In this document: one piece after another, positions 1 through 64,000 of the stretch
How positions within the stretch are numbered: position 1 is the first letter of the stretch
How the letters are laid out: every line of letters starts with the position of its first letter
DNA from: a virus
DNA length: 64,000 bases
Reading direction: 5' to 3' (one strand)
Virus record (IMG/VR): IMGVR_UViG_3300042393_000799
The notes under the pieces: model-generated
Told to the model about the DNA's origin: nothing
Databases searched by the model: none
Seen by the model: the letters and a program-made list of their open reading frames with translations, nothing else
Position numbers and translations under genes: made by a program

Positions 1-8585: not shown

Positions 8586-11500
8586 TAGAATACGAACTGG
8601 AATGTCTTCAATAAGTCTTTTCCTTTTGTTGAATCTGCTTCAACATTGAATTCACTATATAGTTTTGTATACATTAAGTCCCATTCGTCTTTATCAGCTA
8701 AAGTGTTTAATTCGCTTGCATTATCTTTGATAAATTTCTTAACATCAGATCTTAAATCTTCGTTAACTTTTACCTCAAACATTTCTACTAAAGCATCTAA
8801 CGTTAATTTAGATTCTTCTACAAATTCCTCAGCATTTTCTTTATCGTCTGGTCCAACGTCTTCAACTTTGTAAGTTTCACCTTCAAATTCAAATTCCTTT
8901 TCACCATCTGCAATTGCTTTAGCTCTTGCAGCACCGAATGCATTTCCTTCAGATACTACTAATTCAAGATCTTTGTCTTTACCAGCAACAGCTGCGTCTA
9001 ATTCTGCTTCTAATTGTCTTTTCTTAGCTGTCAATGCTTTCATTTCATCTAATAATTCAGATTTTCTATCACCTTCAGCTACTTTCCAATCACCTGCTTT
9101 TTGTTGCATTTTAGTAGTAGTTTCACTCCATTCTTTTTGGATTTTATTGATTGATCTACCTTCATTAACAACAGATTCATCAATAGCATTTGGATATTTA
9201 GTATCTTTAGCTAAATCTAAAAGAGCTTTAATATCTTCTGCCTTATTTCTATTGTATTTGTCAGCATTCTTTTTATCTTTGAATATCGCAGATACTTGTT
9301 TACCGTTATCATCAATCATAATGATAATACCTTTTTTACCATAAACTCTCTCGTCTGTAACAGATATACCTTCAATAACTACTGATTCTGACATATTTGC
9401 ATCTAATACTTTTTGGAATGATTTAGCATCAGTAACTTCTTCTCCGAACAATTCAATTGTTTCGTCATCTAAATTAATATAAATTTCAGAACCTTGATGT
9501 TTCATATCTAAAATTATAGTCATGTAATCTTTACCAATTGCAGTACCACCACTAATATATTTACCAGCTTTTTCAGCCCATGTAGCAGCTTTCTTAACTA
9601 ATGAAGTTGCATAACTTCCTTTTCTTTTAGCAAAATCTAAAACATTAGAAGGTACTCTTGCTGCTTCATTGACTTTAGATTCAAATGCTTTATCTTTTTT
9701 AGGAGCTGGTAAAATATCACCAACTTCTGGTAATTTGTCATATTGTTTCATCCAGTTATCTTCTAACATCATACCGAACATTCCATGGAATCTTTTGTCT
9801 GATACTTTTGTAGGATCAGGGAAGCCTGAATTAATAACTGTATCAACTTTAATAATATAGATTTCATCAGCTTTAGGATCAAGTGCATATGTTATTAAAG
9901 TTTTATTAAAATCTTTAGCACCAAACATAGCTTCAGTTACAACTGATTCATCATACTCTTCATAATCATCATCATACTCTTCTTCCTGGTACCATGATTG
10001 ATTTGGATCACTTTCAGCTTCTTGTGTAAAATCATGCTTTTTGAAGTTAAAACGTTTTGGATCTTCAACTAAAGCTGGGAAAAGAACTTTTCCTTTAACT
10101 TTCTTTTTATCAAATGCAATATCAATACCATCTTGTCTATTAGGATTTTCAATTCCATTCATTTGAGCTAGTAATTCATAGTAATCTTTACCACCGAATT
10201 CACCATAACCGTCGTATTTCTTTTCTTCCCATTTATTACCTTTGTCATCAAACATTGTAATTGTAATGGTATTTTGTTTTTCAGAACCAATTTGATTTCC
10301 AGTATCTTGAGCCATCCATGAGAATTGACCTTCATTAACTACTGACTCATCCATGTTTTCTTTAGCAGTATCGTAAATTGTTTGTAACCATGCTTCAAAT
10401 TGACCAGGTTCACCAGATTTAGACAAATCATGATGTTCTTTTTTAAACTCTTTTACAAATGATTTAAAATCTTTTGCTTCTTGAGCCATAATATCAATAT
10501 TTGACATTGCACTTTCGTGTAACTTTGGATTTTTTATATTTTTTACAATAGTATCTAGCTTGTCATCAAAATAACCGTATACTGGTGATCCTGGAACTGC
10601 GTGATTAACTACTTCTCCGTTATGATAAATATTATAAGATCCACCTGCGTATTCTTCGCCATCTACATCTAAATCAAATGAATCTTCTTCTAGTGATTTT
10701 TTATTAACAGTAGCTTTAACACCATCTGCTTTAGAAAGAGCGCTAGCATATAATTCTGCAACTTTTTTTGTATCGTCTAATGTAAGACCTGCTGGTTTTT
10801 TAGCAGATTCTAAAAGTTCAGGATAGTATTCTTCAATAGTTTCTTGATCCATTTCATAGAAATCACTTTTAAGATATGCAAGAATGTCTTTTTTCTTACC
10901 AGTTACTTCATATGTTCCGGGTTGACCATTTGCACCTTTTACTTTGATCTTATATTTCTTGAATGCTGCTTTAGCTGCTTTGTCATCTTCTGTACTAGAA
11001 GCGTCCCATGCCATATCAAGTTCAATGGTTTCAACTTCGCTTTCATTTACAAAGGATTCAAATTTAAAATCTTGATTCTTTTGTGATTCAGCACTTACTA
11101 CAGCTAAATAACCGATTTTTGATTTAGGTACCTTTAGTTCAATGATTGCTTTTTGTTTAGCATCCCAAAGATCTTTACCTTCTACTTCAATTTTCTTGTT
11201 ATTAAAGAATGCAAAGAATAAAGTTTCGTTAACTTTATCTGCTTCTAAAGATTCTTTAATACTTAAGTCTTTTAAACTTCTAACAGGTACACCTTTTGTT
11301 TCACCATCTTCTGGATTTGAAAATGCTAATAAACCTGCAGCAATTAATCTCTTATAAAGCTCGGTTTTAACTAATTCAAAATCAATAGAATCAGATGAAT
11401 TTTCCCAAGTATCTCCTACGTATTCTGGATCAATCCAACCAATACCTCTTTTGATACTAGTTTCCATATCCTTGTAATCCGTTTCGAATTGCTTGATCTT

Positions 11501-11734
11501 TCCTTCATTGATCTCTGCGTTTGCAAGAGATAATGATTTCATTGCTGATAATTTATCAGTAAAAAATACTAAAGCCTCATTTAATGACAAAGGTTCTTTG
11601 ATATTTTTTGTAAGCGTTTCAGCTTTTATAGAGCTTTTAGTCTCTGACTTTAATAAAGCTAGTTTAACTGCTTCAGCAGTATAGCTTACTTCAGTCGTAA
11701 CTTCTTTATTATTGAAATTAATAAATGATGACAT
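8585..11734 (-). CDS. large (1049 aa) Lys/Glu-rich hypothetical protein, possibly virion-associated
   Basis: 3.15-kb uninterrupted ORF on dominant strand; no recognisable catalytic motif. Confidence 0.5.
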   Translation of the reverse strand: MSSFINFNNKEVTTEVSYTAEAVKLALLKSETKSSIKAETLTKNIKEPLSLNEALVFFTDKLSAMKSLSLANAEINEGKIKQFETDYKDMETSIKRGIGWIDPEYVGDTWENSSDSIDFELVKTELYKRLIAAGLLAFSNPEDGETKGVPVRSLKDLSIKESLEADKVNETLFFAFFNNKKIEVEGKDLWDAKQKAIIELKVPKSKIGYLAVVSAESQKNQDFKFESFVNESEVETIELDMAWDASSTEDDKAAKAAFKKYKIKVKGANGQPGTYEVTGKKKDILAYLKSDFYEMDQETIEEYYPELLESAKKPAGLTLDDTKKVAELYASALSKADGVKATVNKKSLEEDSFDLDVDGEEYAGGSYNIYHNGEVVNHAVPGSPVYGYFDDKLDTIVKNIKNPKLHESAMSNIDIMAQEAKDFKSFVKEFKKEHHDLSKSGEPGQFEAWLQTIYDTAKENMDESVVNEGQFSWMAQDTGNQIGSEKQNTITITMFDDKGNKWEEKKYDGYGEFGGKDYYELLAQMNGIENPNRQDGIDIAFDKKKVKGKVLFPALVEDPKRFNFKKHDFTQEAESDPNQSWYQEEEYDDDYEEYDESVVTEAMFGAKDFNKTLITYALDPKADEIYIIKVDTVINSGFPDPTKVSDKRFHGMFGMMLEDNWMKQYDKLPEVGDILPAPKKDKAFESKVNEAARVPSNVLDFAKRKGSYATSLVKKAATWAEKAGKYISGGTAIGKDYMTIILDMKHQGSEIYINLDDETIELFGEEVTDAKSFQKVLDANMSESVVIEGISVTDERVYGKKGIIIMIDDNGKQVSAIFKDKKNADKYNRNKAEDIKALLDLAKDTKYPNAIDESVVNEGRSINKIQKEWSETTTKMQQKAGDWKVAEGDRKSELLDEMKALTAKKRQLEAELDAAVAGKDKDLELVVSEGNAFGAARAKAIADGEKEFEFEGETYKVEDVGPDDKENAEEFVEESKLTLDALVEMFEVKVNEDLRSDVKKFIKDNASELNTLADKDEWDLMYTKLYSEFNVEADSTKGKDLLKTFQFVF

Positions 11735-11766
11735 ATGTTTGTTTGTATATTTTACTTTATATATTC

Positions 11767-12198
11767 TTATTTTTTACCAGCACCGGAACCTTTACCACTT
11801 CCGCTTCCAGAACCTGAACCACTTCCGCTTCCAGAACCTGAACCTTTACCACTTGAACGGCCAGAACCTGTACCATAAGCATATCCTGTTCCACCTATAT
11901 TTGATCCACTTCCAGTGCCCGATCCTGATCCAGATCCTGAACCACTAGTAGCATTTTTACCTGTTTTTGGTTTTTTAGGTGTAAGTTTTTTAGCTTTTGC
12001 TTCTTTAGCAATTGGTGCTACTTCTTTTACTGGTTTAGCAGCTTTAATTTTAGTAGGCTTTTTTACTGTAGGTTCTACAATAGGATCAAGTACTGAACCT
12101 CTTTTAGAATCTTCTTTCTCTTTTTTTGCAACTGCTTTAAAAATAGTTATAATAACTACTAAAGATACTAGCACTACTGCGATGATTGTTGTACTCAT
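11767..12198 (-). CDS. membrane-anchored low-complexity protein (N-terminal TM, AKP/K-rich linker, Gly-Ser repeats)
   Basis: 143-aa ORF; MSTTIIAVVLVSLVVIITIF TM; (SGSG)n tail encoded by tandem DNA repeats. Confidence 0.4.
   Translation of the reverse strand: MSTTIIAVVLVSLVVIITIFKAVAKKEKEDSKRGSVLDPIVEPTVKKPTKIKAAKPVKEVAPIAKEAKAKKLTPKKPKTGKNATSGSGSGSGSGTGSGSNIGGTGYAYGTGSGRSSGKGSGSGSGSGSGSGSGSGKGSGAGKK
11790..11850. repeat. tandem direct repeat (~27 nt x2 plus degenerate copies) encoding Gly-Ser repeats
   Basis: ccacttccgcttccagaacctgaa occurs twice in tandem. Confidence 0.6.
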
Positions 12199-12263
12199 AA
12201 TTTTGTTTTTTATTATTTTTGATTATATATTTATATTATTTATCTTCGTTTTGTTTCATAAAA

Positions 12264-12295
12264 GAAAAAAGCAGCTAAAAAGCTGCTCTTTGTTC
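12264..12295 (-). terminator. rho-independent terminator
   Basis: hairpin gcagct/agctgc (12271-12286) flanked by A-run and T-run. Confidence 0.5.
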
Positions 12296-12298
12296 TGT

Positions 12299-12502
12299 TT
12301 AAGCTGGACCACCGACTCCGAAATGGACCCAATTTGCGTAATCATCTGCTATGTCATAAAGATCATCTAAACTAATTTGGAAAATGTGATCATTTTTAAC
12401 ACTTGTAACTTCTACGGTTTTTGAATCATGCTCAGAAGCGGGAACAACTTCTGGGATAAATTCAGCCATTGTAAAACTAGATATTTTTAAAGGGTAAGGC
12501 AT
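12299..12502 (-). CDS. hypothetical small protein
   Basis: 67-aa ORF. Confidence 0.35.
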   Translation of the reverse strand: MPYPLKISSFTMAEFIPEVVPASEHDSKTVEVTSVKNDHIFQISLDDLYDIADDYANWVHFGVGGPA

Positions 12503-12533
12503 ATACTCTCTTATTATATATCTAACACGAAAT

Positions 12534-13286
12534 TTAGATGTTTTTTAGATTTTCAACCATCCAATCCAATTCTACTTGACTAGCTGCGTCTGAGATGGCA
12601 TTATCAGGATCTGGATGTGTTTCAATAAATACTCCATCATATTCAAAAATACGCGCAGCTAAAGAATATTGTTTTGCAAGTTTTCTGCTTCCACCAGTAA
12701 TACCATCACCTGACATTTGAGTTGAGTGTGTACAATCAAAGATAACTTTATCTGCAAATTGTTTCATAACATCAACACCTCTAAAATCTACAATTAATCT
12801 ATCGAAGCCAAATTGAGATCCACGTTCTGTAATCCATACTTGACATGTTGGATTTACTTCTTTGATCTTGGTAACAGCATGTTTCATTGCATCTGCAGAT
12901 AACCACTGACCTTTCTTAACGTTAATAATATCAAAGTGTTTTGCACATTCTATAAGAAGATCTGTTTGTCTACACAAGAATGCTGGAATTTGAATCACAT
13001 CTACTACATCTGATAATGGTAATGCTTGATCTGCAGTATGAATATCTGTAACAATTTTAAGACCTGGAAATTTATCTTTAACATTTCGCATGATCTGAAT
13101 ACCTTCGTCCAAACCTGGACCTCGATTAGAGTGAATTGAAGTTCTATTGGCTTTATCAAAGCTACCTTTAAGATACCAATCTTTTCCTTGCATTAAAGGA
13201 TATAGTGCATTTGCTACTTCTATGAAGTTGTCCTCGCTTTCAATGCTACAAGGACCTAGAATATATGTGTAATTTTCCATTTTCAT
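12534..13286 (-). CDS. kdsA: 3-deoxy-D-manno-octulosonate 8-phosphate (KDO8P) synthase
   Basis: conserved blocks GPCSIES, KGSFDKANRTSIHSNRGPGLDEG, ITDIH, VVDVIQIPAFLCRQTDL, NVKKGQ, ITERGSQFGFDRLIVD, FDCTHS match KdsA/DAHP-synthase family throughout. Confidence 0.88.
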   Translation of the reverse strand: MKMENYTYILGPCSIESEDNFIEVANALYPLMQGKDWYLKGSFDKANRTSIHSNRGPGLDEGIQIMRNVKDKFPGLKIVTDIHTADQALPLSDVVDVIQIPAFLCRQTDLLIECAKHFDIINVKKGQWLSADAMKHAVTKIKEVNPTCQVWITERGSQFGFDRLIVDFRGVDVMKQFADKVIFDCTHSTQMSGDGITGGSRKLAKQYSLAARIFEYDGVFIETHPDPDNAISDAASQVELDWMVENLKNI

Positions 13287-13317
13287 TTATGAGTTATATG
13301 AAAATCTTGGAAATAGT

Positions 13318-13485
13318 TTATTTTTTACGTAACATCATTTCAACAATCATGCCATGAGATTGGTAAACGGCTAAATGTTGACCATTTAGCCTTTCGCCTT
13401 TCTTAATAGATTCCACCATTGATTTAAAAAAATGCATTGGAACCTCACCTTTGTCTATGTAGTGTTTCCACTCTTGAGGATTCAT
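13318..13485 (-). CDS. small ORF (55 aa) translationally coupled to upstream gene via TAATG overlap
   Basis: ATG (rc of 13483-13485) overlaps stop of gene 13485-15305; MNPQEWKHYIDKGEVPMHFFKSMVESIKKGERLNGQHLAVYQSHGMIVEMMLRKK; not in supplied ORF track. Confidence 0.3.
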   Translation of the reverse strand: MNPQEWKHYIDKGEVPMHFFKSMVESIKKGERLNGQHLAVYQSHGMIVEMMLRKK

Positions 13486-15305
13486 TATTCTTCACCTTCT
13501 TGATTTTGAAATCTGGTAGGTACTGGATTTGAAGGTCTTCCAGTTGCACCGAATCCAATATTGAATTCGAATTTCAATAAACTTAATGTATCTAATCCAT
13601 CTGTTTTATTAACTTTAGCTTTACCTTCTTTTTTATCATACTTCCAAACTTCGTTTGTAAACATTTGAGAATCAGCAGTAGAATTATACGTATTTGCATA
13701 TATGTTACCTAAATCGTAATATGCTTCGTATTGTGCTCTCAATTTATCTTCATCGATATCTTGATTTTTCTTTTTCACGTAAGCTATTGCAGATGCAATT
13801 GATTTTTCTTTACGTGCTTTGTATTTTGGATCTTCTAGATCAAAATCATATTTCTTAGACATTGCTTTAATGTCTTCATGTGCTTTCGCCGTATCTCCAT
13901 CAAATATAGATGAATACATCTCTGTTTTGTTAGACATTTTAGTTAAATCACCTTTTATTTCTTCAGGACTAATCTTCTTACCGTCTTTACTTGTGTATTC
14001 TTTGTATTCAGTTAATTCTGTTTTATCTCCAGAAGCTGATGCTCCACCAGCATCTTTTTTAATAGATCTAGTTTCAACACTAGTCATAATTAATTGTAAT
14101 TTTCTTTGAATTTCTTCTGGTGAATCTTTTTCAAAATCAACTTTTTCTGGTGAAATAGAAACAATATCACCTAACGGAAAGTTAGAAGCGGCTGGCATAT
14201 AAACTGAATTACCTTTATTAAGTTCTCTCATATATGAAACCATTTCAACTACATCAGCTGCTCCAGTTGACATATACGGATCCTTCATCATTCTTCCAGT
14301 AATTTCCATTAATTTGTCATCATATTCTTGCTGATCTTTAATATCTTTAAGATTTTTAAAATCATCAATTATGGCTTGTTGTTCTTTGGTAGGTTCTTCA
14401 TCTGCAAATTGTTTAGCAAAACCATCTGCTAAAATATCTGCTGTACCATCTTTTAGTTTTTTTCTATTTTCTGGTGTGGTAGGAGGTGTATCAGGAAATG
14501 CAGATAATGTTTCAATATTATCAGTGTCTTTAAATGCTTTTGCAGTTAGGTCAATAATTTTATTATATTTCTCTAATACTTTTTTTGCACGTTTTGCTTC
14601 TTTTTCATTACCATAGATTTCAAGTAATCTTTCGTCGCTGGGAACATCATGTCTTGTATAGTCAGCACCGTCAATAGAAACACCATTGTCTAATTGTTTA
14701 ACTTCCATTTTGGCTTTTTTATCACCAAAGATTTTAGCTCCGGTCATTGCTTTTTTAGCAATACGTTTACTACCATCTTTTTCAATATTATCAATCCCGT
14801 AATCATTAGCAACATCAATAAGACCCTTTGGCGTAGTTTTATCACCTAATGATTTTCTATAAAGACCAGTTGAAGCAGTGTCTACATATAATTTAGTACC
14901 TCCTGCATTTTTTTTAATCCAACCAGATTCAACATATTTACCTAACAATTCTTTCTTTTCTTCAGCTGATACATTTGGATCTTGGATCTTTCTAATACCG
15001 CTTAATAATTCTTCAGCATTTGCTTTTTGTTCTGGATCTGTTATATCTTTTAATGCTTTTTCAATATTATCGGTAATTTTATTTAAACCAGATAATTTTT
15101 TATCATCTTCTGTTTCGACATCACCTCTTTTAGATGTAACACCATCTATTGTAACTTTTGTATTATCTCCGATTTTATGTTCATCTTCATAATCAGCCAT
15201 CTCTTCTTTATCTGTAAAGTCAAGCTCATTGATAGCATTTTTTGCATTCATTTTTGCCATAGCAATAGCAAAATCATTTCTGATATCGTTAAATTGTTTT
15301 TTCAT
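13485..15305 (-). CDS. large (606 aa) Lys/Asp-rich hypothetical protein
   Basis: long ORF on dominant strand. Confidence 0.5.
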   Translation of the reverse strand: MKKQFNDIRNDFAIAMAKMNAKNAINELDFTDKEEMADYEDEHKIGDNTKVTIDGVTSKRGDVETEDDKKLSGLNKITDNIEKALKDITDPEQKANAEELLSGIRKIQDPNVSAEEKKELLGKYVESGWIKKNAGGTKLYVDTASTGLYRKSLGDKTTPKGLIDVANDYGIDNIEKDGSKRIAKKAMTGAKIFGDKKAKMEVKQLDNGVSIDGADYTRHDVPSDERLLEIYGNEKEAKRAKKVLEKYNKIIDLTAKAFKDTDNIETLSAFPDTPPTTPENRKKLKDGTADILADGFAKQFADEEPTKEQQAIIDDFKNLKDIKDQQEYDDKLMEITGRMMKDPYMSTGAADVVEMVSYMRELNKGNSVYMPAASNFPLGDIVSISPEKVDFEKDSPEEIQRKLQLIMTSVETRSIKKDAGGASASGDKTELTEYKEYTSKDGKKISPEEIKGDLTKMSNKTEMYSSIFDGDTAKAHEDIKAMSKKYDFDLEDPKYKARKEKSIASAIAYVKKKNQDIDEDKLRAQYEAYYDLGNIYANTYNSTADSQMFTNEVWKYDKKEGKAKVNKTDGLDTLSLLKFEFNIGFGATGRPSNPVPTRFQNQEGEE

Positions 15306-15311
15306 ATTAAA

Positions 15312-15911
15312 TTATTTATATGCTCTGATTGTGGAAATTTGAATTCCTTCGTGTTCTTGTTCTAATGATTTTACTAATACTAAATTAGCTTCATCATCAT
15401 CGTAAAATTGTAGGTCGCTATAACCCATATTGATCAATTCTCTAAACGCTTGTTTTTTACGATCTGATATACTACCTTTAAATTTATGTACTGAATCATT
15501 TACTGCAAAAATAAGATCTTTGTCGATTCTAAATCCAACATGTTCTCTTAACCATCTATAGATCATTTCTCTATCATCTCTTGCTGTAACAATTCCAACT
15601 GCGATACGTGATTTATAAGCTTCTTTGAATATGTCTAAGTAATGTTCAATCATTTGACCAGCTTTCATAATCTCTAATGATTTAAATTCATCAAAGTTTA
15701 ATTCATGATCTGCATGTTTTTCATAACTATTAAATTCCTCTGGTGTTAATGAATAACATTCTCCGGTTTTCTTATTGCAAACCTTAATCTTAGCTGAAGA
15801 AATAACTAATGTGTCGTCAAGATCAAACACAAGAATTTTTGAACCATGATATGGTTTTCCAGCTCTGTTTACCTCATTCAGGTATTCTGTGTAATTCTTA
15901 AGGTGTTTCAT
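15312..15911 (-). CDS. HAD-superfamily hydrolase with family N-terminal motif (MKHLKNYTEYLNE)
   Basis: DxDxT motif FDLDDTL near N-terminus; 199 aa. Confidence 0.6.
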   Translation of the reverse strand: MKHLKNYTEYLNEVNRAGKPYHGSKILVFDLDDTLVISSAKIKVCNKKTGECYSLTPEEFNSYEKHADHELNFDEFKSLEIMKAGQMIEHYLDIFKEAYKSRIAVGIVTARDDREMIYRWLREHVGFRIDKDLIFAVNDSVHKFKGSISDRKKQAFRELINMGYSDLQFYDDDEANLVLVKSLEQEHEGIQISTIRAYK

Positions 15912-15941
15912 CTTTAATTATACTAAAAAATCTAATAATGT

Positions 15942-16205
15942 TTATTTATTAGATTCTTGTTTTATTTTTATAGCAGCAATTTTTATATCAATTTTTGCTA
16001 TTTCTGCTTGCATAGATAATTTTTGAGCATTAAGTGATAATATTTCAGATTTTAATGGATCCTCTTCATTTCTCATTGCTTTTGCAGTTTCAACCGCTTT
16101 AGATTTAATGTCGTTTTTCTTTGAATCTAATTCTCTAACTTTAAGATTTAGGTCAGCTACTTTTTGAGCATCCTCAAATAATTGGAAAGTTTTCAGGTGT
16201 TTCAT
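15942..16205 (-). CDS. small coiled-coil protein, family-like N-terminus MKHLKTFQLFED
   Basis: 87-aa ORF. Confidence 0.4.
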   Translation of the reverse strand: MKHLKTFQLFEDAQKVADLNLKVRELDSKKNDIKSKAVETAKAMRNEEDPLKSEILSLNAQKLSMQAEIAKIDIKIAAIKIKQESNK

Positions 16206-16497
16206 CTTTTGGTATTTCTTTTTCTATTTCTAGAGTCCATAGCCTATTATTAGGTACTACGAATTTTCTTTCATGTCCAAAAACATAAAAAGTTGTTTTA
16301 TATATATTTTGTCTAACTATTCTAGCTTTCTTAGCGCCTTTAATATAAACAATATCGTCTACATTAAAATCATTACCCCATAAAAACTGCATACCAATAA
16401 CAAGATTAGCAATCATGTCTTTGAATGTAAATGAAATTATAGCTACTGCTGTCACCCAACCCCATTCTGATATGTATTGTCCTATTAATTCTTTCAT
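16174..16497 (-). CDS. hypothetical membrane-associated protein
   Basis: 107-aa ORF with hydrophobic N-terminal segment. Confidence 0.4.
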   Translation of the reverse strand: MKELIGQYISEWGWVTAVAIISFTFKDMIANLVIGMQFLWGNDFNVDDIVYIKGAKKARIVRQNIYKTTFYVFGHERKFVVPNNRLWTLEIEKEIPKDETPENFPII

Positions 16498-16982
16498 ATT
16501 AGTCCCATTGCACTTAGATTTTGTAAAACCACTTGTTGACTTAACATTACAACTTGTGAAGCTTCGATTTTGTCCATAAATTTGGCATTATCAATTTCTT
16601 CACGCTGTAATTGTCCTTTAGGTACCACTAGATCTTTAAGTCCTATTTTAGACAGGTTATCTATTTCAACTATAAAATAATAAATAACTTTATTATACTT
16701 ATACTTTCTAGAAGTTAAAACAAATGTATGTTCATTTTTGCTTATTAAAGATTTAGGAACTTTGATACCGAACTCTTCATAAGTTTCTCTGATAGCAGCA
16801 TCTAAATGTGATTCACCTTCTTCGATGCCACCTTTAGATATACCATAACCTGTTCCTTCTTTTCTACCTCTAGATTGACCTAACAAAATTTTACCATCAA
16901 ACACAATCGCAAGACCAGCTGAATATCTAGTGTCTAGATATTTCTCGTTGATAAATTGATCATATTTTTTTAGGTGTTTCAT
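16494..16982 (-). CDS. Nudix hydrolase with family N-terminal motif (MKHLKKYDQFINE)
   Basis: Nudix box GGIEEGESHLDAAIRETYEEFG (Gx5Ex7REUxEExGU). Confidence 0.75.
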   Translation of the reverse strand: MKHLKKYDQFINEKYLDTRYSAGLAIVFDGKILLGQSRGRKEGTGYGISKGGIEEGESHLDAAIRETYEEFGIKVPKSLISKNEHTFVLTSRKYKYNKVIYYFIVEIDNLSKIGLKDLVVPKGQLQREEIDNAKFMDKIEASQVVMLSQQVVLQNLSAMGLI

Positions 16983-17272
16983 TATGCTGTAGTTTCGTCA
17001 TCTAATCTTTTAATCTCTTCTTGTATTTCAAATAATCTCCATTCGAAATCAAATAGCTCTTGACGACTTAATTTATTTTGTTTAAATGACTTTTTAGCTC
17101 TGCTGTATTCTTCAGTCAATCGCTTAAGTACTTTCTTTAGTTCACTCTTTGTTTGATTGGTGCCAATCGAATGTTGAGTATTACTCTTGTCTATTTTTAC
17201 CTCATTCGTTTTTTCAACCACGATCATCTCGAAGTCTGAAAATAGCATTAGAAACTTTTCTGTAGTGCTCAT
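16982..17272 (-). CDS. hypothetical coiled-coil protein
   Basis: 96-aa ORF, ATGA overlap with upstream gene. Confidence 0.4.
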   Translation of the reverse strand: MSTTEKFLMLFSDFEMIVVEKTNEVKIDKSNTQHSIGTNQTKSELKKVLKRLTEEYSRAKKSFKQNKLSRQELFDFEWRLFEIQEEIKRLDDETTA

Positions 17273-17307
17273 GATGTTTTTATGTTTTTAATTTAAACAC
17301 TTATAAC

Positions 17308-17700
17308 TTATATATCGAGTTTATATTTTTCTTTAACTCTTTCACTAATTGGTATGGGATCACCATTCTCATCTATTCGTACAAACTTGATATTTGTACA
17401 TAATATAATTGATTGACTGCCTGAATATACGTTATGTGCTCTGGCTTCTAAATATAGCGTAATACTCGTTCTACCGATATTTAGCATTTTACCATAAATT
17501 TTTAATAGTTGACCTTCTTTTGCAGGTTTTTTAAACTCACACTTATCAATCATTACTGTAACCATTCTTGGTGTATCACACACTTGCATTGCATATCCTG
17601 CAGCTGCAGCATCTAACCATGCTAATAGTTTTCCACCAAAAAGATTTCCATGAAAACCCAAATCTGACTTTTTGATAGGGTGTGTTGTTATATGTTCCAT
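17308..17700 (-). CDS. hotdog-fold acyl-CoA thioesterase (YciA/4HBT-like)
   Basis: GNLFGGKLLAWLD motif characteristic of YciA-type thioesterases. Confidence 0.6.
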   Translation of the reverse strand: MEHITTHPIKKSDLGFHGNLFGGKLLAWLDAAAAGYAMQVCDTPRMVTVMIDKCEFKKPAKEGQLLKIYGKMLNIGRTSITLYLEARAHNVYSGSQSIILCTNIKFVRIDENGDPIPISERVKEKYKLDI

Positions 17701-17709
17701 TTATTAGTT

Positions 17710-18603
17710 TTACTTAATTGATTTTATCCAAGATAATAAGTTTGTTTCAGGTTTCCAACCCAATTGTTTAGTTATTTTTGCAATATCTGCAACAGAACGC
17801 ATAGGTTCCTCTCTTTTTTCTAAATGTTTGATTTCACCACCAAATGCTTCAGCTACTTCAATAACTTGAGTTTCTGTGCCAGATCCAACATTATAAATTG
17901 GCATTGTGGTCTTAAATTCGGCCTGACTACTCATTATAATAGCATTGACTACATCTTTAACATAAATCCAATCTCTGGTTTGTGCACCATCACCAGTTAC
18001 AGTAATAGGTTGATAAGATTCATATTGTTGTAAGAAAATAGGCACTGCACTTCGGTATCCACCAGTAGCTCTTTGACCTTCACCAAAGACATTAAAAAAT
18101 CTTAGAGCTGTACACTTAAATTGAGGTTTATTATAACTCATCATCATGTGTTCCATTTCCAATTTAAATTCGGCATAAGGACTCATTGGACTTGGTGTAT
18201 CACTCTCTTTTAGAGGCACTTGTTCTGAATCACCATAAACTGCAGCAGTGGATGCAGCTACCATTGAAGTAGCTCCCATTTCATAAGCCCAACTCATGAC
18301 TCTTCTACTTGCAACACATATACCTGTCCAATATTTCATTGGCTCTTCTAAACTTTCAGGTACACTAATAGGTGCAGCTAAATGAAATAGAGTATCAAAT
18401 TTATAAGTTGGCAATTTACCATTAGTAATATCTATGGCTTCAATAATTAGATTTGGATGTGGCTCTAAATTGTCAATTGATCCAGTACTGAAATTATCAA
18501 GTACAGTTACAAACCATCCATTATTTAATAGTTCTTTAACTAGATGTGAACCGATAAAACCAGCTCCACCTGTAACTACAGCTTTCATACTTCTTTTTGA
18601 CAT
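17710..18603 (-). CDS. NAD-dependent sugar epimerase/dehydratase (extended SDR)
   Basis: N-terminal Rossmann motif VVTGGAGFIGSHLV; SDR-epimerase length and architecture. Confidence 0.8.
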   Translation of the reverse strand: MSKRSMKAVVTGGAGFIGSHLVKELLNNGWFVTVLDNFSTGSIDNLEPHPNLIIEAIDITNGKLPTYKFDTLFHLAAPISVPESLEEPMKYWTGICVASRRVMSWAYEMGATSMVAASTAAVYGDSEQVPLKESDTPSPMSPYAEFKLEMEHMMMSYNKPQFKCTALRFFNVFGEGQRATGGYRSAVPIFLQQYESYQPITVTGDGAQTRDWIYVKDVVNAIIMSSQAEFKTTMPIYNVGSGTETQVIEVAEAFGGEIKHLEKREEPMRSVADIAKITKQLGWKPETNLLSWIKSIK

Positions 18604-19292
18604 ATAATTTTAATATTATTTCCTGCATGATAATGATCTCCTAAAAGAGACCATTTATTTGCATCTTGTTTAACCCACCAATATATATGAGCACCTTTAC
18701 CAGCACATGGCATTGTTACATCAAATCTTTCGAATTTTTCAGTCAACTGACCATTTAGTATCTCGTTTATATTAACCCATGTACCATCTAAATAATTATC
18801 ATCGACTATTACTATAGCACCTGCACCTAATTTGGCTTCAATGGCTTCGAATTCTCGCCAACCATGTAATGCACTAGGTAAAGAATCACGTAAATCCAAA
18901 TCCCATGAATCTAAATGAACAATATCTACATGCTCATCAAACCTCTTTAAAAATTGGACGGAGTCTTCAGTAAAAAATTCTACAAATTCCAAACCTAATT
19001 CTGCAAATGCTGTTTTAGATTTAGCTATTATAATAGGATCTATATCTACGACCCACATTTTACCACCAGTTACTAAAGCTATATTAGCAAAAAAAGTACC
19101 CATCATACCATCTTGCCATGATTGACTAGCTCCAGTTTCTATAATATTAATAGGACCAATAGCTTTTACTTTACCAATTATAGCGCTAACTATAGTATCA
19201 ATTTGTCTTGCTCTTTCAGGTCGACCTCCATTGGCTTCTAGACTAGTTTTATATTGATCTGCTAATCGATTTATTATCCAAAAATTATCCAT
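18585..19292 (-). CDS. putative SAM-dependent methyltransferase (Methyltransf_24/TylF-like), tentative
   Basis: IIETGASQS Gly-rich motif followed by acidic VVDID and HLDSWD blocks. Confidence 0.35.
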   Translation of the reverse strand: MDNFWIINRLADQYKTSLEANGGRPERARQIDTIVSAIIGKVKAIGPINIIETGASQSWQDGMMGTFFANIALVTGGKMWVVDIDPIIIAKSKTAFAELGLEFVEFFTEDSVQFLKRFDEHVDIVHLDSWDLDLRDSLPSALHGWREFEAIEAKLGAGAIVIVDDNYLDGTWVNINEILNGQLTEKFERFDVTMPCAGKGAHIYWWVKQDANKWSLLGDHYHAGNNIKIICQKEV

Positions 19293-22200
19293 ACAGTTCT
19301 TTATTAATTACATTTATAACTCTGTCCGATCCAATTGTTTTAGTACATTCAAATTGTCGGTGTGTACCTTTCCATAAAGGACACCAATTCCAATCACCTT
19401 TGTCAAATGTATCCCAACCCCAACAACCATGACATACTTGATGATTGTTAATATAAATGGCATCTGCAAATTCTACATAAGGATCTGTAAAGCCACTAAT
19501 AATAATTACTTTTGCTCCAAGTGCCCAAGCGAACCAACTAAGGCCAGAGCTGATTCCAATAAACAGTTCAGCTTCATTGATAGCTCCTGCTACTAATGCA
19601 AGCTCTTCTGGTAATTGTTTAACCCCTTTTAATTGACTACCTTCTTTACTAGCATGGTACACACTAATCTCTTTACTATTACACCAGTCAATGGTTTCTT
19701 GCCATCCAGTAGGATTATTCCAATACTTGGCTTGTGCGGTACTTTGGGTAGCAATGACAATGGAGCGTTTTTTTGCAGTAGACTTGATCAAGAATTCGCG
19801 CGCTAGTTGAGGTCTTTGTTCTACGTACTCAGTACCTAAGCGATCTGAGGCGATTTTCCCCAGGGGTATTTGTCTCCAGTCATATTTATGTTCAGCACGT
19901 TTCCATGGTTCTTCCATGGTGTAAAAGACTCCGAGTGTAATTAGCGCACCCTTGTTAGGCACTGACCAGTCAATGATGTCTATGCCCTTTGAGCTATACC
20001 ATGCTTTGTCAAACAGCCAGGGTTTGTGTGTCTTCACATATAATTTGCTAAGCTTATGTGTGTCTATCACTGTGTGCAGCTGTCCCATGAAGCTCAGTGT
20101 GTCTCCAAGTGATGAGCTCGCCATTTCCACTGTCAGTTCCTGGCCTTCCAGGCTCAGACGTTCTGAATGAACTAGTTGGTCATTACTGTAAACCTTAACA
20201 GTCCACTGAGTCCACCAATTTCTTGCGGGCTTGTACCAACTTCCAGCTTGCAGGTCTGTAGCGTTCCAGACTAGATCTTGGTTATCATAAAACTCGGCCC
20301 GTAATTGACCACTTCCAGTTGACTTGATCGTTAATTTCGGACCATCTTGATACTCTAATGTCCATTCAGGTTGTTTGTGTGTCGGTGGCTTTTGAGGGCC
20401 TCGTGGGGTAGTTAAACATTGTTGGTACCATTGGATATGTTGTACAGTGAAACGTTTTAGATCGTCGTCTGGGATATTTTTTCCTTGTGCCTCGGATGAT
20501 TTGAGTGTTTTGATTAATTGGTCAACATTTCCATGGAGATCATCTGTGAATGGGACAATGTAAGGTGTAAACATGTCCTTATATTGCTCTAAGTTTCTAG
20601 AGAATGTGATTAGACCATGACCGATTGCTTCACGTAGTGCGAGTGGACTACACTCCCATGTTGAGTTAAACATAAATGCGTCACATGCACTCATAAAGAC
20701 ATCAACGTCGTTTCTCTCACCCCATATAGTAACATTACTTGGCAGCTTCTTCATAATTGGTCCCCAATATTGTTCGAAGTTTTCTGCTTGATTACCCACG
20801 AAATGAAAGTGATACTTTCCAGGAAATTGAGCTTCTACAATTCTAGCAATATCAACACCTTCTGCTTGATTCTTTCCTTGTGTCCAAAGACCTACATTTA
20901 ATATGTGAGTCTTATCGATAGCTAAACCTAATTTAGCTCTTGATTTTGCTTTATCAAATGCTGAAGGTTTTTGATTTAATATAGGATATTCTACAACTGG
21001 TTTTAAACCATCTCTATTTCCAAATGTTTCTAAATGATATGGAGTACACATCATGTACATATCTGGATCATTGATCTTATTGTTTGGATCAAACCAAATA
21101 TTGTGAGATGTTTCTACAATCTTCCATTGTTTATTGTAAAGCCATTCCATTGCACTTTGATCAATTTTATTAAATCCATCAAATGATTCTGGACATTCAT
21201 CAATATGAATAATATCTGGGTTTATTTCTAAAATCTTTGCTTTTAATCTTTCACCTCGCTCAGTGATGTCTATTGAATTTAAAAATCCTAATGAATGAAA
21301 TCTAGCACCTAATTTTTCTATAAGTTGATCTCGTTGTACATTGTAAATATCACTATATTGAGTATACTCTACTAAGTGGATTTCAAAGTCTTTTACATCT
21401 AACATAGCTTCAACTCTCTTTAAGACAAATTGAGGCATGCCTCCTGTACTTAAATGTGGTGCTAGGAATAGTAATTTAGTTTTGTTTGTCATTTCTTTGG
21501 TGTTAGGTTTCATATAGACATGGTCTACTAATAAGTCATTATACAAATCTATAACTGCATCGAATGTTTTATCCACTGTAGGATGACACTCGAATGTTGG
21601 TTTATATTCTAAGCAATGCAACTGTGGAGGAATAGCTTGAATAGTTCCATGTTCAATAATATTGTATTTCATATTACTAGAACAGAAAATATCGCAACTT
21701 CCACCAATATATTTGTATTTATAATCTTGTGAACCCTTTCTATAAGGTGCTCTTAATTTTGGATCTATTGAACTACCCAATTGAATAATATTTACATCAG
21801 TAGTTCCTGCAATGTGCAATAAACCAGAATCCATAGTAACTATAGCTCTAGCTTTATGATTCATCATCCATCTTAATTCAGCTGGATCATTTGTTGGATC
21901 ATTAAGTAAGTTAACTCCGAGTTTTATATTCAAATTCATTACTGGTTTGTCTACTGAGAATGTACCAACTTCATGAGAATCTCGACCAACTGCAACTACT
22001 GGAATACCTCTATCGTTTAATCTATCAACAAGTTCTTGCCACTTATCTTGATCCCATGTTCTACTTGCCCAAGTATAAGTTGGGTGTATTATAACATAGT
22101 TTTCAAATCCAAGATTTCTTTCACGTTCAATATACAAATCCATTTCCATTTCATCTTGAGTTAAACTAAACCCTAATGAAACTGCATGAAATTGTCTAAT

Positions 22201-22488
22201 ATCCATATTAGACGATCTAAATTCTACTTGTTCACCTCTTAAATCATATGCTTTACCAACAATTGGCATAAACGTACGATAAACCTTTATATTAGGGTCA
22301 TATCTAAGAGGGTCATCCAACTTTAGTGCTTTCGACACTAGTGGATGACCCTCGAATAAGAAAGGTTTACTAGAAAATACTATAAGCTGTGACTCACACG
22401 CTTTAGCTAACTTCCTAAGTGTAGGAATTGCTGCTATCGTGTCACCTAATGCAGGCGTATCTATACATATCGCAACTTGTTTTGACAT
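19285..22488 (-). CDS. multidomain glycosyltransferase (GT9 heptosyltransferase-like N- and C-terminal domains flanking a GT4 domain)
   Basis: N-term ICIDTPALGDTIAAIPTLRKL (GT9); middle FLAPHLSTGGMPQFV and EAIGHGLI (GT4/GT1); C-term GT9-like GISSGLSWFAWALGAKVIII. Confidence 0.75.
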   Translation of the reverse strand: MSKQVAICIDTPALGDTIAAIPTLRKLAKACESQLIVFSSKPFLFEGHPLVSKALKLDDPLRYDPNIKVYRTFMPIVGKAYDLRGEQVEFRSSNMDIRQFHAVSLGFSLTQDEMEMDLYIERERNLGFENYVIIHPTYTWASRTWDQDKWQELVDRLNDRGIPVVAVGRDSHEVGTFSVDKPVMNLNIKLGVNLLNDPTNDPAELRWMMNHKARAIVTMDSGLLHIAGTTDVNIIQLGSSIDPKLRAPYRKGSQDYKYKYIGGSCDIFCSSNMKYNIIEHGTIQAIPPQLHCLEYKPTFECHPTVDKTFDAVIDLYNDLLVDHVYMKPNTKEMTNKTKLLFLAPHLSTGGMPQFVLKRVEAMLDVKDFEIHLVEYTQYSDIYNVQRDQLIEKLGARFHSLGFLNSIDITERGERLKAKILEINPDIIHIDECPESFDGFNKIDQSAMEWLYNKQWKIVETSHNIWFDPNNKINDPDMYMMCTPYHLETFGNRDGLKPVVEYPILNQKPSAFDKAKSRAKLGLAIDKTHILNVGLWTQGKNQAEGVDIARIVEAQFPGKYHFHFVGNQAENFEQYWGPIMKKLPSNVTIWGERNDVDVFMSACDAFMFNSTWECSPLALREAIGHGLITFSRNLEQYKDMFTPYIVPFTDDLHGNVDQLIKTLKSSEAQGKNIPDDDLKRFTVQHIQWYQQCLTTPRGPQKPPTHKQPEWTLEYQDGPKLTIKSTGSGQLRAEFYDNQDLVWNATDLQAGSWYKPARNWWTQWTVKVYSNDQLVHSERLSLEGQELTVEMASSSLGDTLSFMGQLHTVIDTHKLSKLYVKTHKPWLFDKAWYSSKGIDIIDWSVPNKGALITLGVFYTMEEPWKRAEHKYDWRQIPLGKIASDRLGTEYVEQRPQLAREFLIKSTAKKRSIVIATQSTAQAKYWNNPTGWQETIDWCNSKEISVYHASKEGSQLKGVKQLPEELALVAGAINEAELFIGISSGLSWFAWALGAKVIIISGFTDPYVEFADAIYINNHQVCHGCWGWDTFDKGDWNWCPLWKGTHRQFECTKTIGSDRVINVINKELYG

Positions 22489-22491
22489 GTA

Positions 22492-22881
22492 TTAGTATGA
22501 TTCATAGGATTTCTCTTCTACGAATAAAGATCCTGTTAACAAATTGATTTTTTTCTTGACATCAGATCTATCATCATTTGTGTAATACACAGATCTTGCC
22601 AATTCAATGAAGTCTTCGCCAAATGATTCTTTGCGTTCACATTCACGAATCATATCTTCAATATTCCAAAGGGTTTTATTTACATTAAATAAATCTTCGT
22701 GTAATACTGTTAATTCACGATAGTCATCAACTTCATTATAGATGTGATCTACGACAGATGAAAGTGAATCATACTCTTTTTGAATATTTGCTAATTTTTC
22801 AGGATCAGAAATCTCTTTAAGTTTGATTTCTAAAATAGTTAACTTGTCAATAATTTCTCCGTTTGATACCTCGATTTTCAT
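22492..22881 (-). CDS. hypothetical protein
   Basis: 129-aa ORF. Confidence 0.4.
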   Translation of the reverse strand: MKIEVSNGEIIDKLTILEIKLKEISDPEKLANIQKEYDSLSSVVDHIYNEVDDYRELTVLHEDLFNVNKTLWNIEDMIRECERKESFGEDFIELARSVYYTNDDRSDVKKKINLLTGSLFVEEKSYESY

Positions 22882-23087
22882 TATTTCGCTTTTTTATCAC
22901 TGAATGGTTTTGTTAATAATTCTGCTGCGGCTGCAACAAATACTGAATCTCGTACACTTAATACTCCTGCGCCTTGAGCTGCATTAGCTGCCTGAATTAA
23001 AATATTAAGAGCTTGTACATTGGTCATAGTTTTCACTTCTTCGAAAGGTGAAACTTGTGGTTTTTCTTGTGTTGTTTGTTCTGACAT
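22881..23087 (-). CDS. hypothetical small protein
   Basis: 68-aa ORF, ATGA-type overlap. Confidence 0.3.
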   Translation of the reverse strand: MSEQTTQEKPQVSPFEEVKTMTNVQALNILIQAANAAQGAGVLSVRDSVFVAAAAELLTKPFSDKKAK

Positions 23088-23145
23088 TTTTAAATAGTTT
23101 AATACTTATACCAAATTTATACTAATAGTTTATATTGAGGATTAA

Positions 23146-24066
23146 TTATAAACTCAATAGCATTGTAATTAATTCTTGTTGTGGAAATACATCTGATTTA
23201 TCCTTTCTAACTTGACCATGCGTTAATACGCCTTTGATCTTTCCTAGATTTGCATCTTCGCTATATTCAAAAGCATTAGAACTAGTTAATTTTTGAACTA
23301 CTCCTGATTTTAAATCAATATCATGTTTATCTGATAATAATAACAATAATGCTTTAGTAGCTTTGATTTGTTCTGGTGAATATTTATGGTAATATTTAAA
23401 ACCTCTGTATTCAGAATCTAATCTTGCGACTTGTGATTCATGAACTTGAGCACCGTACCATGTGTAATATTTACCATCCTTTTCTGTTAAACATCCTGCA
23501 GAACAGATTTCTATACTAATAGAACCCTTATGCATTTTTGAAGATTTGACAGCACCTAAATGATAACCCCAATATTCATCTTTGATGGCTTGTAAAATTT
23601 TACCATCCCATTCAGATTCTTTTTCTGTCAGTGTATTAATATTTGCAGTTGAAGGAATTCCACCAATAACATAATGTGTTCCTATTCTACCACGTTGGTC
23701 CTTAGCCCATTGGTCAATTGTATCTTTTGGATTATGTCTACCAGCAGTGTGATGTAAAAATATCCATTCTTTATGTGTTACTTCTTTGATATATTCGTTA
23801 TCTGGTAAAAGATGTTGTTGAATCCATGTTGCACCAGTAGTAGCATCAGTATCGGCATCTAATTCTAGTGGATTATAATTTAAAGCTTTCCATGTTAATG
23901 GACCCACTGTACCATCTGATTTTAAACCATTTGCTTTTTGGAATTTAATAACGGCAAGTCTAGTTTCATTTCCAAATTCACCGTCTATTTTTAGATCCAA
24001 AAGTTCTTGAAGTATTCCTACCAAGTTTCCAGTTTGACCTAATTTTAAAACGTATTTACTTTGCAT
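23146..24066 (-). CDS. endolysin: peptidoglycan-binding domain + N-acetylmuramoyl-L-alanine amidase (amidase_2/PGRP)
   Basis: PG_binding_1-like LAVIKFQKANGLKSDGTVGPLTWKAL; amidase_2 block IFLHHTAGRHNPKDTIDQWAKD...THYVIGG. Confidence 0.8.
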   Translation of the reverse strand: MQSKYVLKLGQTGNLVGILQELLDLKIDGEFGNETRLAVIKFQKANGLKSDGTVGPLTWKALNYNPLELDADTDATTGATWIQQHLLPDNEYIKEVTHKEWIFLHHTAGRHNPKDTIDQWAKDQRGRIGTHYVIGGIPSTANINTLTEKESEWDGKILQAIKDEYWGYHLGAVKSSKMHKGSISIEICSAGCLTEKDGKYYTWYGAQVHESQVARLDSEYRGFKYYHKYSPEQIKATKALLLLLSDKHDIDLKSGVVQKLTSSNAFEYSEDANLGKIKGVLTHGQVRKDKSDVFPQQELITMLLSL

Positions 24067-24479
24067 AACTGTTCTGTTTTTTTATGAAATTTATCTATTA
24101 ATTTATATATTTCCTTTTTACTCGAACATACATGTCTAAAAGAAAAGACTTCCTTGACATTCTCTTTCAATATTATCTTATAAGAAATTGAAAATAGTGG
24201 TCTTTGTTTATACTTATCGATCATCGATTTAACAACACCGATTTGTTGTTTTGCTTTACCACAGTATCCATGTTGGACACTAATATATGCACTTACGTCA
24301 TATAATGGATGATCTTCTAATGAAAGGAAATAGTGCATAGACTTCAATTCATTCGCTATTAAATATAACGAATGAATTGTGTTGTGATGCTCATTAATGA
24401 CTTTGAGAAAAGTTTCTTTCTCTAAGGGCTTTGAAATATAAAGATCTTCAATATTGATCTTAAGTCTATTTGTTAGCAT
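24045..24479 (-). CDS. hypothetical protein
   Basis: 144-aa ORF. Confidence 0.4.
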   Translation of the reverse strand: MLTNRLKINIEDLYISKPLEKETFLKVINEHHNTIHSLYLIANELKSMHYFLSLEDHPLYDVSAYISVQHGYCGKAKQQIGVVKSMIDKYKQRPLFSISYKIILKENVKEVFSFRHVCSSKKEIYKLIDKFHKKTEQLCKVNTF

Positions 24480-25557
24480 TTTTATTTTTTATAAAAGCTT
24501 CCATGTCTTCTTTAGCTTTTTTAGCCATGGCTTCATTCCAAAGTTGGTCTTCACTTTTAGGTTGATCTTCATTTGTTGGTAAATGCGGTGTAGACATTTT
24601 TTGTACTATTGAACCTACTGATGTTGGATTTATATTTGCATTCTCATCATCAATTTCTAATTCAAGTATGTCTAACATATTTTCTTTTTCTGGTTTTGAC
24701 TCAATTTGACCCATTGTTAAACCATCAAATTCATCATTCGGTCCATTTGTACCTATTGGTCCTTCCCACCATGGTTTTTCTTGTTCTGAAGTTCCATCAA
24801 TAATTTCTTGAATTTCATCAGGTGTCATATCTTCAACCATATCATTCATAACTAAATCAAATGCATGATCTTCGTCTTCTAATCCATCCATTAATGTTTG
24901 ATCCCAAATCTCGTCATATAAACCAAGTTCTTCATCATTTTTCATCATCTCGGCAAGAGTTTCTCTTCTATGCTCTTTAGTAAGTTGTGTTGGATCTTCA
25001 ATATCTTCAAAATATTCTTTAGAAGGTTCTTTATCAAATCCGTGAGGCATTTCCATATTTTCGCCCAATATACCATCAGTTAATGTTTCTTGTTCATCTT
25101 CTTCTGGTTTGATATAATCAATTAATGATTTAATAAATCCTAATGCAATAAGAGGTAAAATAGCACCTGAAACAAACGCAAGAATTCTTTTTTGGTAAAT
25201 AGCATCTTCTTCTATTAAATTGAATAATTGAGACCATGTTTCGTAATTACTAATATTTTTAAATGCGTAATACATATTTCCTTGCATTTGCATTAAAGTT
25301 ATGGTAATAAAGAGAGCCCAAACCAATGTCTTATTCATTTTTTTCAAAATAACTAAAGATGCTAATGATGCCGCTGCTCCAATCTCAAATCCAATTGCAA
25401 GAGTTACCGCTAACCAATATGGATTCGATAATTCAAAGAAGTCTATTACGTGAATTGTTGAAATTACTGACACTAACGCATACAGAGTTACAAATGTGCC
25501 TATTACAAAGTTTCTTACTAATTTATCTTTCATAATTTTTGTTTTTATTTGTCCCAT
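24466..25557 (-). CDS. membrane protein (4 TM N-terminal domain, long acidic C-terminal tail); lysis-associated candidate
   Basis: hydropathy of translation; adjacent to endolysin. Confidence 0.45.
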   Translation of the reverse strand: MGQIKTKIMKDKLVRNFVIGTFVTLYALVSVISTIHVIDFFELSNPYWLAVTLAIGFEIGAAASLASLVILKKMNKTLVWALFITITLMQMQGNMYYAFKNISNYETWSQLFNLIEEDAIYQKRILAFVSGAILPLIALGFIKSLIDYIKPEEDEQETLTDGILGENMEMPHGFDKEPSKEYFEDIEDPTQLTKEHRRETLAEMMKNDEELGLYDEIWDQTLMDGLEDEDHAFDLVMNDMVEDMTPDEIQEIIDGTSEQEKPWWEGPIGTNGPNDEFDGLTMGQIESKPEKENMLDILELEIDDENANINPTSVGSIVQKMSTPHLPTNEDQPKSEDQLWNEAMAKKAKEDMEAFIKNKNANK

Positions 25558-25907
25558 TTACTCAATGGACATATCGAATGTGGTGATAATGATTTTGCAG
25601 ATATATTACATCCGCATCCTTTTACTATTTCGCCTGTTGCATTATTTTTCATAGCTTTCCTTGGATCACATGAATTACCAGTTCTCATATAACATGAATT
25701 ACAGTGTATTAAACGTGCACGACTAATCTCTTTAGTCTCTTCATCTAGTAAACCGAATACATCTTTAAACCTATTACCCCATCCAGAAAGTATTTGACTA
25801 ATTTGAGACGTTTCCTCTCTTGGTGTCTCAATACTAGCCGGAGGTGGCGTAATGTTTATCTTGTTAAGATCCTCGTTGAAATTTTGTGTTTTATCTTCGG
25901 ATGCCAT
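25545..25907 (-). CDS. Cys-rich putative zinc-binding protein
   Basis: CNSCYMRTGNSCD...GCGCN...HSICP cysteine clusters. Confidence 0.4.
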   Translation of the reverse strand: MASEDKTQNFNEDLNKINITPPPASIETPREETSQISQILSGWGNRFKDVFGLLDEETKEISRARLIHCNSCYMRTGNSCDPRKAMKNNATGEIVKGCGCNISAKSLSPHSICPLSKWDK

Positions 25908-25912
25908 AATTA

Positions 25913-26197
25913 TTATTTGCTAAGTTTTTCTATTTCTTTTTCAATTACATTTTGACGTTGAACATCTAACATTTTACGATCAGTTGCTTGGATCATTCTT
26001 TTTTCAACTTTTAAACCTTCAATTTGCAATTGCTTTGCTGTTGGTAAAGTATTGATAATTTCTTGATTTGCCTTAGCTTCTTTTTTTAATTTGCTGACTT
26101 CAGAATCAATACTACATGATTTCATGTAAGTTAACAATAATAACACTAATACAATCTTTGTACCGTGATTTTCTAGGAATTGATTAAATTTGTTCAT
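25913..26197 (-). CDS. small single-TM coiled-coil protein (holin/spanin-like candidate)
   Basis: N-terminal TM IVLVLLLLTYM then coiled coil. Confidence 0.35.
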   Translation of the reverse strand: MNKFNQFLENHGTKIVLVLLLLTYMKSCSIDSEVSKLKKEAKANQEIINTLPTAKQLQIEGLKVEKRMIQATDRKMLDVQRQNVIEKEIEKLSK

Positions 26198-26212
26198 GAT
26201 TTTATGTTTTAT

Positions 26213-27304
26213 TTATATATTTGTTTTATTTATTGTGTCAATTTTTTCGATTGTCAGTGCCTTTAAGAATTCAATGAATAGTTTAATACAAGCTTCAACA
26301 TCATCTTTATGTGCCATTTCAACTGTGGTATGCATATATTTGAGTGGAGTTGCCAAGATTGCAGTTGGTGTGTTTTCCATAAAGAAAGCCATGGTATCGT
26401 TACCCATTGAACCTACTGTTAATTGAACTGGAATCTCGTTTGTTTTTGCAACCTCTCTTAACATTTTATTAATGTCTCTGTGATTTTGTGCAGTGTATTC
26501 TAAACAAGGACCTTCTCCACCTTTATTATCTCCATCTTTTGCTTTGTCAATTTTAGGTGTATTAGTATTGTGACATACATCGTGTACTAATGCAAGATCT
26601 GCTTTTAATTCTTTAGCAATTTTCTTTGCACCATGTAATCCAACTTCTTCTTGTACTGAATTGACTACATATAAATCATAAGGTAGTTTAATACTATTCT
26701 CTTTAATAGTTCTTAGTGCTTCTGCGATAATGTAACCACCAATCTTATTATCTAATGATCTTCCAACATAATAGTCCCCAATTTCTTCTAATTGTGTATC
26801 AAACGTAATTAGATTTCCAATCTCAATACCTGCTTCAATTACTGCTTCTTTGTCAGCTAATCCACAATCAACCCATAATTCATGTTGCTCATAACCCATT
26901 TCGGTGTATGAATCTCTAGTGTGAATTGCCGGCCAACCAAAAAGACCTCTAACTTTCTTACCATCATGTGTATGAATCATTACAGTTTTAGAAGGTGCAA
27001 TCATGTTATCTGAACCACCATGTCTTTTAACTCTAATCATTCCAGTTTTTTCAATATTGGTAATGATCCATGCTATTTCATCACAATGTGCTTCAATAAC
27101 TACTTTATATGGTACACCCAATCTATGTGCTAATGACGGTTGTGATCCTTTTAGTACACCATATGTGGTTCCATATGCATCTTGTTTTAAAGTATCAGCA
27201 TATGGTCTAATGTAATCTGTCCATATTTGTTGTCCTTCGCTTTCTTGTCCTACTGGACTATACGCATTTAAATAATTGTATAAGAATTTTTTGTTTGCTT
27301 TCAT
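26213..27304 (-). CDS. M42-family aminopeptidase (glutamyl aminopeptidase/CelM-like)
   Basis: motifs HCDEIAWIIT, RSLDNKIGGYII, EEVGLHGAK typical of peptidase M42. Confidence 0.7.
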   Translation of the reverse strand: MKANKKFLYNYLNAYSPVGQESEGQQIWTDYIRPYADTLKQDAYGTTYGVLKGSQPSLAHRLGVPYKVVIEAHCDEIAWIITNIEKTGMIRVKRHGGSDNMIAPSKTVMIHTHDGKKVRGLFGWPAIHTRDSYTEMGYEQHELWVDCGLADKEAVIEAGIEIGNLITFDTQLEEIGDYYVGRSLDNKIGGYIIAEALRTIKENSIKLPYDLYVVNSVQEEVGLHGAKKIAKELKADLALVHDVCHNTNTPKIDKAKDGDNKGGEGPCLEYTAQNHRDINKMLREVAKTNEIPVQLTVGSMGNDTMAFFMENTPTAILATPLKYMHTTVEMAHKDDVEACIKLFIEFLKALTIEKIDTINKTNI

Positions 27305-28062
27305 ATATTAAATTTTTCTTTAAACATTTTTCTTCTTCTCATGAATTCTTTTGAATAGAATTCTAAATCTTTTTGTGTTAATGAGAAACATTGTGGTAAA
27401 TTATCCTCTTCGTTAGCGATCCAAATTTCTGCTCCATCTGCTTTAATACCAGTTCTATCCCAATATGCAATAAAATAAGCACCTGTTTGAATGAAATAAT
27501 CTTGGATCCAATGTTCTTGTTTTGGTTTACGTGAATTTTTGTAGTCAATGATCTTAATCAAATTATCTGTCATTTCAGATATGTTATCTACTGTACCTGC
27601 CCAACCTCCGGCTTTTGTAGTCCATAAGAATGTTTCAGCTTCTAATACTTTTTTAATTCTGTCAAAATAATCTGAACTATTAAAGTAGAATTTGTAAAAG
27701 AATTTCCAAGCTTCTGCTAAGTACAATGCTCCGTTCTCATCATCACTGAATTGGTTACACTCATCATCTTCTTTTGCCAAATCTTTAAGAATAATAAGCC
27801 TTTCGTTAGCTTCGCCAGAAGTGCCCTTATATAGCTCTATAAGTCTGTGCATAATAGTACCTCTATTCATAGATAGCGTTGAAATTCGATCAGCTTCTGC
27901 TTCACCAACTTTTTGACGCCATTTGTCCAATCCAGATTGATCTTTAGTTTGACCTAAAACTGTAGTAACAGATGGTAATTTAGCTATTACTGTATCACCT
28001 TCGGTAACTTGATAAAATCTTAGACCATCTTCATGAACTCGTACTATTTTATACTGATCCAA
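27301..28062 (-). CDS. hypothetical protein (possible PD-(D/E)xK-like motif D...E..IIDYK)
   Basis: 253-aa ORF; weak nuclease-like motif only. Confidence 0.4.
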   Translation of the reverse strand: MDQYKIVRVHEDGLRFYQVTEGDTVIAKLPSVTTVLGQTKDQSGLDKWRQKVGEAEADRISTLSMNRGTIMHRLIELYKGTSGEANERLIILKDLAKEDDECNQFSDDENGALYLAEAWKFFYKFYFNSSDYFDRIKKVLEAETFLWTTKAGGWAGTVDNISEMTDNLIKIIDYKNSRKPKQEHWIQDYFIQTGAYFIAYWDRTGIKADGAEIWIANEEDNLPQCFSLTQKDLEFYSKEFMRRRKMFKEKFNI

Positions 28063-28063
28063 A

Positions 28064-28552
28064 CTATTGTAAGATTACGTGTGTAAATTTATCCCATAAT
28101 GCAACCCAAAGATCTAGATTAACAAAGATAAATTTATAAATAAGGAATAATATTAGTCCTACAAATGCAGATTTTAAAATATTACCAAGAATAGGCAATA
28201 TTGCAAGCTCATCAAAAACTGGCCATAATATAACCAAGTATGATGCTGATTGTGGTAGTTTTTGAATCTGTGGATATACCATATCTGCTAAACCAATTTG
28301 TAACATATAGTTACCATACGTTGAAATCTTATTAAGAACATAAGCTTGTTGAATTTCACCTGAAGCACCTTGTACTTCTTCTGGTAAATTAACTACGCCA
28401 TAAATTCTTCCTAACCAGTCAACTCTCAATTGAAAATCTTTATTTAATTGATCTTTATATTGATTTGCAGTTCTACGAAAGATCCACCATATTCTGACAT
28501 CTTTGGAGAGTTCTCGCCAAAAACTAAATGTACTTAAAAATGATTTCCACAT
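28064..28552 (-). CDS. hypothetical membrane protein
   Basis: 162 aa, hydrophobic segments. Confidence 0.4.
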   Translation of the reverse strand: MWKSFLSTFSFWRELSKDVRIWWIFRRTANQYKDQLNKDFQLRVDWLGRIYGVVNLPEEVQGASGEIQQAYVLNKISTYGNYMLQIGLADMVYPQIQKLPQSASYLVILWPVFDELAILPILGNILKSAFVGLILFLIYKFIFVNLDLWVALWDKFTHVILQ

Positions 28553-28553
28553 A

Positions 28554-28838
28554 TTAATTGATTTTAGTAAATTCTTTTAATTGGTCCATGCTTTTTGTAC
28601 CTATGGTTCTGTCAATCAATTGACCATCTTCCATATACAATAATGCTGGTATTGATCTAATGCCATATTCTGCTGATAAATCTTGATGTTTATCAACGTT
28701 TACTTTAACTACTTTCACGTCAGTAATTTCAGTTTCATATTTCTCTAAAGTCTTACCTAAGACTCTACATGGTCCACACCAATCTGCGTAAAAATCTACA
28801 AGTACTCTGCCTGTTTTAATTTGTTCTTTAATTTCCAT
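28554..28838 (-). CDS. thioredoxin
   Basis: active site WCGPC (DFYADWCGPCRVL). Confidence 0.85.
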   Translation of the reverse strand: MEIKEQIKTGRVLVDFYADWCGPCRVLGKTLEKYETEITDVKVVKVNVDKHQDLSAEYGIRSIPALLYMEDGQLIDRTIGTKSMDQLKEFTKIN

Positions 28839-28841
28839 ATT

Positions 28842-29060
28842 TTAATATTGTAATGTCCATTCTGTTAATAATTCATTGTCTGTTAATCTAATAAATGTGT
28901 CCAATGACATATTAATAGCAACCTGACCTTCTATTGTTAATACCTTAGTGTATTCTACTGAATCTTCAAAAGCTTGCTCAGCATCGCCTTGATATTTTTC
29001 AGAGCTAATTTTAATAAGGTTCTCAATAGCTTCTTCTTGTATCCAAATTTGTATATTCAT
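28842..29060 (-). CDS. hypothetical small protein
   Basis: 72-aa ORF. Confidence 0.35.
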   Translation of the reverse strand: MNIQIWIQEEAIENLIKISSEKYQGDAEQAFEDSVEYTKVLTIEGQVAINMSLDTFIRLTDNELLTEWTLQY

Positions 29061-29108
29061 AACTAATGTTTAGTTTTATATGAGGTAATATTGAAATGTT
29101 TCAAAAGA

Positions 29109-29810
29109 TTAGAATATTCGTTTATTTTGTATTTTGTAAAAAGTGTCAGCATCCATAGATAAAAATTCTTTATAGTGCAAATGATGAATAAATTTACCAG
29201 ATTCATCAAACTTCAATATCTTTTGAATGATCTTACTTGAATGTGGATTTCCTCTGTCATCAATTTTATATAGATAATTTTCTGTAAGAGGTTGTTTTCT
29301 TTCATCATATTTTAAATCAGTTTCCTGTGTTATGTCACCTACTTGTTTTTTGATGTAACTTACTTTTACAAGTACTGCACCTTCCAATGGTCTTCTTTGA
29401 TATTCATATTCTGATTCATCTATTCCTTTATTGTGTTCTATTAATTCAGATTTAGTTGGAAATTTAAAAGAATTTTCTATTTTGTCAAACAATGAAAGAT
29501 CTACTAATATGTGATGTTTATTTAGAGCTGCATCATTTAATGTATTTAGATCCTGTTCGATTACATTCCAATCCACTGATTCGTTCCAATCATGTATTAA
29601 TATTAAATCAACGTCCCATGTATTAAAATCCCATAAACATCCACCAGTAAGATATGCATTATATTTTTCAAGTAAATAAGAAATTGATTCATCTTGAAAA
29701 AATCTTGTTATCTTTTCAAAAGATGGTCTTCGCCATGGAATTGTTGTAGTAACAGAACCTACTTGATAAAAAAACTTTTGACCAGATTGTGAAGTTAGAT
29801 CGAATGCCAT
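29109..29810 (-). CDS. hypothetical protein
   Basis: 233-aa ORF. Confidence 0.4.
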   Translation of the reverse strand: MAFDLTSQSGQKFFYQVGSVTTTIPWRRPSFEKITRFFQDESISYLLEKYNAYLTGGCLWDFNTWDVDLILIHDWNESVDWNVIEQDLNTLNDAALNKHHILVDLSLFDKIENSFKFPTKSELIEHNKGIDESEYEYQRRPLEGAVLVKVSYIKKQVGDITQETDLKYDERKQPLTENYLYKIDDRGNPHSSKIIQKILKFDESGKFIHHLHYKEFLSMDADTFYKIQNKRIF

Positions 29811-29841
29811 ATTTTAATATATTTTAAATATTTATCTAACT

Positions 29842-29869
29842 AAAAAAGGGCACTAAATTAGTGCCCTTG
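29842..29869 (-). terminator. rho-independent terminator
   Basis: hairpin gggcac/gtgccc (29848-29866) followed on minus strand by TTTTTT. Confidence 0.6.
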
Positions 29870-29888
29870 AGTTTGTTGTTTGTTTGAT

Positions 29889-30818
29889 TTACTTGATACC
29901 AATCATAGAAGTTGATTTATCACCTAACATTGTAGTTGGTAATTTACCGTTCCATTTATTGATCCATTCTAATTGAAGTAACATTGGTGTGATAGTTTTT
30001 TGTTTTAAACTATTTGCTTCAGCTTCAGCTCTTGCAGATGCTAACATTGCAGAGGCATTACCATTTGCAGTTGCAACTTTAATTTTAGCTTGTGCTTCTG
30101 CTGTTTTAACTTCATTTTCTGCTCTTAATGCTGATTGTACTGCGTTATTCTTAGCTTCAATTGATCTCTTGAATGTTTCAGGATAAATTAAGTTGGATGT
30201 GAATTGATTAATAACGAATCCCTCTTTAAGTAATTGTCCTTCAAGTAATCTTCGTACTTCTACTTCAAATACTGCACGATTTGAAATTAATTCGTCTGCT
30301 GTATATTTATTAGTAGCTAAACGGAATGCATCATAAACTGCTGTTTTTAAGAATCCTTCCTCGATTTCTGGAAGAGATCTACGATATTTAGCAAAAATTG
30401 CTGGTACTTTTTCTGACTTAACAGAGTAGTTCATAATAGGCGAAACACTAAATTCAGAACCATCCTTTGAGTTTACGATAAATGAATTATCAACACCAGA
30501 TTCTTTGTCTAATTTATATTCTTTGTGTTGAATATATGTTGGAAACTCATAAATTTTTGTTGAAATTGGATTATAAAATACAACTCCAGTACATGCTACA
30601 ACATCATCTACACCTTTACCACTTCCGTACAAATTAACTTTTACTCCGACATGTCCTGCGTCAATACGCTCACATGATTGAAACACTACTACTAAAGCGA
30701 TAAACGCTACTACTCCGATTAAAATTTTCTTTACCATTTTTTTAATTTTTAATTGTTGATTTAATTTTTCTTGTTCTCTTTGTTCTTGCTGGATTTCCCA
30801 GTAGCTTTTTTCTGACAT
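29889..30818 (-). CDS. SPFH/band-7 (prohibitin/HflC-like) membrane protein
   Basis: N-terminal TM + IDAGHVGVKV SPFH start + Ala/Glu-rich coiled C-terminus; alternative start at Met28 (coordinate 30737) would remove overlap with next gene. Confidence 0.7.
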   Translation of the reverse strand: MSEKSYWEIQQEQREQEKLNQQLKIKKMVKKILIGVVAFIALVVVFQSCERIDAGHVGVKVNLYGSGKGVDDVVACTGVVFYNPISTKIYEFPTYIQHKEYKLDKESGVDNSFIVNSKDGSEFSVSPIMNYSVKSEKVPAIFAKYRRSLPEIEEGFLKTAVYDAFRLATNKYTADELISNRAVFEVEVRRLLEGQLLKEGFVINQFTSNLIYPETFKRSIEAKNNAVQSALRAENEVKTAEAQAKIKVATANGNASAMLASARAEAEANSLKQKTITPMLLQLEWINKWNGKLPTTMLGDKSTSMIGIK

Positions 30819-31033
30819 TCTTCAGATTGTTTATAATTGTAAATAATTGATTTGCATCTCTCGTAGATTAATAATCCAGCAGCAAATCCTACGCTGAATA
30901 ATAAGATTGGACCTAAATATGCAAAATCTGATTTTGCACTCATAAGATTAAAAATCTGATCTCCCACTGGCAATAACGCAATAGTGATTGTCAAGATAAT
31001 TAAAATGTCCCTAAATAGATTTTTGTAGTTCAT
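30761..31033 (-). CDS. small 2-TM membrane protein upstream of SPFH gene (NfeD-like partner candidate)
   Basis: 90-aa ORF with two hydrophobic helices. Confidence 0.35.
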   Translation of the reverse strand: MNYKNLFRDILIILTITIALLPVGDQIFNLMSAKSDFAYLGPILLFSVGFAAGLLIYERCKSIIYNYKQSEECQKKATGKSSKNKENKKN

Positions 31034-31062
31034 ATGTATTGTACTTGTTAATTGTAAAAAGT

Positions 31063-31269
31063 TTATTTAACGTATTTTCTAATGATTTTGGTTTCCTTCT
31101 TGTTTATAACTAAAATGTACTTTTTGTCATATTTAGTTTTATACAATTGATACCTTTGACCATCTTTGAAATACCACTCTTTGGTGTAACTATATTCTTT
31201 GATTCTTTCCTCTGCAGGTTTACATGAAAATGAGAGGATCACCATTAAAAGTATAAGTAAGTATCTCAT
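31063..31269 (-). CDS. small lipoprotein
   Basis: signal peptide with lipobox LSFSC. Confidence 0.45.
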   Translation of the reverse strand: MRYLLILLMVILSFSCKPAEERIKEYSYTKEWYFKDGQRYQLYKTKYDKKYILVINKKETKIIRKYVK

Positions 31270-31529
31270 TATTTTTCGTTAATGATTACTTGGCCTTCCA
31301 TTACTCCAAAACCAGATTTCTCAGTAAAGTAATAAGTAGTTGCTTTGGTGGTATCTTTTTTAGTCAAGATCCAAAGACTTGCATCTTTACCTTTCCAGGT
31401 AACATTTACTACTCGTGTACCAGCTTCTAGGTTAATAACCTCTGTTCCACCAAATGATCTAGCTCTTTGATTTTCTGTACAAGATGCTAGTGAAATAGCT
31501 GCGATAGCTATAATGAATAATTTTTTCAT
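31269..31529 (-). CDS. small lipoprotein
   Basis: signal peptide with lipobox LASC. Confidence 0.5.
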   Translation of the reverse strand: MKKLFIIAIAAISLASCTENQRARSFGGTEVINLEAGTRVVNVTWKGKDASLWILTKKDTTKATTYYFTEKSGFGVMEGQVIINEK

Positions 31530-31541
31530 TTTTAATTGTTT

Positions 31542-31615
31542 TTAATTGTTATAGGGTAAATATAATACTAATATTTGACATAAAAAAATATATTTTAAAA
31601 AAGTTACGAACAATC
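31542..31615 (-). promoter_or_regulatory. repeated intergenic cassette (hairpin-less variant)
   Basis: ttaattgttatagggtaaatataatac...aaagttacgaacaatc. Confidence 0.55.
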
Positions 31616-31747
31616 ATTCTTTTTATGTTTGTCTTTGCGATAATACTTCTTTTTATTACGATAAGGTGCAGGCACTTTAAGAGCATCAAACCATTCTTGT
31701 AATGTTATGTTAATTTTTTCTAATTTGATTTTCTTAGTCTCTTTCAT
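31604..31747 (-). CDS. Lys/Arg-rich micro-ORF (47 aa) coupled to upstream gene by TAATG overlap; stop codon lies inside cassette motif A
   Basis: MKETKKIKLEKINITLQEWFDALKVPAPYRNKKKYYRKDKHKKNDCS; not in ORF track. Confidence 0.3.
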   Translation of the reverse strand: MKETKKIKLEKINITLQEWFDALKVPAPYRNKKKYYRKDKHKKNDCS

Positions 31748-32661
31748 TATGCTTGTTCTTTATAAGTTACAATTAATTCACCAATTCTGGTTAAAATTGA
31801 TCTTTGAGAGTTGTGTTCTTTTGCTTTAACATCTAAACTTCTAACTGAATTTTGCAAATGTTGTAATTGAGTCAATAAGTTTCCAACAGTTGCATCATTT
31901 ACTTTCTTCTGAGATTGTTTTGCTAAATGGAAACTAATTAAGTCCTCTAATTTCTTACGATTATCATTCATTCTTTCAATACACTTATCATATGTTGAAA
32001 TAATAGAAAGACTTGCAGATTTTTCAAAATCTTCCATTCCACTAACATAAGAACCGTCAATCTTAACAAATCTTAAACCAGAATGTGTAGGAATATCGAT
32101 TCTTGTTTTGTCAATTCCAAAACTTGCACAAACTTCAAAGAATAATTCGTTATTGTTTGGTGTAAATTTACAATTAGTTTCAAGAATATGTTTAGCATCC
32201 ATTGAGTGCAATGGTACAATATTTTTATATGCGCTTACTGGATATTCAATGATCTCGATTTCCATATTGTGAATCTCTTCAATATTTTCATAAATTGCTT
32301 TATAAGTTCTAAAGAAACGTGTAGCAAATACCTCATCCTCGATTGTGTTATAAACATCTTCGTCGAGTTCTTCATTATAAGTTTTTGACTCAACAACTTT
32401 TTCAAGAATTTTGTTATATTCTTTTAAACTGATTGTGGTCATGTTTTCTACATTATCATAACCGATTAAATTACGACTAGAACTTTTATATGTGATAGTT
32501 TCTGGTTTCTCAGAAATAGTAATAAGATCTGAACCGTTTGAAGTACCTCTTAAGGCATCTACTAATGGTTTACCGTTAACAATAAGAGCTCTATTATAGA
32601 TAGTTTTAACTACATATAAACCTGTTTGAGAATCGTAACCTACTTTAATTGAATTTTCCAT
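31747..32661 (-). CDS. hypothetical protein
   Basis: 304-aa ORF preceded by cassette. Confidence 0.45.
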   Translation of the reverse strand: MENSIKVGYDSQTGLYVVKTIYNRALIVNGKPLVDALRGTSNGSDLITISEKPETITYKSSSRNLIGYDNVENMTTISLKEYNKILEKVVESKTYNEELDEDVYNTIEDEVFATRFFRTYKAIYENIEEIHNMEIEIIEYPVSAYKNIVPLHSMDAKHILETNCKFTPNNNELFFEVCASFGIDKTRIDIPTHSGLRFVKIDGSYVSGMEDFEKSASLSIISTYDKCIERMNDNRKKLEDLISFHLAKQSQKKVNDATVGNLLTQLQHLQNSVRSLDVKAKEHNSQRSILTRIGELIVTYKEQA

Positions 32662-32673
32662 AATGATTATCTT

Positions 32674-32754
32674 TTAATTATAGAGCTAATATACACAAAA
32701 AAAGCCAAACAAAAAAATATTTGGCTAATTATTTTCATAAAGTTACGAACAATT
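32674..32754 (-). promoter_or_regulatory. repeated intergenic cassette
   Basis: ttaattatagagctaatatacac...agccaaacaaaaaaatatttggct...ttattttcataaagttacgaacaatt. Confidence 0.7.
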
Positions 32755-32765
32755 GTTTGTTAAAC

Positions 32766-32798
32766 CAAAAAGACTCATCATTCGATGAGTCTTTTTTA
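32766..32798. terminator. bidirectional hairpin terminator downstream of tRNA-Ala
   Basis: agactcatc/gatgagtct inverted repeat (32771-32792) with flanking A- and T-runs. Confidence 0.55.
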
Positions 32799-32799
32799 G

Positions 32800-32873
32800 T
32801 GGAGGTGACAGGAATCGAACCTGCGACCCTCTGCGTGCAAGGCAGATGCTCTAGCCAACTGAGCTACACCCCC
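32800..32873 (-). tRNA. tRNA-Ala-TGC: tRNA-Ala (anticodon TGC)
   Basis: rc reads GGGGGTGTAGCTCAGTTGGCTAGAGC...CTTGCAC...GGTTCGATTCC...CACCTCCA; cloverleaf with 7-bp acceptor, T-loop TTCGATT. Confidence 0.85.
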
Positions 32874-33095
32874 GTGATATTATATATCTTATTAATTTTA
32901 GCAATGTGAGAAACTAGCCTATTCCATTTAAAACTCATATTACTTCGGGATCCAACCGCTCTAGCCTCAGGTTCAGTATTAGAACCACTACTTATCGTTA
33001 TTGACTAGTGACCTTTATCTATATATTTGTCCACCACTTTAGCGTCAGAGTGAATAAGTCGTTAACGCCTACTCGAACAGTTTTTTAAGGTTTAA

Positions 33096-33269
33096 TTAGG
33101 CGTTGTTCTTCTCAGATACTTCTGTTCTAACAACTTGTGCTAAGTTTTTGATCTCTTGCATAGCTTTACGAACTCTTGTTCCAGCTGCTTTGTTTCCGTT
33201 TTCGAAGAATTTTGTTGCGTCAGCTTGAACTGCGTTTAATACTTCTTGAATTTGTGCTAATGTTTCCAT
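33096..33269 (-). CDS. Bacteroidetes-type histone H1-like DNA-binding protein (57 aa)
   Basis: translation METLAQIQEVLNAVQADATKFFENGNKAAGTRVRKAMQEIKNLAQVVRTEVSEKNNA; KFFENGNKAAGTRVRKA signature of small 'histone H1' proteins of Bacteroidota; below ORF-track size cutoff. Confidence 0.55.
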   Translation of the reverse strand: METLAQIQEVLNAVQADATKFFENGNKAAGTRVRKAMQEIKNLAQVVRTEVSEKNNA

Positions 33270-33338
33270 GTTTTATATTTGTTTATTTATTATATATGTT
33301 ATACTGGGCTGTTTTGGTTTGTTTCAATACTGTGTGAA

Positions 33339-33500
33339 TTAATCTTCTTCTAATAGTCCTATCCACAATGCAACATATATCCAGAATGTATATGGTACAA
33401 GTAAGAATATTAATCGCCATGCTATAGCTGATGTTCCAGTAGCTTTAGCAATACCACCGCAGACACCTCCGAGGTAACTGTTTGTTTTACTTCTTTTCAA
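33339..33500 (-). CDS. PspC-domain small membrane protein, apparent TTG start (no in-frame ATG)
   Basis: (L)KRSKTNSYLGGVCGGIAKATGTSAIAWRLIFLLVPYTFWIYVALWIGLLEED matches PspC core GVCGG...R..F. Confidence 0.4.
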   Translation of the reverse strand: MKRSKTNSYLGGVCGGIAKATGTSAIAWRLIFLLVPYTFWIYVALWIGLLEED

Positions 33501-33636
33501 TTTTATTGTTTTTTATTATGTTACCTTTTTCGTCCACTTCTGGTGCCTTATACATATGATATGCAATAAAACATCCTGTTATCAGCAAGTAACCAATGAT
33601 TACTTCTATTGTATTGTTTTGTATTAATCCCACCAT
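33487..33636 (-). CDS. 49-aa hydrophobic micro-ORF immediately upstream of, and out of frame with, the PspC ORF
   Basis: MVGLIQNNTIEVIIGYLLITGCFIAYHMYKAPEVDEKGNIIKNNKIEKK. Confidence 0.2.
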   Translation of the reverse strand: MVGLIQNNTIEVIIGYLLITGCFIAYHMYKAPEVDEKGNIIKNNKIEKK

Positions 33637-34400
33637 CTTTGGATATTTTCTTCCATTAACTTAAATAACAATTTGTTTGCTCTGTTGTGATTGATATGTC
33701 CAATATTCATTGCAATAACTTGTTTGTCATCTTCACGTCCATCACGACCAAATGGACCTTCACCTGCTAAAACTCTTTTATAGATCAATGGATATTTCTT
33801 AAAGAAATCATCAAAATTCTCTTCTAATAAACGAGATTCCCATGAACTCAAACCTTCTTTTCCTGGCACATCTGCAAACCAATGCTTAGTCTTATGATAG
33901 TCAGAATATTCAGAGCTATAAAAATCATCATCGATTAGTTTCATTAATCTAACACATGTCATCATAATTTCAGCATCTCGTTGGGCTCTTGTATGAATAT
34001 CTCGTTCTCCGATATATTTTGATTGAGCTTTGATTTTGTGCATCATGATTTCAAAGATATAGTGAGAATCCCAATTACGATCTTTCCAAATGATAGGAAA
34101 CCAATAAATCAAGTTCTTAATACCTGTTTTAAACATTTTATGGTAATACTTACCTTCATGATCCCACCATAATGGAATCCATTCAAGTTTTCTTACAATC
34201 CATAGTTTTTTGGCTCTCTCTTCAGCCCATTCATCAAATACGTCTAATTCTGGTTCAGATGAAGGACTTTCACAGTCTAGTATATCTGTATCGCTCATGT
34301 TACATGTTGATCCAACTGGACAACATTCGTCATCGCAATGTGATTTTGTAATAGGACAAATCATGTCGTCCTTTACTGTGTAATCTTTTTCTGCTTCCAT
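33624..34400 (-). CDS. hypothetical protein with Cys-rich N-terminus
   Basis: 258-aa ORF; CPITKSHCDDECCPVGSTC. Confidence 0.45.
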   Translation of the reverse strand: MEAEKDYTVKDDMICPITKSHCDDECCPVGSTCNMSDTDILDCESPSSEPELDVFDEWAEERAKKLWIVRKLEWIPLWWDHEGKYYHKMFKTGIKNLIYWFPIIWKDRNWDSHYIFEIMMHKIKAQSKYIGERDIHTRAQRDAEIMMTCVRLMKLIDDDFYSSEYSDYHKTKHWFADVPGKEGLSSWESRLLEENFDDFFKKYPLIYKRVLAGEGPFGRDGREDDKQVIAMNIGHINHNRANKLLFKLMEENIQRWWD

Positions 34401-34411
34401 ATTATTATAAT

Positions 34412-35140
34412 TTAAATTTTGTTAATAAAGTCAAAGTCATTTGAATATTTCTTGTTAAGTTCATTCAAGATTATCTGAGTATATGTTTTAGCACCTTCTG
34501 GTGTAGTATGTGATTTGTCAGTTGGTGAATAAAAGTCTTTGGCTTTATCTTGCCCAATCTCTTCTAAAAACACTGACAGTATTTCATTTGTATCTAGAAA
34601 ACCAACTTTAGTTTCATTTGCAATGTCTTCCATAATTCTAGCATATTCAATAGAATGTGTTCTTTTATGGTGACCATCTTCCCATGTATTTCTTGGTATT
34701 TGACTTAGAAAATATAGTTTTGCACCTCTGTCTTTTACCTTTTGTGCCAGTCTTCTTAGATATTCACCAAACGTATATACTGTATACTCAACTTTATAAT
34801 GTTCATCATATACTATTTCAAATCTATCATCTTTTCCTGGCAATGATCCTCTTGCACCAAATCCACCAAAATCTGTTCTTGATAACGGTGATCTTTCTAA
34901 TGTGCCAAAAGATGCTAACAATATATCATTTTCATCAAGTTTAGATATTATCATATCGAGTATATTTCCATTACGATTAAAGAAGTCTCGAATACCCCAA
35001 CCAATCATACATTTATTTTCACCAATACATTTAGTGGTATCTAGATATTCATTGACATATTCTGCCCAACCTATCGTATCATCGCCACAATCTTTTAGTC
35101 TGGCGCCAGATGTTGAATCTCCTATAACTACCAGTTTCAT
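34412..35140 (-). CDS. SGNH/GDSL-family hydrolase (esterase/acetylesterase)
   Basis: block I VVIGDSTS at N-terminus and block V DKSH near C-terminus. Confidence 0.65.
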   Translation of the reverse strand: MKLVVIGDSTSGARLKDCGDDTIGWAEYVNEYLDTTKCIGENKCMIGWGIRDFFNRNGNILDMIISKLDENDILLASFGTLERSPLSRTDFGGFGARGSLPGKDDRFEIVYDEHYKVEYTVYTFGEYLRRLAQKVKDRGAKLYFLSQIPRNTWEDGHHKRTHSIEYARIMEDIANETKVGFLDTNEILSVFLEEIGQDKAKDFYSPTDKSHTTPEGAKTYTQIILNELNKKYSNDFDFINKI

Positions 35141-35145
35141 ATTAA

Positions 35146-35520
35146 TTATTTTGTTTTATGATTTTCTTCTAGATATTCATATAATGATTCAAATGAATAG
35201 CATATTGGATTACCGTCTTTGTCATGTGCTCCGAATCTAACTTCACCGCTTTTGTGTTCTAGTTCCATGTTACCTTCTTCATTTATTTTATATGAATCGG
35301 ATGTTGACCAATCTTTTTGACCATATTCACTGTCATGACAAAACCAACTAAACCAATCGTAACCCTCTTCACCATATATTTCTTTAATCAACTCTGAAAT
35401 AATCTCATGATATGGATCAACAAAATTAATTAGATCTACACCATTCGTATACAATGCATTAATGGTTCTGTCTTCTTTTTGAAGGCTTAGAATTACTTTT
35501 AAAAATCTTTCGTACGTCAT
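35146..35520 (-). CDS. hypothetical protein
   Basis: 124-aa ORF. Confidence 0.4.
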   Translation of the reverse strand: MTYERFLKVILSLQKEDRTINALYTNGVDLINFVDPYHEIISELIKEIYGEEGYDWFSWFCHDSEYGQKDWSTSDSYKINEEGNMELEHKSGEVRFGAHDKDGNPICYSFESLYEYLEENHKTK

Positions 35521-35732
35521 TCTTTGTCAAATTTTTCGTAATCAATTCTACCAGTTAATTGATATGCTTGCCATAAACTAGATACTGCATCATCTATATG
35601 TTTGCCAATCTCAGATTCTATTTTTGCTACTGGATGTTGCTGTAAATGATCGTCAGCCATACACATTACGACATGTAATCTGTCTAACATTTCGTGATAA
35701 TGAAATTTATCTAATTTAGGTTTGGTACTCAT
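35517..35732 (-). CDS. hypothetical small protein
   Basis: 71-aa ORF. Confidence 0.35.
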   Translation of the reverse strand: MSTKPKLDKFHYHEMLDRLHVVMCMADDHLQQHPVAKIESEIGKHIDDAVSSLWQAYQLTGRIDYEKFDKE

Positions 35733-35735
35733 TGA

Positions 35736-35936
35736 TTATATATTTCTAGACAAAATACTAACCTCTTCCTCTTTTACTAATTCCTCAATATCACTCCAAC
35801 ATAATTGAATTTCATGTGATTCTGGACTACCTTCTTCGATTTCATCAATACATAACTGAACTAATGATTTTACATCTTCTTTAAGATGAGGATATTTGGT
35901 CATAACCAAATTTGCGAATTCTATTAAATTTGTCAT
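35736..35936 (-). CDS. hypothetical small acidic protein
   Basis: 66-aa ORF. Confidence 0.35.
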   Translation of the reverse strand: MTNLIEFANLVMTKYPHLKEDVKSLVQLCIDEIEEGSPESHEIQLCWSDIEELVKEEEVSILSRNI

Positions 35937-36361
35937 TTTTTTGTTTTTGAATTAATGTTTGCAATAATATTATCTAGTGAATGTGTAACGTTTAACATGA
36001 TTTCATCTTCCATTTCTAATCGTATTCCATTTAATTTTAAATCGAAAAAGTTTTTTAATTTAGTATTAGGTGAACCATGAAATGCTATATCGTAACTATA
36101 AACATGATTTACAATCTTAAGACTTGATTCGTCTATAATTATAAAGTAGTCACCGTTCTTAACATATCTTCTGTCTAAATGTGGACCTGAATATAATAAT
36201 TCTGAATCAGGATCATTCAAGAGTCTCATACAAATTGTTCTTGCCTTTTGTTGAGTAGGATCTAATTTTCTACTAGAATATGCAACTGGATCAAATGTTT
36301 TCTTAACTTTGATTTTTGCCTTTTGAAATCTTCTTTTGAAATAATGGAATATACGTTTCAT
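35933..36361 (-). CDS. hypothetical protein
   Basis: 142-aa ORF. Confidence 0.4.
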   Translation of the reverse strand: MKRIFHYFKRRFQKAKIKVKKTFDPVAYSSRKLDPTQQKARTICMRLLNDPDSELLYSGPHLDRRYVKNGDYFIIIDESSLKIVNHVYSYDIAFHGSPNTKLKNFFDLKLNGIRLEMEDEIMLNVTHSLDNIIANINSKTKK

Positions 36362-36366
36362 TTCTC

Positions 36367-36627
36367 TTAGTTTAGTTCCTCAATAATAAGTTCACTTTCG
36401 TGAGCACTTTGTATACTTAAACCATATTCATTAAAGATGGCTTCAAATTGACTAGGATTCATTGCTATTTGAATAGCAGCGTCTGAATGATCAGTACCAA
36501 GTTCAATTGCATCTTGTGGATCTATATTAATAAATCCTAAATAATTTTCATGGTTCTTATCGAATTGATAATCCTTTGAAATCATCTCGATGTATGCCAT
36601 TGTTGTAATTTTTGCTTGTTTAGTCAT
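36367..36627 (-). CDS. hypothetical small protein
   Basis: 86-aa ORF. Confidence 0.35.
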   Translation of the reverse strand: MTKQAKITTMAYIEMISKDYQFDKNHENYLGFINIDPQDAIELGTDHSDAAIQIAMNPSQFEAIFNEYGLSIQSAHESELIIEELN

Positions 36628-36656
36628 CTTATTTTTTAGTTATACTGTTAAATTAA

Positions 36657-37289
36657 TTATTGTTTATCTTGTAATTCCTCTAATTCTTTCTCTAATCTTG
36701 AGATGCTGCCCCAAATTGGATTTCTAGTTGGATCTATTGCTATAATTTGATCTCTCAATTCAGTTTGTCTACCTCGACTATAAAATCTATCTTCAATTGC
36801 AGATGCCAATTCTTGTAGGTGTTCTGGTGCCCAAATACTAATTCTTAAATCATAATTAGTCCACTTAGTTTTCCAATCAACAAACATAATACCGCCAGTA
36901 AGTTTCTTTGATAAATTGTGTAGTCTACGATTTCTAACTCTAACTATTGAATTATCACTACCAAATAAGTGTAAGAATCTTAAGAACCATCTTGGACACC
37001 ATTTTGGTTTGGCCTCATAATCTAATGCTAAGACTAATGGAAATAAGGCTTTATAATATTCACTATCTTCTCGCCAAACACTAGTTCCTAAGTATCGATA
37101 TTTCTCAGCAAAATTCTTTGGAAAGAAAACAGCCAAAACATCTTTGAATCTAATGTTCATGGTGTGAATCATTCCTTTAGAACGACCTTTCCAAAATATC
37201 ACGCAATACAATATCATTGTAGCAAAGTCTTTTGCCTTTTTGCTAAATGGTCTATTGTCTTTAAATTCAAATTTACTTTTCTGTTTCAT
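36657..37289 (-). CDS. hypothetical protein
   Basis: 210-aa ORF. Confidence 0.4.
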   Translation of the reverse strand: MKQKSKFEFKDNRPFSKKAKDFATMILYCVIFWKGRSKGMIHTMNIRFKDVLAVFFPKNFAEKYRYLGTSVWREDSEYYKALFPLVLALDYEAKPKWCPRWFLRFLHLFGSDNSIVRVRNRRLHNLSKKLTGGIMFVDWKTKWTNYDLRISIWAPEHLQELASAIEDRFYSRGRQTELRDQIIAIDPTRNPIWGSISRLEKELEELQDKQ

Positions 37290-37294
37290 GTTAA

Positions 37295-38002
37295 TTATAT
37301 AAAAGTTATTTCATTAGTTTCAGGATCCCAATCGAACGTTACAGGCTTATTCACATATTCATATCTTTCGTTTAAGATTGATGCGTTAAAGAAGTGAGTA
37401 CCGTTGTGGAATTTGTAACCATATCCACCGTGAATGTGTCCAAATACATGAATCTTAGGTGGTTGTTCATCTACCTTTTCTCTAAGTAATGCACATCCTA
37501 AATGTGGTTCATTATATGGAGGACCACTCACATCTAAATGATCTTGTGGAGGTCCATGTGTGATAAGAATATCAGTATCTTTAGGAATTGCTTCCCATTT
37601 TGACATTAATCCAGGACCACCCTTTGGTAAGTTAAATGCCCAACTATAGAATTCAGGTTGCCATGGACTACCATAAATAACGGTTTGTTGGTCATCTTGA
37701 TCCCATAGATCTAATCGATTATCTTGAAGATATTCAATGTTTTTATAAGAGGTATAAATCTCACTTGCCATTTCTGGGTCAGTTTCAAAGATTCTGTCAT
37801 GATTTCCTGCAATAAAAACTTTATTGCTATATTGCTCTAATCCTTCAAACCATTTACAAAATTGGTGAATATCCATTGGATTTCTACCAGAATTCATAAG
37901 GTCTCCTGCGTGGATTAATAAGTCTCCACCTGGGAGATCTTTAGGGTCGTAAGATAACTCATCGTGCTTTGTGTGAGTATCTGAAATTAATGTTATTCTC
38001 AT
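37295..38002 (-). CDS. calcineurin-like metallophosphoesterase
   Basis: motifs ISDTH, GDLMNSG, AGNHD, ITHGPP, GHIHGG. Confidence 0.78.
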   Translation of the reverse strand: MRITLISDTHTKHDELSYDPKDLPGGDLLIHAGDLMNSGRNPMDIHQFCKWFEGLEQYSNKVFIAGNHDRIFETDPEMASEIYTSYKNIEYLQDNRLDLWDQDDQQTVIYGSPWQPEFYSWAFNLPKGGPGLMSKWEAIPKDTDILITHGPPQDHLDVSGPPYNEPHLGCALLREKVDEQPPKIHVFGHIHGGYGYKFHNGTHFFNASILNERYEYVNKPVTFDWDPETNEITFI

Positions 38003-38005
38003 ATG

Positions 38006-38170
38006 TTATTGGTCTAATCTTTCTTCGATTTGTTCTATACAATCCTCTATACTACTACCACATCCTATTGTTTCATCGCAATCTTCAGTATTATTAAACA
38101 CATACTTAGATTCAGGGTGTGATGGCCAATAGTTTTCATTTTCTTCAATAAAATAGTTCTTGTAGTTCAT
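38006..38170 (-). CDS. acidic Cys-containing micro-ORF (54 aa)
   Basis: MNYKNYFIEENENYWPSHPESKYVFNNTEDCDETIGCGSSIEDCIEQIEERLDQ; stop 3 nt before next ATG; not in ORF track. Confidence 0.3.
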   Translation of the reverse strand: MNYKNYFIEENENYWPSHPESKYVFNNTEDCDETIGCGSSIEDCIEQIEERLDQ

Positions 38171-38171
38171 A

Positions 38172-38495
38172 TTAATAAGCTTTAGATTTTAAAATAGTTT
38201 CAATTTGATCGATGAAATCCCCGGCATAAGTTTTGCCACCAACATTAAATTGTGTCAATCTGGTTTCAGTATATTCTCTTGAATATGTTTTCCAATCATA
38301 AATTGTAAAAATACTATCTTCAAATTCAACAACCCATTCTACTTGAGTTTTGTCATCACCCGAAGGTGTATTATGAGTAGGTTCTCCAAGTGCTTCAATT
38401 AATTGACTATAAGTTGCACTAATGTAACCTTTAAGAGATGAGCCATTTGACTCGTTGATTGCATCTTCTTGACTAAGTACTTTAAATTTTTTCAT
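38172..38495 (-). CDS. hypothetical protein (N-terminus MKKFKVL..INE weakly family-like)
   Basis: 107-aa ORF preceded by cassette. Confidence 0.4.
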   Translation of the reverse strand: MKKFKVLSQEDAINESNGSSLKGYISATYSQLIEALGEPTHNTPSGDDKTQVEWVVEFEDSIFTIYDWKTYSREYTETRLTQFNVGGKTYAGDFIDQIETILKSKAY

Positions 38496-38507
38496 ATTGT
38501 TTATCTT

Positions 38508-38588
38508 TTAATTATAAGGCTAATATACATAAAAAAAGCCAAACAAAAAAATGTTTGACTGATTATTTTTTAAAAAGTTACGAACATT
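38508..38588 (-). promoter_or_regulatory. repeated intergenic cassette
   Basis: ttaattataaggctaatatacat...agccaaacaaaaaaatgtttgact...ttattttttaaaaagttacgaacattt. Confidence 0.65.
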
Positions 38589-38856
38589 TGCAGATTTTAA
38601 TGTTAATGTCTTTAAGGAATTCGTGTATTTTAAAAAGTGATGGTTTTGCGTTCTCATGTTCTAATGTAAACCACCAACCTTTACCTTCACTATCAGTGAT
38701 ACTTATGGTACCCGATATAAATTCATATATCCTTTCTACTGTAATATTCTGCATTACAGTTTGACCATATTGATCTTTAACATGAAGCGCATCATTGTCT
38801 TTAACTAATTTAAGACAATCTCCTTCGTAATTTATAAGTCCTAATGTATTTTTCAT
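38578..38856 (-). CDS. hypothetical small protein
   Basis: 92-aa ORF (start overlaps cassette end; true start may be internal). Confidence 0.3.
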   Translation of the reverse strand: MKNTLGLINYEGDCLKLVKDNDALHVKDQYGQTVMQNITVERIYEFISGTISITDSEGKGWWFTLEHENAKPSLFKIHEFLKDINIKICKCS

Positions 38857-38857
38857 A

Positions 38858-39334
38858 TTATTCTACGTCTTTTAATTCTGTTCTTAATCTACCAATTGCA
38901 CCTTCTAAAGTATTATAGACTGGAATGTTGTGTCGACTGCAAACTATATCTACATTTCCTTTGCGCCAAAATTCATCTGGACAACAAACAATCATTTTTT
39001 CAGATGCAGCATGCATACCAAGTTCTAATAAACTGATTGGACTCTTGGTTTCTGGAGAAAAGTACATGAAAATAATATCGCATTCATCTAACTTATTCAT
39101 TTCCCAATTTACTTGTCCACTGAATTGTGGATTAGATTCTTTTTGTTCCCATGAACTATCCCAATCATCTCTACGAGGATTGAAAAAAACCAAGTTTTGA
39201 CGATCTTTAAATAATTCAGGAATTACTGCTTGCCAATCTTCTGCTTTTCCCATTTCAATAGAACCTGCTAAAAATATTTTAACATGATGATCGTTATAAT
39301 ATGCATTTTTTGGTTCTGGTTTAATTACTTCCAT
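38858..39334 (-). CDS. nucleoside 2-deoxyribosyltransferase-like protein
   Basis: IFLAGSI...FNP...ECDIIFMYF...SLLELGMHAASEKMIVCCPD pattern of the family. Confidence 0.5.
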   Translation of the reverse strand: MEVIKPEPKNAYYNDHHVKIFLAGSIEMGKAEDWQAVIPELFKDRQNLVFFNPRRDDWDSSWEQKESNPQFSGQVNWEMNKLDECDIIFMYFSPETKSPISLLELGMHAASEKMIVCCPDEFWRKGNVDIVCSRHNIPVYNTLEGAIGRLRTELKDVE

Positions 39335-39593
39335 TTTCTTTGTGTATTGAATTTTTACAATTTCCTTTATGGGATCCCCATTGAGTATTACCCATTCCGA
39401 CTACAATATATTCACAACCTTCAAGAGTGTAGACTCTATAATTTTGATCAGAGTATTGTGAATTACTATCAAGTTCCATTCGATGCGGATTCGGTTGAGT
39501 TGAAACTTGTACATTACCTTCGCAGCTTGTAACCACAAAGGCTACAAGCGCTGCAAAGATTAATATTAATAATGTTACATTTTTTCTGTTCAT
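39321..39593 (-). CDS. small lipoprotein
   Basis: signal peptide + lipobox VTSC. Confidence 0.45.
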   Translation of the reverse strand: MNRKNVTLLILIFAALVAFVVTSCEGNVQVSTQPNPHRMELDSNSQYSDQNYRVYTLEGCEYIVVGMGNTQWGSHKGNCKNSIHKENGSN

Positions 39594-41173
39594 TATGAAT
39601 TAGTTAAACGTTCACGAATTTCTGTTAGTGTAGTTTGGTTTTCGAATTGGCCATCTTTATAGATAGTTTTTAATTTACCAGTGGCTTCATTTTCCCAAGT
39701 ACATTGATCTTCTAATAAGAAACATGTTTCGTCTCCGGCAACTCTTAATAAACCTTTTGCAGATTTCTTAATACCGTCATCAGTGATTGGATCTTTAAAG
39801 ATTTCACGACCTGTGATGATTTCTTCTGAATGTGTATAGTTACCATTCTCGTCTTTAACAGTTCTAAAATGTTCTTTAACTTCAACATAAGTTGCTTTCA
39901 TTGCAAAACCAAAAGTATCTCTAGTGTTATATTGGTATGTAAAACTTCCAACGCCTAATACAATATTTGTACTTGCGAAACCTTTTGCTTCTAATCTTGT
40001 AAAGATTTGTTCTGCACGATCTAACGTTATTGAATCTCCGTAGATTGCTCCAATATGAGAATCAAGAACTTTGTAACCTTGTTCATTGATAGTTCCACCG
40101 AATACATCCCAAAGTAATTCAATAACTCCTTTTACTTCTGGTTTGTTTAAATATTCATCGGTAGGATTAACTTCTGCTACTCCACCTAAGTAAGCAACCA
40201 CATCATTATCATGGTGCGCGTTTGTTTTAATAACACTTGCGCCGCAAATAATATCTACTGGATCACCAGAGTCGGGTCTAATAACTACCTTACCATCACG
40301 AGCTAAAATCTCTTCTTTCAAGGTAACAATATGTTCAGTACAAACTTTCCATAAGTCCCAAGTATCTGATACGATTGAAAGAATTCCTGTTGGATATGTT
40401 TCCATCAAGTTTCTAAATGTTCCAACCTCATCTTCTTTAGATCCAGCACACATAACTGAGTGTTCAGTTGCATTCACAGATCCAGCAACAAATCCAGTTT
40501 CTCCATAGAATTTACGAGCTCCAAAGATTGCTGGTAAACTGTCTGAACCTGAGAAACTTGTTAAGTGACCCAATCCTGAACTAATAGTTGCATCAATAGA
40601 ATCTAAACCTCTCATTGAAAAATCATGTGCTTGCCAATCTACGAACCAACCTTTTTCAGCATCGGTTTTTTCTTGCCATGATGTAAATAATTTACGGTAA
40701 GCATGTGCAATAGTTGCTGAAGTCATTGGTTTCCATAACAAGTTAGAAATAATTGTTTCTAAGTAGTTTGTAATCCAATAGAAATCTGGATGTGTATTGT
40801 AAATTGTCAATACAGGAACTCTCATTGGTACTAAAGAACCTTCTTCGATTGTTTTTACCACGATTGGTAAATAACCTAAATCATGTAATGCTTCAAAGTG
40901 ACTAACATCATAGTCAGTATTTAAGTACATTGACAATTCACGTTTCATTTCGCCGCAAACTTCATCTTTAGGTTTGCTAAAGAAATCTTTGTCAAATGCT
41001 TCGTGAATTTGTTTGATTACCATTTGTTGTCCAAATGATACTAATTGGTCGCATCCTTTAGGAGCATACTTATTACTTCTAGGTGTGAAGTTTGAATAAA
41101 CCAACGTTGTTCCTTTTGGATATTGTTGGTGATGTCCTGTTTTGTAACCGTCTGTTAAAAATAATGGGTTCAT
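39593..41173 (-). CDS. nadV: nicotinamide phosphoribosyltransferase-family enzyme (NadV/NAMPT, or the Namat variant)
   Basis: N-terminal signature LFLTDGYKTGHHQQYP and full-length (526 aa) similarity pattern to NAMPT. Confidence 0.82.
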   Translation of the reverse strand: MNPLFLTDGYKTGHHQQYPKGTTLVYSNFTPRSNKYAPKGCDQLVSFGQQMVIKQIHEAFDKDFFSKPKDEVCGEMKRELSMYLNTDYDVSHFEALHDLGYLPIVVKTIEEGSLVPMRVPVLTIYNTHPDFYWITNYLETIISNLLWKPMTSATIAHAYRKLFTSWQEKTDAEKGWFVDWQAHDFSMRGLDSIDATISSGLGHLTSFSGSDSLPAIFGARKFYGETGFVAGSVNATEHSVMCAGSKEDEVGTFRNLMETYPTGILSIVSDTWDLWKVCTEHIVTLKEEILARDGKVVIRPDSGDPVDIICGASVIKTNAHHDNDVVAYLGGVAEVNPTDEYLNKPEVKGVIELLWDVFGGTINEQGYKVLDSHIGAIYGDSITLDRAEQIFTRLEAKGFASTNIVLGVGSFTYQYNTRDTFGFAMKATYVEVKEHFRTVKDENGNYTHSEEIITGREIFKDPITDDGIKKSAKGLLRVAGDETCFLLEDQCTWENEATGKLKTIYKDGQFENQTTLTEIRERLTNS

Positions 41174-41186
41174 ATATTAATTGTTT

Positions 41187-41267
41187 TTAATTATAGAGTA
41201 AATATACATAAAAAACCTGACATAAAAAAATATCAGGTGATTTATTTTAAAAAAGTTATTAACAATC
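41187..41267 (-). promoter_or_regulatory. repeated intergenic cassette
   Basis: ttaattatagagtaaatatacat...acctgacataaaaaaatatcaggt...ttattttaaaaaagttattaacaatct. Confidence 0.65.
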
Positions 41268-41717
41268 TACAAGATTTGCTAAAACACTCTTAACTATACC
41301 GATTTCTGCACGACCTTGGTATCTTTTGTTAAATTCGCCAATAGTTTTACCTTGTAATGCTTGTGGATTTGTAACTATTCCACTAAATTCTTGCATAATT
41401 TCTGTAAGAGCATCTACAATTTCTTGAGGTTCCATTTGTGCTGGCATATATCTTCTTAAGATTGCACACTCTTCTGATTCTTTTTTAGACAATTCTGGTC
41501 TATTTGCCAAATCATACATTTTAATGGATTCCTCACGTTGCTTGATTCCTTTATTAATTATTTTAATAACCTCTTCATTCGTTGCAACCCAAGTTCCATT
41601 TCCCTTTTCAGCATTCGTGATTGCTGCTTTAATACTATTAAGTGCCATTTTGGCTACTTCGTCTTTTGCTTTCATTGCAGTTATAAAGTCTGCATTTATT
41701 TGTTCTCTAATTATCAT
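41259..41717 (-). CDS. YqeY/GatB-domain protein
   Basis: REQINADFITAMKAKD...LRRYMP pattern of YqeY family. Confidence 0.6.
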   Translation of the reverse strand: MIIREQINADFITAMKAKDEVAKMALNSIKAAITNAEKGNGTWVATNEEVIKIINKGIKQREESIKMYDLANRPELSKKESEECAILRRYMPAQMEPQEIVDALTEIMQEFSGIVTNPQALQGKTIGEFNKRYQGRAEIGIVKSVLANLVDC

Positions 41718-42552
41718 TGTCTATGTTTTTAGTTGGGTTTATTAATCCTTTAATGAACCATCTGTCTTGTGTAAATGTTGGAGTTTCTACAACTTGCCAT
41801 TTGTTTCTCATTACAATTTGAGTAGGGTCTATTACATGTGTTTCACCATCATTAATAAACTCTTTGGTTTTTACAAGTACTGGAACTTCCACCTTTGCAA
41901 TTACTGCACCTCGTTTTAGACGAAAATCATAGTCATTCCAATTGATTCCTTTTTGGAAGATCAATTCTTGCATGTCACTTGTTTTTTTACCATGTAATTC
42001 TTTAGTACTATAAAGACTTTGAGCAACTGAAGAAATTGAATTTCTTACAGCGTCTTGTTGTCTCCAGATAAAATAGTTTTCTACCTCATCAATAAATGGA
42101 ATTTGAAATGCTCTTGCGTCGAATTCAGCCATTTTGAATTTTTCAATATGTTCCGGTTCTAAAAAGATCATGCTATTTTTCATGTATCTCATTAACCTAA
42201 GTTTATTGAATTCTGCAGTGGCCATAGAAGCAGCAACTGATACCATTTTTTGTAGGTTGTTGTCAAACCAAGCGTGAGTTCCTAGGTCATCAAAGTCTGT
42301 TAGAACTAAACTAATCTCATCTGATTGTACATAACCAAATTTAGCACCTTGAATGTTTTTACATAAATATGCAGTAGTTGCATTCATGTCTTCAATAAGT
42401 CCTTGGTCAAATGGTCTCTCTAATCCTTTCGTATAGGTGTGAAAGGCTTTTCCGTCAATACGGATAATTGTAAATGTTCTCCTTGGGAGTTTGATTCTAG
42501 TTCTATCTTCGTAGAACTCTTTCATGCGATCGCCTAATGCATCGTTTTTCAT
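41707..42552 (-). CDS. Thg1-like 3'-5' nucleotidyltransferase (tRNA-His guanylyltransferase family)
   Basis: family motifs RIDGKAFHTYTKGL and GYVQSDEISLVL (cf. Thg1 RLDGRNFH / AYGQSDEYSF). Confidence 0.75.
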   Translation of the reverse strand: MKNDALGDRMKEFYEDRTRIKLPRRTFTIIRIDGKAFHTYTKGLERPFDQGLIEDMNATTAYLCKNIQGAKFGYVQSDEISLVLTDFDDLGTHAWFDNNLQKMVSVAASMATAEFNKLRLMRYMKNSMIFLEPEHIEKFKMAEFDARAFQIPFIDEVENYFIWRQQDAVRNSISSVAQSLYSTKELHGKKTSDMQELIFQKGINWNDYDFRLKRGAVIAKVEVPVLVKTKEFINDGETHVIDPTQIVMRNKWQVVETPTFTQDRWFIKGLINPTKNIDNDN

Positions 42553-42629
42553 AATATATGTTATTGTGCAACCGTCGTTAGTTGGATGCTGGTTATAAGT
42601 ATTATATTAAATACTTTTATTTTGTTTCA

Positions 42630-43205
42630 CTATTTTAAAGTGATTTGCAAAGTTGCTTGATATGCCGAATGTTTAAATGGATCCCCTTCAGTTTCTCTAG
42701 AAGCTCCGGCAAATAATTCTCTTGCTCTTTCAATACCATGATATTTCATGATTAGTGTTGCTGCAGATGGAACTGTTATAGGCATCTTTTCTCCATGCTC
42801 TTCGATAATTTTATCAACTTCAATTTTGATTTGTTCAACAAAGGTTGGTTTCAATCTATCCAAAGACTCTTCTAACATTTCAGAGAAGCATGTACCACCA
42901 TTATAGAATTGTCCCATAAATGAAAGGCTTCCGTCGCTATTTCTAGTAACATTCATAAAGTATTCTGAATCTTCAGATTCTACATGATCGATAACTCTAT
43001 AAAGTTTCTCTCCATAGATAAAATACTCTTCCTTTTGACTGTTTCTTTTATTAGAGTACTCGTCAAAAGCATCCATAAAATCTTCTTGCCAATCCTCGCC
43101 TAATTCAACATCAAATCGTTTTGCAATACTTCTACAAGTCTCTTCTAAACTTTTCTCAATTTTGACTGGATATAATTTTCCGGTATGAAATTCTGTTCTA
43201 CTCAT
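42630..43205 (-). CDS. hypothetical protein
   Basis: 191-aa ORF. Confidence 0.4.
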   Translation of the reverse strand: MSRTEFHTGKLYPVKIEKSLEETCRSIAKRFDVELGEDWQEDFMDAFDEYSNKRNSQKEEYFIYGEKLYRVIDHVESEDSEYFMNVTRNSDGSLSFMGQFYNGGTCFSEMLEESLDRLKPTFVEQIKIEVDKIIEEHGEKMPITVPSAATLIMKYHGIERARELFAGASRETEGDPFKHSAYQATLQITLK

Positions 43206-43357
43206 CTTCGTCTTTATTAAAATCCGTTATTTTTACTAAAATATAAAATGGAACTATAATTGCATAAAATTCCCATTGGTACCAGCTGATATTTGCAAAT
43301 GCTGATAGAGCAAATCCTAAATATGATGGTGCTAATAATTCTACTAATCTTTTCATA

Positions 43358-43642
43358 TTAAATTACTTTAAATTCTGTTCTACTAATTCTTTCAGTGCTT
43401 CCTCCGTGTTCAGTTGCAAGTCTTCTATCTAATGCTTCAATAAAATACTGTTGTGCTCTATTGTCTGGTCTAGTATCTGGATCGATAAATCTTAAAAACA
43501 TATCAACTTGCTCTGGTCTATAACCTCTCATGAATTTTTGATTGAATATTTCAAAGTTTGTTAAAATTTTAATATATCCATGTTCAAATAAATATTGAAC
43601 TGCAGCATCTACTAATCTTGTAGTTTTACCTGATTGTCTCAT
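43358..43642 (-). CDS. mini P-loop protein (Walker A at residues 4-9)
   Basis: MRQSGKTTRLVD; stop codon immediately upstream in frame so start is genuine. Confidence 0.35.
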   Translation of the reverse strand: MRQSGKTTRLVDAAVQYLFEHGYIKILTNFEIFNQKFMRGYRPEQVDMFLRFIDPDTRPDNRAQQYFIEALDRRLATEHGGSTERISRTEFKVI

Positions 43643-44138
43643 TTCTTAATTGATTTTTTACAAGAGTTAATGCTTGTCCTAAAAGATTTAAACCTAACCA
43701 ATATGATGGATCATCAATTCCTTCGGCATTTTCATCAAGACCAATTCCCCAAATATTATCTAATGGAGAAGCCTCTACAAAGATACGATCACCAGTATTT
43801 AACATTTCTTCTCTTAATCCAGCATTTTGTCTGAATTTTGCCAAGTTTCCTTCATAAACAATTGCCAAACAATTTTTATCCCAAGTTGCTTTATCAAAGT
43901 TTTGGATTTGTCTACCATATTTCTTTTGCTCTCTTGGATTCGTTTCCTCCATAATCAAACTTGCTACAATATCATCTCCAAATAATAATGCCTTTTGATG
44001 CATCATATATTGTTCACATGAATTATATTCAATCTTGTCAATTGTCATTGGAGCTTTATGCCATTGTGAGTAAATTCCATTCCAGAAAAATACATGTTTA
44101 TCTGTTACTTTCATATTATTTGTTTTTAAATTGTTCAA
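43626..44138 (-). CDS. NADAR-domain protein (YbiA-like ADP-ribose/N-glycosidase superfamily)
   Basis: FFW...SQW...EYNSCEQYMMHQKALLF...GRQIQNFD..W...KF.QN..L...LLNTG...VEASP.DNIWGIG. Confidence 0.75.
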   Translation of the reverse strand: MNNLKTNNMKVTDKHVFFWNGIYSQWHKAPMTIDKIEYNSCEQYMMHQKALLFGDDIVASLIMEETNPREQKKYGRQIQNFDKATWDKNCLAIVYEGNLAKFRQNAGLREEMLNTGDRIFVEASPLDNIWGIGLDENAEGIDDPSYWLGLNLLGQALTLVKNQLRNETIR

Positions 44139-44328
44139 GATTTTTTACCTTTTCTCTGAAACTTTCTAAAACTTCATATTCGGTTGTTTGTTTTAATAAT
44201 GAAATGGCTTTTTCTAAAGCATTGTCCTTTTCTATATTAACAACTACTTCATTATCAATTGAAGCTTTAAATGAAACTAATTTAGAACCTTTTCCTAAAA
44301 TTATTCCTTCTGGTGAAGATTGTGACAT
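44116..44328 (-). CDS. hypothetical small protein
   Basis: 70-aa ORF. Confidence 0.3.
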   Translation of the reverse strand: MSQSSPEGIILGKGSKLVSFKASIDNEVVVNIEKDNALEKAISLLKQTTEYEVLESFREKVKNLEQFKNK

Positions 44329-44331
44329 ATT

Positions 44332-44826
44332 CTATTTGTTTAAAATTCTTATTGCTCTATTTGTGCATTCTTTAGTTAATCCATAACCAATATCGATACA
44401 ATCTGGATGATTAATATTGGTCGATGTTTGTACAAAGTTCATTCGTTGACTCTTTAACATATCCGTGTCATCATCAAGAATAACGTAATTAGTTATTTCA
44501 GGTTGTCTATCGAGAATTGACTGTATTTCATCTCCACGAACCATTTCTGGGCCACCTTCTAAATCATGGTTCCATCTAAGATCTGGTGTAATTCCAATTA
44601 TTTCTCCAGGATATTGACGTTGTTTCCACATTCTATGTAGTCTTTCCAATCCCATGTGTCTCCATGAAGAACTAATAACTAATTTTGCTCCGGTTTCATC
44701 AATGATTCTACCTAGATTTTCTACAAATTCAGGATGGAATATTCCACCGAAATCATCATGTCCTTGAGGAATTACATTTAATACACCGTCAAAATCTAGA
44801 AAAATAACCTTCATCTTATTTAACAA
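44332..44826 (-). CDS. HAD-superfamily phosphatase of the RNA-repair-associated (HAD_SAK/PNKP-like) type
   Basis: VIFLDFDGVLN at N-terminus; small single-domain HAD. Confidence 0.5.
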   Translation of the reverse strand: MLNKMKVIFLDFDGVLNVIPQGHDDFGGIFHPEFVENLGRIIDETGAKLVISSSWRHMGLERLHRMWKQRQYPGEIIGITPDLRWNHDLEGGPEMVRGDEIQSILDRQPEITNYVILDDDTDMLKSQRMNFVQTSTNINHPDCIDIGYGLTKECTNRAIRILNK

Positions 44827-45029
44827 CTACCGAATCTATAAGATTGAAATCCGCCTTCTTCGCTTGGATGAAATCCTAATTCATCTAATCTTTTCGTGTC
44901 CTCTTCGGATACATCTTCTTCGTCAATGTGACAAACATAAAGAACATCATGTTCGCAATGAGTAGGCCATTTTTGTTCAGGATCCATGTATTTAGCTAAT
45001 ATGATTAGCGCTTCTATTAAATCTTTCAT
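44820..45029 (-). CDS. hypothetical small protein
   Basis: 69-aa ORF. Confidence 0.3.
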   Translation of the reverse strand: MKDLIEALIILAKYMDPEQKWPTHCEHDVLYVCHIDEEDVSEEDTKRLDELGFHPSEEGGFQSYRFGSC

Positions 45030-45032
45030 TTC

Positions 45033-45596
45033 TTATGGTTTATAAATTACTACCGACACTTTCATGTCTTTTAATTCTGTTTGAATAATCCTTTTAATTC
45101 TATTCCAATCTCCACCTGCTAATCCTGCTCCAATCTTTGGCAATCCAATATGTTTACCTTCAAATTGAAAATTGATCTTACGCATACAAAGAGTTAATGC
45201 CTCATAATCTAAAGGTTTTGAAACTCCATCGGTATGATTCTTACCATATCTGAATTGAGTGTATGAATTTACAACTGATAATTCAGGTTCATTCCTTTTA
45301 TTATCGGCGTCTTCTAAAGACCAGATTGTATTTTGACCAATGACGAATGTTTGCCAATCGATACATCCGAGCTTTTCAATGGTTGCTCCCCAAGTTTCCA
45401 TTTCAAAACGGTCAACTCCAAACGCTTTTGCCATTTGCGGTGCTATTCCAGCTCCCATATTTGACAAGCAATTACAACCATGTGTAATTACATCAAACTT
45501 TCCCTGTTTTGCTAGTGCAATTAAATCACCTTCTATTTCTTGATAATTTGTATCAACATCTATCATCGATTTCATAAATTTGTTTAATTCTCCCAT
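45033..45596 (-). CDS. Macro-domain (ADP-ribose-binding/processing) protein
   Basis: ITHGCNCLSNMGAGIA and GLPKIGAGLAGG blocks. Confidence 0.65.
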   Translation of the reverse strand: MGELNKFMKSMIDVDTNYQEIEGDLIALAKQGKFDVITHGCNCLSNMGAGIAPQMAKAFGVDRFEMETWGATIEKLGCIDWQTFVIGQNTIWSLEDADNKRNEPELSVVNSYTQFRYGKNHTDGVSKPLDYEALTLCMRKINFQFEGKHIGLPKIGAGLAGGDWNRIKRIIQTELKDMKVSVVIYKP

Positions 45597-46093
45597 TATG
45601 CTAGTCTAAATCGTTTTAAAAATTCTCTTAAGAAAATGATCTGATCTGCTTCCTTTTCTGTTTCAGCAAATTTCATCTTCCATTCATAATAATCCATTTC
45701 GATTGGTGTTGTACCATCTATATAATATGGACCAACATAATCAGGCCAGTGGGTTTTGTCAAATGCTCTGTCATCAACTAAGAAAACTACAGCTGTCATT
45801 TGATCACCCAAATCTGGCTCATGAAATTCTCCAACTTTAATACCTCGATCTGTTAATTCAAAATAGTTTTGCTGAAGAGTTCCTAATCTCATGCTACTGT
45901 CATTAGTAGTTCCACCATTTAAAATAATAAATGTTTTGTCTATTTTCGCCCATTCTTGGTATTCTGGAGTATTAAAGAAGTCAAGTCCATATTCTACAAC
46001 AGCATGTCCAAATTGGATACCTTGTTGGATTGGGCTTAAATTATAAGGCACCAATCCATACATTCGATATTCTCTATTGTAAATAGATTCCAT
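45596..46093 (-). CDS. possible PTH2-like (peptidyl-tRNA hydrolase 2 / DUF2000-like) protein, tentative
   Basis: LVPYNLSPIQQGIQFGHAVV resembles PTH2 GKIAAQxxHA core. Confidence 0.3.
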   Translation of the reverse strand: MESIYNREYRMYGLVPYNLSPIQQGIQFGHAVVEYGLDFFNTPEYQEWAKIDKTFIILNGGTTNDSSMRLGTLQQNYFELTDRGIKVGEFHEPDLGDQMTAVVFLVDDRAFDKTHWPDYVGPYYIDGTTPIEMDYYEWKMKFAETEKEADQIIFLREFLKRFRLA

Positions 46094-46228
46094 TACTCTG
46101 CTTCCTCGTTTTCAGATTCTTCTACTTCAACTTCTCTTAATTCATATCTTGAACCTAAGATTGGATCGTGTACTAGTACAATAACTTCTTGTACTTGCTT
46201 TTCTACTGCTTTTGCTTTTTTAGCCATC

Positions 46229-46444
46229 TTATATTAAATTTAATTGTGTTAGTTCTTCAATGGCAGCATCGAATGCTTCTTGCCATGTTCTGTATAAATA
46301 CCAATCTCTTACTTCAATTTTTTCATAGTTACCAAAGTGTTCATATTTGTATATGTCAAATGCAAACTTTGGAGCACTTGTACGGTCTACTTCTATTTCT
46401 ATAACGTAACCATGCTGTGTAAATAAAGAATCTATTGTATACAT
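46229..46444 (-). CDS. hypothetical small protein
   Basis: 71-aa ORF. Confidence 0.3.
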   Translation of the reverse strand: MYTIDSLFTQHGYVIEIEVDRTSAPKFAFDIYKYEHFGNYEKIEVRDWYLYRTWQEAFDAAIEELTQLNLI

Positions 46445-47376
46445 TATATTACTTTAAATGCAGTTGTGTTTGTTTTTACATCATATTCATTATCAGCAAT
46501 ATCTCTATGAGAATTTGTTGTGTAAATACGTTCGAAATATTTGTTTAGCTCTGTAAAACCAGCACTAAATATTCCATGAGTAACTACTAAATAAATTTTA
46601 GCACTTGGTCTGCTTGCTTTAATAGCTTTAGCTAATTCAATAAAAGTTCTACCACCATCACAAATATCATCAATGATTACATATTTCATATCATCATTAA
46701 CTGAGTTAGGGTCTCCGATAGATCCTGGTAAGTTTGGTACTTCTGTTTTAAGAATGTTACCAGTTCTCATATCTCTAACTTTGTTTGCCGTAACAATATT
46801 TTGGATTTGAAACTTCTTAGCAACATCAAAGATTTTCTTGTATGCACCAGCATCTGGGCTTACTAAACAAATTCTTTCTTGAGCATCTCTCTTATTATCA
46901 ATATCTGTAAGTGCATATTTAACTACTGTATGATTATCTGTTTTCTCATAGTTATTTAAACATGCTTCTAAAACATCTGAATGTGGATCCAATGTAATTA
47001 CTGTTATGAAGTTTAAAGAGTTAATGATTGGACAAATAACTTGTTTCAAATAGTTAACACCACCGTCAACAAATTTACGATCTGAACGAGCTCCCATGAA
47101 GTATGGAACGTAAAGTGCGATTTCTCGATTTGGTTTAATATTTCTGATTGCTGCTGTTGCACAAATAATTAATTCTAAGTCCTTAAAACTATTTAAACGT
47201 GAACTGATTTTTACAGCATCTTCATATATCATTAAGTCATTCCAATCAATAAGGTCTACTGTTTGTTGACCATCTGGAAATTGACTAATTTTGTATTTAA
47301 TGTCTGATTTTTCTGGATTAACTAAGTCTAATGTTATCATCTTTAAGTTGTTTTTAATTATATGTAAATATACCAA
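46444..47376 (-). CDS. prs: ribose-phosphate pyrophosphokinase-family enzyme (Prs, or the ADPR-pyrophosphokinase Adps variant)
   Basis: PYFMGARSDRK, TLDPHS, VSPDAGAYKK, PRTase motif VIIDDICDGGRTF. Confidence 0.8.
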   Translation of the reverse strand: MVYLHIIKNNLKMITLDLVNPEKSDIKYKISQFPDGQQTVDLIDWNDLMIYEDAVKISSRLNSFKDLELIICATAAIRNIKPNREIALYVPYFMGARSDRKFVDGGVNYLKQVICPIINSLNFITVITLDPHSDVLEACLNNYEKTDNHTVVKYALTDIDNKRDAQERICLVSPDAGAYKKIFDVAKKFQIQNIVTANKVRDMRTGNILKTEVPNLPGSIGDPNSVNDDMKYVIIDDICDGGRTFIELAKAIKASRPSAKIYLVVTHGIFSAGFTELNKYFERIYTTNSHRDIADNEYDVKTNTTAFKVI

Positions 47377-47434
47377 AAAGTTTTGACATAAAAAAATATA
47401 TGTGTGATTATTTTATCAAAACTTGTTAACAATT
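47354..47434 (-). promoter_or_regulatory. repeated intergenic cassette (weak hairpin variant)
   Basis: ttaattatatgtaaatatacc...ttgacataaaaaaatatatgtgtga...ttattttatcaaaacttgttaacaatt. Confidence 0.55.
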
Positions 47435-47820
47435 ATACGCCCAGTGATTTGAGTACCATTAGGTGTATCTTCTGTTGCCCAATCTATAAGATTACCTTTC
47501 ATAATTTCTTCACATATCTCTCTTGCAATTCCAGCTTTATACATGTCTAGTGCAAAATTCCCGCTAGTAGATGCATTACCAGATCCACTTGTAGAAAAAT
47601 CAGTGCCATACATCATTTCCATATTAGACATGTTTCTGGTGCTTCTGATTTGTATAGGATTTCCTATTTTAGTATCGTAAACAAATGCCTTTCCAGTTTC
47701 ATTTTTAGGCTTTCTTTTATAGAATAAAGAAAATGGAAATAATAAGTATAATATCTCTTTCCAATCAAAATTCTTTAGGTTCTGATCCATTCGATCGCAC
47801 CATTCATTAAATCTTTTCAT
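47416..47820 (-). CDS. hypothetical protein
   Basis: 134-aa ORF (start overlaps cassette; may be shorter). Confidence 0.35.
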   Translation of the reverse strand: MKRFNEWCDRMDQNLKNFDWKEILYLLFPFSLFYKRKPKNETGKAFVYDTKIGNPIQIRSTRNMSNMEMMYGTDFSTSGSGNASTSGNFALDMYKAGIAREICEEIMKGNLIDWATEDTPNGTQITGRIIVNKF

Positions 47821-48254
47821 TAGCTTCTGTATCTTAATTCATTTTGACGATAAACACTTAACACAGATCCTTGTCCATGTGTAATTGCAAATTGATAACC
47901 ATAATAATCATAGATCATTGATGAGAAATTCTCTGTTAAACCATCTAATGGCTCAATTTCAGTTCCATAAGTACTTGCTAATTCCCACATTAAATTCATT
48001 AGATGTAGAGGTCTATCTGAATAAGTATTATAATGTTTCTGATCAGATCTCTCTTGCTTAACAAAAATATCAATCATTAAATAATCAAATGTCGAGTCAT
48101 CACAAACACCATATCGTTCTAATAATTTGTTTGCTCTTTCCATTTGGATTCTGTCCTTTTCTGCAAGTTTTTTAAAGTAATCTTCCATACTTTTTTGACC
48201 AGGTAGACTTTTCATCCATTCTAATCCTTGTTTAAGAGTTTCGTTTGCGTTCAT
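47820..48254 (-). CDS. hypothetical protein
   Basis: 144-aa ORF. Confidence 0.4.
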   Translation of the reverse strand: MNANETLKQGLEWMKSLPGQKSMEDYFKKLAEKDRIQMERANKLLERYGVCDDSTFDYLMIDIFVKQERSDQKHYNTYSDRPLHLMNLMWELASTYGTEIEPLDGLTENFSSMIYDYYGYQFAITHGQGSVLSVYRQNELRYRS

Positions 48255-48257
48255 AAT

Positions 48258-48491
48258 TTATACTTTAAAAAGGTGACATGCATTAACTGATCGTCTACGT
48301 AATTCTGGTTTAAAAGATTCTGTGATTTCTCCCCAAAGACCTCTGCGCTCTTCAACATTAGTTAAAGTTGCTTTTAGTTCATTAATCTTTTCAACTGTTC
48401 CTACGACTATTGTAACATGTCCATTACTTTGTTGTGAATATCCGTAACGTTGTCCAATTTCAATTGGATTTCCTAGTGCATCTGTTGTCAT
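48258..48491 (-). CDS. hypothetical small protein (start moved to Met48 of track ORF 48258-48632 to remove 137-nt overlap)
   Basis: ATG at 48489-48491 lies 4 nt after stop of gene 48496-49035. Confidence 0.3.
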   Translation of the reverse strand: MTTDALGNPIEIGQRYGYSQQSNGHVTIVVGTVEKINELKATLTNVEERRGLWGEITESFKPELRRRSVNACHLFKV

Positions 48492-48495
48492 AATT

Positions 48496-49035
48496 TTATT
48501 TGTTATCGTTTCTAGTCCATTCAATTCTAGGACAATATTTATTATATGACGCTTTAACGAAAGATACAAGGATTGAATCTTGTTTTGGTTTAGGATTCCA
48601 GATTCTATAACCATTTTCGTCATATTTAACACCTCGATTTTCCCATTTCTCTACCAGAACTTTGAATAACTCAATACCTCCAACTATAATTCCAACAGCC
48701 CATCCAATACCACCTACAGTTAACATAAACATGAAAAAAGAATCTTTAGTTGGAATTACCCAAATTAAACCAACATAAGATAACATGCATATAATCATGC
48801 CTAAAATAAACCAGATTAAGAATCCGAATCCTGCTCTTTCTCCGGTTGAATTCTTATCGTTTGTATTTGTTAATTCCATTAAAATAATTGGAAGTGCAAG
48901 AATCGAATATGGAATTATAAGAATCCACATTAAGATTAATTTCCAAAAGTATGGACATAATGATTCTGGCATGTTTTGAGTTGCATAGAACCATCTGTAC
49001 AACCTTGATGTTTTTGAATTGATATTTAATTTCAT
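48496..49035 (-). CDS. multi-pass membrane protein
   Basis: 179 aa, several hydrophobic helices. Confidence 0.4.
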   Translation of the reverse strand: MKLNINSKTSRLYRWFYATQNMPESLCPYFWKLILMWILIIPYSILALPIILMELTNTNDKNSTGERAGFGFLIWFILGMIICMLSYVGLIWVIPTKDSFFMFMLTVGGIGWAVGIIVGGIELFKVLVEKWENRGVKYDENGYRIWNPKPKQDSILVSFVKASYNKYCPRIEWTRNDNK

Positions 49036-49039
49036 AATT

Positions 49040-49450
49040 TTATTTGTTAATGATTACTGTGAATTTTTTATCTGAGCCTAAGATTAAATCATCAACATAA
49101 GCTTGTGCTGCTTCAGTAGATTCAAAGTTAACACCGAAAGATTGTTTATATCCTAAACGTATTTCAACATGTGCTCTACTACAAACTTTTTTATTTACAT
49201 CATCTACTCGGTACCATTTGTAATCATCAAAATATGAAGATTGTTTTCGGTTCCATGGTCGGTATTCATTTCCATCATCGTCAATATATTCATTCCAACC
49301 TGCAGGAATTGCTTCAGTCATTCCGTATTTAATTCCCATGAATGATTTTTCTTTTGCTGGAATTTCAGGAAACCATCGGTAACTTGATTCTCTTTCGCCA
49401 GTTAATGTAATTGAATCTACTTTGTCCAATTCGAAATAGTGTTTTTTCAT
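49040..49450 (-). CDS. hypothetical protein
   Basis: 136-aa ORF. Confidence 0.4.
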   Translation of the reverse strand: MKKHYFELDKVDSITLTGERESSYRWFPEIPAKEKSFMGIKYGMTEAIPAGWNEYIDDDGNEYRPWNRKQSSYFDDYKWYRVDDVNKKVCSRAHVEIRLGYKQSFGVNFESTEAAQAYVDDLILGSDKKFTVIINK

Positions 49451-49542
49451 CTTTATTTTTTATTTTTAAATTGTTCTATAATACAAAATCTTATAAATAA
49501 ACCTACTGCAATTCCAATCAGGCCAAATACAATTTCTCTCAT

Positions 49543-50088
49543 TTATTTTTCTTTACGGGGTTCAACAAATAATTCTTGTAATGTACAGAATAACTCATAG
49601 TTAGGGTCTGTAACATCTCCAAACCATCCAAGTTCTTGAATGAAGTCTGAGTTTTCTTTCTTATACATTTCAAACATTCTACTTCCAGTCATTTTGGAAT
49701 ATTGAACGTTTGCAATACGGTCACATAGTTTTACGAATGTTGCACCTGGAGTTTGACGAATTCCTTTGTAATAAGTTGTGTTTGCACGTTCTTTACGTGT
49801 TTTACCTTTCTCATTAGAAACTGCATAAATAATATCGGCAGCTTCTTGTCCTAATTGATCTTTTACATCGTTATAAGAAACACGAGTATCTTCAATAAGG
49901 TCATGTCCCCAAGCTGCCAAAAGCACCGATCCTCTAAATGAAGTTTCTCCATCATTTGTATCAGGTATTGCTTTAATAAATTCTTGAGCAACATTTGAAA
50001 CCATTCTCAAATGAAATTCATAAGGAAGATACGTATCATACATGTGATTTGTATCTTTATGTTGTTTTAAAATCCAATCTATTTTCAT
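49543..50088 (-). CDS. HD-domain hydrolase of the RelA/SpoT (small alarmone hydrolase, MESH1-like) type
   Basis: AAWGHDLIEDT matches the HDxxED metal-binding motif of Rel/Spo hydrolase domains; 181 aa single-domain. Confidence 0.55.
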   Translation of the reverse strand: MKIDWILKQHKDTNHMYDTYLPYEFHLRMVSNVAQEFIKAIPDTNDGETSFRGSVLLAAWGHDLIEDTRVSYNDVKDQLGQEAADIIYAVSNEKGKTRKERANTTYYKGIRQTPGATFVKLCDRIANVQYSKMTGSRMFEMYKKENSDFIQELGWFGDVTDPNYELFCTLQELFVEPRKEK

Positions 50089-50089
50089 C

Positions 50090-50335
50090 TTAATAGGTAT
50101 TAGTGATTTGTCTTGTTAATATCTCTGAATCGCCTTCTTGTGATTCGATTCCTAGTGAGATTGATTTACCATAAGCTCTTACTCTAATTTCATCTTCATT
50201 TTCGTCGAAGTAGAATCTTACGAAACCTGCACCAGTTGCCTTTTCATTATAACCAACCATATCTTTGTGTTGGATTGCTGCTGAGAATATGATTGCACAT
50301 CCATCAACAATTACGTATTTTGCTGGATTTAACAT
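50090..50335 (-). CDS. hypothetical small protein
   Basis: 81-aa ORF. Confidence 0.35.
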   Translation of the reverse strand: MLNPAKYVIVDGCAIIFSAAIQHKDMVGYNEKATGAGFVRFYFDENEDEIRVRAYGKSISLGIESQEGDSEILTRQITNTY

Positions 50336-50339
50336 AATC

Positions 50340-50606
50340 TTAGTTAATAAAGTGTTTTAGATAAATTGCTTGCTGTCTGATACCGAATTCTCTTGTAAGA
50401 ATATTAGATGCTATTTGGTCTTTCATAAAAAGATCCAAACCAATGATCATTTTGCCAGCTTCAAATTTTCTTAAGCGACCTTGAATCATTCCTTCTTCAT
50501 CTGCAAGTTTATTGATAATAAATGCAAGTTGCTCCTGTGTTTCAGCTTGATTAACCAGTTGCCATGTTTCTAATTCTGTCATATTGTTTTGTTTTTGTTT
50601 TTCCAA
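50340..50606 (-). CDS. hypothetical small protein
   Basis: 88-aa ORF. Confidence 0.35.
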   Translation of the reverse strand: MEKQKQNNMTELETWQLVNQAETQEQLAFIINKLADEEGMIQGRLRKFEAGKMIIGLDLFMKDQIASNILTREFGIRQQAIYLKHFIN

Positions 50607-50854
50607 CCACCAAGTGGCATTATTTCTTCGTGAGTTCCTAACGGATGTTTTTCATTAACGTCTTCTTCTCTACCAGAAGCAATACCCATGATTTTGATAT
50701 TTTGATTTCCAGCGATAATTTTAGTTTTTTCAATTGCCTCATTGGTATCTTCAGCCATTACACATGTAACGAAGTCTTTATATTTGCTAAATGCAGGATT
50801 TTTGTGTTCCTCATCATAGTAATGTAAATAGTAAACTGTTATTGGCTTTTTCAT
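50579..50854 (-). CDS. hypothetical small protein
   Basis: 91-aa ORF. Confidence 0.35.
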   Translation of the reverse strand: MKKPITVYYLHYYDEEHKNPAFSKYKDFVTCVMAEDTNEAIEKTKIIAGNQNIKIMGIASGREEDVNEKHPLGTHEEIMPLGGWKNKNKTI

Positions 50855-50896
50855 CTTATCTTACCTTTGGTTTGAGACATTTTTTATATGCTACTT

Positions 50897-51133
50897 TTAC
50901 TTTTTAGTTTCAAGATAGAATTTTTTCTTCATCTCTTCTTGATTTTCAGGTGTCCATGAAATTATAAAATCTCTCAAAACTTGTTCGTCAAGACTATAAA
51001 TATAAGTCTTATCATATGGTAATTTAAGTCCTTGCATTAAAGTTTCAAATTCAAGAATAAGATTAGCTTTAGTGTTTAAACTTTTTAGAAGTTCACGTTC
51101 GTTCGGTGTTAGATTTTTTTCGTTGTTTGACAT
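50897..51133 (-). CDS. hypothetical small protein
   Basis: 78-aa ORF. Confidence 0.35.
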   Translation of the reverse strand: MSNNEKNLTPNERELLKSLNTKANLILEFETLMQGLKLPYDKTYIYSLDEQVLRDFIISWTPENQEEMKKKFYLETKK

Positions 51134-51144
51134 GATTGTTGGTT

Positions 51145-51492
51145 TTATACGGTTTTATAAGATTTTACAGTGTTTCTGTAATTTACTACGGCACGAGCAA
51201 GAAGCTCTAGACGATAATTTGGATTGTGTATTAAGATACGTTTGTTGATTTTAAAATCTCTTTCAGCCCATTCAACCCATATGCTTTCTTTTTTAACTGG
51301 ATTTAATTGGTAAATTGAAAATAAGGTTTTACCATTTCTCCAACATTTAGTTGTTGTCTTACGTCTGATGTAACCACTCTCGTAACTTAAATAATCACAG
51401 TTAGTAATAGGATCATGAAAACAAATTGTACCATTATCGGCTTGACGTTGACTTGTTACTTCGATTACTTTAAGTGTTGCTAATTTATTCAT
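51145..51492 (-). CDS. hypothetical protein
   Basis: 115-aa ORF. Confidence 0.4.
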   Translation of the reverse strand: MNKLATLKVIEVTSQRQADNGTICFHDPITNCDYLSYESGYIRRKTTTKCWRNGKTLFSIYQLNPVKKESIWVEWAERDFKINKRILIHNPNYRLELLARAVVNYRNTVKSYKTV

Positions 51493-51513
51493 GTTTTATA
51501 TTTTAAATTTATA

Positions 51514-51741
51514 TTAAAGTCCGGTTTCTCTTCTAAAATCGTAATCTTCTTTTTCAGCCTCAGAATAAACATTAAGATTTAAGTATCGCCCTTCTGAAAG
51601 CTTACTAGTTGAGGTACGAGTTTCTTCGTGATCCCAATTGAAACAAAAATCATACTCTTCTTGAGTCAAATACACTTTAGTATCCATGATCTCTTGGTAC
51701 TGTTTGTACTCTTGTTCTGCTAAATAATTGTCTTCTGTCAT
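51514..51741 (-). CDS. hypothetical small acidic protein
   Basis: 75-aa ORF preceded by cassette. Confidence 0.35.
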   Translation of the reverse strand: MTEDNYLAEQEYKQYQEIMDTKVYLTQEEYDFCFNWDHEETRTSTSKLSEGRYLNLNVYSEAEKEDYDFRRETGL

Positions 51742-51753
51742 CTTTGTTTGTTT

Positions 51754-51824
51754 TTAATTATAAGGCTAATATACAACTAATATTTGATATAAAAAAATAT
51801 ATTAAGATAAAGTTATTAACAATT
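51754..51824 (-). promoter_or_regulatory. repeated intergenic cassette (hairpin-less variant)
   Basis: ttaattataaggctaatatacaac...aaagttattaacaatt. Confidence 0.55.
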
Positions 51825-52146
51825 CAGCTTTTTTTGCTTTAATATGTTTACAATCACCTCGGTGGAAGCTTTTTGATGGACATGTACAATTCCAAGATCC
51901 ATTAGTATCTGAAACTGTATAATTTACACCAACTTTAGAACCATTTACCTGCCATTCTTTTTTAGGTGACTCTGGTCGAGTTTCTTTTTTAGGTATATTA
52001 ACTGCTGCCTCAAACTTAATTTGCTCTCTAGTAGTACCTTCTGCTACACGATGCCAACCTGGACATACATATGTACCAGATATGGTCTTAACTATGCCAA
52101 AAACATCACCGTAAAAAGCACTGCGAGGAAATGTATAAATTTTCAT
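51802..52146 (-). CDS. SWIM-type zinc-finger protein
   Basis: C-terminal WNCTCPSKSFHRGDCKHI = CxCx(n)CxH. Confidence 0.45.
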   Translation of the reverse strand: MKIYTFPRSAFYGDVFGIVKTISGTYVCPGWHRVAEGTTREQIKFEAAVNIPKKETRPESPKKEWQVNGSKVGVNYTVSDTNGSWNCTCPSKSFHRGDCKHIKAKKAELLITLS

Positions 52147-52148
52147 GG

Positions 52149-52373
52149 TTATCGTTCTAAGATTACAAATTCACCAAATGCATTATCAAAAACTTCTAAA
52201 AGGTGTTCATAGTCACCTGACATCATATCAGCAATAAGTGAAGCACCTCTGTCCTTCCAACCCAATTGAGTTGCAAATCGTTTAGCATATGCCATAAGAG
52301 CAAATGCATTACCATCAGGTCCTGTTAAATCTATAATAATTGGTCCGTTTTTCTCTTGTTTTTCTCTGATCAT
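52149..52373 (-). CDS. hypothetical small protein
   Basis: 74-aa ORF preceded by cassette. Confidence 0.35.
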   Translation of the reverse strand: MIREKQEKNGPIIIDLTGPDGNAFALMAYAKRFATQLGWKDRGASLIADMMSGDYEHLLEVFDNAFGEFVILER

Positions 52374-52385
52374 TTTGTTTATCTT

Positions 52386-52466
52386 TTAATTACTAAGCTA
52401 ATATACGAAAAAAAGCCCAAACTAAAAAATTTGGGCTTAATTATTTTCATAAAGTTACGAACAATT
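52386..52466 (-). promoter_or_regulatory. repeated intergenic cassette
   Basis: ttaattactaagctaatatacg...agcccaaactaaaaaatttgggct...ttattttcataaagttacgaacaattt (hairpin identical to copy at 8531-8556). Confidence 0.7.
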
Positions 52467-52726
52467 TACATTCTAAGTTTAAATTCCTTTAAATATTGAC
52501 ATTTTTCGTACTCTTCTTGCTTTTCAAAGTATTTGATCATTTCATCTATTTGATGTTCTGTAGGTTCTTGGTCAGTTTCTATAAAAAATTCAGGAATTAA
52601 ATCTTCTGGAAAATCACCACCTTGGTGTACAGTGATAAAACATATACATGTTATTATTTGCATAAGCGTTACATTACCACTTATGATTTCGTAACTATTT
52701 TCGATAGCTTTACCTCTGTTTCTCAT
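52466..52726 (-). CDS. hypothetical small protein
   Basis: 86-aa ORF. Confidence 0.35.
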   Translation of the reverse strand: MRNRGKAIENSYEIISGNVTLMQIITCICFITVHQGGDFPEDLIPEFFIETDQEPTEHQIDEMIKYFEKQEEYEKCQYLKEFKLRM

Positions 52727-52729
52727 ATT

Positions 52730-53374
52730 TTACCAATTTTTCTTGTAATGCACATCATCAACCCATGAGAATAAACGTGTCTCTTCAACATCATGCAAGA
52801 TAATAGTCTTATCAGTTACTTTGTCATTATAGAAATATTCATAATTAAATAAAGCGACATCCAGATCCATTTTTTCAATAATCTTATTATTGAATGTTTT
52901 ACATCCATGAGCCCATGTAATTCTATCATAAACACTAAGACATTCATTTATGATTCTACTTTGAGGTGTAGATCCATAAACTGTACAATCAATAAGAGTA
53001 TTGTGTTCTTGAGTTGGTTTCATACCTGCAAAGAATGTATGTTCTTCTGAGAGTTGATCCAATATTATATCAAATGGTCTAATTGGTTTTGCATCTATAT
53101 CACAATAAATACCTCCAAAATCTCTAAGTAATAATAACCTAACTCTATCGGCAATAAAAGCCCATTTATAAATTTCAGGTTCTTTTACATAGTTTTGTAA
53201 AAATGGATCATCTTTGTACAAATCATTGAAAATATCATCATGACTCCATAACTTATATTCCCAATCTGGATGCATTGCTTGCATCTCTTCTCCAAATCTT
53301 TTGCACCAATCTGGTACTTCTTTATAGCCAATCCAAACTTGATGTAGTTTCTTTGGTATTTTATTTACTGTCAT
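52730..53374 (-). CDS. DxD glycosyltransferase (GT32/OCH1-like 'Gly_transf_sug')
   Basis: KIPKKLHQVWIG N-terminal motif and CDIDAKP DxD motif. Confidence 0.55.
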   Translation of the reverse strand: MTVNKIPKKLHQVWIGYKEVPDWCKRFGEEMQAMHPDWEYKLWSHDDIFNDLYKDDPFLQNYVKEPEIYKWAFIADRVRLLLLRDFGGIYCDIDAKPIRPFDIILDQLSEEHTFFAGMKPTQEHNTLIDCTVYGSTPQSRIINECLSVYDRITWAHGCKTFNNKIIEKMDLDVALFNYEYFYNDKVTDKTIILHDVEETRLFSWVDDVHYKKNW

Positions 53375-53379
53375 TAATT

Positions 53380-53595
53380 TTATTTATTTTTAGACCAAAC
53401 TAGTTTTGCATCCACGTGTACGTTTATGACATTAGGATTCTTATTTAGGATTGCATTAATATATGCTGTTGGATTTTTAACCTTGTCATATGCTTTGGTT
53501 TCACCATTAGACAATTCTACAATTACTGTTGAACCACCTGGAGTTAGACTTAAATTGTTTGTTCTAAACTCGTCACTTACGTAATATCCGCTCAT
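53380..53595 (-). CDS. hypothetical small protein
   Basis: 71-aa ORF. Confidence 0.3.
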   Translation of the reverse strand: MSGYYVSDEFRTNNLSLTPGGSTVIVELSNGETKAYDKVKNPTAYINAILNKNPNVINVHVDAKLVWSKNK

Positions 53596-53597
53596 AA

Positions 53598-54185
53598 TTA
53601 TTTTATATATTTAAATAGATTTAATACCTCTGGGCACTCAAATCTTTCTGGGTGCCATTGAACTGCAATGATTTTAAGTGCTTCGTCTTCTATAGCTTCT
53701 GGAATCCAACCACCATCAAAAGACATATGTGTCACTTTAAAATTATCTGCAATAATTGAGCACCATTGATGATGCCTAGAATTAACTTCAAACATTACAT
53801 CGTCTAAGTTTTTGATGTAATGAAATTGTGATTCTCTTTCACTATGATCTTCATCATCTGAGAATTCATCACTTTGATGATATTCTACTATTCTGTCTTT
53901 TAGATCTTCTACCTTGCCACCAAAATAGTGATTCAATATTTGCATGCCACGACAAACACCAATGATTGGTTGTTTGGCATCAATTGCCATTTTTATCCAA
54001 TTAAGTTCACGCGTATCTCGATCTACATTTATACCAATATCTGCACCACCGCAAAGTATAAGAGGAGCATCGATCCTTTTGTATCTAAGATCTATCATAA
54101 CAGGTTCATAACCCTTTGATATAATCCAATCAATATATGCCTTTCCTTCTATTTCACCTTTCGGTGGTGCAACAAATACCTTCAA
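53598..54185 (-). CDS. class I glutamine amidotransferase-like / peptidase C26 (gamma-glutamyl hydrolase-type)
   Basis: catalytic-Cys motif GVCRGMQ and IAVQWHPE. Confidence 0.7.
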   Translation of the reverse strand: MKVFVAPPKGEIEGKAYIDWIISKGYEPVMIDLRYKRIDAPLILCGGADIGINVDRDTRELNWIKMAIDAKQPIIGVCRGMQILNHYFGGKVEDLKDRIVEYHQSDEFSDDEDHSERESQFHYIKNLDDVMFEVNSRHHQWCSIIADNFKVTHMSFDGGWIPEAIEDEALKIIAVQWHPERFECPEVLNLFKYIK

Positions 54186-54192
54186 ACCTTTT

Positions 54193-54423
54193 TTATTTTT
54201 TTATAACAACTTGTCTAATTCTATCAAACACTTTTTCTAAATCTTCAATTGAATCTACTGACCATGAATTTGTTTTTAAAACAAAAAAGCAATCACCATC
54301 TCTGTCGATACCTAGTGAACTTTTCGCTTCTACTTCCAAGAATTCATATTCATCGTCAGATAAACAGTTTGCATCTTGTGAAAATCTAAACTTTGCCTCT
54401 TCTAAAATTAATCCTTGTTCCAT
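54193..54423 (-). CDS. hypothetical small protein
   Basis: 76-aa ORF. Confidence 0.3.
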   Translation of the reverse strand: MEQGLILEEAKFRFSQDANCLSDDEYEFLEVEAKSSLGIDRDGDCFFVLKTNSWSVDSIEDLEKVFDRIRQVVIKK

Positions 54424-54434
54424 ATTAATTATAT

Positions 54435-54653
54435 TTAAATTTTACCAAATTCAGTTGTATTATTGCCACATTTTTTGCAATAATATTTGTATCCATAGAC
54501 AATTGTACTTTTATTTCCAGCCTTAATATCATTGACATAATATTCTTCACGATCTTGGTTACAATAGCCTCCTTTTTTACATTTAGGAAGAGATTGCATA
54601 TAATTCCAAAAGTCTTCTTGTAGAAACTTAATAAATCTCAACAATTTTTTCAT
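54435..54653 (-). CDS. small zinc-ribbon-like protein
   Basis: CKKGGYC ... CKKCGNN cysteine pairs. Confidence 0.35.
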   Translation of the reverse strand: MKKLLRFIKFLQEDFWNYMQSLPKCKKGGYCNQDREEYYVNDIKAGNKSTIVYGYKYYCKKCGNNTTEFGKI

Positions 54654-54664
54654 ATTGTTTATAT

Positions 54665-55957
54665 TTAAAAATCTCTTTTTGTTTCGTAAATAGCTTTTAT
54701 AGTTGGAAATCTCAAACTAGTTCCACCGTTTTGGTTGTGAGTTTCTTCGAAATATTGAACAGTGACTTGTTTGCCGATAATATCATTAGGATTGTTGTAA
54801 TAATGACGTCTCTGTTCATGATTAAAACCACTACCAACTTGAACACGATATCCTTTATGTTCAATAATAATATTTTTCAACATTAATTCAGAAACTTCTG
54901 AACCATCAACAATAACTCGCTGTATATCGTTTTCAACATCTACAACAATATACTCTGCATCATGAAATGATTTTACTTTAAGAACCTCATCAGATCTCTT
55001 ACCTTTGTAAGTTGTATTCTTACGTAACATAAGTCCTTCCCATCCTTCATTTTTGGAATGCTCTAATAAACTAGCAAACATATCGTCTGCACATATGAAT
55101 TGATCTAAGACTGAAATACCTACTAAATCATTTGGAACAATGCTTTCAATGTTTGCAATACGTTGACCAAATTTAGTAGTTGAAACTTTAGATTCAAATT
55201 CTTTGATTGTTAAGTGGTCAAAGATATAATAATGTGGTTTCTCAATTGTGTAATCTTTACGCTTGATCTCTTTCATAATACTTGTGAAATCTTCGTTTCC
55301 ATTTGCATCTACAATACAAATCTCACCATCTAATACTGTATTAATAAGACCAAGTTGTCTAATTGAAGGTTTAAGATTATCAAGTGTTAAGAATTCATTT
55401 CCTACACGAGAATAAAATCTAGGTTCACCTTGTCCATCGATAATACATACACATCGACATCCATCTAATTTACGACTAACAAACCAACCATCTGACCATT
55501 TAACTTTCTTTTGAGTTTTTTCATCATATGCTTTTGCTAATGCAACATCAAATGTAGGAATTAAATTAGGGATTGCAGTATTAATCATGGATGCTGTAGC
55601 TCTTGTTTTAAGATTACGATCAATGATATTAAAGATTAGCTCCTCGGATTCAGGATATGTGCCAACAAACGCATTGACTGCTTGAATAGCGGAGTGGCCA
55701 GTAATATAACGAATACTAAGGTCATCGAGCAAACTAAAAAGATCGTTATACACGTTTTCTGAAGCAACCAAGTCGCTACGTTTTTTACAAGTTTCTGAAG
55801 TAACATAATATTGTTTAAAAGTATTGTATGTATACTCGAGTACTTTACGAATTGCTGGATTATTAGCATACGCCTTTAATACATTCAATTTGTCAGTATT
55901 ACTATTTGTAGAATTTTGAGCATCTACGAACTCTTGTATTTGTTTTAAATCTTGCAT
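54665..55957 (-). CDS. ATP-dependent DNA ligase
   Basis: nucleotidyltransferase motif I KLDGCR, motif III DGEICIVD, motif IV EGLMLRK, motif V LKVK. Confidence 0.75.
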   Translation of the reverse strand: MQDLKQIQEFVDAQNSTNSNTDKLNVLKAYANNPAIRKVLEYTYNTFKQYYVTSETCKKRSDLVASENVYNDLFSLLDDLSIRYITGHSAIQAVNAFVGTYPESEELIFNIIDRNLKTRATASMINTAIPNLIPTFDVALAKAYDEKTQKKVKWSDGWFVSRKLDGCRCVCIIDGQGEPRFYSRVGNEFLTLDNLKPSIRQLGLINTVLDGEICIVDANGNEDFTSIMKEIKRKDYTIEKPHYYIFDHLTIKEFESKVSTTKFGQRIANIESIVPNDLVGISVLDQFICADDMFASLLEHSKNEGWEGLMLRKNTTYKGKRSDEVLKVKSFHDAEYIVVDVENDIQRVIVDGSEVSELMLKNIIIEHKGYRVQVGSGFNHEQRRHYYNNPNDIIGKQVTVQYFEETHNQNGGTSLRFPTIKAIYETKRDF

Positions 55958-56112
55958 TATACTTCTGTTTTATCTTCGATTACTAAATATTTTTGACCAC
56001 CTTCTAATTCTTTAACTGTACCACTTTCAATAAGTGTTTTAACATAATTAGGATTTTCTTTGTTTAAAAATGCCAACATTTGAATTGTAGGCTCCATGTA
56101 AATTACTTTCAT
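55957..56112 (-). CDS. micro-ORF (51 aa) upstream of and TAATG-coupled to the ligase gene
   Basis: MKVIYMEPTIQMLAFLNKENPNYVKTLIESGTVKELEGGQKYLVIEDKTEV; not in ORF track. Confidence 0.3.
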   Translation of the reverse strand: MKVIYMEPTIQMLAFLNKENPNYVKTLIESGTVKELEGGQKYLVIEDKTEV

Positions 56113-56138
56113 ATTATACGTTTGATTTGTTATAGTGT

Positions 56139-56615
56139 TTATTTTCTAATGATTTTAATATCGCATTTAGTATATGTTTCTTCCCAACCTCCAGGTCTCT
56201 TAGCTCTAAATCCTGATTTATTTAATAAATTATCTTCATATCGCATTAACCAACACACACCGCTATAATTTTCAATAGTTTTTTCTACTTCCGTTTCAGA
56301 TGTACATTTAATCAATGATTCAAAATATTCTGCTAGTGGTGTTGAATGTTCCCATAAAAGAAGTGATTTACCATTTTCATCTTTACCTAAAATATTTCTC
56401 TTTGTCCATAACAATTCAAATGGATCTTGATTAATTTTTTGACATGCTAAGAAAACAGCTTCAGAAACCATAGTTACTTTTTGATCTGTCATTTTTTTAA
56501 GAGTATCTTTTAAAGCTTCTTTTAATTTCTTCTTTATATAAAGATCATTTGTTGAATTATATTGTTGAATAAAAAGCCAAACAATGGGTTTAAATGCTAT
56601 ATCTTGTTCTGTCAT
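56139..56615 (-). CDS. hypothetical protein (start corrected to MTEQD; track ORF extended through the cassette)
   Basis: ATG at 56613-56615 sits ~17 nt downstream of the TATAATTAAAA box as at other cassettes. Confidence 0.4.
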   Translation of the reverse strand: MTEQDIAFKPIVWLFIQQYNSTNDLYIKKKLKEALKDTLKKMTDQKVTMVSEAVFLACQKINQDPFELLWTKRNILGKDENGKSLLLWEHSTPLAEYFESLIKCTSETEVEKTIENYSGVCWLMRYEDNLLNKSGFRAKRPGGWEETYTKCDIKIIRK

Positions 56616-56628
56616 ATCTGTTTGTTTT

Positions 56629-56710
56629 TTAATTATAGAGCTAATATACACAAAAAAAGCCAAACAAAAAAATGTTTGGCTAATTATTTTCGTAAAAGTT
56701 ACGAACAATT
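56629..56710 (-). promoter_or_regulatory. repeated intergenic cassette
   Basis: ttaattatagagctaatatacac...agccaaacaaaaaaatgtttggct...ttattttcgtaaaagttacgaacaatt. Confidence 0.7.
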
Positions 56711-57310
56711 TTATGCGATGTCAGTTGACTCTATTAAGGTATATGTGAATGAATTTCCATGAATTGCTTTGGCTTTATTAATAAGTGCCATAAATTCTTT
56801 GAAATCCTTTATTCTTTTAAATACTTGACAACCTTCTGACCAATTTTCTACATAAGCTGATTCAGTTTTAGGATTAGATCTATGACCATTGATTCCAAAA
56901 ATACCTTCTTGAATAATGGTTTCATCAAATGTCATATCCTTATTCTTATCACGGTAAACTTTAACAGGTTTAACTTGACGCATTGCTTCATATTTACCTT
57001 GATGTAAACCAACTGCCCACATTCCTCTATATTGACTAGGAACTACTCTTGCAACTCCATTTGGATTGTGAAATTCCTTTACAGCTTTTGTTCCAGGATC
57101 TGTTGTAATTGCCCATTGATAGAATTTCCAAACTCCACCTTCTTTAAAAGATAAAGTCATATAGTCATCAAATACGTTAGTTACTTTGTCTGCAATTGCA
57201 GCTGCGTTACTTCTAACTCCAACGATATTAACATCAAAGTCTTTTGCACCTTCAAACCAAACGTATTTTTTTGCTTTTACAGCTTTTTCTATTTGTTCTC
57301 TAGTGTACAT
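56711..57310 (-). CDS. YkuD (L,D-transpeptidase)-fold protein, putative peptidoglycan-active enzyme
   Basis: GINGHRSNPKTESAYVENWSEGCQVF = H...S.GC catalytic motif. Confidence 0.4.
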   Translation of the reverse strand: MYTREQIEKAVKAKKYVWFEGAKDFDVNIVGVRSNAAAIADKVTNVFDDYMTLSFKEGGVWKFYQWAITTDPGTKAVKEFHNPNGVARVVPSQYRGMWAVGLHQGKYEAMRQVKPVKVYRDKNKDMTFDETIIQEGIFGINGHRSNPKTESAYVENWSEGCQVFKRIKDFKEFMALINKAKAIHGNSFTYTLIESTDIA

Positions 57311-57312
57311 AA

Positions 57313-57618
57313 TTAATTTTCTGTTTTTTCAGTTTCATCTGCTGTAGCTTCAGCGATTTGTTTTTTAACAGCAGTAAATTTGTCTACTGAAGATAATCCT
57401 AAACCACCAAATGCTAATAAAGCCACTGCATTGATTAAAGTACCTGAGTGTTGTAGATTTACTGGAAGAAATAAAGTAACACATAATGATAGTGCACATA
57501 TAATTCCAACAAATCTTTTAGATGATGGATTACCATGTTCATCCTGAAATAATTTCGCTAACCAATTAATAAATTTCATAATATCGTATATATTTTTACG
57601 CATTATAGCGTTATACAA
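57313..57618 (-). CDS. small 2-TM membrane protein (holin-like candidate)
   Basis: 101 aa; two hydrophobic helices, charged C-terminus; immediately upstream of YkuD-fold gene. Confidence 0.4.
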   Translation of the reverse strand: MYNAIMRKNIYDIMKFINWLAKLFQDEHGNPSSKRFVGIICALSLCVTLFLPVNLQHSGTLINAVALLAFGGLGLSSVDKFTAVKKQIAEATADETEKTEN

Positions 57619-57643
57619 TATATATCAGATTGGTAGCTTGAAA

Positions 57644-58675
57644 TTAGTGTGCTTTTTCGCCTTCTTCAGAATCTTTTGCCATTAAAGCTTCAACAATACC
57701 AATTACAGCTAATAACATGGCAACATTTGATATAATTGATGCTACTGTACCTAAACCTGGCACTGCATGTAATAAAGCATGTTTTGCAGCTCCTTTAACT
57801 TTAACTTCAGCAATAATTCCAATAATACCTGCAAGTGCAATAAACTCAAATGGTCCTGGTGCTCCTGCTAATTCAGTAGCATAATATGATAATTTACCTA
57901 GAGTTCCTTTAGCAACTTTTTCAGCAGCTTGTTTAACTTTATCTAATAAATTAAACGGTGGAATATGGTGCATTTTATGAGCGATTGCAGATACAAATGG
58001 AATACCAGCTGCATGTTCATCGCTTTCTTGTACCAATTCTCTGAAATCAATATCGCCATTAATAATAGCTTCATTTATAGAATCTAATATTGCAATTTCA
58101 AAAGCTTCTTTAACATCTTCACTTGCAGCCTGTTGAGCTGCAGTTGCAGTATCTTTAACAAATCCACTAGTAATCCATCCAACTGTTGCAGATACAACCT
58201 GTTTACCTTGTTTAACTTCTTTTAATAAAAGATTTTTACTTTCTTCTGATTTCTTTTCAATAGCTGCAGAAATTTCTTTAGCCTTAGCTTGTACACCTGA
58301 TTGATATGCAGCTTTTGCAGCAGTCCATGCGGTGTCAACCCATTCTTTTAATTTCTCAACTATAAGTTTAATAATAGAAGCAATTTTACCACCTAATTTG
58401 ATGATAACTTCTTGTGATTTTGATAATGCTTGTTTACCTTTTTCTTTTGCAACCTCTACAGCAGCATCAAATTTAGCTTTCATTTTGCTAATTAGGTTCT
58501 CTTCATTCAGATTATCAAAACCTTCATCAAATATACCAAACTCAACTATAAATAGAGCTTCATTCATAATTGGTTTAATTTCTTCGAACTGTTCAAGTAC
58601 ATTAACTATTACTTGTCGTCTAGATTCTACTAATCTTTTATTAGCAATGAACCCTTCATAACTTTTTAATTTCAT
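57644..58675 (-). CDS. protein with family-like N-terminus (MKLKSYEGFIANK), Ala/Lys-rich helical body and C-terminal hydrophobic segments
   Basis: 343-aa ORF. Confidence 0.45.
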   Translation of the reverse strand: MKLKSYEGFIANKRLVESRRQVIVNVLEQFEEIKPIMNEALFIVEFGIFDEGFDNLNEENLISKMKAKFDAAVEVAKEKGKQALSKSQEVIIKLGGKIASIIKLIVEKLKEWVDTAWTAAKAAYQSGVQAKAKEISAAIEKKSEESKNLLLKEVKQGKQVVSATVGWITSGFVKDTATAAQQAASEDVKEAFEIAILDSINEAIINGDIDFRELVQESDEHAAGIPFVSAIAHKMHHIPPFNLLDKVKQAAEKVAKGTLGKLSYYATELAGAPGPFEFIALAGIIGIIAEVKVKGAAKHALLHAVPGLGTVASIISNVAMLLAVIGIVEALMAKDSEEGEKAH

Positions 58676-58742
58676 AACTGTCTTATTTTTAAGTATATTC
58701 TATATATTCCTCTAAATATATAATTATAAAAAAGTATGAAAT

Positions 58743-59189
58743 ATGAGTACAAGACCATTTGCATATAATCCCAGTGGGAATATATCAGGAACACAACAAT
58801 TTGGATCATTAACTGTAGGAACACCTACTGATAGTTTTGAGTCCACATCATTAAAATGGTGGAACGGTCCAGAAGAAGATCTAAATTATATTATTGCTCA
58901 ACCAGATCCAGAAGGTTTGCACATAGGTGCAGATGGTGATACCGCTTATTTAGGTTTCGTAAGATCTTCTATAAAAACAGAAGCTTCATTTCTTTTACTA
59001 GTAAATAAAGTATTTGATCAAAGTTTTTTAACAGGCGATACCGCAAAAGTTTGGTTAAACGATAATGGATATTGGACTTCTTGGGGATTAACTCCAAATG
59101 AAGAAACCGAATTATTTAATGCGATCATCACTTCAAACAACGAATACATCTCTCTTGACGAAGGCGTATACTTAGCTTATAACATCTAA
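58743..59189 (+). CDS. hypothetical protein (plus strand)
   Basis: 148-aa ORF directly upstream of the beta-helix repeat gene. Confidence 0.4.
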   Translation: MSTRPFAYNPSGNISGTQQFGSLTVGTPTDSFESTSLKWWNGPEEDLNYIIAQPDPEGLHIGADGDTAYLGFVRSSIKTEASFLLLVNKVFDQSFLTGDTAKVWLNDNGYWTSWGLTPNEETELFNAIITSNNEYISLDEGVYLAYNI

Positions 59190-59211
59190 ACAAAAAATAA
59201 ATTTAACAAAA

Positions 59212-61842
59212 ATGTCATTAACTCCAAAAACAATAGGTCAATTAAATCCAATTGATCAAGTTACAGCTACTACATTATTTTTAGCTGAAAAAAATGGTGC
59301 TACAGTTCATGTACCATATTCTGAAATTGCAGGTGTAAACTACACAGAACTAACTTATGCTGAATTAACAGGATTAATATCAGTTGTTGGTTTAGTACCG
59401 GGTAACTTCTATATGATAACAGATTTCCAAACATGCTATGATCAACCTAATTTTGACTGGAATGGTAATGCTATCAGTAATGAAAACACATATAAAGTTG
59501 GTAATATTGAGTCATTAATGGTTTTGGCTTTAGCTGCAGATAGAATTTCATCAACAACTTATTCACCAGAATATCCTAAAGACAAAATTCAATATGACGT
59601 TACTTGGAATCAAACTGAGTTTACTAATAGTGGTGCTAAAGGTAGAATTACAGAAAGAATCGATGAAAGAAATAATAGAGCTGATTATGATTTTAGAAAT
59701 GTACAATTTATAAGACATGAAGCTTTAATGGCAGATTCTTATTATGAAGGTACTGTTAGTGTTGGAGAACCTTTTTTCGTGTATAATCCTGAAACACAAG
59801 AACAATTAATCGGACCTGATGGACCAATAATGCATGCAACAGTAACCGGAACTAATACTAGTTTTACAAATAGTTTCTATGTTGGTGATTATCTTGCTGT
59901 TTTTAACACAAATAATATCGGTTGTCATAACTTCTATGAAGTTGTTGGAATTGAAAATGATACAACAATGACTGTTGCTGGTATTTCATATGGTTGGGAA
60001 TATAACGCTACATATTCTAAAGGTTGGACAAAAGGTCTTAGAAGTCCATTTAAATGTAATGCACCATCTTTGCGTTTCAATTCTGAACAATTTTATACGT
60101 TTAATGATAACGATAGTAATAATACTTATTTAGGTGATAATAGAGACTATAATTCTTTTATTTTATCAAATAATGTTTTCTTAGACGGTACATATAATGA
60201 TAATTATTTTGGTGCTAATGTACAAAATAATACATTTGATGATGATATGGACGGTAACAGAATAGGTCTTTATTTCCAAAATAATATCATGACTGATGAT
60301 TTTGATAGAAACACCATTGGAAATTATTTTACAAATAACTGGATTGATTGTGATATGGCTAGAAATCAAATTGGTGATGGCTTTGAACATAATACTTTAG
60401 CTGATAATGATGGTTATGATTTTAGTAATAATGTTATACGAAATAATTTTAAATATAATTTCGTAACTATGTCAAACGGTGAGTTCATGAAAAATATCAT
60501 CAATGATGATTTTCAAAGAAACATAATAGACGATACATTTATAGCTAACACTATTGATTTTGATTTCGGTAATAACATTTGCCATGATACGTTTGAAAAC
60601 AATAGAATTGGAAATGCATTTAGAGAAAATAAAATCACAAACAATTTCGGTGATAATGTAATTGGTAATTATTTTATAGCTAATATATTAGAAGGTGGTG
60701 ATAATAACACCATCGGTAATAATTTTCAAAATAATACAATTGGATATGATTTTAGATTCAATACAATTGGTCATAATTTTACCAATAACACTATTGCATC
60801 AGACTTTGGATTTGGTTATGGTGAATCAAGAGGAAATGTAATTGGTAATTTCTTTACTGGTAATAACATTGGTGAATATTTTTATAGTAATCATATCGCT
60901 GATAACTTTAGTACTAATAATATCGGTCATTGGTTTCAAAATAATAAAGTTGATGTTGTTGGTTTATCTGGTGTGAATTTTAAAGAAAAACTTAATTCTA
61001 TAGCTACAGTTTCAATAAACATAGGAGAATCTACATATACTGATGGTGTTTATAATGTATACCAAACTGCTAACTATTCTGGTAGTGAAGGTACTGGTGC
61101 ACAATTTACAATTACAGTTTCTGGTGGCTCAATCACTAATATTGAAATAACTAATGGAGGTAACTTATATAATGTTTACAATATAATCGGAATTTCAATG
61201 GATCAAATTCCTGGAAGTACGCAAGATCTAAGTTTAGTTGTTAATACTCTTACAGCAATGCCTTTAGTTTATGAAACAATAAATTCTACTATTTTAAGAG
61301 GATTTGATACAATTGAAGGTAATGTTCCTATGATTAGTGTATTAAGCATGAGCGCAGGAGGAAATGGAGTTTATATTTCAAAAGACTATAAAGGACCTTT
61401 TGTTTTAGATGAAGGTGGAAACAACGGTGGAGGTGGAAACACTGGATCAGGTTCTTGGTACTTCTATACTGCTGAAGGAGCATTCACAGTTGGACCTCCT
61501 ACATCAGACGGTCAAGCGATATTTACAGATAATAACTCAGGTTCTGGAACTCTTTCAACATTTAATCCAAATAATAATACAGGAATTGACTATCTTAACT
61601 TTTGCTTAAAAGACAGCGCAGGTACTGATTATACAACTCAATTCACTGCTTTACAAAATAACGGTGGAACTATATCAGTTACACAAAATGGTAATACAGC
61701 AACTTACACTCTTATGTCAAACATGGCGTATGTTAATGCAGGTCCAGGTTTTATAAGTATTAACACTGCTGCAGCAACTCAAACTGTAACAGCAGCTTCA
61801 TCATTTGTATATGGTGATCCAATATCAATATCTTTTAGTTAA
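59212..61842 (+). CDS. repeat-rich (beta-helix-type) fibre/receptor-binding-like protein
   Basis: 876 aa; ~25 tandem 11-12-residue repeats of form N-x-I-G-N-x-F-x-x-N (e.g. DRNTIGNYFTNNWID, ENNRIGNAFRENKITNNFGDNVIGNYF); Gly/Asn/Thr-rich C-terminus. Confidence 0.55.
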   Translation: MSLTPKTIGQLNPIDQVTATTLFLAEKNGATVHVPYSEIAGVNYTELTYAELTGLISVVGLVPGNFYMITDFQTCYDQPNFDWNGNAISNENTYKVGNIESLMVLALAADRISSTTYSPEYPKDKIQYDVTWNQTEFTNSGAKGRITERIDERNNRADYDFRNVQFIRHEALMADSYYEGTVSVGEPFFVYNPETQEQLIGPDGPIMHATVTGTNTSFTNSFYVGDYLAVFNTNNIGCHNFYEVVGIENDTTMTVAGISYGWEYNATYSKGWTKGLRSPFKCNAPSLRFNSEQFYTFNDNDSNNTYLGDNRDYNSFILSNNVFLDGTYNDNYFGANVQNNTFDDDMDGNRIGLYFQNNIMTDDFDRNTIGNYFTNNWIDCDMARNQIGDGFEHNTLADNDGYDFSNNVIRNNFKYNFVTMSNGEFMKNIINDDFQRNIIDDTFIANTIDFDFGNNICHDTFENNRIGNAFRENKITNNFGDNVIGNYFIANILEGGDNNTIGNNFQNNTIGYDFRFNTIGHNFTNNTIASDFGFGYGESRGNVIGNFFTGNNIGEYFYSNHIADNFSTNNIGHWFQNNKVDVVGLSGVNFKEKLNSIATVSINIGESTYTDGVYNVYQTANYSGSEGTGAQFTITVSGGSITNIEITNGGNLYNVYNIIGISMDQIPGSTQDLSLVVNTLTAMPLVYETINSTILRGFDTIEGNVPMISVLSMSAGGNGVYISKDYKGPFVLDEGGNNGGGGNTGSGSWYFYTAEGAFTVGPPTSDGQAIFTDNNSGSGTLSTFNPNNNTGIDYLNFCLKDSAGTDYTTQFTALQNNGGTISVTQNGNTATYTLMSNMAYVNAGPGFISINTAAATQTVTAASSFVYGDPISISFS

Positions 61843-61860
61843 TCTAAAACTGATGAAACG

Positions 61861-61889
61861 AAAAAAGCCGCAAATTGCGGCTTTTTTTA
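61861..61889. terminator. bidirectional rho-independent terminator between convergent + gene and minus-strand tRNA/GT25 unit
   Basis: aaaaaa-gccgcaa-a-ttgcggc-ttttttt. Confidence 0.7.
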
Positions 61890-61891
61890 TG

Positions 61892-61965
61892 TAGTCAATG
61901 TAAGACTCGAACTTACGACCTCCTCGGTATCAGCGAGGCGCTCTAACCAACTGAGCTAAATGACT
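61892..61965 (-). tRNA. tRNA-Ile-GAT: tRNA-Ile (anticodon GAT)
   Basis: rc AGTCATTTAGCTCAGTTGGTTAGAGCGCCTCGCTGATACCGAGGAGGTCGTAAGTTCGAGTCTTACATTGACTA; one U-U mismatch in acceptor stem. Confidence 0.75.
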
Positions 61966-61969
61966 ATGG

Positions 61970-62662
61970 TTATCTTGATGAAAATTTTCTTTGTAAGTCC
62001 AATGTTTCGAAAAATGGATTTAATCTAACGTATGTACTATTTGATCTTTGAATATCTGTAGCATTTTCACATAAACATGCATCTGCTGGAAATATACCTT
62101 TTTTATTTATAAAATTTAAGATTTCTTGGGCACCTTTGGGTGTTATTATATATCCATATGCGCCTCTAAAAGTGCTTCCAGTTACAGACTTATCTCCATA
62201 AAATTTACTAATAGGGTGTTTTTTAACTCCACTAGTATAAAGTTTGATAGCATCATTATAAGCTTTAAAGTGTTCATGTTCTGTAACAGCACCTGAATTA
62301 TTAAAGGGTAAATATGCATCTAAATGACATGCATTTTCTATTAAGTGTAGTATTTCTCTAGGATCTCTAACTAAAACAGCATCTTGTTCAAGAATTAAAA
62401 AAGGTTGATCTTGTTTAGAGCACTCGTCCCATAATAAATAATGACTTGCTAAACAACCGATAGTACCATCGGTCCAATCTTCCATATTAACATATGCTGA
62501 GGGTTTTGCATTATAAGATTTTAAAACTTCAATGCCTTTTCTGCCTACAACTCCATCAAATAATTCATAGTCGATATCGAATTTGTTCAAAGACTTTATG
62601 GTATCTTTTACCATGGTCTCTGAGAATTCATTGCCCTTTAGATAAATTATATGTGTTTTCAT
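61970..62662 (-). CDS. family GT25 glycosyltransferase (LPS core glycosyltransferase-like)
   Basis: HIIYLKGNEFSE...YELFDGVVGRKG...GTIGCLASHYLLW...FLILEQDAVLVRD pattern of GT25. Confidence 0.65.
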   Translation of the reverse strand: MKTHIIYLKGNEFSETMVKDTIKSLNKFDIDYELFDGVVGRKGIEVLKSYNAKPSAYVNMEDWTDGTIGCLASHYLLWDECSKQDQPFLILEQDAVLVRDPREILHLIENACHLDAYLPFNNSGAVTEHEHFKAYNDAIKLYTSGVKKHPISKFYGDKSVTGSTFRGAYGYIITPKGAQEILNFINKKGIFPADACLCENATDIQRSNSTYVRLNPFFETLDLQRKFSSR

Positions 62663-62904
62663 TTGTTGTAATATTTATATATGTATCTAATAAAGCTGGC
62701 TAGTTAAATGAATAAAATAACAGGATGCTGATTTGCTTTTTCCAATAAAAGTTTTTAAATTTGCTGGAAGCATCCTTTATATTTTAAAAATACGGAATAC
62801 AGTTTGTTTGAGTAAAAGTCAAAGTTTGTAAATTTGCTGTATGTATTCCAATATGGTCAGGTTTCTGTTTTTGCTTACCAGTGTGTTTACCAATTTCACC
62901 ACTC

Positions 62905-62975
62905 CTCAATTTTTCATAGTTAATTTGTTGAGGAGGTAGGACTCGAACCTACAATGTACCGGTTCTGATTGCTTT
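62905..62975 (-). other. tRNA-like 3' fragment (T-arm + acceptor-like strand) with no complete cloverleaf
   Basis: rc ...GTAGGTTCGAGTCCTACCTCCTCA followed by a hairpin using the same CTCCTCA; no D/anticodon arms found. Confidence 0.3.
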
Positions 62976-63062
62976 TTAATTGCTGTAAGAAACCTTTAAT
63001 ATTTTAAAGAACTTTGTTATTTGATAATTATACTTGATCAATTAAAAAAGTTTCATTTTTTG

Positions 63063-63147
63063 CGGAAGATGAAGGATTCGAACCTTCGGGACCGTGAAGT
63101 CCACAACTTTAGCAAAGTTGCACAATAGACCACTCTGACAATCTTCC
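63063..63147 (-). tRNA. tRNA-Ser-GCT: tRNA-Ser (anticodon GCT), type II with long variable arm
   Basis: rc GGAAGATTG...CAACTTTGCTAAAGTTG...GAAGGTTCGAATCCTTCATCTTCCG. Confidence 0.8.
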
Positions 63148-63154
63148 AATTTTG

Positions 63155-63228
63155 GGTGATTAATGGGATTCGAACCCATGCTATCAGTACCACAAACTGA
63201 CGTGCTAACCGCTAACACTATAACCACC
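63155..63228 (-). tRNA. tRNA-His-GTG: tRNA-His (anticodon GTG) with genome-encoded G-1
   Basis: rc G-GTGGTTATAGTG...TCAGTTTGTGGTACTGA...ATGGGTTCGAATCCCATTAATCACC; 8-bp acceptor including G-1:C73. Confidence 0.8.
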
Positions 63229-63292
63229 ATGTATATGTTCATTATTTTCATGTGTTCATTGGCAATGAACATTCATTTATAATGAACACTAG

Positions 63293-63372
63293 TACCCAGG
63301 GAGAGACTCGAACTCTCAAGCTTTCGCCACGGTTTCTAAGACCGCCGTGTCTACCAATTCCACCACCCAGGC
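63293..63372 (-). tRNA. tRNA-Leu-TAG: tRNA-Leu (anticodon TAG), type II
   Basis: rc GCCTGGGTGGTGGAATTGGTAGACAC...GGCGGTCTTAGAAACCGT...GAGAGTTCGAGTCTCTCCCTGGGTA; acceptor stem uses three G-U pairs. Confidence 0.7.
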
Positions 63373-63467
63373 ATAAAGCCGATCCCGTAGATCGGCAGCT
63401 CAACTTAAGGTATCGAGTTTGCGAGAATAAATCTCTGACCAGGACATGTACCCTTTGTGCACCGTCG

Positions 63468-63542
63468 TACTTTCTACAGGGTTCGAACCTGTGACCTCCT
63501 CGGTGTAAACGAGGCGCTCTGAACCAACTGAGCTAAGAAAGC
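63468..63542 (-). tRNA. tRNA-Val-TAC: tRNA-Val (anticodon TAC)
   Basis: rc GCTTTCTTAGCTCAGTTGGTTCAGAGCGCCTCGTTTACACCGAGGAGGTCACAGGTTCGAACCCTGTAGAAAGTA. Confidence 0.8.
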
Positions 63543-63707
63543 GTGGAGCTTCACTTTACCATAACCTATAGCCATATTGGACTATAACTTTACTCTACGA
63601 CAGCTTTTAACTGAGAGATCGCAGTATTATGAGTGAAGCATATTCAGTAAACTTCTTTTTGTATCAATAAACCTTATTAGTTTATTGTAACAATTTTTAG
63701 TTTATTG

Positions 63708-64000: not shown

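Follow-up and report, generated by a model that had tools for sequence, protein, structure and literature searches.

Why does a virus carry a Thg1-like nucleotidyltransferase among a tight group of accessory genes, and is that group a device for tRNA repair? An earlier note on record IMGVR_UViG_3300042393_000799 of IMG/VR had read positions 41259-46093 as a cluster of tRNA-end repair and translation-rescue enzymes (a Thg1-like protein, YqeY, a HAD phosphatase and a possible PTH2). We analysed a 64,000-nt stretch of this record (the window). The named genes are all present, but the interval also contains a NADAR gene and a Poa1p-like macro gene, and Adps-like and Namat genes lie immediately outside it; none of these had been mentioned. 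Adps, macro and Namat are spread across ~7.7 kb of the window.

Gene order and predicted transcription of the locus

Every gene in the 38.8-49 kb region is carried by the minus strand (Table 1). A ~110-bp intergenic repeat occurs at 10 sites in the window, including one immediately upstream of Adps and one between YqeY and Namat, and is absent from 47328 to 41279. Within 38-48 kb, terminator-like hairpins on the minus strand are confined to repeat copies; the Adps-upstream copy has a weak hairpin that was not flagged in the terminator scan. Gene junctions are overlaps or gaps of at most 3 nt, except for p191/TLP (77 nt) and YqeY/Namat (85 nt). Because of these copies of a terminator-promoter repeat, Adps (47340) through YqeY (41259) appears to be one early-type transcription unit of 14 tightly packed ORFs that would start at the Adps-upstream copy, whereas the YqeY/Namat copy would both end it and start the Namat unit; the basis of this assignment is sequence motifs only. 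Alignment of the repeats also suggests that Adps starts at the ATG at 47340 (MITLDL...) and not at the TTG at 47376.

Table 1. Features of the locus and the phage tRNA-His (window coordinates).
Feature	Position	Strand	Basis or remark
Nucleoside 2-deoxyribosyltransferase-like protein (NDT)	38858..39334	-	PF15891 at 1.4e-35
ORF, 90 aa	39321..39593	-	ORF list; between Namat and Nuc_deoxyri_tr2 gene
Namat (nicotinamide ADP-ribose transferase of NARP1), 526 aa	39593..41173	-	PDB match; insertion of ~37 aa
Repeat copy between YqeY and Namat	41162..41279	-	Terminator-like hairpin 41238-41215, TATAAT-like box
YqeY/GatB-tail-like protein	41259..41717	-	PF09424 at 4.7e-31
Thg1-like protein (TLP), bacterial type, predicted 3'-5' template-dependent nucleotidyltransferase	41707..42552	-	Pfam Thg1, phrog_4717, 4KGK
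Flexible cassette island	42629..45036	-	p69, HAD_SAK_2, p70, NADAR, p94, p52, p191
p191, 191 aa	42630..43205	-	No function assigned
p52, 52 aa	43198..43356	-	ORF list; in flexible cassette
p94, 94 aa	43358..43642	-	ORF list; in flexible cassette
NADAR-domain protein (YbiA-type N-glycosidase family)	43626..44138	-	PF08719 at 9.8e-49
p70, 70 aa	44116..44328	-	ORF list; in flexible cassette
HAD_SAK_2 phosphatase, 164 aa	44332..44826	-	PF18143; motif I DFDGVL
p69, 69 aa	44820..45029	-	ORF list; in flexible cassette
Macro-domain protein, candidate Adpp (ADP-ribose-1''-phosphate phosphatase of NARP1-AP)	45033..45596	-	phrog_335 'phosphatase' at 3e-43
p165, 165 aa, PTH2-like fold	45596..46093	-	AlphaFold model; large uncharacterised family
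ORF, 44 aa	46093..46227	-	ORF list; coding status uncertain
p71, 71 aa	46229..46444	-	Conserved in clade, no function assigned
Prs-like protein, candidate Adps (ADP-ribose pyrophosphokinase of NARP1)	46444..47340	-	Pfam Pribosyltran and Pribosyl_synth
~110-bp intergenic repeat copy	47328..47442	-	Immediately upstream of Adps; hairpin, T-run, TATAAT-like box, ATG; nhmmer 1.3e-20
Phage tRNA-His, gene-encoded G-1	63154..63228	-	ARAGORN, Rfam, sequence read

Among the lesser genes, p71 has tblastn matches in seven related loci at 73-79% identity (97% in L085) and the 44-aa ORF beside it a single weak one. The 90-aa ORF next to Namat matches no Pfam family and has tblastn matches in five related loci (90% identity in L085). 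The nucleoside 2-deoxyribosyltransferase-like gene is a conserved partner downstream of Namat in the clade (14 related loci).

Candidate NARP1-AP enzymes

The NARP1-AP pathway comprises Adps, the macro phosphatase Adpp and Namat, and makes NAD+ from nicotinamide and either ADP-ribose or ADP-ribose-1''-phosphate after depletion by defence systems (bioRxiv 10.64898/2026.01.28.702374). By homology, the window would encode all three enzymes. The candidate Adps matches solved Prs structures at only 2e-12 at best, scores 77 bits on the NCBIfam Prs models (cut-offs at least 113) and shares 29-31% identity with its Prs-like counterparts in the NARP1 systems of phages FADO and Wyman. PDB matches of the macro protein are BT1257 (2fg1, 1.3e-9) and Poa1p (6lfu, 4e-4); its homologue in Vibrio phage Wyman (29.5% identity) sits between Prs-like and NAPRT-like genes in a three-gene Prs-macro-NAPRT operon. 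Namat matches the SPbetaL1 Namat structures (PDB 9W5X/9W5W) at 2.7e-144, whereas no true Nampt matches better than 1e-60, and its GSFTYQYNTRD segment retains the clamp aromatics F392/Y396 (PMC12774641).

NARP1-AP of Vibrio phage Gary and its Thalassavirus relatives (bioRxiv 10.64898/2026.01.28.702374, 10.1101/2024.02.11.579819) has these three protein families, also in this order. The published systems are adjacent two- to three-gene operons, whereas in the window 5.2 kb and 13 ORFs separate Adps from Namat, Namat seems to begin its own transcription unit, and all functions are assigned by homology. The published NARP1 survey covered just two genes either side of each system.

The Thg1-like protein, YqeY and tRNA-His

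The identification of a Thg1-like protein from its motifs RIDGKAFH and GYVQSDEIS holds: Pfam Thg1 (PF04446) matches at E 2e-29 with 102.6 bits (cut-off 29.2), phrog_4717 matches at 3.5e-86, and both motifs align to matching segments in 4KGK and Candida Thg1. The closest solved relative is the Bacillus thuringiensis TLP [BtTLP, 4KGK/4KGM; E 1.2e-59 over residues 4-220], which has in common with it the RIDG..FH and SDEIS carboxylate motifs and the YFIWRQQDA segment. Eukaryotic Thg1, the tRNA-His G-1 guanylyltransferase, has the same fold and catalytic motifs but is a far weaker match (Candida 3WBZ, 2.4e-13; human 3OTB, 1.4e-05), and the CaThg1 segment CHINNLYN corresponds to AVRNSISS in the window protein. 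The comparison supports its prediction as the bacterial, template-dependent repair type, as had been proposed, and not as a G-1-adding Thg1; in public sources the exact protein carries the name tRNA(His) guanylyltransferase. Unlike BtTLP, it is phage-encoded, has a C-terminal extension of ~60 aa, is translationally coupled to YqeY (the YqeY ATG overlaps the TLP stop by 11 nt) and is embedded in an NAD+ locus. The neighbouring YqeY/GatB-domain protein had likewise been recognised correctly; in Deinococcus GlnRS and in GatB, the YqeY domain is a module that binds tRNA (PMC1865053, PMC2811023).

In the phage tRNA-His, position +1 is G63227 and position -1 is G63228, opposite the discriminator C63155. 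G-1 is thus gene-encoded, as the earlier note had stated, and its addition is therefore unnecessary. Enzymes of the BtTLP type repair 5' truncations of the acceptor stem, not cuts in the anticodon loop.

No RNA ligase, polynucleotide kinase, RtcB or Tpt1 was found among the window ORFs of at least 120 aa, so the window shows no complete heal-and-seal pathway. The window also has no CCA-adding enzyme. In unrelated phages, TLP genes adjoin a CCA-adding enzyme, polynucleotide kinase, RNA ligase and 2H phosphoesterase.

The flexible cassette and p165

Blastn of the window against two near-identical strains (L085, L087) and gene calls place 0.54 kb (120-aa and 64-aa ORFs) where the window has the cassette, and an identical TLP protein stands behind both upstream versions. 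The usual gene upstream of TLP in the clade is p191, either whole or as a 120-aa form of its N-terminal domain. The HAD protein is the DxDGV-type phosphatase that had been described (PF18143 2.5e-27, 96.3 bits, cut-off 27.5; phrog_1818 6e-28). It has the DxDxV motif I of the 'Swiss Army Knife' RNA-repair proteins (PF18143) but stands alone, with no kinase, nuclease or ligase domain fused to it, and its cassette is one that sister strains do without; the phosphatase of T4 Pnkp is a functional analogue. Its close homologues mostly (10 of 12) are not near a TLP, which, with the absence of the cassette from near-identical strains, argues against its place in a tRNA-repair module; in L023-L027 HAD_SAK_2 is directly coupled to TLP, overlapping the TLP start in L025. 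The NADAR protein (TIGR02464 9.6e-42, 142.8 bits, cut-off 73.7) is by homology a putative further ADP-ribose-type N-glycosidase.

Neither p69 nor p70 matches a Pfam or PHROG family; p69 has tblastn matches in two related loci and p70 in none of 82. No Pfam family above cut-off and no PHROG family was found for p94 (tblastn matches in two related loci, 76-77% identity), and no Pfam family for p52 (10 related loci). A precedent for strain-variable inserted genes that feed or complement the pathway is RyDEP, inside the NARP1 locus of mycobacteriophage DyoEdafos (bioRxiv 10.64898/2026.05.28.727677) and discovered, by the approach used here, through comparison of near-identical phages. The genes inserted in the window are of a different protein family, and no RyR-domain gene was found at the locus.

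The suggested PTH2 corresponds to p165. Its AlphaFold model finds PTH2 as its best structural match, weakly (TM-scores just 0.44-0.53, normalised to target), and searches by sequence or profile find no PTH2 similarity, so that the suggestion stands at the level of fold only. Compared with PTH2 of M. jannaschii (2ZV3), P. horikoshii (1WN2) and human Bit1 (1Q7S), p165 has ~50 aa more and an additional helical part at its C-terminus. Phage PTH2 has been noted before, and an earlier proposal gives phage Thg1 and PTH2 roles in RNA repair and ribosome rescue (PMC7824862).

Conservation in related phages

Many contigs with a TLP 75-94% identical to that of the window share the conserved frame Adps-p71-p165-macro...TLP-(YqeY)-Namat-NDT, whereas the order and content of p52, p94, HAD, NADAR and YqeY differ between relatives. 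Where TLP is at least 62% identical, Adps or Namat lies within 10 kb in 25 of 36 IMG/VR loci, some of them rearranged (L018-21, L022, L026, L029/33/74); below 62% identity the link is kept in just 2 of 46. The gene set recurs in a distant jumbo lineage (L063, L105), with Nampt-like, NADAR, macro, HAD, Prs-like and Thg1 genes within 11 kb. Among 164 TLP-bearing records of cultured phages, TLP and Namat lie within ~5 kb in only two lineages (FADO/PK-3/PJN02 and Grayson/Weasels2), an adjacency not clearly above chance.

Discussion

The locus is probably a composite, co-expressed counter-defence toolkit, a stretched NARP1-AP with tRNA-repair-type genes inside. It is unlikely that TLP, YqeY, HAD and the PTH2-like protein are instead a dedicated tRNA-repair and translation-rescue module against anticodon nucleases or tRNA toxins, with the NAD genes as unrelated neighbours. 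Some support exists for each of the four assignments, and the RNA-end enzymes beside TLP in other phages, the direct HAD_SAK_2-TLP coupling in a few loci and the earlier proposal for phage Thg1 and PTH2 point the same way. However, macro and NADAR lie in between these four genes and Adps and Namat enclose them, apparently in one unit; near-identical strains keep TLP-YqeY without HAD, whose homologues are mostly elsewhere; TLPs act on acceptor stems and not on anticodon-loop cuts; and the window has neither ligase nor kinase. The protein families of the earlier note thus stand, whereas its module becomes the interior of an expanded NARP1-AP locus plus NADAR.

Still less probable is one coupled pathway in which NADAR, HAD, the PTH2-fold protein and perhaps TLP all feed NARP1, either by converting non-canonical NAD+ breakdown products or ADP-ribose conjugates to linear ADPR, or by undoing ADP-ribosylation of RNA or tRNA ends and recycling the released ADPR to NAD+. 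Adpp and RyDEP are precedents as accessory enzymes inserted in NARP1 loci, NADAR and macro domains process ADPr (PMC7824862), the genes are apparently co-transcribed and the L105/L063 lineage repeats the set, but neither YqeY nor a 3'-5' polymerase has a known chemical connection with ADPR, the cassette is gained and lost independently of the core genes, and the association weakens with phylogenetic distance. There is no evidence that the genes of the locus form one biochemical pathway. An incidental cluster of independently acting accessory genes, sharing only their location in an early-region recombination hot spot, is the most improbable reading: the conserved frame, the overlap of TLP stop and YqeY start and the counter-defence themes that fit all recognisable genes stand against it, although cassette exchange occurs exactly at the gap upstream of TLP, the order and content of p52, p94, HAD, NADAR and YqeY vary among relatives, HAD homologues are dispersed and the TLP-Namat adjacency in cultured phages is near chance level.

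In the composite toolkit, the first unit would hold the translationally coupled TLP-YqeY pair with its conserved partner p191 upstream, and a swap-in cassette with HAD_SAK_2 and NADAR; a second unit would begin with Namat. The most likely role of TLP is to restore 5' nucleotides missing from the acceptor stem of tRNAs, with the 3' strand as template and probably with YqeY as its tRNA-binding helper; for the HAD phosphatase and the PTH2-fold protein, cleaning of RNA ends or release of stalled (acyl/peptidyl) tRNA is plausible. The main recognisable job of the operon looks like rebuilding NAD+ destroyed by bacterial defences, and its genes would stand together because they are co-expressed counter-defence functions against NAD+ depletion and tRNA attack.

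Organization of the locus

The ORFs between 38.8 and 49 kb are closely packed, all of them on the minus strand. The upstream flank is formed by a Prs-like gene, the candidate Adps, and the downstream flank by a Nampt-like gene, Namat. The window has a GC content of ~31% and carries a repeat of ~110 bp at ten intergenic sites, all on the minus strand, with further copies in related metagenomic contigs. Each copy comprises a conserved TTGTTCGTAAC-like box, a terminator-like hairpin with its T-run, a TATAAT-like box (GTATATTAGC..TATAATTAAAA) and the ATG of the next gene; the repeats probably mark the limits of transcription units in the early or accessory region. One copy is located just upstream of Adps and the next between YqeY and Namat, with none in between; the only minus-strand terminator-like hairpins within 38–48 kb belong to repeat copies. 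The junctions from Adps to YqeY are overlaps or gaps of at most 3 nt, except for a 77-nt gap before the gene of the Thg1-like protein (TLP). We infer that Adps through YqeY (14 ORFs) would be transcribed as one unit and that Namat would head a second, followed by a 90-aa ORF and the Nuc_deoxyri_tr2 protein (NDT). A sigma-70 promoter scan was uninformative (40 hits against 51 in shuffled sequence).

Features of the locus and of other parts of the window. Scores are in bits, with the cut-off (for Pfam, the gathering score where so defined) in brackets.
Feature	Position	Strand	Match or content
Cell-envelope sugar genes	12534-13286, 17308-22488, 52730-53374, 61970-62662		
NUDIX hydrolase, stand-alone	16494-16982		
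tRNA genes (seven)	32799-32873; 61891-63781		Ala, Ile, Ser, His, Leu, Val, Lys
tRNA-His	63227 (+1), 63228 (-1), 63155 (discriminator)		G, G and C, respectively
Calcineurin-like metallophosphoesterase	37295-38002		
NDT	38858-39334	-	PF15891, E 1.4e-35
Namat	39593-41173	-	9W5X/9W5W, E 2.7e-144
Namat insertion	40132-40242	-	residues ~430-465
YqeY	41259-41717	-	PF09424, 108.2 (gathering score 27), E 4.7e-31
TLP	41707-42552	-	Thg1 PF04446, 102.6 (gathering score 29.2), E 2e-29
Variable cassette	42629-45036	-	p69, HAD, p70, NADAR, p94, p52, p191
NADAR	43626-44138	-	PF08719, 166.2 (35.1), E 1e-48; TIGR02464, 142.8 (73.7), E 9.6e-42
HAD (HAD_SAK_2)	44332-44826	-	PF18143, 96.3 (gathering score 27.5), E 2.5e-27
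Macro	45033-45596	-	phrog_335 'phosphatase', E 3e-43; Pfam Macro, 17.1 (22)
p165	45596-46093	-	weak structural matches to PTH2 (model)
Candidate Adps	46444-47340	-	below every NCBIfam Prs cut-off
Repeat copies	56718-56603, 52475-52363, 51827-51732, 47442-47328, 41279-41162, 38595-38487, 32756-32664, 31616-31520, 8588-8477, 7685-7610	-	
Repeat hairpins within 38-48 kb	41238-41215, 38560-38537	-	terminator-like
ATP-dependent DNA ligase	54665-55957		

NAD-related genes

NARP1 is a phage pathway of two enzymes, Adps and Namat, by which NAD+ is rebuilt from ADP-ribose (ADPR) and nicotinamide; NARP1-AP adds a Poa1p-like macro phosphatase, Adpp, and also handles the ADPR-1''-phosphate made by aRES defence (bioRxiv 10.64898/2026.01.28.702374). 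Judged by sequence, a Namat, a candidate Adps and a Poa1p-like macro protein, the three components of NARP1-AP, are all encoded here. For the downstream Nampt-like protein, the solved structure of SPbetaL1 phage Namat is a far better match than genuine Nampts, which reach 1e-60 or weaker. Both phage proteins have the segment GSFTYQYNTRD, which in SPbetaL1 contains F392 and Y396, the aromatic residues of the selectivity-clamp helix described for Namat (PMC12774641). The protein has 526 aa owing to an insertion of ~37 aa (EVKEHFRTVKDENGNYTHSEEIITG...), which neither the solved SPbetaL1 Namat nor the 489-aa enzyme of two near-identical strains (L085 and L086) has.

The candidate Adps is 29–31% identical to the Prs-like NARP1 partners of Bacillus phage FADO and Vibrio phage Wyman; it was judged as a divergent Prs-like kinase near Namat, and no Adps-specific diagnostic exists. 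Its likely start is the ATG at 47340, as indicated by the repeat alignment and by 291-aa gene calls in related contigs, and not the TTG at 47376 of the mechanical ORF. Megablast of 38.8–47.4 kb against INPHARED returned only a 52-nt match in this gene, to the Prs-like genes of rV5-like coliphages (92–94% identity).

The macro protein falls below the Pfam Macro cut-off; among PDB entries it is related to BT1257 and to Poa1p, the ADP-ribose-1''-phosphate phosphatase of yeast. It is 29.5% identical over 89% of its length to the product of a Wyman gene located between Prs-like and NAPRT-like genes, which together form a three-gene NARP1-AP layout. The compact layout of NARP1, in which Adps and Namat are adjacent or one gene apart, is not found here: the two are separated by 5.2 kb containing 13 ORFs and a terminator–promoter element.

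NDT is conserved directly downstream of Namat in the clade, and the metallophosphoesterase gene follows ~1 kb further on; either could be an additional nucleotide- or NAD-processing accessory. ADPR or NAD-type compounds are also possible substrates of the NUDIX hydrolase, whose gene is remote from the NARP1 locus.

The Thg1-like protein and YqeY

The closest solved relative of the Thg1-like protein is the Bacillus thuringiensis TLP [BtTLP, PDB: 4KGK, E 1.2e-59], with far weaker matches to the G-1-adding Thg1 enzymes of Candida (CaThg1, 2.4e-13) and human (THG1, 1.4e-05). The metal-binding carboxylate motifs (the D of RxDG, and SDE) are present as RIDGKAFH and QSDEIS and align with their equivalents in 4KGK and 3WBZ; RIDG..FH and SDEIS are retained in the alignments. 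Its sequence thus places the protein in the bacterial branch of the TLPs, nearer to these than to the Thg1 enzymes that add G-1, as a predicted template-dependent 3'-5' nucleotidyltransferase. TLP chemistry is known to act on 5' truncations of the acceptor stem, not on anticodon-loop cuts. The earlier note had stated that the phage tRNA-His itself encodes G-1, and a G is indeed read at this position. Since G-1 is gene-encoded and the enzyme is TLP-type, G-1 addition was rejected as the role of the protein. Six of the seven tRNA genes in the window are clustered at 61.9–63.8 kb, and no Rfam tRNA hit is truncated.

The YqeY match is full-length, covering positions 1–139 of the 143 in the profile, and the start codon of YqeY and the stop codon of TLP lie within an 11-nt overlap.

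A strain-variable cassette and a possible PTH2-fold protein

Of the four families that the earlier note had assigned to the interval, Thg1, YqeY and HAD_SAK_2 score above their Pfam cut-offs, with concordant PHROGs assignments, but the fourth, PTH2, which the note gave only as possible, has no sequence or profile match. HAD motif I (DxDx[TV]) is seen in the HAD translation as DFDGVL (residues 10–15). HAD_SAK_2 is the HAD domain of the 'Swiss Army Knife' RNA-repair proteins. In near-identical strains (84–93% nucleotide identity) the whole stretch from p69 to p191 is replaced by 0.54 kb with ORFs of 120 and 64 aa; whichever of the two versions lies upstream, an identical TLP protein follows, as seen in different samples. 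This makes HAD and NADAR genes of a swap-in cassette. The stable frame is the TLP–YqeY pair together with the NARP1-AP genes. HAD was also considered as an obligate partner of TLP and rejected, only two of 12 close HAD homologues being near a TLP. Direct HAD–TLP coupling does exist in a few of the compared loci (L023–L027), in one of which (L025) the stop of HAD_SAK_2 overlaps the start of TLP.

The 165-residue protein p165 gave no Pfam match (PTH2, PF01981, included) at E ≤ 0.1, and no PDB chain was found at E ≤ 10 by single-sequence phmmer or by hmmsearch with a 46-sequence profile; membership of PTH2 at the sequence level was accordingly dropped. It belongs to a large, unannotated family (3112 homologues). 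The ten best Foldseek matches of an AlphaFold2 model built on this family (pLDDT 79) are all PTH2 structures, although weak (E 0.012–0.2; target-normalised TM 0.44–0.53). Q23, Q27, H30, A31 and E92-P-D-L-G-D-Q98 are invariant, and these residues resemble PTH2 motifs. The model weakly suggests a PTH2-like fold, as distinct from membership of the PTH2 family.

Conservation of the locus

Eighty IMG/VR loci with TLP homologues (47–94% identity) were compared by tblastn with the proteins of the window. Close relatives share a recurrent frame, Adps–p71–p165–macro–[variable]–p191–TLP–(YqeY)–Namat–p90–NDT (pNN, ORFs named by length in aa). Adps or Namat is located within 10 kb of TLP in 25 of the 36 loci whose TLP is at least 62% identical, several of them rearranged, and in only two of the 46 loci that are more distant. 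Within a span of 11 kb, a jumbo-phage lineage that is only distantly related (L063, L105) carries Nampt-like, NADAR, macro, HAD, Prs-like and TLP genes.

TLP is found in 164 INPHARED records. A chimeric Namat–spacer–TLP tblastn query, which joins same-strand hits within ~5 kb, recovered the two together only in two cultured lineages, Bacillus phages FADO, PK-3 and PJN02 and Rhodococcus phages Grayson and Weasels2; up to ~83 further records may have them at two separate places. In FADO (OM236516.1, 35–40 kb) and Weasels2 (KX774321.1, 93.9–100.5 kb) the Namat-type gene lies 2–5 kb upstream of the Thg1-like gene, which in Weasels2 is surrounded by a phosphoesterase gene, a tRNA-Met gene and a gene for a 2H-type 'RNA ligase'.

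Other genes of the window

The earlier note had named RNA ligase, polynucleotide kinase and RtcB as enzymes to seek elsewhere in the genome. None of these, nor Tpt1, was found among the coding-strand ORFs of at least 120 aa in the window or two long plus-strand ORFs at 58.7–61.8 kb, the only ligase being an ATP-dependent DNA ligase; the window thus shows no complete heal-and-seal pathway. The window also has many cell-envelope sugar genes, including those for a KDO8P/DAHP-synthase-like enzyme, an NAD-dependent epimerase/dehydratase, a 1067-aa GT9 and GT1 glycosyltransferase protein, a DXD glycosyltransferase and a GT25 LPS-type glycosyltransferase, which suggest that the phage modifies the host surface.

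Discussion

The interval is probably a composite, co-expressed counter-defence locus. NARP1-AP and NADAR would serve NAD+ and ADP-ribose, and the TLP–YqeY pair would refill tRNA 5' ends. Going by the YqeY domain in Deinococcus GlnRS and by the tail of GatB, YqeY would assist TLP by binding tRNA. The optional HAD and the PTH2-fold protein may clean ends or release blocked tRNA.

The earlier note had read the interval as a dedicated tRNA-repair module, which we consider unlikely. RNA-end enzymes do occur as neighbours of TLP in other phages (a CCA-adding enzyme in Aeromonas phage 4L372D, polynucleotide kinase in mycobacteriophage DmpstrDiver, RNA ligase in Xanthomonas phage XacN1 and, beside a tRNA gene, a 2H phosphoesterase in Rhodococcus phage Weasels2), and their presence supports a putative RNA-end role for phage TLPs in general; such a role, together with phage PTH2, macro and NADAR, has already been proposed from comparative genomics (PMC7824862). 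That reading, however, had missed the NADAR and macro genes inside the interval and the NAD-related genes on its flanks. One coupled ADPR/RNA pathway, with NARP1 supplied by the accessories, has precedents for NARP1 feeders in Adpp (bioRxiv 10.64898/2026.01.28.702374) and RyDEP (bioRxiv 10.64898/2026.05.28.727677), yet it seems to us improbable. A purely incidental hot-spot cluster seems very unlikely, set beside the gene order that recurs in close relatives. In cultured phages, with two lineages joined and ~83 records possibly separate, TLP and Namat are adjacent about as often as expected from chance together with a tendency of accessory genes to cluster regionally, and a universal link between the two was therefore dropped.

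It seems very unlikely, too, that in this clade the NARP1-AP operon has become one 'ADP-ribose and tRNA-end' repair circuit. In such a circuit defence toxins would use up NAD+ in ADP-ribosylating tRNA or RNA ends or in damaging them otherwise, the macro, NADAR and PTH2-fold enzymes would strip the adduct, HAD and TLP–YqeY would then rebuild the RNA end, and Adps and Namat would recycle the freed ADPR to NAD+. If true, this would be the first physiological role for bacterial-type TLPs and YqeY.

All the component families are known already, and work on phage RNA repair and on NAD+ reconstitution or restoration has been published. The novelty is in the architecture: NARP1-AP extends over ~7.7 kb and has embedded in it a translationally coupled TLP–YqeY pair, along with a PTH2-fold family and an HAD/NADAR cassette that varies between strains. 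NARP1 loci can be far more dispersed and cassette-rich than the two- to three-gene operons surveyed so far, and searches of two flanking genes would miss the NADAR, HAD_SAK_2 and PTH2-fold accessories, which are candidates for new NARP1 feeder or counter-defence activities. The locus, in which a phage TLP is coupled to YqeY and seems to be co-transcribed with anti-defence enzymes of a proven class, mainly offers a source of candidate NARP1 accessory enzymes and a natural setting in which to probe what bacterial-type TLPs and YqeY do in vivo.

Follow-up and report, generated by a model that had tools for sequence, protein, structure and literature searches.

The NADAR gene and the macro-domain gene of the window (the whole 64-kb stretch of viral DNA analysed here) are, judged by sequence, embedded in a NARP1 NAD+-reconstitution locus, and with a probability of roughly 60% we take the products of the two to be accessory enzymes of a phage NARP1 locus in extended form, carrying out NAD+ reconstitution of the NARP1-AP type. 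Depleting NAD+ is one of the most common ways in which bacteria fight viruses. Host NADase effectors cleave NAD+, and NARP1 is the phage pathway that rebuilds it from ADP-ribose (ADPR) and nicotinamide; as established elsewhere, its core enzyme Adps turns ADPR into ADPR-PP by pyrophosphorylation, and its second core enzyme, Namat, joins ADPR-PP and nicotinamide to give NAD+. Recent work has shown that phages extend NARP1 with enzymes that turn non-canonical NAD+ breakdown products into ADPR. Our precedents are Adpp and RyDEP, which are also inserted in NARP1 operons and are proven ADPR feeder enzymes (10.64898/2026.01.28.702374; 10.64898/2026.05.28.727677). Enzymes of the Adpp family, which have a macro domain, counter the RES-type defence aRES by turning its product, ADPR-1''-phosphate, back into ADPR (Osterman et al., 10.64898/2026.01.28.702374).

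In the extended locus that we propose, the hydrolases would feed ADPR into NAD+ resynthesis. The macro protein would dephosphorylate ADPR-1''-phosphate, and the NADAR protein, a predicted N-glycosidase with an intact active site, would free ADPR from an N-linked ADP-ribosyl conjugate, both clearing the adduct or signal and handing ADPR back to Adps and Namat. Phage NADARs have a single proven substrate, ADPr-guanine made by DarT1-type toxins; further ADPR species, whether base-linked or cyclic N-linked, may also serve. That the HAD phosphatase encoded between the two may strip another phosphate from an ADPR derivative is pure speculation. An earlier note on this DNA, which had not noticed the NARP1 locus, read the pair as a counter-measure against DarTG-like ADP-ribosylating defence or as a means of handling ADPR from NAD-consuming immunity. 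Its broad notion that the phage handles ADP-ribose while in conflict with host immunity stands, and the second of its two options is the better supported; the DarTG headline is not indicated because the pair sits inside a NARP1 NAD+-reconstitution locus.

The locus and its core genes

All genes of the NADAR/macro locus lie on the minus strand, and a Prs-like gene (46444-47340) and a Nampt-like gene (39593-41173) bracket NADAR, the macro gene and the genes between them. The Nampt-like gene, with NAPRTase and NAMPT_N matches and a match to phrog_448 (E 1.6e-187), is predicted to encode Namat, the nicotinamide ADP-ribose transferase of NARP1: its translation contains GSFTYQYNTRD, an exact fit to the selectivity-clamp helix (SCH) signature of Namat, GSX-Phi-X-Phi-X-Phi-TRD, which is missing from Nampt (PMC12774641), and it is 45% identical to gp177 of Vibrio phage Athena. 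The Prs-like gene is predicted to encode Adps, the Prs-family ADP-ribose diphosphokinase (298 aa, the length also called on public contigs identical to the window). Its product matches phrog_619 (E 6.5e-67), falls under every NCBIfam Prs cut-off (76.9 against 113), and is 33% identical to Athena gp175, which belongs to an Adps-macro-Namat operon; over the Adps proteins of Athena and inny together, identity is 33-39%.

The published NARP1-AP system (Vibrio phage Gary; 10.64898/2026.01.28.702374), in whose comparison Athena is the sister phage, consists of Adps, the macro phosphatase Adpp and Namat; likewise, the window has an Adps-like gene, a clamp-motif Namat and a macro gene of the same family between them. 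Whereas the published operon is made of three adjacent genes, 13 ORFs separate Adps from Namat in the window, compared with the 10 genes of the published rule, and three ORFs lie between the macro gene and Adps, where the published search takes macro genes within two genes of Adps or Namat. This two-gene neighbourhood is a rule of detection and carries no biochemical criterion; in relatives (for example L001, L004 and L103) the macro gene does lie that close, and in most of 80 related loci picked by Adps similarity alone Adps and Namat are adjacent or nearly so.

Adps is followed by two small ORFs of 71 aa (46229-46444) and 44 aa (46093-46227), conserved in part among the closest relatives, the first having no family match in Pfam or PHROGs. 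The next ORF (45596-46093, 165 aa) matches phrog_3668 (E 6.7e-16); a PDB sequence search with it came back empty, and its similarity to Pth2 is seen by fold search only, in which the best Foldseek matches of its AlphaFold2 model (pLDDT 90.6) are Pth2-type peptidyl-tRNA hydrolases (E 2e-4, TM 0.6). Its stop codon overlaps the start of the macro gene (45033-45596) in the sequence TAATG. As the earlier note had it, the macro and NADAR genes, 0.9 kb apart, are parted only by a HAD phosphatase gene (HAD_SAK_2, 44332-44814, 160 aa; PF18143, E 2.5e-27) and two small ORFs of 69 aa (44820-45029) and 70 aa (44116-44328), neither of which is conserved: they have no family match and no tblastn match in related loci. 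Beyond NADAR lie three ORFs of 94, 52 and 191 aa (42630-43642, the last being phrog_6035), a gene for a Thg1-like tRNA 3'-5' nucleotidyltransferase (41707-42552; PF04446, E 2e-29; phrog_4717, E 3.5e-86), a gene for a YqeY/GatB-like protein (41259-41717; PF09424, E 4.7e-31) and then Namat, which is followed by a 90-aa ORF and a gene for a Nuc_deoxyri_tr2-like (NDT2-like) protein of 158 aa (together 38858-39593). When positions 43000-47500 were compared by Megablast with 50,697 phage records, the only match was one of 52 bp in the Adps genes of phi92-like coliphages, and this region has no close cultured relative.

Family assignments and the DarTG question

The Macro label given to 45033-45596 by the earlier note needed checking because the ORF scores below the Pfam Macro threshold (17.1 bits against 22), and the label holds: the 187-aa product matches phrog_335 (E 3e-43), its PDB sequence matches include BT1257 (E 1e-9) and Poa1p (E 4e-4), and its AlphaFold2 model (pLDDT 75, ligand loops at low confidence) has a macro fold, with the top 50 Foldseek PDB matches all being macro domains except for four designed-hydrolase entries (4etj, 4j4z, 4etk, 2dx6) that do not bear that label. 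Yeast Poa1p and Bacteroides BT1257 are its closest solved relatives by sequence, Poa1p being the closest characterised one, and all three proteins have His-x-Cys-Asn-Cys and Gly-rich loops in common. Poa1p has a role in tRNA splicing, and its Ser30 and Phe152 are replaced by Asn46 and Ala160 in the window protein, as in phage Adpp proteins.

On the strength of profile and motif comparisons we place the protein, a predicted ADPR-1''-phosphate phosphatase, in the NARP1-associated Adpp family. Aligned by hhalign to the published NARP1-associated macro proteins (Table S1 set) it reaches 99.9% (E 1.4e-35), and it is 31% identical (E 3e-17) to Athena gp176, which comes from the three-gene operon mentioned above. 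It shares the motifs HGCNC..MGAGIAP and PKIGAGLAGGDW with the family, and nine of the 11 residues invariant in the Adpp set can be located in it (H39, N42, G50, A52, G77, Q114, P153, G156 and W164); P45 and G131, numbered as in Ceto, have no unambiguous counterpart. It differs from the NARP1-AP proteins in an insertion of about 20 residues.

The NADAR domain is equally well borne out. The ORF listed at 43626-44138 matches PF08719 (E 9.8e-49, 166.2 bits against a cut-off of 35.1) and the solved NADAR structure 8BAU (E 8e-13). Its listed TTG start (44138) is probably wrong, because an ATG at 44114 directly follows the upstream stop (TAAtATG), homologues are 157-162 aa long and the gene is called at 162 aa on identical public contigs; the revised gene spans 43626-44114. 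E42 and K49 (170-aa numbering, in which E42 is E34 of the 162-aa protein) align with the catalytic Glu and the phosphate-binding Lys of 8BAU, and together with K72, E122 and D127 they are invariant across 34 relatives. The corresponding catalytic residues elsewhere are E88/K95 in the E. coli C7 NADAR, K50 in a Phytophthora NADAR and E36/K43 in T4 AdfN. Like the AdfN proteins (T4 gp30.3, Bas32, Bas60; PMC11825919), the window NADAR is an orphan, single-domain protein of a large myovirus, in which the catalytic Glu and Lys are conserved and likewise seven residues apart, and an AdfN-like anti-DarT1 activity is possible; unlike them, for which such a context has not been reported, its lineage is embedded in NARP1 operons.

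These similarities raise the possibility of a stand-alone anti-DarTG module, in which NADAR would strip ADPr-guanine made by DarT1, a DarG-like macro protein would strip ADPr-thymine made by DarT2, and the proximity of NARP1 would be incidental; we consider this improbable. The two folds are those of the DarTG antitoxins DarG (macro) and DarG1 (NADAR), and DarG1 has the catalytic Glu and Lys in common with the window NADAR, which keeps its catalytic residues and shares 35-40% identity with NADARs from coliphages of the rV5-like and phi92-like groups. All phage NADARs tested so far (T4 gp30.3, Bas32 and Bas60) hydrolyse ADPr-guanine, and ectopic expression of any of the three lets DarTG1-sensitive phages plaque again on hosts that carry DarTG1. 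In uninfected cells, DarT1 is neutralised by the Bas32 and Bas60 proteins but not by that of T4, whose action is confined to T-even phages (PMC11825919, PMC11125620). The case for the macro protein is less favourable to such a module. In the structural comparison with DarG that the earlier note had suggested, the DarG macro domain 5M31 is indeed the top Foldseek match (E 5e-7), but the fold does not separate DarG, TARG1, Poa1p and BT1257, whose E values all lie between 5e-7 and 4e-5. A Lys-Pro dipeptide (K127-P128) lies near the position of the TARG1 catalytic Lys84 (K80 in DarG); HMMER aligns it with a shift of one residue relative to TARG1 K84-P85, and K127 varies among close homologues. Ala160 occupies the position of the TARG1 catalytic Asp125. 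On the DarG model NF048014 the protein scores 33.9 bits against a cut-off of 250, over 43 residues only; it is a single domain without a C-terminal DarT-binding domain, and no DarT family, adjacent or otherwise, turned up in the family scans of the window. A DarG-like role is thus unsupported, and the DarG type proposed in the earlier note gives way to the grouping with Adpp. A role in DNA repair only would, moreover, leave unexplained that NADAR recurs between the two core genes, and also the bacterial operon described below. Separately, the ICP1 anti-DarT factor AdfB was considered as a NARP1-linked macro protein and ruled out, as it is a 77-aa direct DarT binder.

Recurrence of the gene set in related loci

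Now we consider how often these genes keep company. When 32 viral loci are picked by NADAR similarity alone, 22 have a macro gene no more than 10 kb from NADAR, and 25 have at least one core gene, Adps or Namat, within that distance; among the 80 Adps-selected loci, all 10 that bear a NADAR also have the macro gene (Fisher p = 3e-4, with the kinship of the loci ignored). Co-occurrence of 22/32 and 10/10 argues that the NADAR/macro pairing is not a chance juxtaposition, in counts that are not independent because many of the loci come from related phages. Both core genes are found in 20 of 33 distinct NADAR loci, and NADAR lies between them in 18 of these 20, always on the same strand. It lies less than 300 nt upstream of Namat in eight loci, which represent three NADAR lineages with a mutual identity of only 41-47%. 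In one locus, L103, the Adps, macro, NADAR, Namat and NDT2-like genes are packed into a tight operon: of its four junctions three are stop/start overlaps, and Namat is preceded by a gap of 85 nt; in four others (L118-L121) the HAD_SAK_2 gene is tightly packed between the macro gene and NADAR, and the 191-aa gene (phrog_6035) directly follows NADAR.

The same set of Adps, Adpp-like macro, NADAR, Namat and NDT2-like genes is a recurring unit, seen not only in phages but also in one bacterial chromosome, that of Tenacibaculum amylolyticum, where housekeeping genes flank the cluster. An NrtR-type regulator heads this operon, whose order is NrtR-like, Adps, DUF4291, ARH, Macro, Adpp-like macro, KptA, 2OG oxygenase, Macro_2, Metallophos, NADAR, NDT2-like and Namat, so that all five window-type genes are present, and its Namat carries the same motif as that of the window. 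This suggests that bacteria run an ADP-ribose-to-NAD+ recycling regulon of their own from the same parts. Neither NADAR nor the NDT2-like gene is in the published NARP1-AP pathway, and from its gene neighbourhoods NADAR appears to be a recurrent extra member of the NARP1 locus with a putative role in it.

Several observations count against an extended NARP1 locus. NADAR is present in only 10 of the 80 Adps-selected loci (the NDT2-like gene in 45, HAD_SAK_2 in 11), and a terminator-like hairpin lies in front of Namat in the window. In the cultured phages Staphylococcus GH15, Listeria AG20, Vibrio phiKT1024, Yersinia fHe-Yen9-04 and coliphages inny and PHB05, NADAR is never adjacent to NARP1; the NADARs of phiKT1024, fHe-Yen9-04, AG20 and GH15 are 35-45% identical to that of the window. 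The macro family, too, is common in phages without Adps (2448 records have the macro family and 1514 have Adps; in Escherichia phages the figures are 967 and 178). Finally, because Thg1-like, Pth2-fold and YqeY genes, which in this lineage have no obvious link to ADPR, share the Adps-Namat interval, it may be a mere insertion hotspot or a general anti-defence island; within the NARP1 locus of the Adps-selected set, Thg1-like genes occur in 13 of 80, YqeY in nine and the Pth2-fold gene between Adps and macro in 19.

Taken further, this would make the genes unrelated neighbours in a hotspot for early or accessory genes, with NADAR acting elsewhere, for instance as a YbiA-like N-glycosidase on riboflavin intermediates, which we think quite unlikely. 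NADAR scores 142.8 against a cut-off of 73.7 on TIGR02464 (riboflavin biosynthesis intermediates N-glycosidase), but this is a domain-level model of the entire NADAR fold, and no riboflavin genes lie nearby. The interval does hold many unrelated genes in different relatives, and the promoter and terminator scan gives no operon signal (promoter-like sites are fewer than in shuffled sequence, and the five terminator-like sites against 3.3 expected are uninformative); on the other side, three divergent lineages of NADAR are repeatedly linked to Namat, as is the NADAR of the bacterial operon under NrtR, which is devoted to ADPR enzymes. We give very little credence to a role in RNA or tRNA repair, in which the macro protein would clear the ADPR-1''-phosphate of Tpt1/KptA while NADAR and HAD_SAK_2, with the Thg1-like, YqeY and Pth2-fold proteins, would process repair by-products or ADP-ribosylated RNA: such roles were proposed for these domains by Iyer et al. 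2022, the HAD_SAK_2 family was defined from RNA-repair proteins, the Thg1-like, YqeY and Pth2-fold genes are interleaved with the pair, RNA ligase genes stand beside the NARP1 loci of Athena and phi92-like phages and KptA is in the Tenacibaculum operon, but the ORFs of at least 70 aa in the window, which covers part of the phage genome, include none with a match to an RNA ligase, to KptA/Tpt1 or to a polynucleotide kinase (25 of 26 families listed), compact operons like L103 hold no RNA-repair gene, and the macro-family member that was tested experimentally acts in NAD+ reconstitution (10.64898/2026.01.28.702374).

NADAR as a candidate feeder enzyme

Returning to the extended NARP1 locus, we tentatively put forward, at somewhat less than even odds, a more specific version of it. 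NADAR would be a third class of NARP1 feeder after Adpp and RyDEP, hydrolysing an N-glycosidic ADP-ribose species that arises from NAD+-consuming immunity (base-linked ADPr, cyclic ADPR in its canonical or N7 form, and His-ADPR are the candidates) and passing the ADPR on to Adps and Namat. Adps, Adpp, NADAR, Namat and the NDT2-like protein would together make up an extended pathway of its own kind, which bacteria would have domesticated under an NrtR that senses ADPR, in company with ARH, additional macro proteins and KptA, as a general means of ADP-ribose-to-NAD+ recycling. RyDEP, found in mycobacteriophage NARP1 loci (10.64898/2026.05.28.727677), follows the same logic: it is a glycosidase encoded in a NARP1 operon, whose product, linear ADPR, is turned into NAD+ via Adps and Namat. 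Its fold (RyR R12 domain) is unrelated to NADAR, and it cleaves the O-glycosidic ribose-ribose bond of 2'/3'cADPR, whereas NADAR chemistry targets N-glycosidic ribosyl-amine bonds. The recurrence of NADAR in NARP1 operons, often with the NDT2-like gene, points to at least one more non-canonical breakdown product and, by implication, to a host NAD+-consuming reaction that yields an N-linked ADP-ribose conjugate. If so, NADAR enzymes would gain a metabolic role beyond the reversal of DarT1 damage. Literature searches found no functional link described between NADAR and NARP1, NADAR and Thoeris, or Namat and a deoxyribosyltransferase. The NDT2-like protein matches PF15891 (E 1.4e-35) and PDB 4MCJ, an uncharacterised protein (E 1.5e-26), and its gene recurs directly after Namat, overlapping the end of Namat in L103.

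Gene identities and the NARP1 core

The earlier note described a NADAR gene and a macro-domain gene separated by a HAD phosphatase and two small ORFs, and all of these elements are borne out by our searches. The NADAR ORF matches PF08719 (E 9.8e-49) and the solved NADAR structure 8BAU (E 8e-13), and the catalytic residues E42, K49, K72, E122 and D127 do not vary among the 34 sequences compared (34/34). Its start moves to the ATG at 44114, which sits one base past the upstream stop codon; because the resulting protein of 162 aa also agrees with homologue lengths and public gene calls, this is almost certainly the true start. The macro ORF scores below the Pfam threshold (17.1 bits vs 22), but the label is secure despite this, since the protein matches phrog_335 (E 3e-43) and the PDB macro structures BT1257 and Poa1p, and its AlphaFold2 model (pLDDT 75) returns almost exclusively macro domains in Foldseek. 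The phosphatase between the two genes belongs to HAD_SAK_2, and the two small ORFs are not conserved.

What the reading of this pair had left out is the surrounding ~5 kb of neighbours, which hold the genes of NARP1, the phage NAD+ reconstitution pathway. An Adps-like (Prs-like) gene (46444-47340, minus strand) lies transcriptionally upstream; it scores under every curated Prs cut-off and falls in the phage 'ribose-phosphate pyrophosphokinase' family. Downstream lies a Namat (Nampt-like) gene (39593-41173, minus strand), whose motif GSFTYQYNTRD is an exact fit to the selectivity-clamp signature GSX-Phi-X-Phi-X-Phi-TRD that separates Namat from Nampt (PMC12774641). Adps and Namat are the two NARP1 enzymes, which rebuild NAD+ from ADP-ribose (ADPR) and nicotinamide after host NADases have acted (bioRxiv 10.1101/2024.02.11.579819). 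In transcription order the locus reads Adps, two small ORFs, a 165-aa protein, macro, small ORF, HAD, small ORF, NADAR, three uncharacterised ORFs, Thg1-like, YqeY, Namat, a 90-aa ORF and a Nuc_deoxyri_tr2-like (NDT2-like) protein; a reason for caution is that these genes are loosely spaced in the window, with a terminator-like hairpin ahead of Namat.

Two smaller features touch these genes. The whole Adps proteins of the window and of phi92-like coliphages are only ~37% identical, and a 52-bp stretch of Adps DNA (about 46626-46677, within 46444-47376) is 92-94% identical to E. coli phages 92CQ, ECGD1 and PHB05; this stretch probably encodes a conserved active-site segment. On the minus strand at 43358-43642, an ORF of 94 aa shares 17 nt with the end of NADAR, across its stop codon. 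The 94-aa product starts with MRQSGKTT, which resembles a Walker A motif in sequence, and the ORF, missing from relatives in which a 191-aa gene comes directly after NADAR, may be the remnant of an ATPase gene.

The macro protein and the ADP-ribose interpretation

A Poa1p-like macro protein occurs in 15% of NARP1 operons according to a January 2026 preprint, in which the protein of Vibrio phage Gary, Adpp, dephosphorylates ADPR-1''-phosphate, which enables NARP1 to defeat aRES, a RES-domain defence; 'NARP1-AP' is the authors' name for the Adpp-extended pathway (10.64898/2026.01.28.702374). Athena, a sister phage of Gary, carries this three-gene operon as well, and its macro protein is 31% identical to that of the window (E 3e-17). 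Profile-profile comparison of the window macro family with ten published NARP1-associated macro proteins gives a probability of 99.9% (E 1.4e-35), and 9 of the 11 invariant residues of the published set can be located in the window protein, the other two lacking an unambiguous mapping. Judged by its sequence, the gene is an additional member of the family described in 2026, a family also present in many phages without Adps.

The pair had been proposed as a counter-measure against DarTG, with a DarG-type macro protein, or as a means of handling ADPR derived from immunity. Anti-DarT1 activity is established for phage NADARs (PMC11825919, PMC11125620); the enzyme hydrolyses the N-glycosidic bond that joins ADP-ribose to guanine N2 (PMC11543638), and no NADAR substrate other than modified guanine in DNA is proven. 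The DarG equivalog model gives the macro protein 33.9 bits vs a cut-off of 250, and the catalytic Asp of TARG1 is replaced by Ala; Foldseek on the macro model does not tell DarG, TARG1 and Poa1p apart. The ADP-ribose interpretation is supported in part; its assignment of the macro protein to the DarG type finds no support.

Recurrence with NARP1 in viruses and in Tenacibaculum

In 32 viral loci picked by NADAR similarity alone, Adps or Namat lies within 10 kb in 25 and a macro gene within the same distance in 22. Selecting instead 80 loci by Adps similarity alone, we find Namat in 72, the NDT2-like gene in 45 (after Namat), macro in 38, the 165-aa protein in 19 (between Adps and macro), Thg1-like in 13, HAD in 11, NADAR in 10 (only 12.5%, a point for caution) and YqeY in 9; all 10 NADAR-bearing loci of this set also carry the macro gene. 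Both core genes are found in 20 of 33 distinct NADAR loci, and in 18 of these 20 NADAR lies between Adps and Namat, co-directional every time. A related locus, L103, has a compact operon (Adps 9977-10912, macro 10912-11553, NADAR 11553-12026, Namat 12111-13628, NDT2-like 13615-14085). At three of its four junctions, including that of Namat with NDT2-like, the stop codon of one gene overlaps the start of the next; the exception is an 85-nt gap ahead of Namat. NADAR ends less than 300 nt ahead of Namat in 8 loci, and these 8 NADARs belong to three lineages with unlinked NADARs between them in a neighbour-joining tree without support values. In cultured phages with NADARs 35-45% identical, NADAR lies apart from NARP1. 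Because many of the loci are related, these statistics overstate independence.

Position alone is no proof of a shared pathway, since three tRNA-related genes also gather in the Adps-Namat interval, interleaved with the NAD+ pathway genes. Between NADAR and Namat, the gene of the Thg1-like tRNA 3'-5' nucleotidyltransferase overlaps that of YqeY (41259-42552, minus strand). The 165-aa protein (45596-46093, minus strand), whose stop codon overlaps the macro start as TAATG, found no match in Pfam and PDB sequence searches; its confident AlphaFold2 model (pLDDT 90.6) resembles Pth2-type peptidyl-tRNA hydrolases, to which it adds a C-terminal extension. This interleaving suggests a combined counter-defence island, or else a hotspot for insertions.

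No other single finding argues as strongly for NADAR and macro working with Adps and Namat as one from a bacterial chromosome. Scanning one genome per prokaryotic species, we find a counterpart in Tenacibaculum amylolyticum (NZ_CAZEFZ010000026.1, record 439391-455879; cluster at locus coordinates 756-11056), with housekeeping genes at both ends (folD, ffh and dinB at one, a peptidase at the other). The co-directional cluster runs NrtR-type regulator (NUDIX + NrtR winged helix), Adps-like, DUF4291, ADP-ribosylglycohydrolase, uncharacterised ORF, Macro, Adpp-like macro, KptA/Tpt1, 2OG oxygenase, Macro_2, Metallophos, NADAR, uncharacterised ORF, NDT2-like and Namat. NrtR regulators respond to ADP-ribose. 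Five of these genes (Adps, Adpp-like macro, NADAR, Namat and NDT2-like) are common to the window and L103, and the Namat motif is identical to that of the window. In this cluster the two enzymes that make NAD+ from ADPR enclose almost the full set of known hydrolase folds that release ADPR, and the whole looks like a bacterial regulon recycling ADP-ribose into NAD+.

Proposed roles and further genes of the phage

Taken together, these observations describe a NARP1-AP locus with NADAR, an NDT2-like gene and a HAD phosphatase as additions. The macro protein would convert ADPR-1''-phosphate to ADPR, and NADAR would free ADPR from an N-linked conjugate, feeding NARP1 much as Adpp does and as does the RyDEP glycosidase, another enzyme whose gene is inserted into NARP1 operons (10.64898/2026.05.28.727677). 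In the searchable literature we find no description of the NADAR-NARP1 association apart from a remark by Iyer et al. 2022, who place phage NADARs in gene neighbourhoods that also hold NadV and NadM. NADAR itself fits a known enzyme class, but its operonic setting here is an uncharacterised one.

The NDT2-like protein (38858-39334, minus strand; PF15891 E 1.4e-35, uncharacterised PDB entry 4MCJ E 1.5e-26) is the commonest NARP1 companion in the window's lineage and goes unmentioned in the literature searched. Just downstream lies a calcineurin-like metallophosphoesterase (37295-38002, minus strand), conserved in close relatives (95% identical in one) and weakly similar (31% over 74 aa) to the Tenacibaculum Metallophos protein, whose gene adjoins NADAR there.

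None of 50,697 deposited phage genomes is a close relative of the window (G+C ~31%, almost all genes on the minus strand); identical or near-identical contigs are present in JGI and ENA metagenomes, and a T4-type major capsid gene (Gp23) is found on related contigs that reach 275-430 kb. The source of the window is therefore an uncultured large myovirus. Auxiliary metabolic genes are numerous at 162-36361 and 50000-62662, as is typical of large environmental myoviruses; among them are DAHP_synth_1 (KdsA-like), NAD-dependent epimerase/dehydratases, M42 aminopeptidase, 4HBT thioesterase, several glycosyltransferases (GT9, GT25 and GT1), an SPFH/Band_7 protein, thioredoxin, class-I glutamine amidotransferase and ATP-dependent DNA ligase. 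A NUDIX protein (16494-16982, minus strand; Nudix box GGIEEGESHLDAAIRETYEE), encoded at a distance of 27 kb from the NARP1 genes, may act as a pyrophosphatase on ADPR or NAD.

Follow-up and report, generated by a model that had tools for sequence, protein, structure and literature searches.

A divergent stand-alone RSH-type hydrolase predicted from an uncultivated phage

Bacteria are known to resist phages through alarmone signalling and through toxic alarmone synthetases, for instance CapRel, FaRel and PhRel, and hydrolases carried by phages are an obvious counter-measure. Two Salmonella phages, PVP-SE1 and SSU5, encode small alarmone hydrolases (SAHs) that neutralised each of the five toxSAS toxins against which they were tried, and it was proposed that incoming phages bypass alarmone-based defence with such hydrolases (Jimmy et al., 2020; PMC7229694). 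SAHs were also found to restore the aminoacylation of tRNA pyrophosphorylated by FaRel2 (Kurata et al., bioRxiv 10.1101/2021.04.30.441581), and a later preprint refers to its authors' own earlier demonstration that the SSU5 enzyme removes the FaRel2 modification from tRNA (bioRxiv 10.1101/2024.07.05.602228). For jumbo phages, the counter-defence enzymes listed include an "HD-alarmone PDEase", which was proposed to degrade alarmones of stringent-response-related immunity (Iyer et al., 2021; PMC7824862). Recent phage genome papers routinely annotate SAHs and remark that their specificity is not predictable (PMC12846349). Here, we asked whether an open reading frame in the IMG/VR virus record IMGVR_UViG_3300042393_000799, of which the whole stretch of 64,000 nt is called the window, encodes an enzyme of this kind, and what it could do for the phage. 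A preliminary description of the locus had suggested two roles, lowering of alarmones and neutralisation of toxSAS toxins; in view of the published work on phage SAHs, both roles are already known.

The coordinates of the gene, its motifs and the genes downstream are collected in Table 1. Translation of the open reading frame confirmed the 181-aa protein bearing the AAWGHDLIEDT motif of the preliminary description, which had given no strand: the gene starts with the ATG at 50088 on the minus strand and ends with the TAA at 49545-49543 after 181 codons, and the plus-strand reading of the same interval is full of stops. A word-indexed protein search found 2177 homologues of the window SAH at E≤0.001, the top one sharing 95% identity along its entire length and every one of the best 120 being at least 65% identical. 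An exhaustive search retrieved 3483 representatives of clusters formed at 50% identity (E≤0.001), 154 of them at E≤1e-30. Full-length homologues of 181-183 aa back the start codon. In comparisons of the gene with three relatives, codons differing only synonymously numbered 37, 42 and 44 against 23, 39 and 41 with a changed amino acid, which indicates purifying selection. The GC content near the gene (0.314) equals that of the remaining window, from which we exclude a recent insertion. The neighbouring genes are tightly packed, with an 81-aa ORF upstream stopping one base short of the SAH start codon, and gene direction around the locus is uniform over tens of kilobases. Directly after the SAH stop codon lies a hydrophobic micro-ORF of 29 aa (49453-49542); it was conserved in none of the fetched loci, and we discounted it as part of the feature.

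Table 1. Positions of the SAH gene, its predicted functional motifs and the genes downstream, in window coordinates.
Feature	Position	Strand	Basis or remark
SAH gene (stand-alone RSH-type HD hydrolase, 181 aa)	49543..50088, including the stop codon	minus	ORF list, translation, homologues, PDB matches, AF2 model, fold searches
His26 codon, predicted first metal ligand (PYxxH motif)	50011..50013	minus	82/82 sequences; aligns with the His of PaSAH PYLVH and S. aureus Rel PYIMH
AAWGHDLIEDT, residues 58-68, with predicted metal-binding H62-D63 and catalytic E66-D67	49885..49917	minus	conservation
GKTRKER, residues 95-101, conserved basic loop, presumed phosphate-binding	49786..49806	minus	role assumed
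KLCDRIAN, residues 120-127, with predicted last metal ligand D123 and ribose-contacting N127	49708..49731	minus	conservation and alignment
PRPP synthetase	46444-47376
Hydrolase	45596-46093
Phosphatase	45033-45596
"Swiss army knife" HAD RNA-repair phosphatase	44332-44826
NADAR	43626-44138
Thg1-like 3'-5' polymerase (tRNA 5'-end)	41707-42552
YqeY-like protein	41259-41717
Nicotinamide phosphoribosyltransferase	39593-41173
Nucleoside deoxyribosyltransferase-like protein	38858-39334
Calcineurin-like phosphoesterase	37295-38002

In sequence and fold alike, the RSH hydrolases are the nearest of the HD families to the window SAH. The best Pfam match of the protein alone was HD_4 (PF13328, Rel/SpoT-type HD) with 16.1 bits and an E-value of 0.0099, against a gathering cut-off of 27.2 bits, and the generic HD model reached nearly the same score (15.4 bits). 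The NCBIfam model spoT_relA matched over the HD segment (5.4e-7) and PHROGs family 990, termed "metal-dependent phosphohydrolase", matched with 1.6e-22. A phmmer search against the PDB returned PaSAH first (1.6e-9), followed by Drosophila and human Mesh1, the Rel proteins of S. aureus and B. subtilis, SpoT and RelSeq, and no others. We aligned the window SAH with 81 diverse homologues (82 sequences, alignment A1). The profile derived from this alignment matched 22 distinct PDB sequences at E≤0.01, all of which are RSH hydrolase domains, with PaSAH on top (6.7e-16) across almost its full length. When the 82 family members were scanned with Pfam, 46 matched HD_4 at E≤0.01 (best 1.1e-9) and 19 matched the generic HD model; rival specific HD families were matched by none of the 82.

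The AF2 model of the window SAH (pLDDT 95.3) consists of one compact all-helical domain, with helices including residues 137-152 and 164-172. Together with the profile searches, which found only HD-type matches and no synthetase, TGS or ACT domain, the model agrees with the single-domain protein of the preliminary description and with a hydrolase-only architecture. The best 45 Foldseek matches in the PDB were all RSH proteins. PaSAH had the highest fold score with 17.6, followed by human MESH1 (17.2), the Leptospira SAH (16.1), Corynebacterium RelH (15.8), the Treponema SAH (14.2), Aph1 (13.5) and SpoT (13.4). After a clear gap, the first HD protein outside the RSH group was YpgQ with 10.4, and dNTPase-, nucleotidase- and HD-GYP-type proteins scored 7-9. 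According to the preliminary description, one outcome that would overturn its assignment was that a non-Rel HD family, for instance the dNTPases, fitted the protein better; since the PDB profile matches and the top of the fold ranking are all RSH, no such family stands ahead of the Rel type. The assignment to the Rel/Spo-type hydrolases is thus supported by the PDB sequence matches, the fold and a complete catalytic set, and the sequence and the model support the window SAH as a divergent stand-alone RSH-type hydrolase of a known type.

The precomputed Pfam field was empty for all of the best 120 homologues listed. The large clade to which the window SAH belongs, with thousands of metagenomic sequences, is poorly detected by Pfam, which is a modestly new point, and surveys based on HD_4 therefore under-count such enzymes.

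The residues of the putative active site are strongly conserved in the 82-sequence alignment. Y17, Y23, H26, H62, D63, E66, G95, R98, K120, D123 and N127 are invariant, and D67 (78/82), R101 (81/82), R124 (80/82), Y106, Y107, Y142 and E145 are nearly so. By analogy with the structures of RelSeq and Mesh1, we assign the conserved set to metal binding, to the catalytic Glu-Asp pair and to the Asn that touches the ribose. The metal-ligand pattern H26, H62-D63 and D123 aligned to the same motifs of PaSAH, Mesh1 and S. aureus Rel, and E66 aligned with the residue altered in the E74Q mutant structure of PaSAH (6z3o). The GKTRKER loop fell on the K/R-rich stretch of Mesh1 and Rel, and KLCDRIAN matched KLCDRITN of PaSAH and KLADRLHN of SaRel. 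The catalytic set H...HD...ED...D...N is complete and invariant, no residue required for catalysis is absent, and the enzyme is predicted to be active.

Identity of the window SAH to any characterised SAH is 20-29%, and the residues presumed to face the base are where the family departs from these enzymes. The residue that stacks on guanine in Rel enzymes is an Arg located six positions ahead of the PY tyrosine, and the (p)ppApp-specific Aph1 has Asp24 at that position, with Asp116 and Arg119 after the conserved Asn completing its signature (PMC10083569). In the family of the window SAH, Tyr17 is invariant where Rel has the stacking Arg and Aph1 the Asp, and PaSAH has neither of these nor a counterpart of the Tyr. 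Residue 129 is variable in the 82 sequences (R in 19, Q in 16, E in 15, K in 10, and also T), and residue 132 is K in 42 of them. The distinct set of putative base-contacting residues, with its invariant Tyr17, is a modestly new feature of this clade. Since the base-contact loop differs from those of the characterised enzymes, the nucleotide preference is not readable from the sequence.

The best solved relative is PaSAH (PA0431 of Pseudomonas aeruginosa; PDB 6YVC, 6Z3N, 6Z3O), with 25-29% identity. PaSAH is a chromosomal enzyme with links to biofilm formation and to the protection of the producer from its Tas1 toxin, whereas the window SAH is phage-borne, and the loop before the PY motif reads NHMYDTYLPY in the window SAH and NQTLSGSPLPY in PaSAH. 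The metazoan SpoT homologue MESH1/Mesh1 (PDB 5VXA, 3NQW, 3NR1) is about 20-22% identical and carries a basic RRK before the PY motif, where the window SAH has NH.YD. Closer in genomic setting are the SAHs of SSU5 (PaSpo) and PVP-SE1 (PbcSpo), which are likewise phage-encoded, single-domain and not accompanied by a neighbouring toxin. The enzyme of SSU5 (SSU5_099) aligned with the window SAH by hhalign with a probability of 97.5% (E 5e-12, 144 columns, about 20% identity), whereas in BLASTP only the HD..ED segment aligned. SSU5 and PVP-SE1 are enterobacterial phages of 100-145 kb, whereas the phage of the window is much larger, AT-rich, uncultivated and probably one of Bacteroidota. The "HD-alarmone PDEase" described by Iyer et al. 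(2021; PMC7824862) is also an RSH-type HD enzyme of very large phages; the example given there, BBI90576.1, differs from the protein of phage PTm1 that matches the window SAH (BBI90623.1, annotated as "phosphohydrolase").

Aph1 of Bacteroides caccae (PDB 7SMG) was not matched by the A1 profile at E≤0.01. It is a compact eight-helix tetramer of 143 aa without a C-terminal helix (PMC10083569), whereas the 181-aa window SAH has the two helices near its C-terminus mentioned above. In place of the Aph1 signature D24/D116/R119, which also includes R96, K133 and Y134, the window SAH family has Y17, the variable residue 129 and mostly K at 132, an equivalence that is approximate because positions were matched by counting from the Asn and the PY motif common to both. 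With no profile match, the signature absent and a longer fold, the window SAH is therefore not Aph1-like, and we rejected membership of that family.

We infer that the window SAH is probably an active metal-dependent RSH 3'-pyrophosphohydrolase that would spare the infected cell a growth arrest imposed by alarmones or toxSAS toxins. According to this reading, H26, H62, D63 and D123 would hold the metal, probably Mn2+, and E66 and D67 would activate a water molecule. The basic loop G95-R101 together with K120 and R124 would bind the phosphates, and N127 would contact the ribose. The enzyme would take the 3'-pyrophosphate off (p)ppGpp and/or (p)ppApp, and 3'-pyrophosphorylated tRNA is quite possibly a substrate as well. 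It would be expressed from the long co-directional block of small genes in the large AT-rich phage and would keep the infected cell out of the arrest. An SAH of this kind extends the current understanding of phage hydrolases and does not alter it.

The gene neighbourhood bears on what the substrate may be. The SAH gene is flanked upstream by ORFs of 81, 88 and 91 aa and downstream by a 136-aa ORF and a 179-aa membrane protein, and these five genes matched neither a family nor a synthetase in Pfam or PHROGs. No synthetase lies among the flanking genes, and we rejected an identity as the antitoxin of a toxSAS operon (ATfaRel-like). A conserved synthetase neighbour was likewise absent from 80 bacterial and 82 viral SAH loci. 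Clustering of the neighbours in the 80 bacterial loci yielded only lineage-specific housekeeping genes, and the missing conserved partner suggests that the SAH family is of an orphan type. In the window, a run of RNA-repair and NAD/ADP-ribose genes lies 3-12 kb downstream of the SAH gene (Table 1).

To describe the viral neighbourhoods, the SAH genes of the 82 related viral loci were collapsed into 51 groups at 90% identity and neighbours were counted within 4 kb. A CCA-adding-type nucleotidyltransferase head was present in 10 of the 51 groups, a cREC domain in 8, an RNA ligase (PF09414) in 7 and a calcineurin-like phosphoesterase in 7. The nucleotidyltransferase gene was located immediately upstream of the SAH gene in 4 of the 51 groups, with a gap of 26-161 nt. 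After a separate dereplication at 90% SAH identity, any of these four families was found within 4 kb of the SAH gene in 19 of 48 groups and within 4 kb of a control gene in 3 of 32 groups, which gives an odds ratio of 6.3 (Fisher p=0.004), the groups not being independent lineages. The control was anchored on one unrelated gene of the same phage group (26213-27304), a first anchor (13485-15305) having had no relative in IMG/VR, and the HMMs of the neighbours were trained on the SAH loci themselves. The counts are no more than suggestive of a link to tRNA 3'-end repair; the tendency of the SAH gene in these phages to lie among tRNA- and RNA-repair genes is a further modestly new point.

These neighbourhoods raise the alternative that the main job of the window SAH is RNA-end healing, in which it would clear blocked tRNA 3' ends for recharging or for rebuilding by a CCA-adding enzyme. 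Such ends would carry the 3'-pyrophosphate left by CapRel/FaRel2-type toxins, or possibly a 3'-phosphate or 2',3'-cyclic phosphate. Besides the enrichment, the nucleotidyltransferase immediately upstream in four groups speaks for such a role: a head plus an HD domain is the layout typical of bacterial CCA-adding enzymes, and the gene pair resembles it. In the representative P0203, an HD domain of the SAH type is even fused to cREC, and the window itself holds the Thg1-like polymerase, the HAD RNA-repair phosphatase, a second phosphatase, NADAR and the phosphoesterase downstream, in addition to seven tRNA genes. Finally, MESH1 and ATfaRel restore the aminoacylation of pyrophosphorylated tRNA (bioRxiv 10.1101/2021.04.30.441581).

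On the other hand, the window lacks a CCA-adding enzyme, cREC and RNA ligase of the families seen in its relative on a metagenomic contig (L001). With HMMs built from the SAH loci, a single control anchor and accessory genes that cluster in phages anyway, the enrichment may be unspecific. P0203 is a single fusion among 150 representatives and could be an artefact of gene calling; no further HD-cREC fusion was present among 270 top-match proteins, including all 38 of at least 235 aa. Chromosomal homologues show no RNA-repair neighbours, and SAHs acting on tRNA hydrolyse alarmones too, so the alarmone and the tRNA roles are not mutually exclusive. RNA-end healing as the main job of the window SAH thus strikes us as rather unlikely.

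Extended to this group of large phages, the same idea would make their SAH-like HD enzyme a dedicated component of tRNA 3'-end healing against 3'-pyrophosphate or other blocking groups installed by host immunity, a proposal that we regard as similarly doubtful. CCA-adding-type nucleotidyltransferase, cREC, RNA ligase, Thg1-like polymerase and HAD phosphatases would be its partners. Tyr17, invariant in the family, takes the place of the Arg or Asp that recognises the base in the nucleotide-specific enzymes, and in this scheme it would stack against A76 at the tRNA end. If true, these enzymes would form a branch of the RSH hydrolases devoted to RNA repair. The different base-contact residues, together with the recurrent location among tRNA-repair genes, give cause to ask whether some phage SAHs prefer pyrophosphorylated tRNA to free alarmones. 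Other fusions of the SAH-type HD domain, to a DnaA C-terminal HTH and to MORN repeats, were also observed and gave no clear lead.

Another conceivable function is that of a MESH1-like 2'-phosphatase converting NADP(H) to NAD(H), which would aid the NAD+ salvage genes of the phage when host defences deplete NAD+. However, the window SAH bears no specific sign of NADPH recognition and resembles MESH1 structurally no more than it resembles PaSAH. The linkage to NAD genes is confined to close relatives, where common descent may account for it, and we consider an NADP(H) phosphatase very unlikely. It is barely credible that the protein is another phosphohydrolase of the HD superfamily (dNTP triphosphohydrolase, 5'-nucleotidase or cyclic-nucleotide phosphodiesterase) or a relic that has lost its catalytic activity, even though the generic HD model of Pfam nearly equals HD_4 in score and public phage annotations of the homologues say only "metal-dependent phosphohydrolase", and we rejected dNTPase, YfbR-type nucleotidase, HD-GYP and other phosphodiesterases on the fold scores.

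DNA nearly identical to the window at 48-52 kb was not found among 50,697 phage records, and the ligase of the window phage is at most 31% identical to that of any isolate phage; the phage is without a sequenced isolate relative. The window has small one-directional genes along with its tRNA genes, and its PHROG matches include nicotinamide phosphoribosyltransferase, PRPP synthetase and ATP-dependent ligase. Close syntenic relatives are found on L001, which is 183 kb long, and relatives also occur on IMG/VR viral contigs, many of 170-373 kb. The window looks like a part of a large AT-rich uncultivated phage.

The cellular homologues (best 80 loci, about 37-55% identity) are concentrated in Bacteroidota, including Kordia, Chitinophagaceae, Flavobacteriaceae, Salinivirgaceae and others, and in Nannocystis. 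Genes for paSpo or pbcSpo2 have been reported in Bacteroidetes genomes (PMC3153485), and none of the genomes in the supplements of Atkinson 2011 was among the SAH loci compared here. These chromosomal homologues suggest that the host of the window phage is a Bacteroidota bacterium. With this SAH gene, the phage hydrolases gain a further well-supported member, from a lineage of large uncultivated phages that probably infects Bacteroidota. Among isolate phages, the nearest homologues, with 28-39% identity, are encoded by the jumbo Tenacibaculum phages PTm1, PTm5 and pT24, and farther ones by Nodularia phages and phiCbK-like Caulobacter phages, where the usual label is "metal-dependent phosphohydrolase".

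Immediately around the small alarmone hydrolase, the gene order is tight. A single base separates the end of the 81-aa ORF from the start codon of the hydrolase, and downstream of the hydrolase lies the 136-aa ORF; neither ORF matched anything when searched against Pfam and PHROG. Among the 51 groups of related hydrolase genes, the former adjoins the hydrolase in four and the latter in five, a linkage that may be explicable by close relatedness alone. Directly after the hydrolase stop codon begins a hydrophobic micro-ORF of 29 codons (MREIVFGLIGIAVGLFIRFCIIEQFKNKK), which ends two bases (AG) ahead of the ATG of the next gene. It may have arisen by chance, because none of the related loci retrieved encodes a peptide resembling it. 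Farther along, the ORFs of 124 and 179 aa overlap by 137 bases as listed. Since the PHROG match of the GTG-initiated 124-aa ORF begins only at residue 49, its true start is probably located farther downstream.

Three relatives of the hydrolase (loci L005, L007 and L069 of the genome collection) are found on contigs assigned to a Methanobacterium MAG (170,662 bp) and to Candidatus Saccharibacteria MAGs. Their hydrolases share 60-66% identity with the phage protein, which is higher than for any genuine chromosomal homologue, and these loci are probably phage contigs mis-binned into the cellular MAGs. Within the family of this hydrolase, cluster representatives (50% identity) from the exhaustive homologue search revealed fusions of the HD domain to a C-terminal cREC domain (P0203, 302 aa), to MORN repeats (P0259) and, in the 360-aa protein P0191, to a DnaA-type helix-turn-helix at the N-terminus. 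Many more members of 236-372 aa carry unannotated extensions.

The coordinates of the features considered here are compiled in the table. Against PHROG, matches of the four very large ORFs were absent or only marginal, and a close-relative scan of IMG/VR with the 606-aa protein returned zero relatives.

Features of the window considered here
Feature	Coordinates	Strand	Remark
ORF, 1049 aa	8585-11734		
ORF, 606 aa	13485-15305		
ORF, 1067 aa	19285-22488		
tRNA Ala-TGC	32799-32873	minus	isolated
Calcineurin-like phosphoesterase	37295-38002	minus	
Nucleoside 2-deoxyribosyltransferase-like protein	38858-39334	minus	
Nicotinamide phosphoribosyltransferase	39593-41173	minus	
YqeY-like protein	41259-41717	minus	
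Thg1-like tRNA-His guanylyltransferase / 3'-5' polymerase	41707-42552	minus	
NADAR	43626-44138	minus	
'Swiss army knife' HAD RNA-repair phosphatase	44332-44826	minus	
Phosphatase	45033-45596	minus	
Hydrolase (other than the alarmone hydrolase)	45596-46093	minus	
PRPP synthetase	46444-47376	minus	
ORF, 124 aa	48258-48632	minus	GTG start; PHROG match
Membrane protein, 179 aa	48496-49035	minus	PHROG 944
ORF, 136 aa	49040-49450	minus	
Micro-ORF, 29 codons	49453-49542	minus	
ORF, 81 aa	50090-50335	minus	
DXD-motif glycosyltransferase	52730-53374	minus	between hydrolase and ligase
Class-I glutamine amidotransferase / peptidase C26 protein	53598-54185	minus	between hydrolase and ligase
ATP-dependent ligase	54665-55957		
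ORF, 876 aa	59212-61842		
tRNAs Ile-GAT, Ser-GCT, His-GTG, Leu-TAG, Val-TAC, Lys-TTT	61891-63781	minus	cluster

A series of RNA/tRNA-repair and NAD/ADP-ribose genes occupies 37295-47376 on the minus strand, including a Thg1-like enzyme; in jumbo phages, Thg1 is reportedly only sporadic (PMC7824862). All seven tRNA genes of the window are likewise encoded on the minus strand, one at 32.8 kb and six at 61.9-63.8 kb, and there may be a connection between the tRNA-His gene of the phage and its Thg1-like enzyme.
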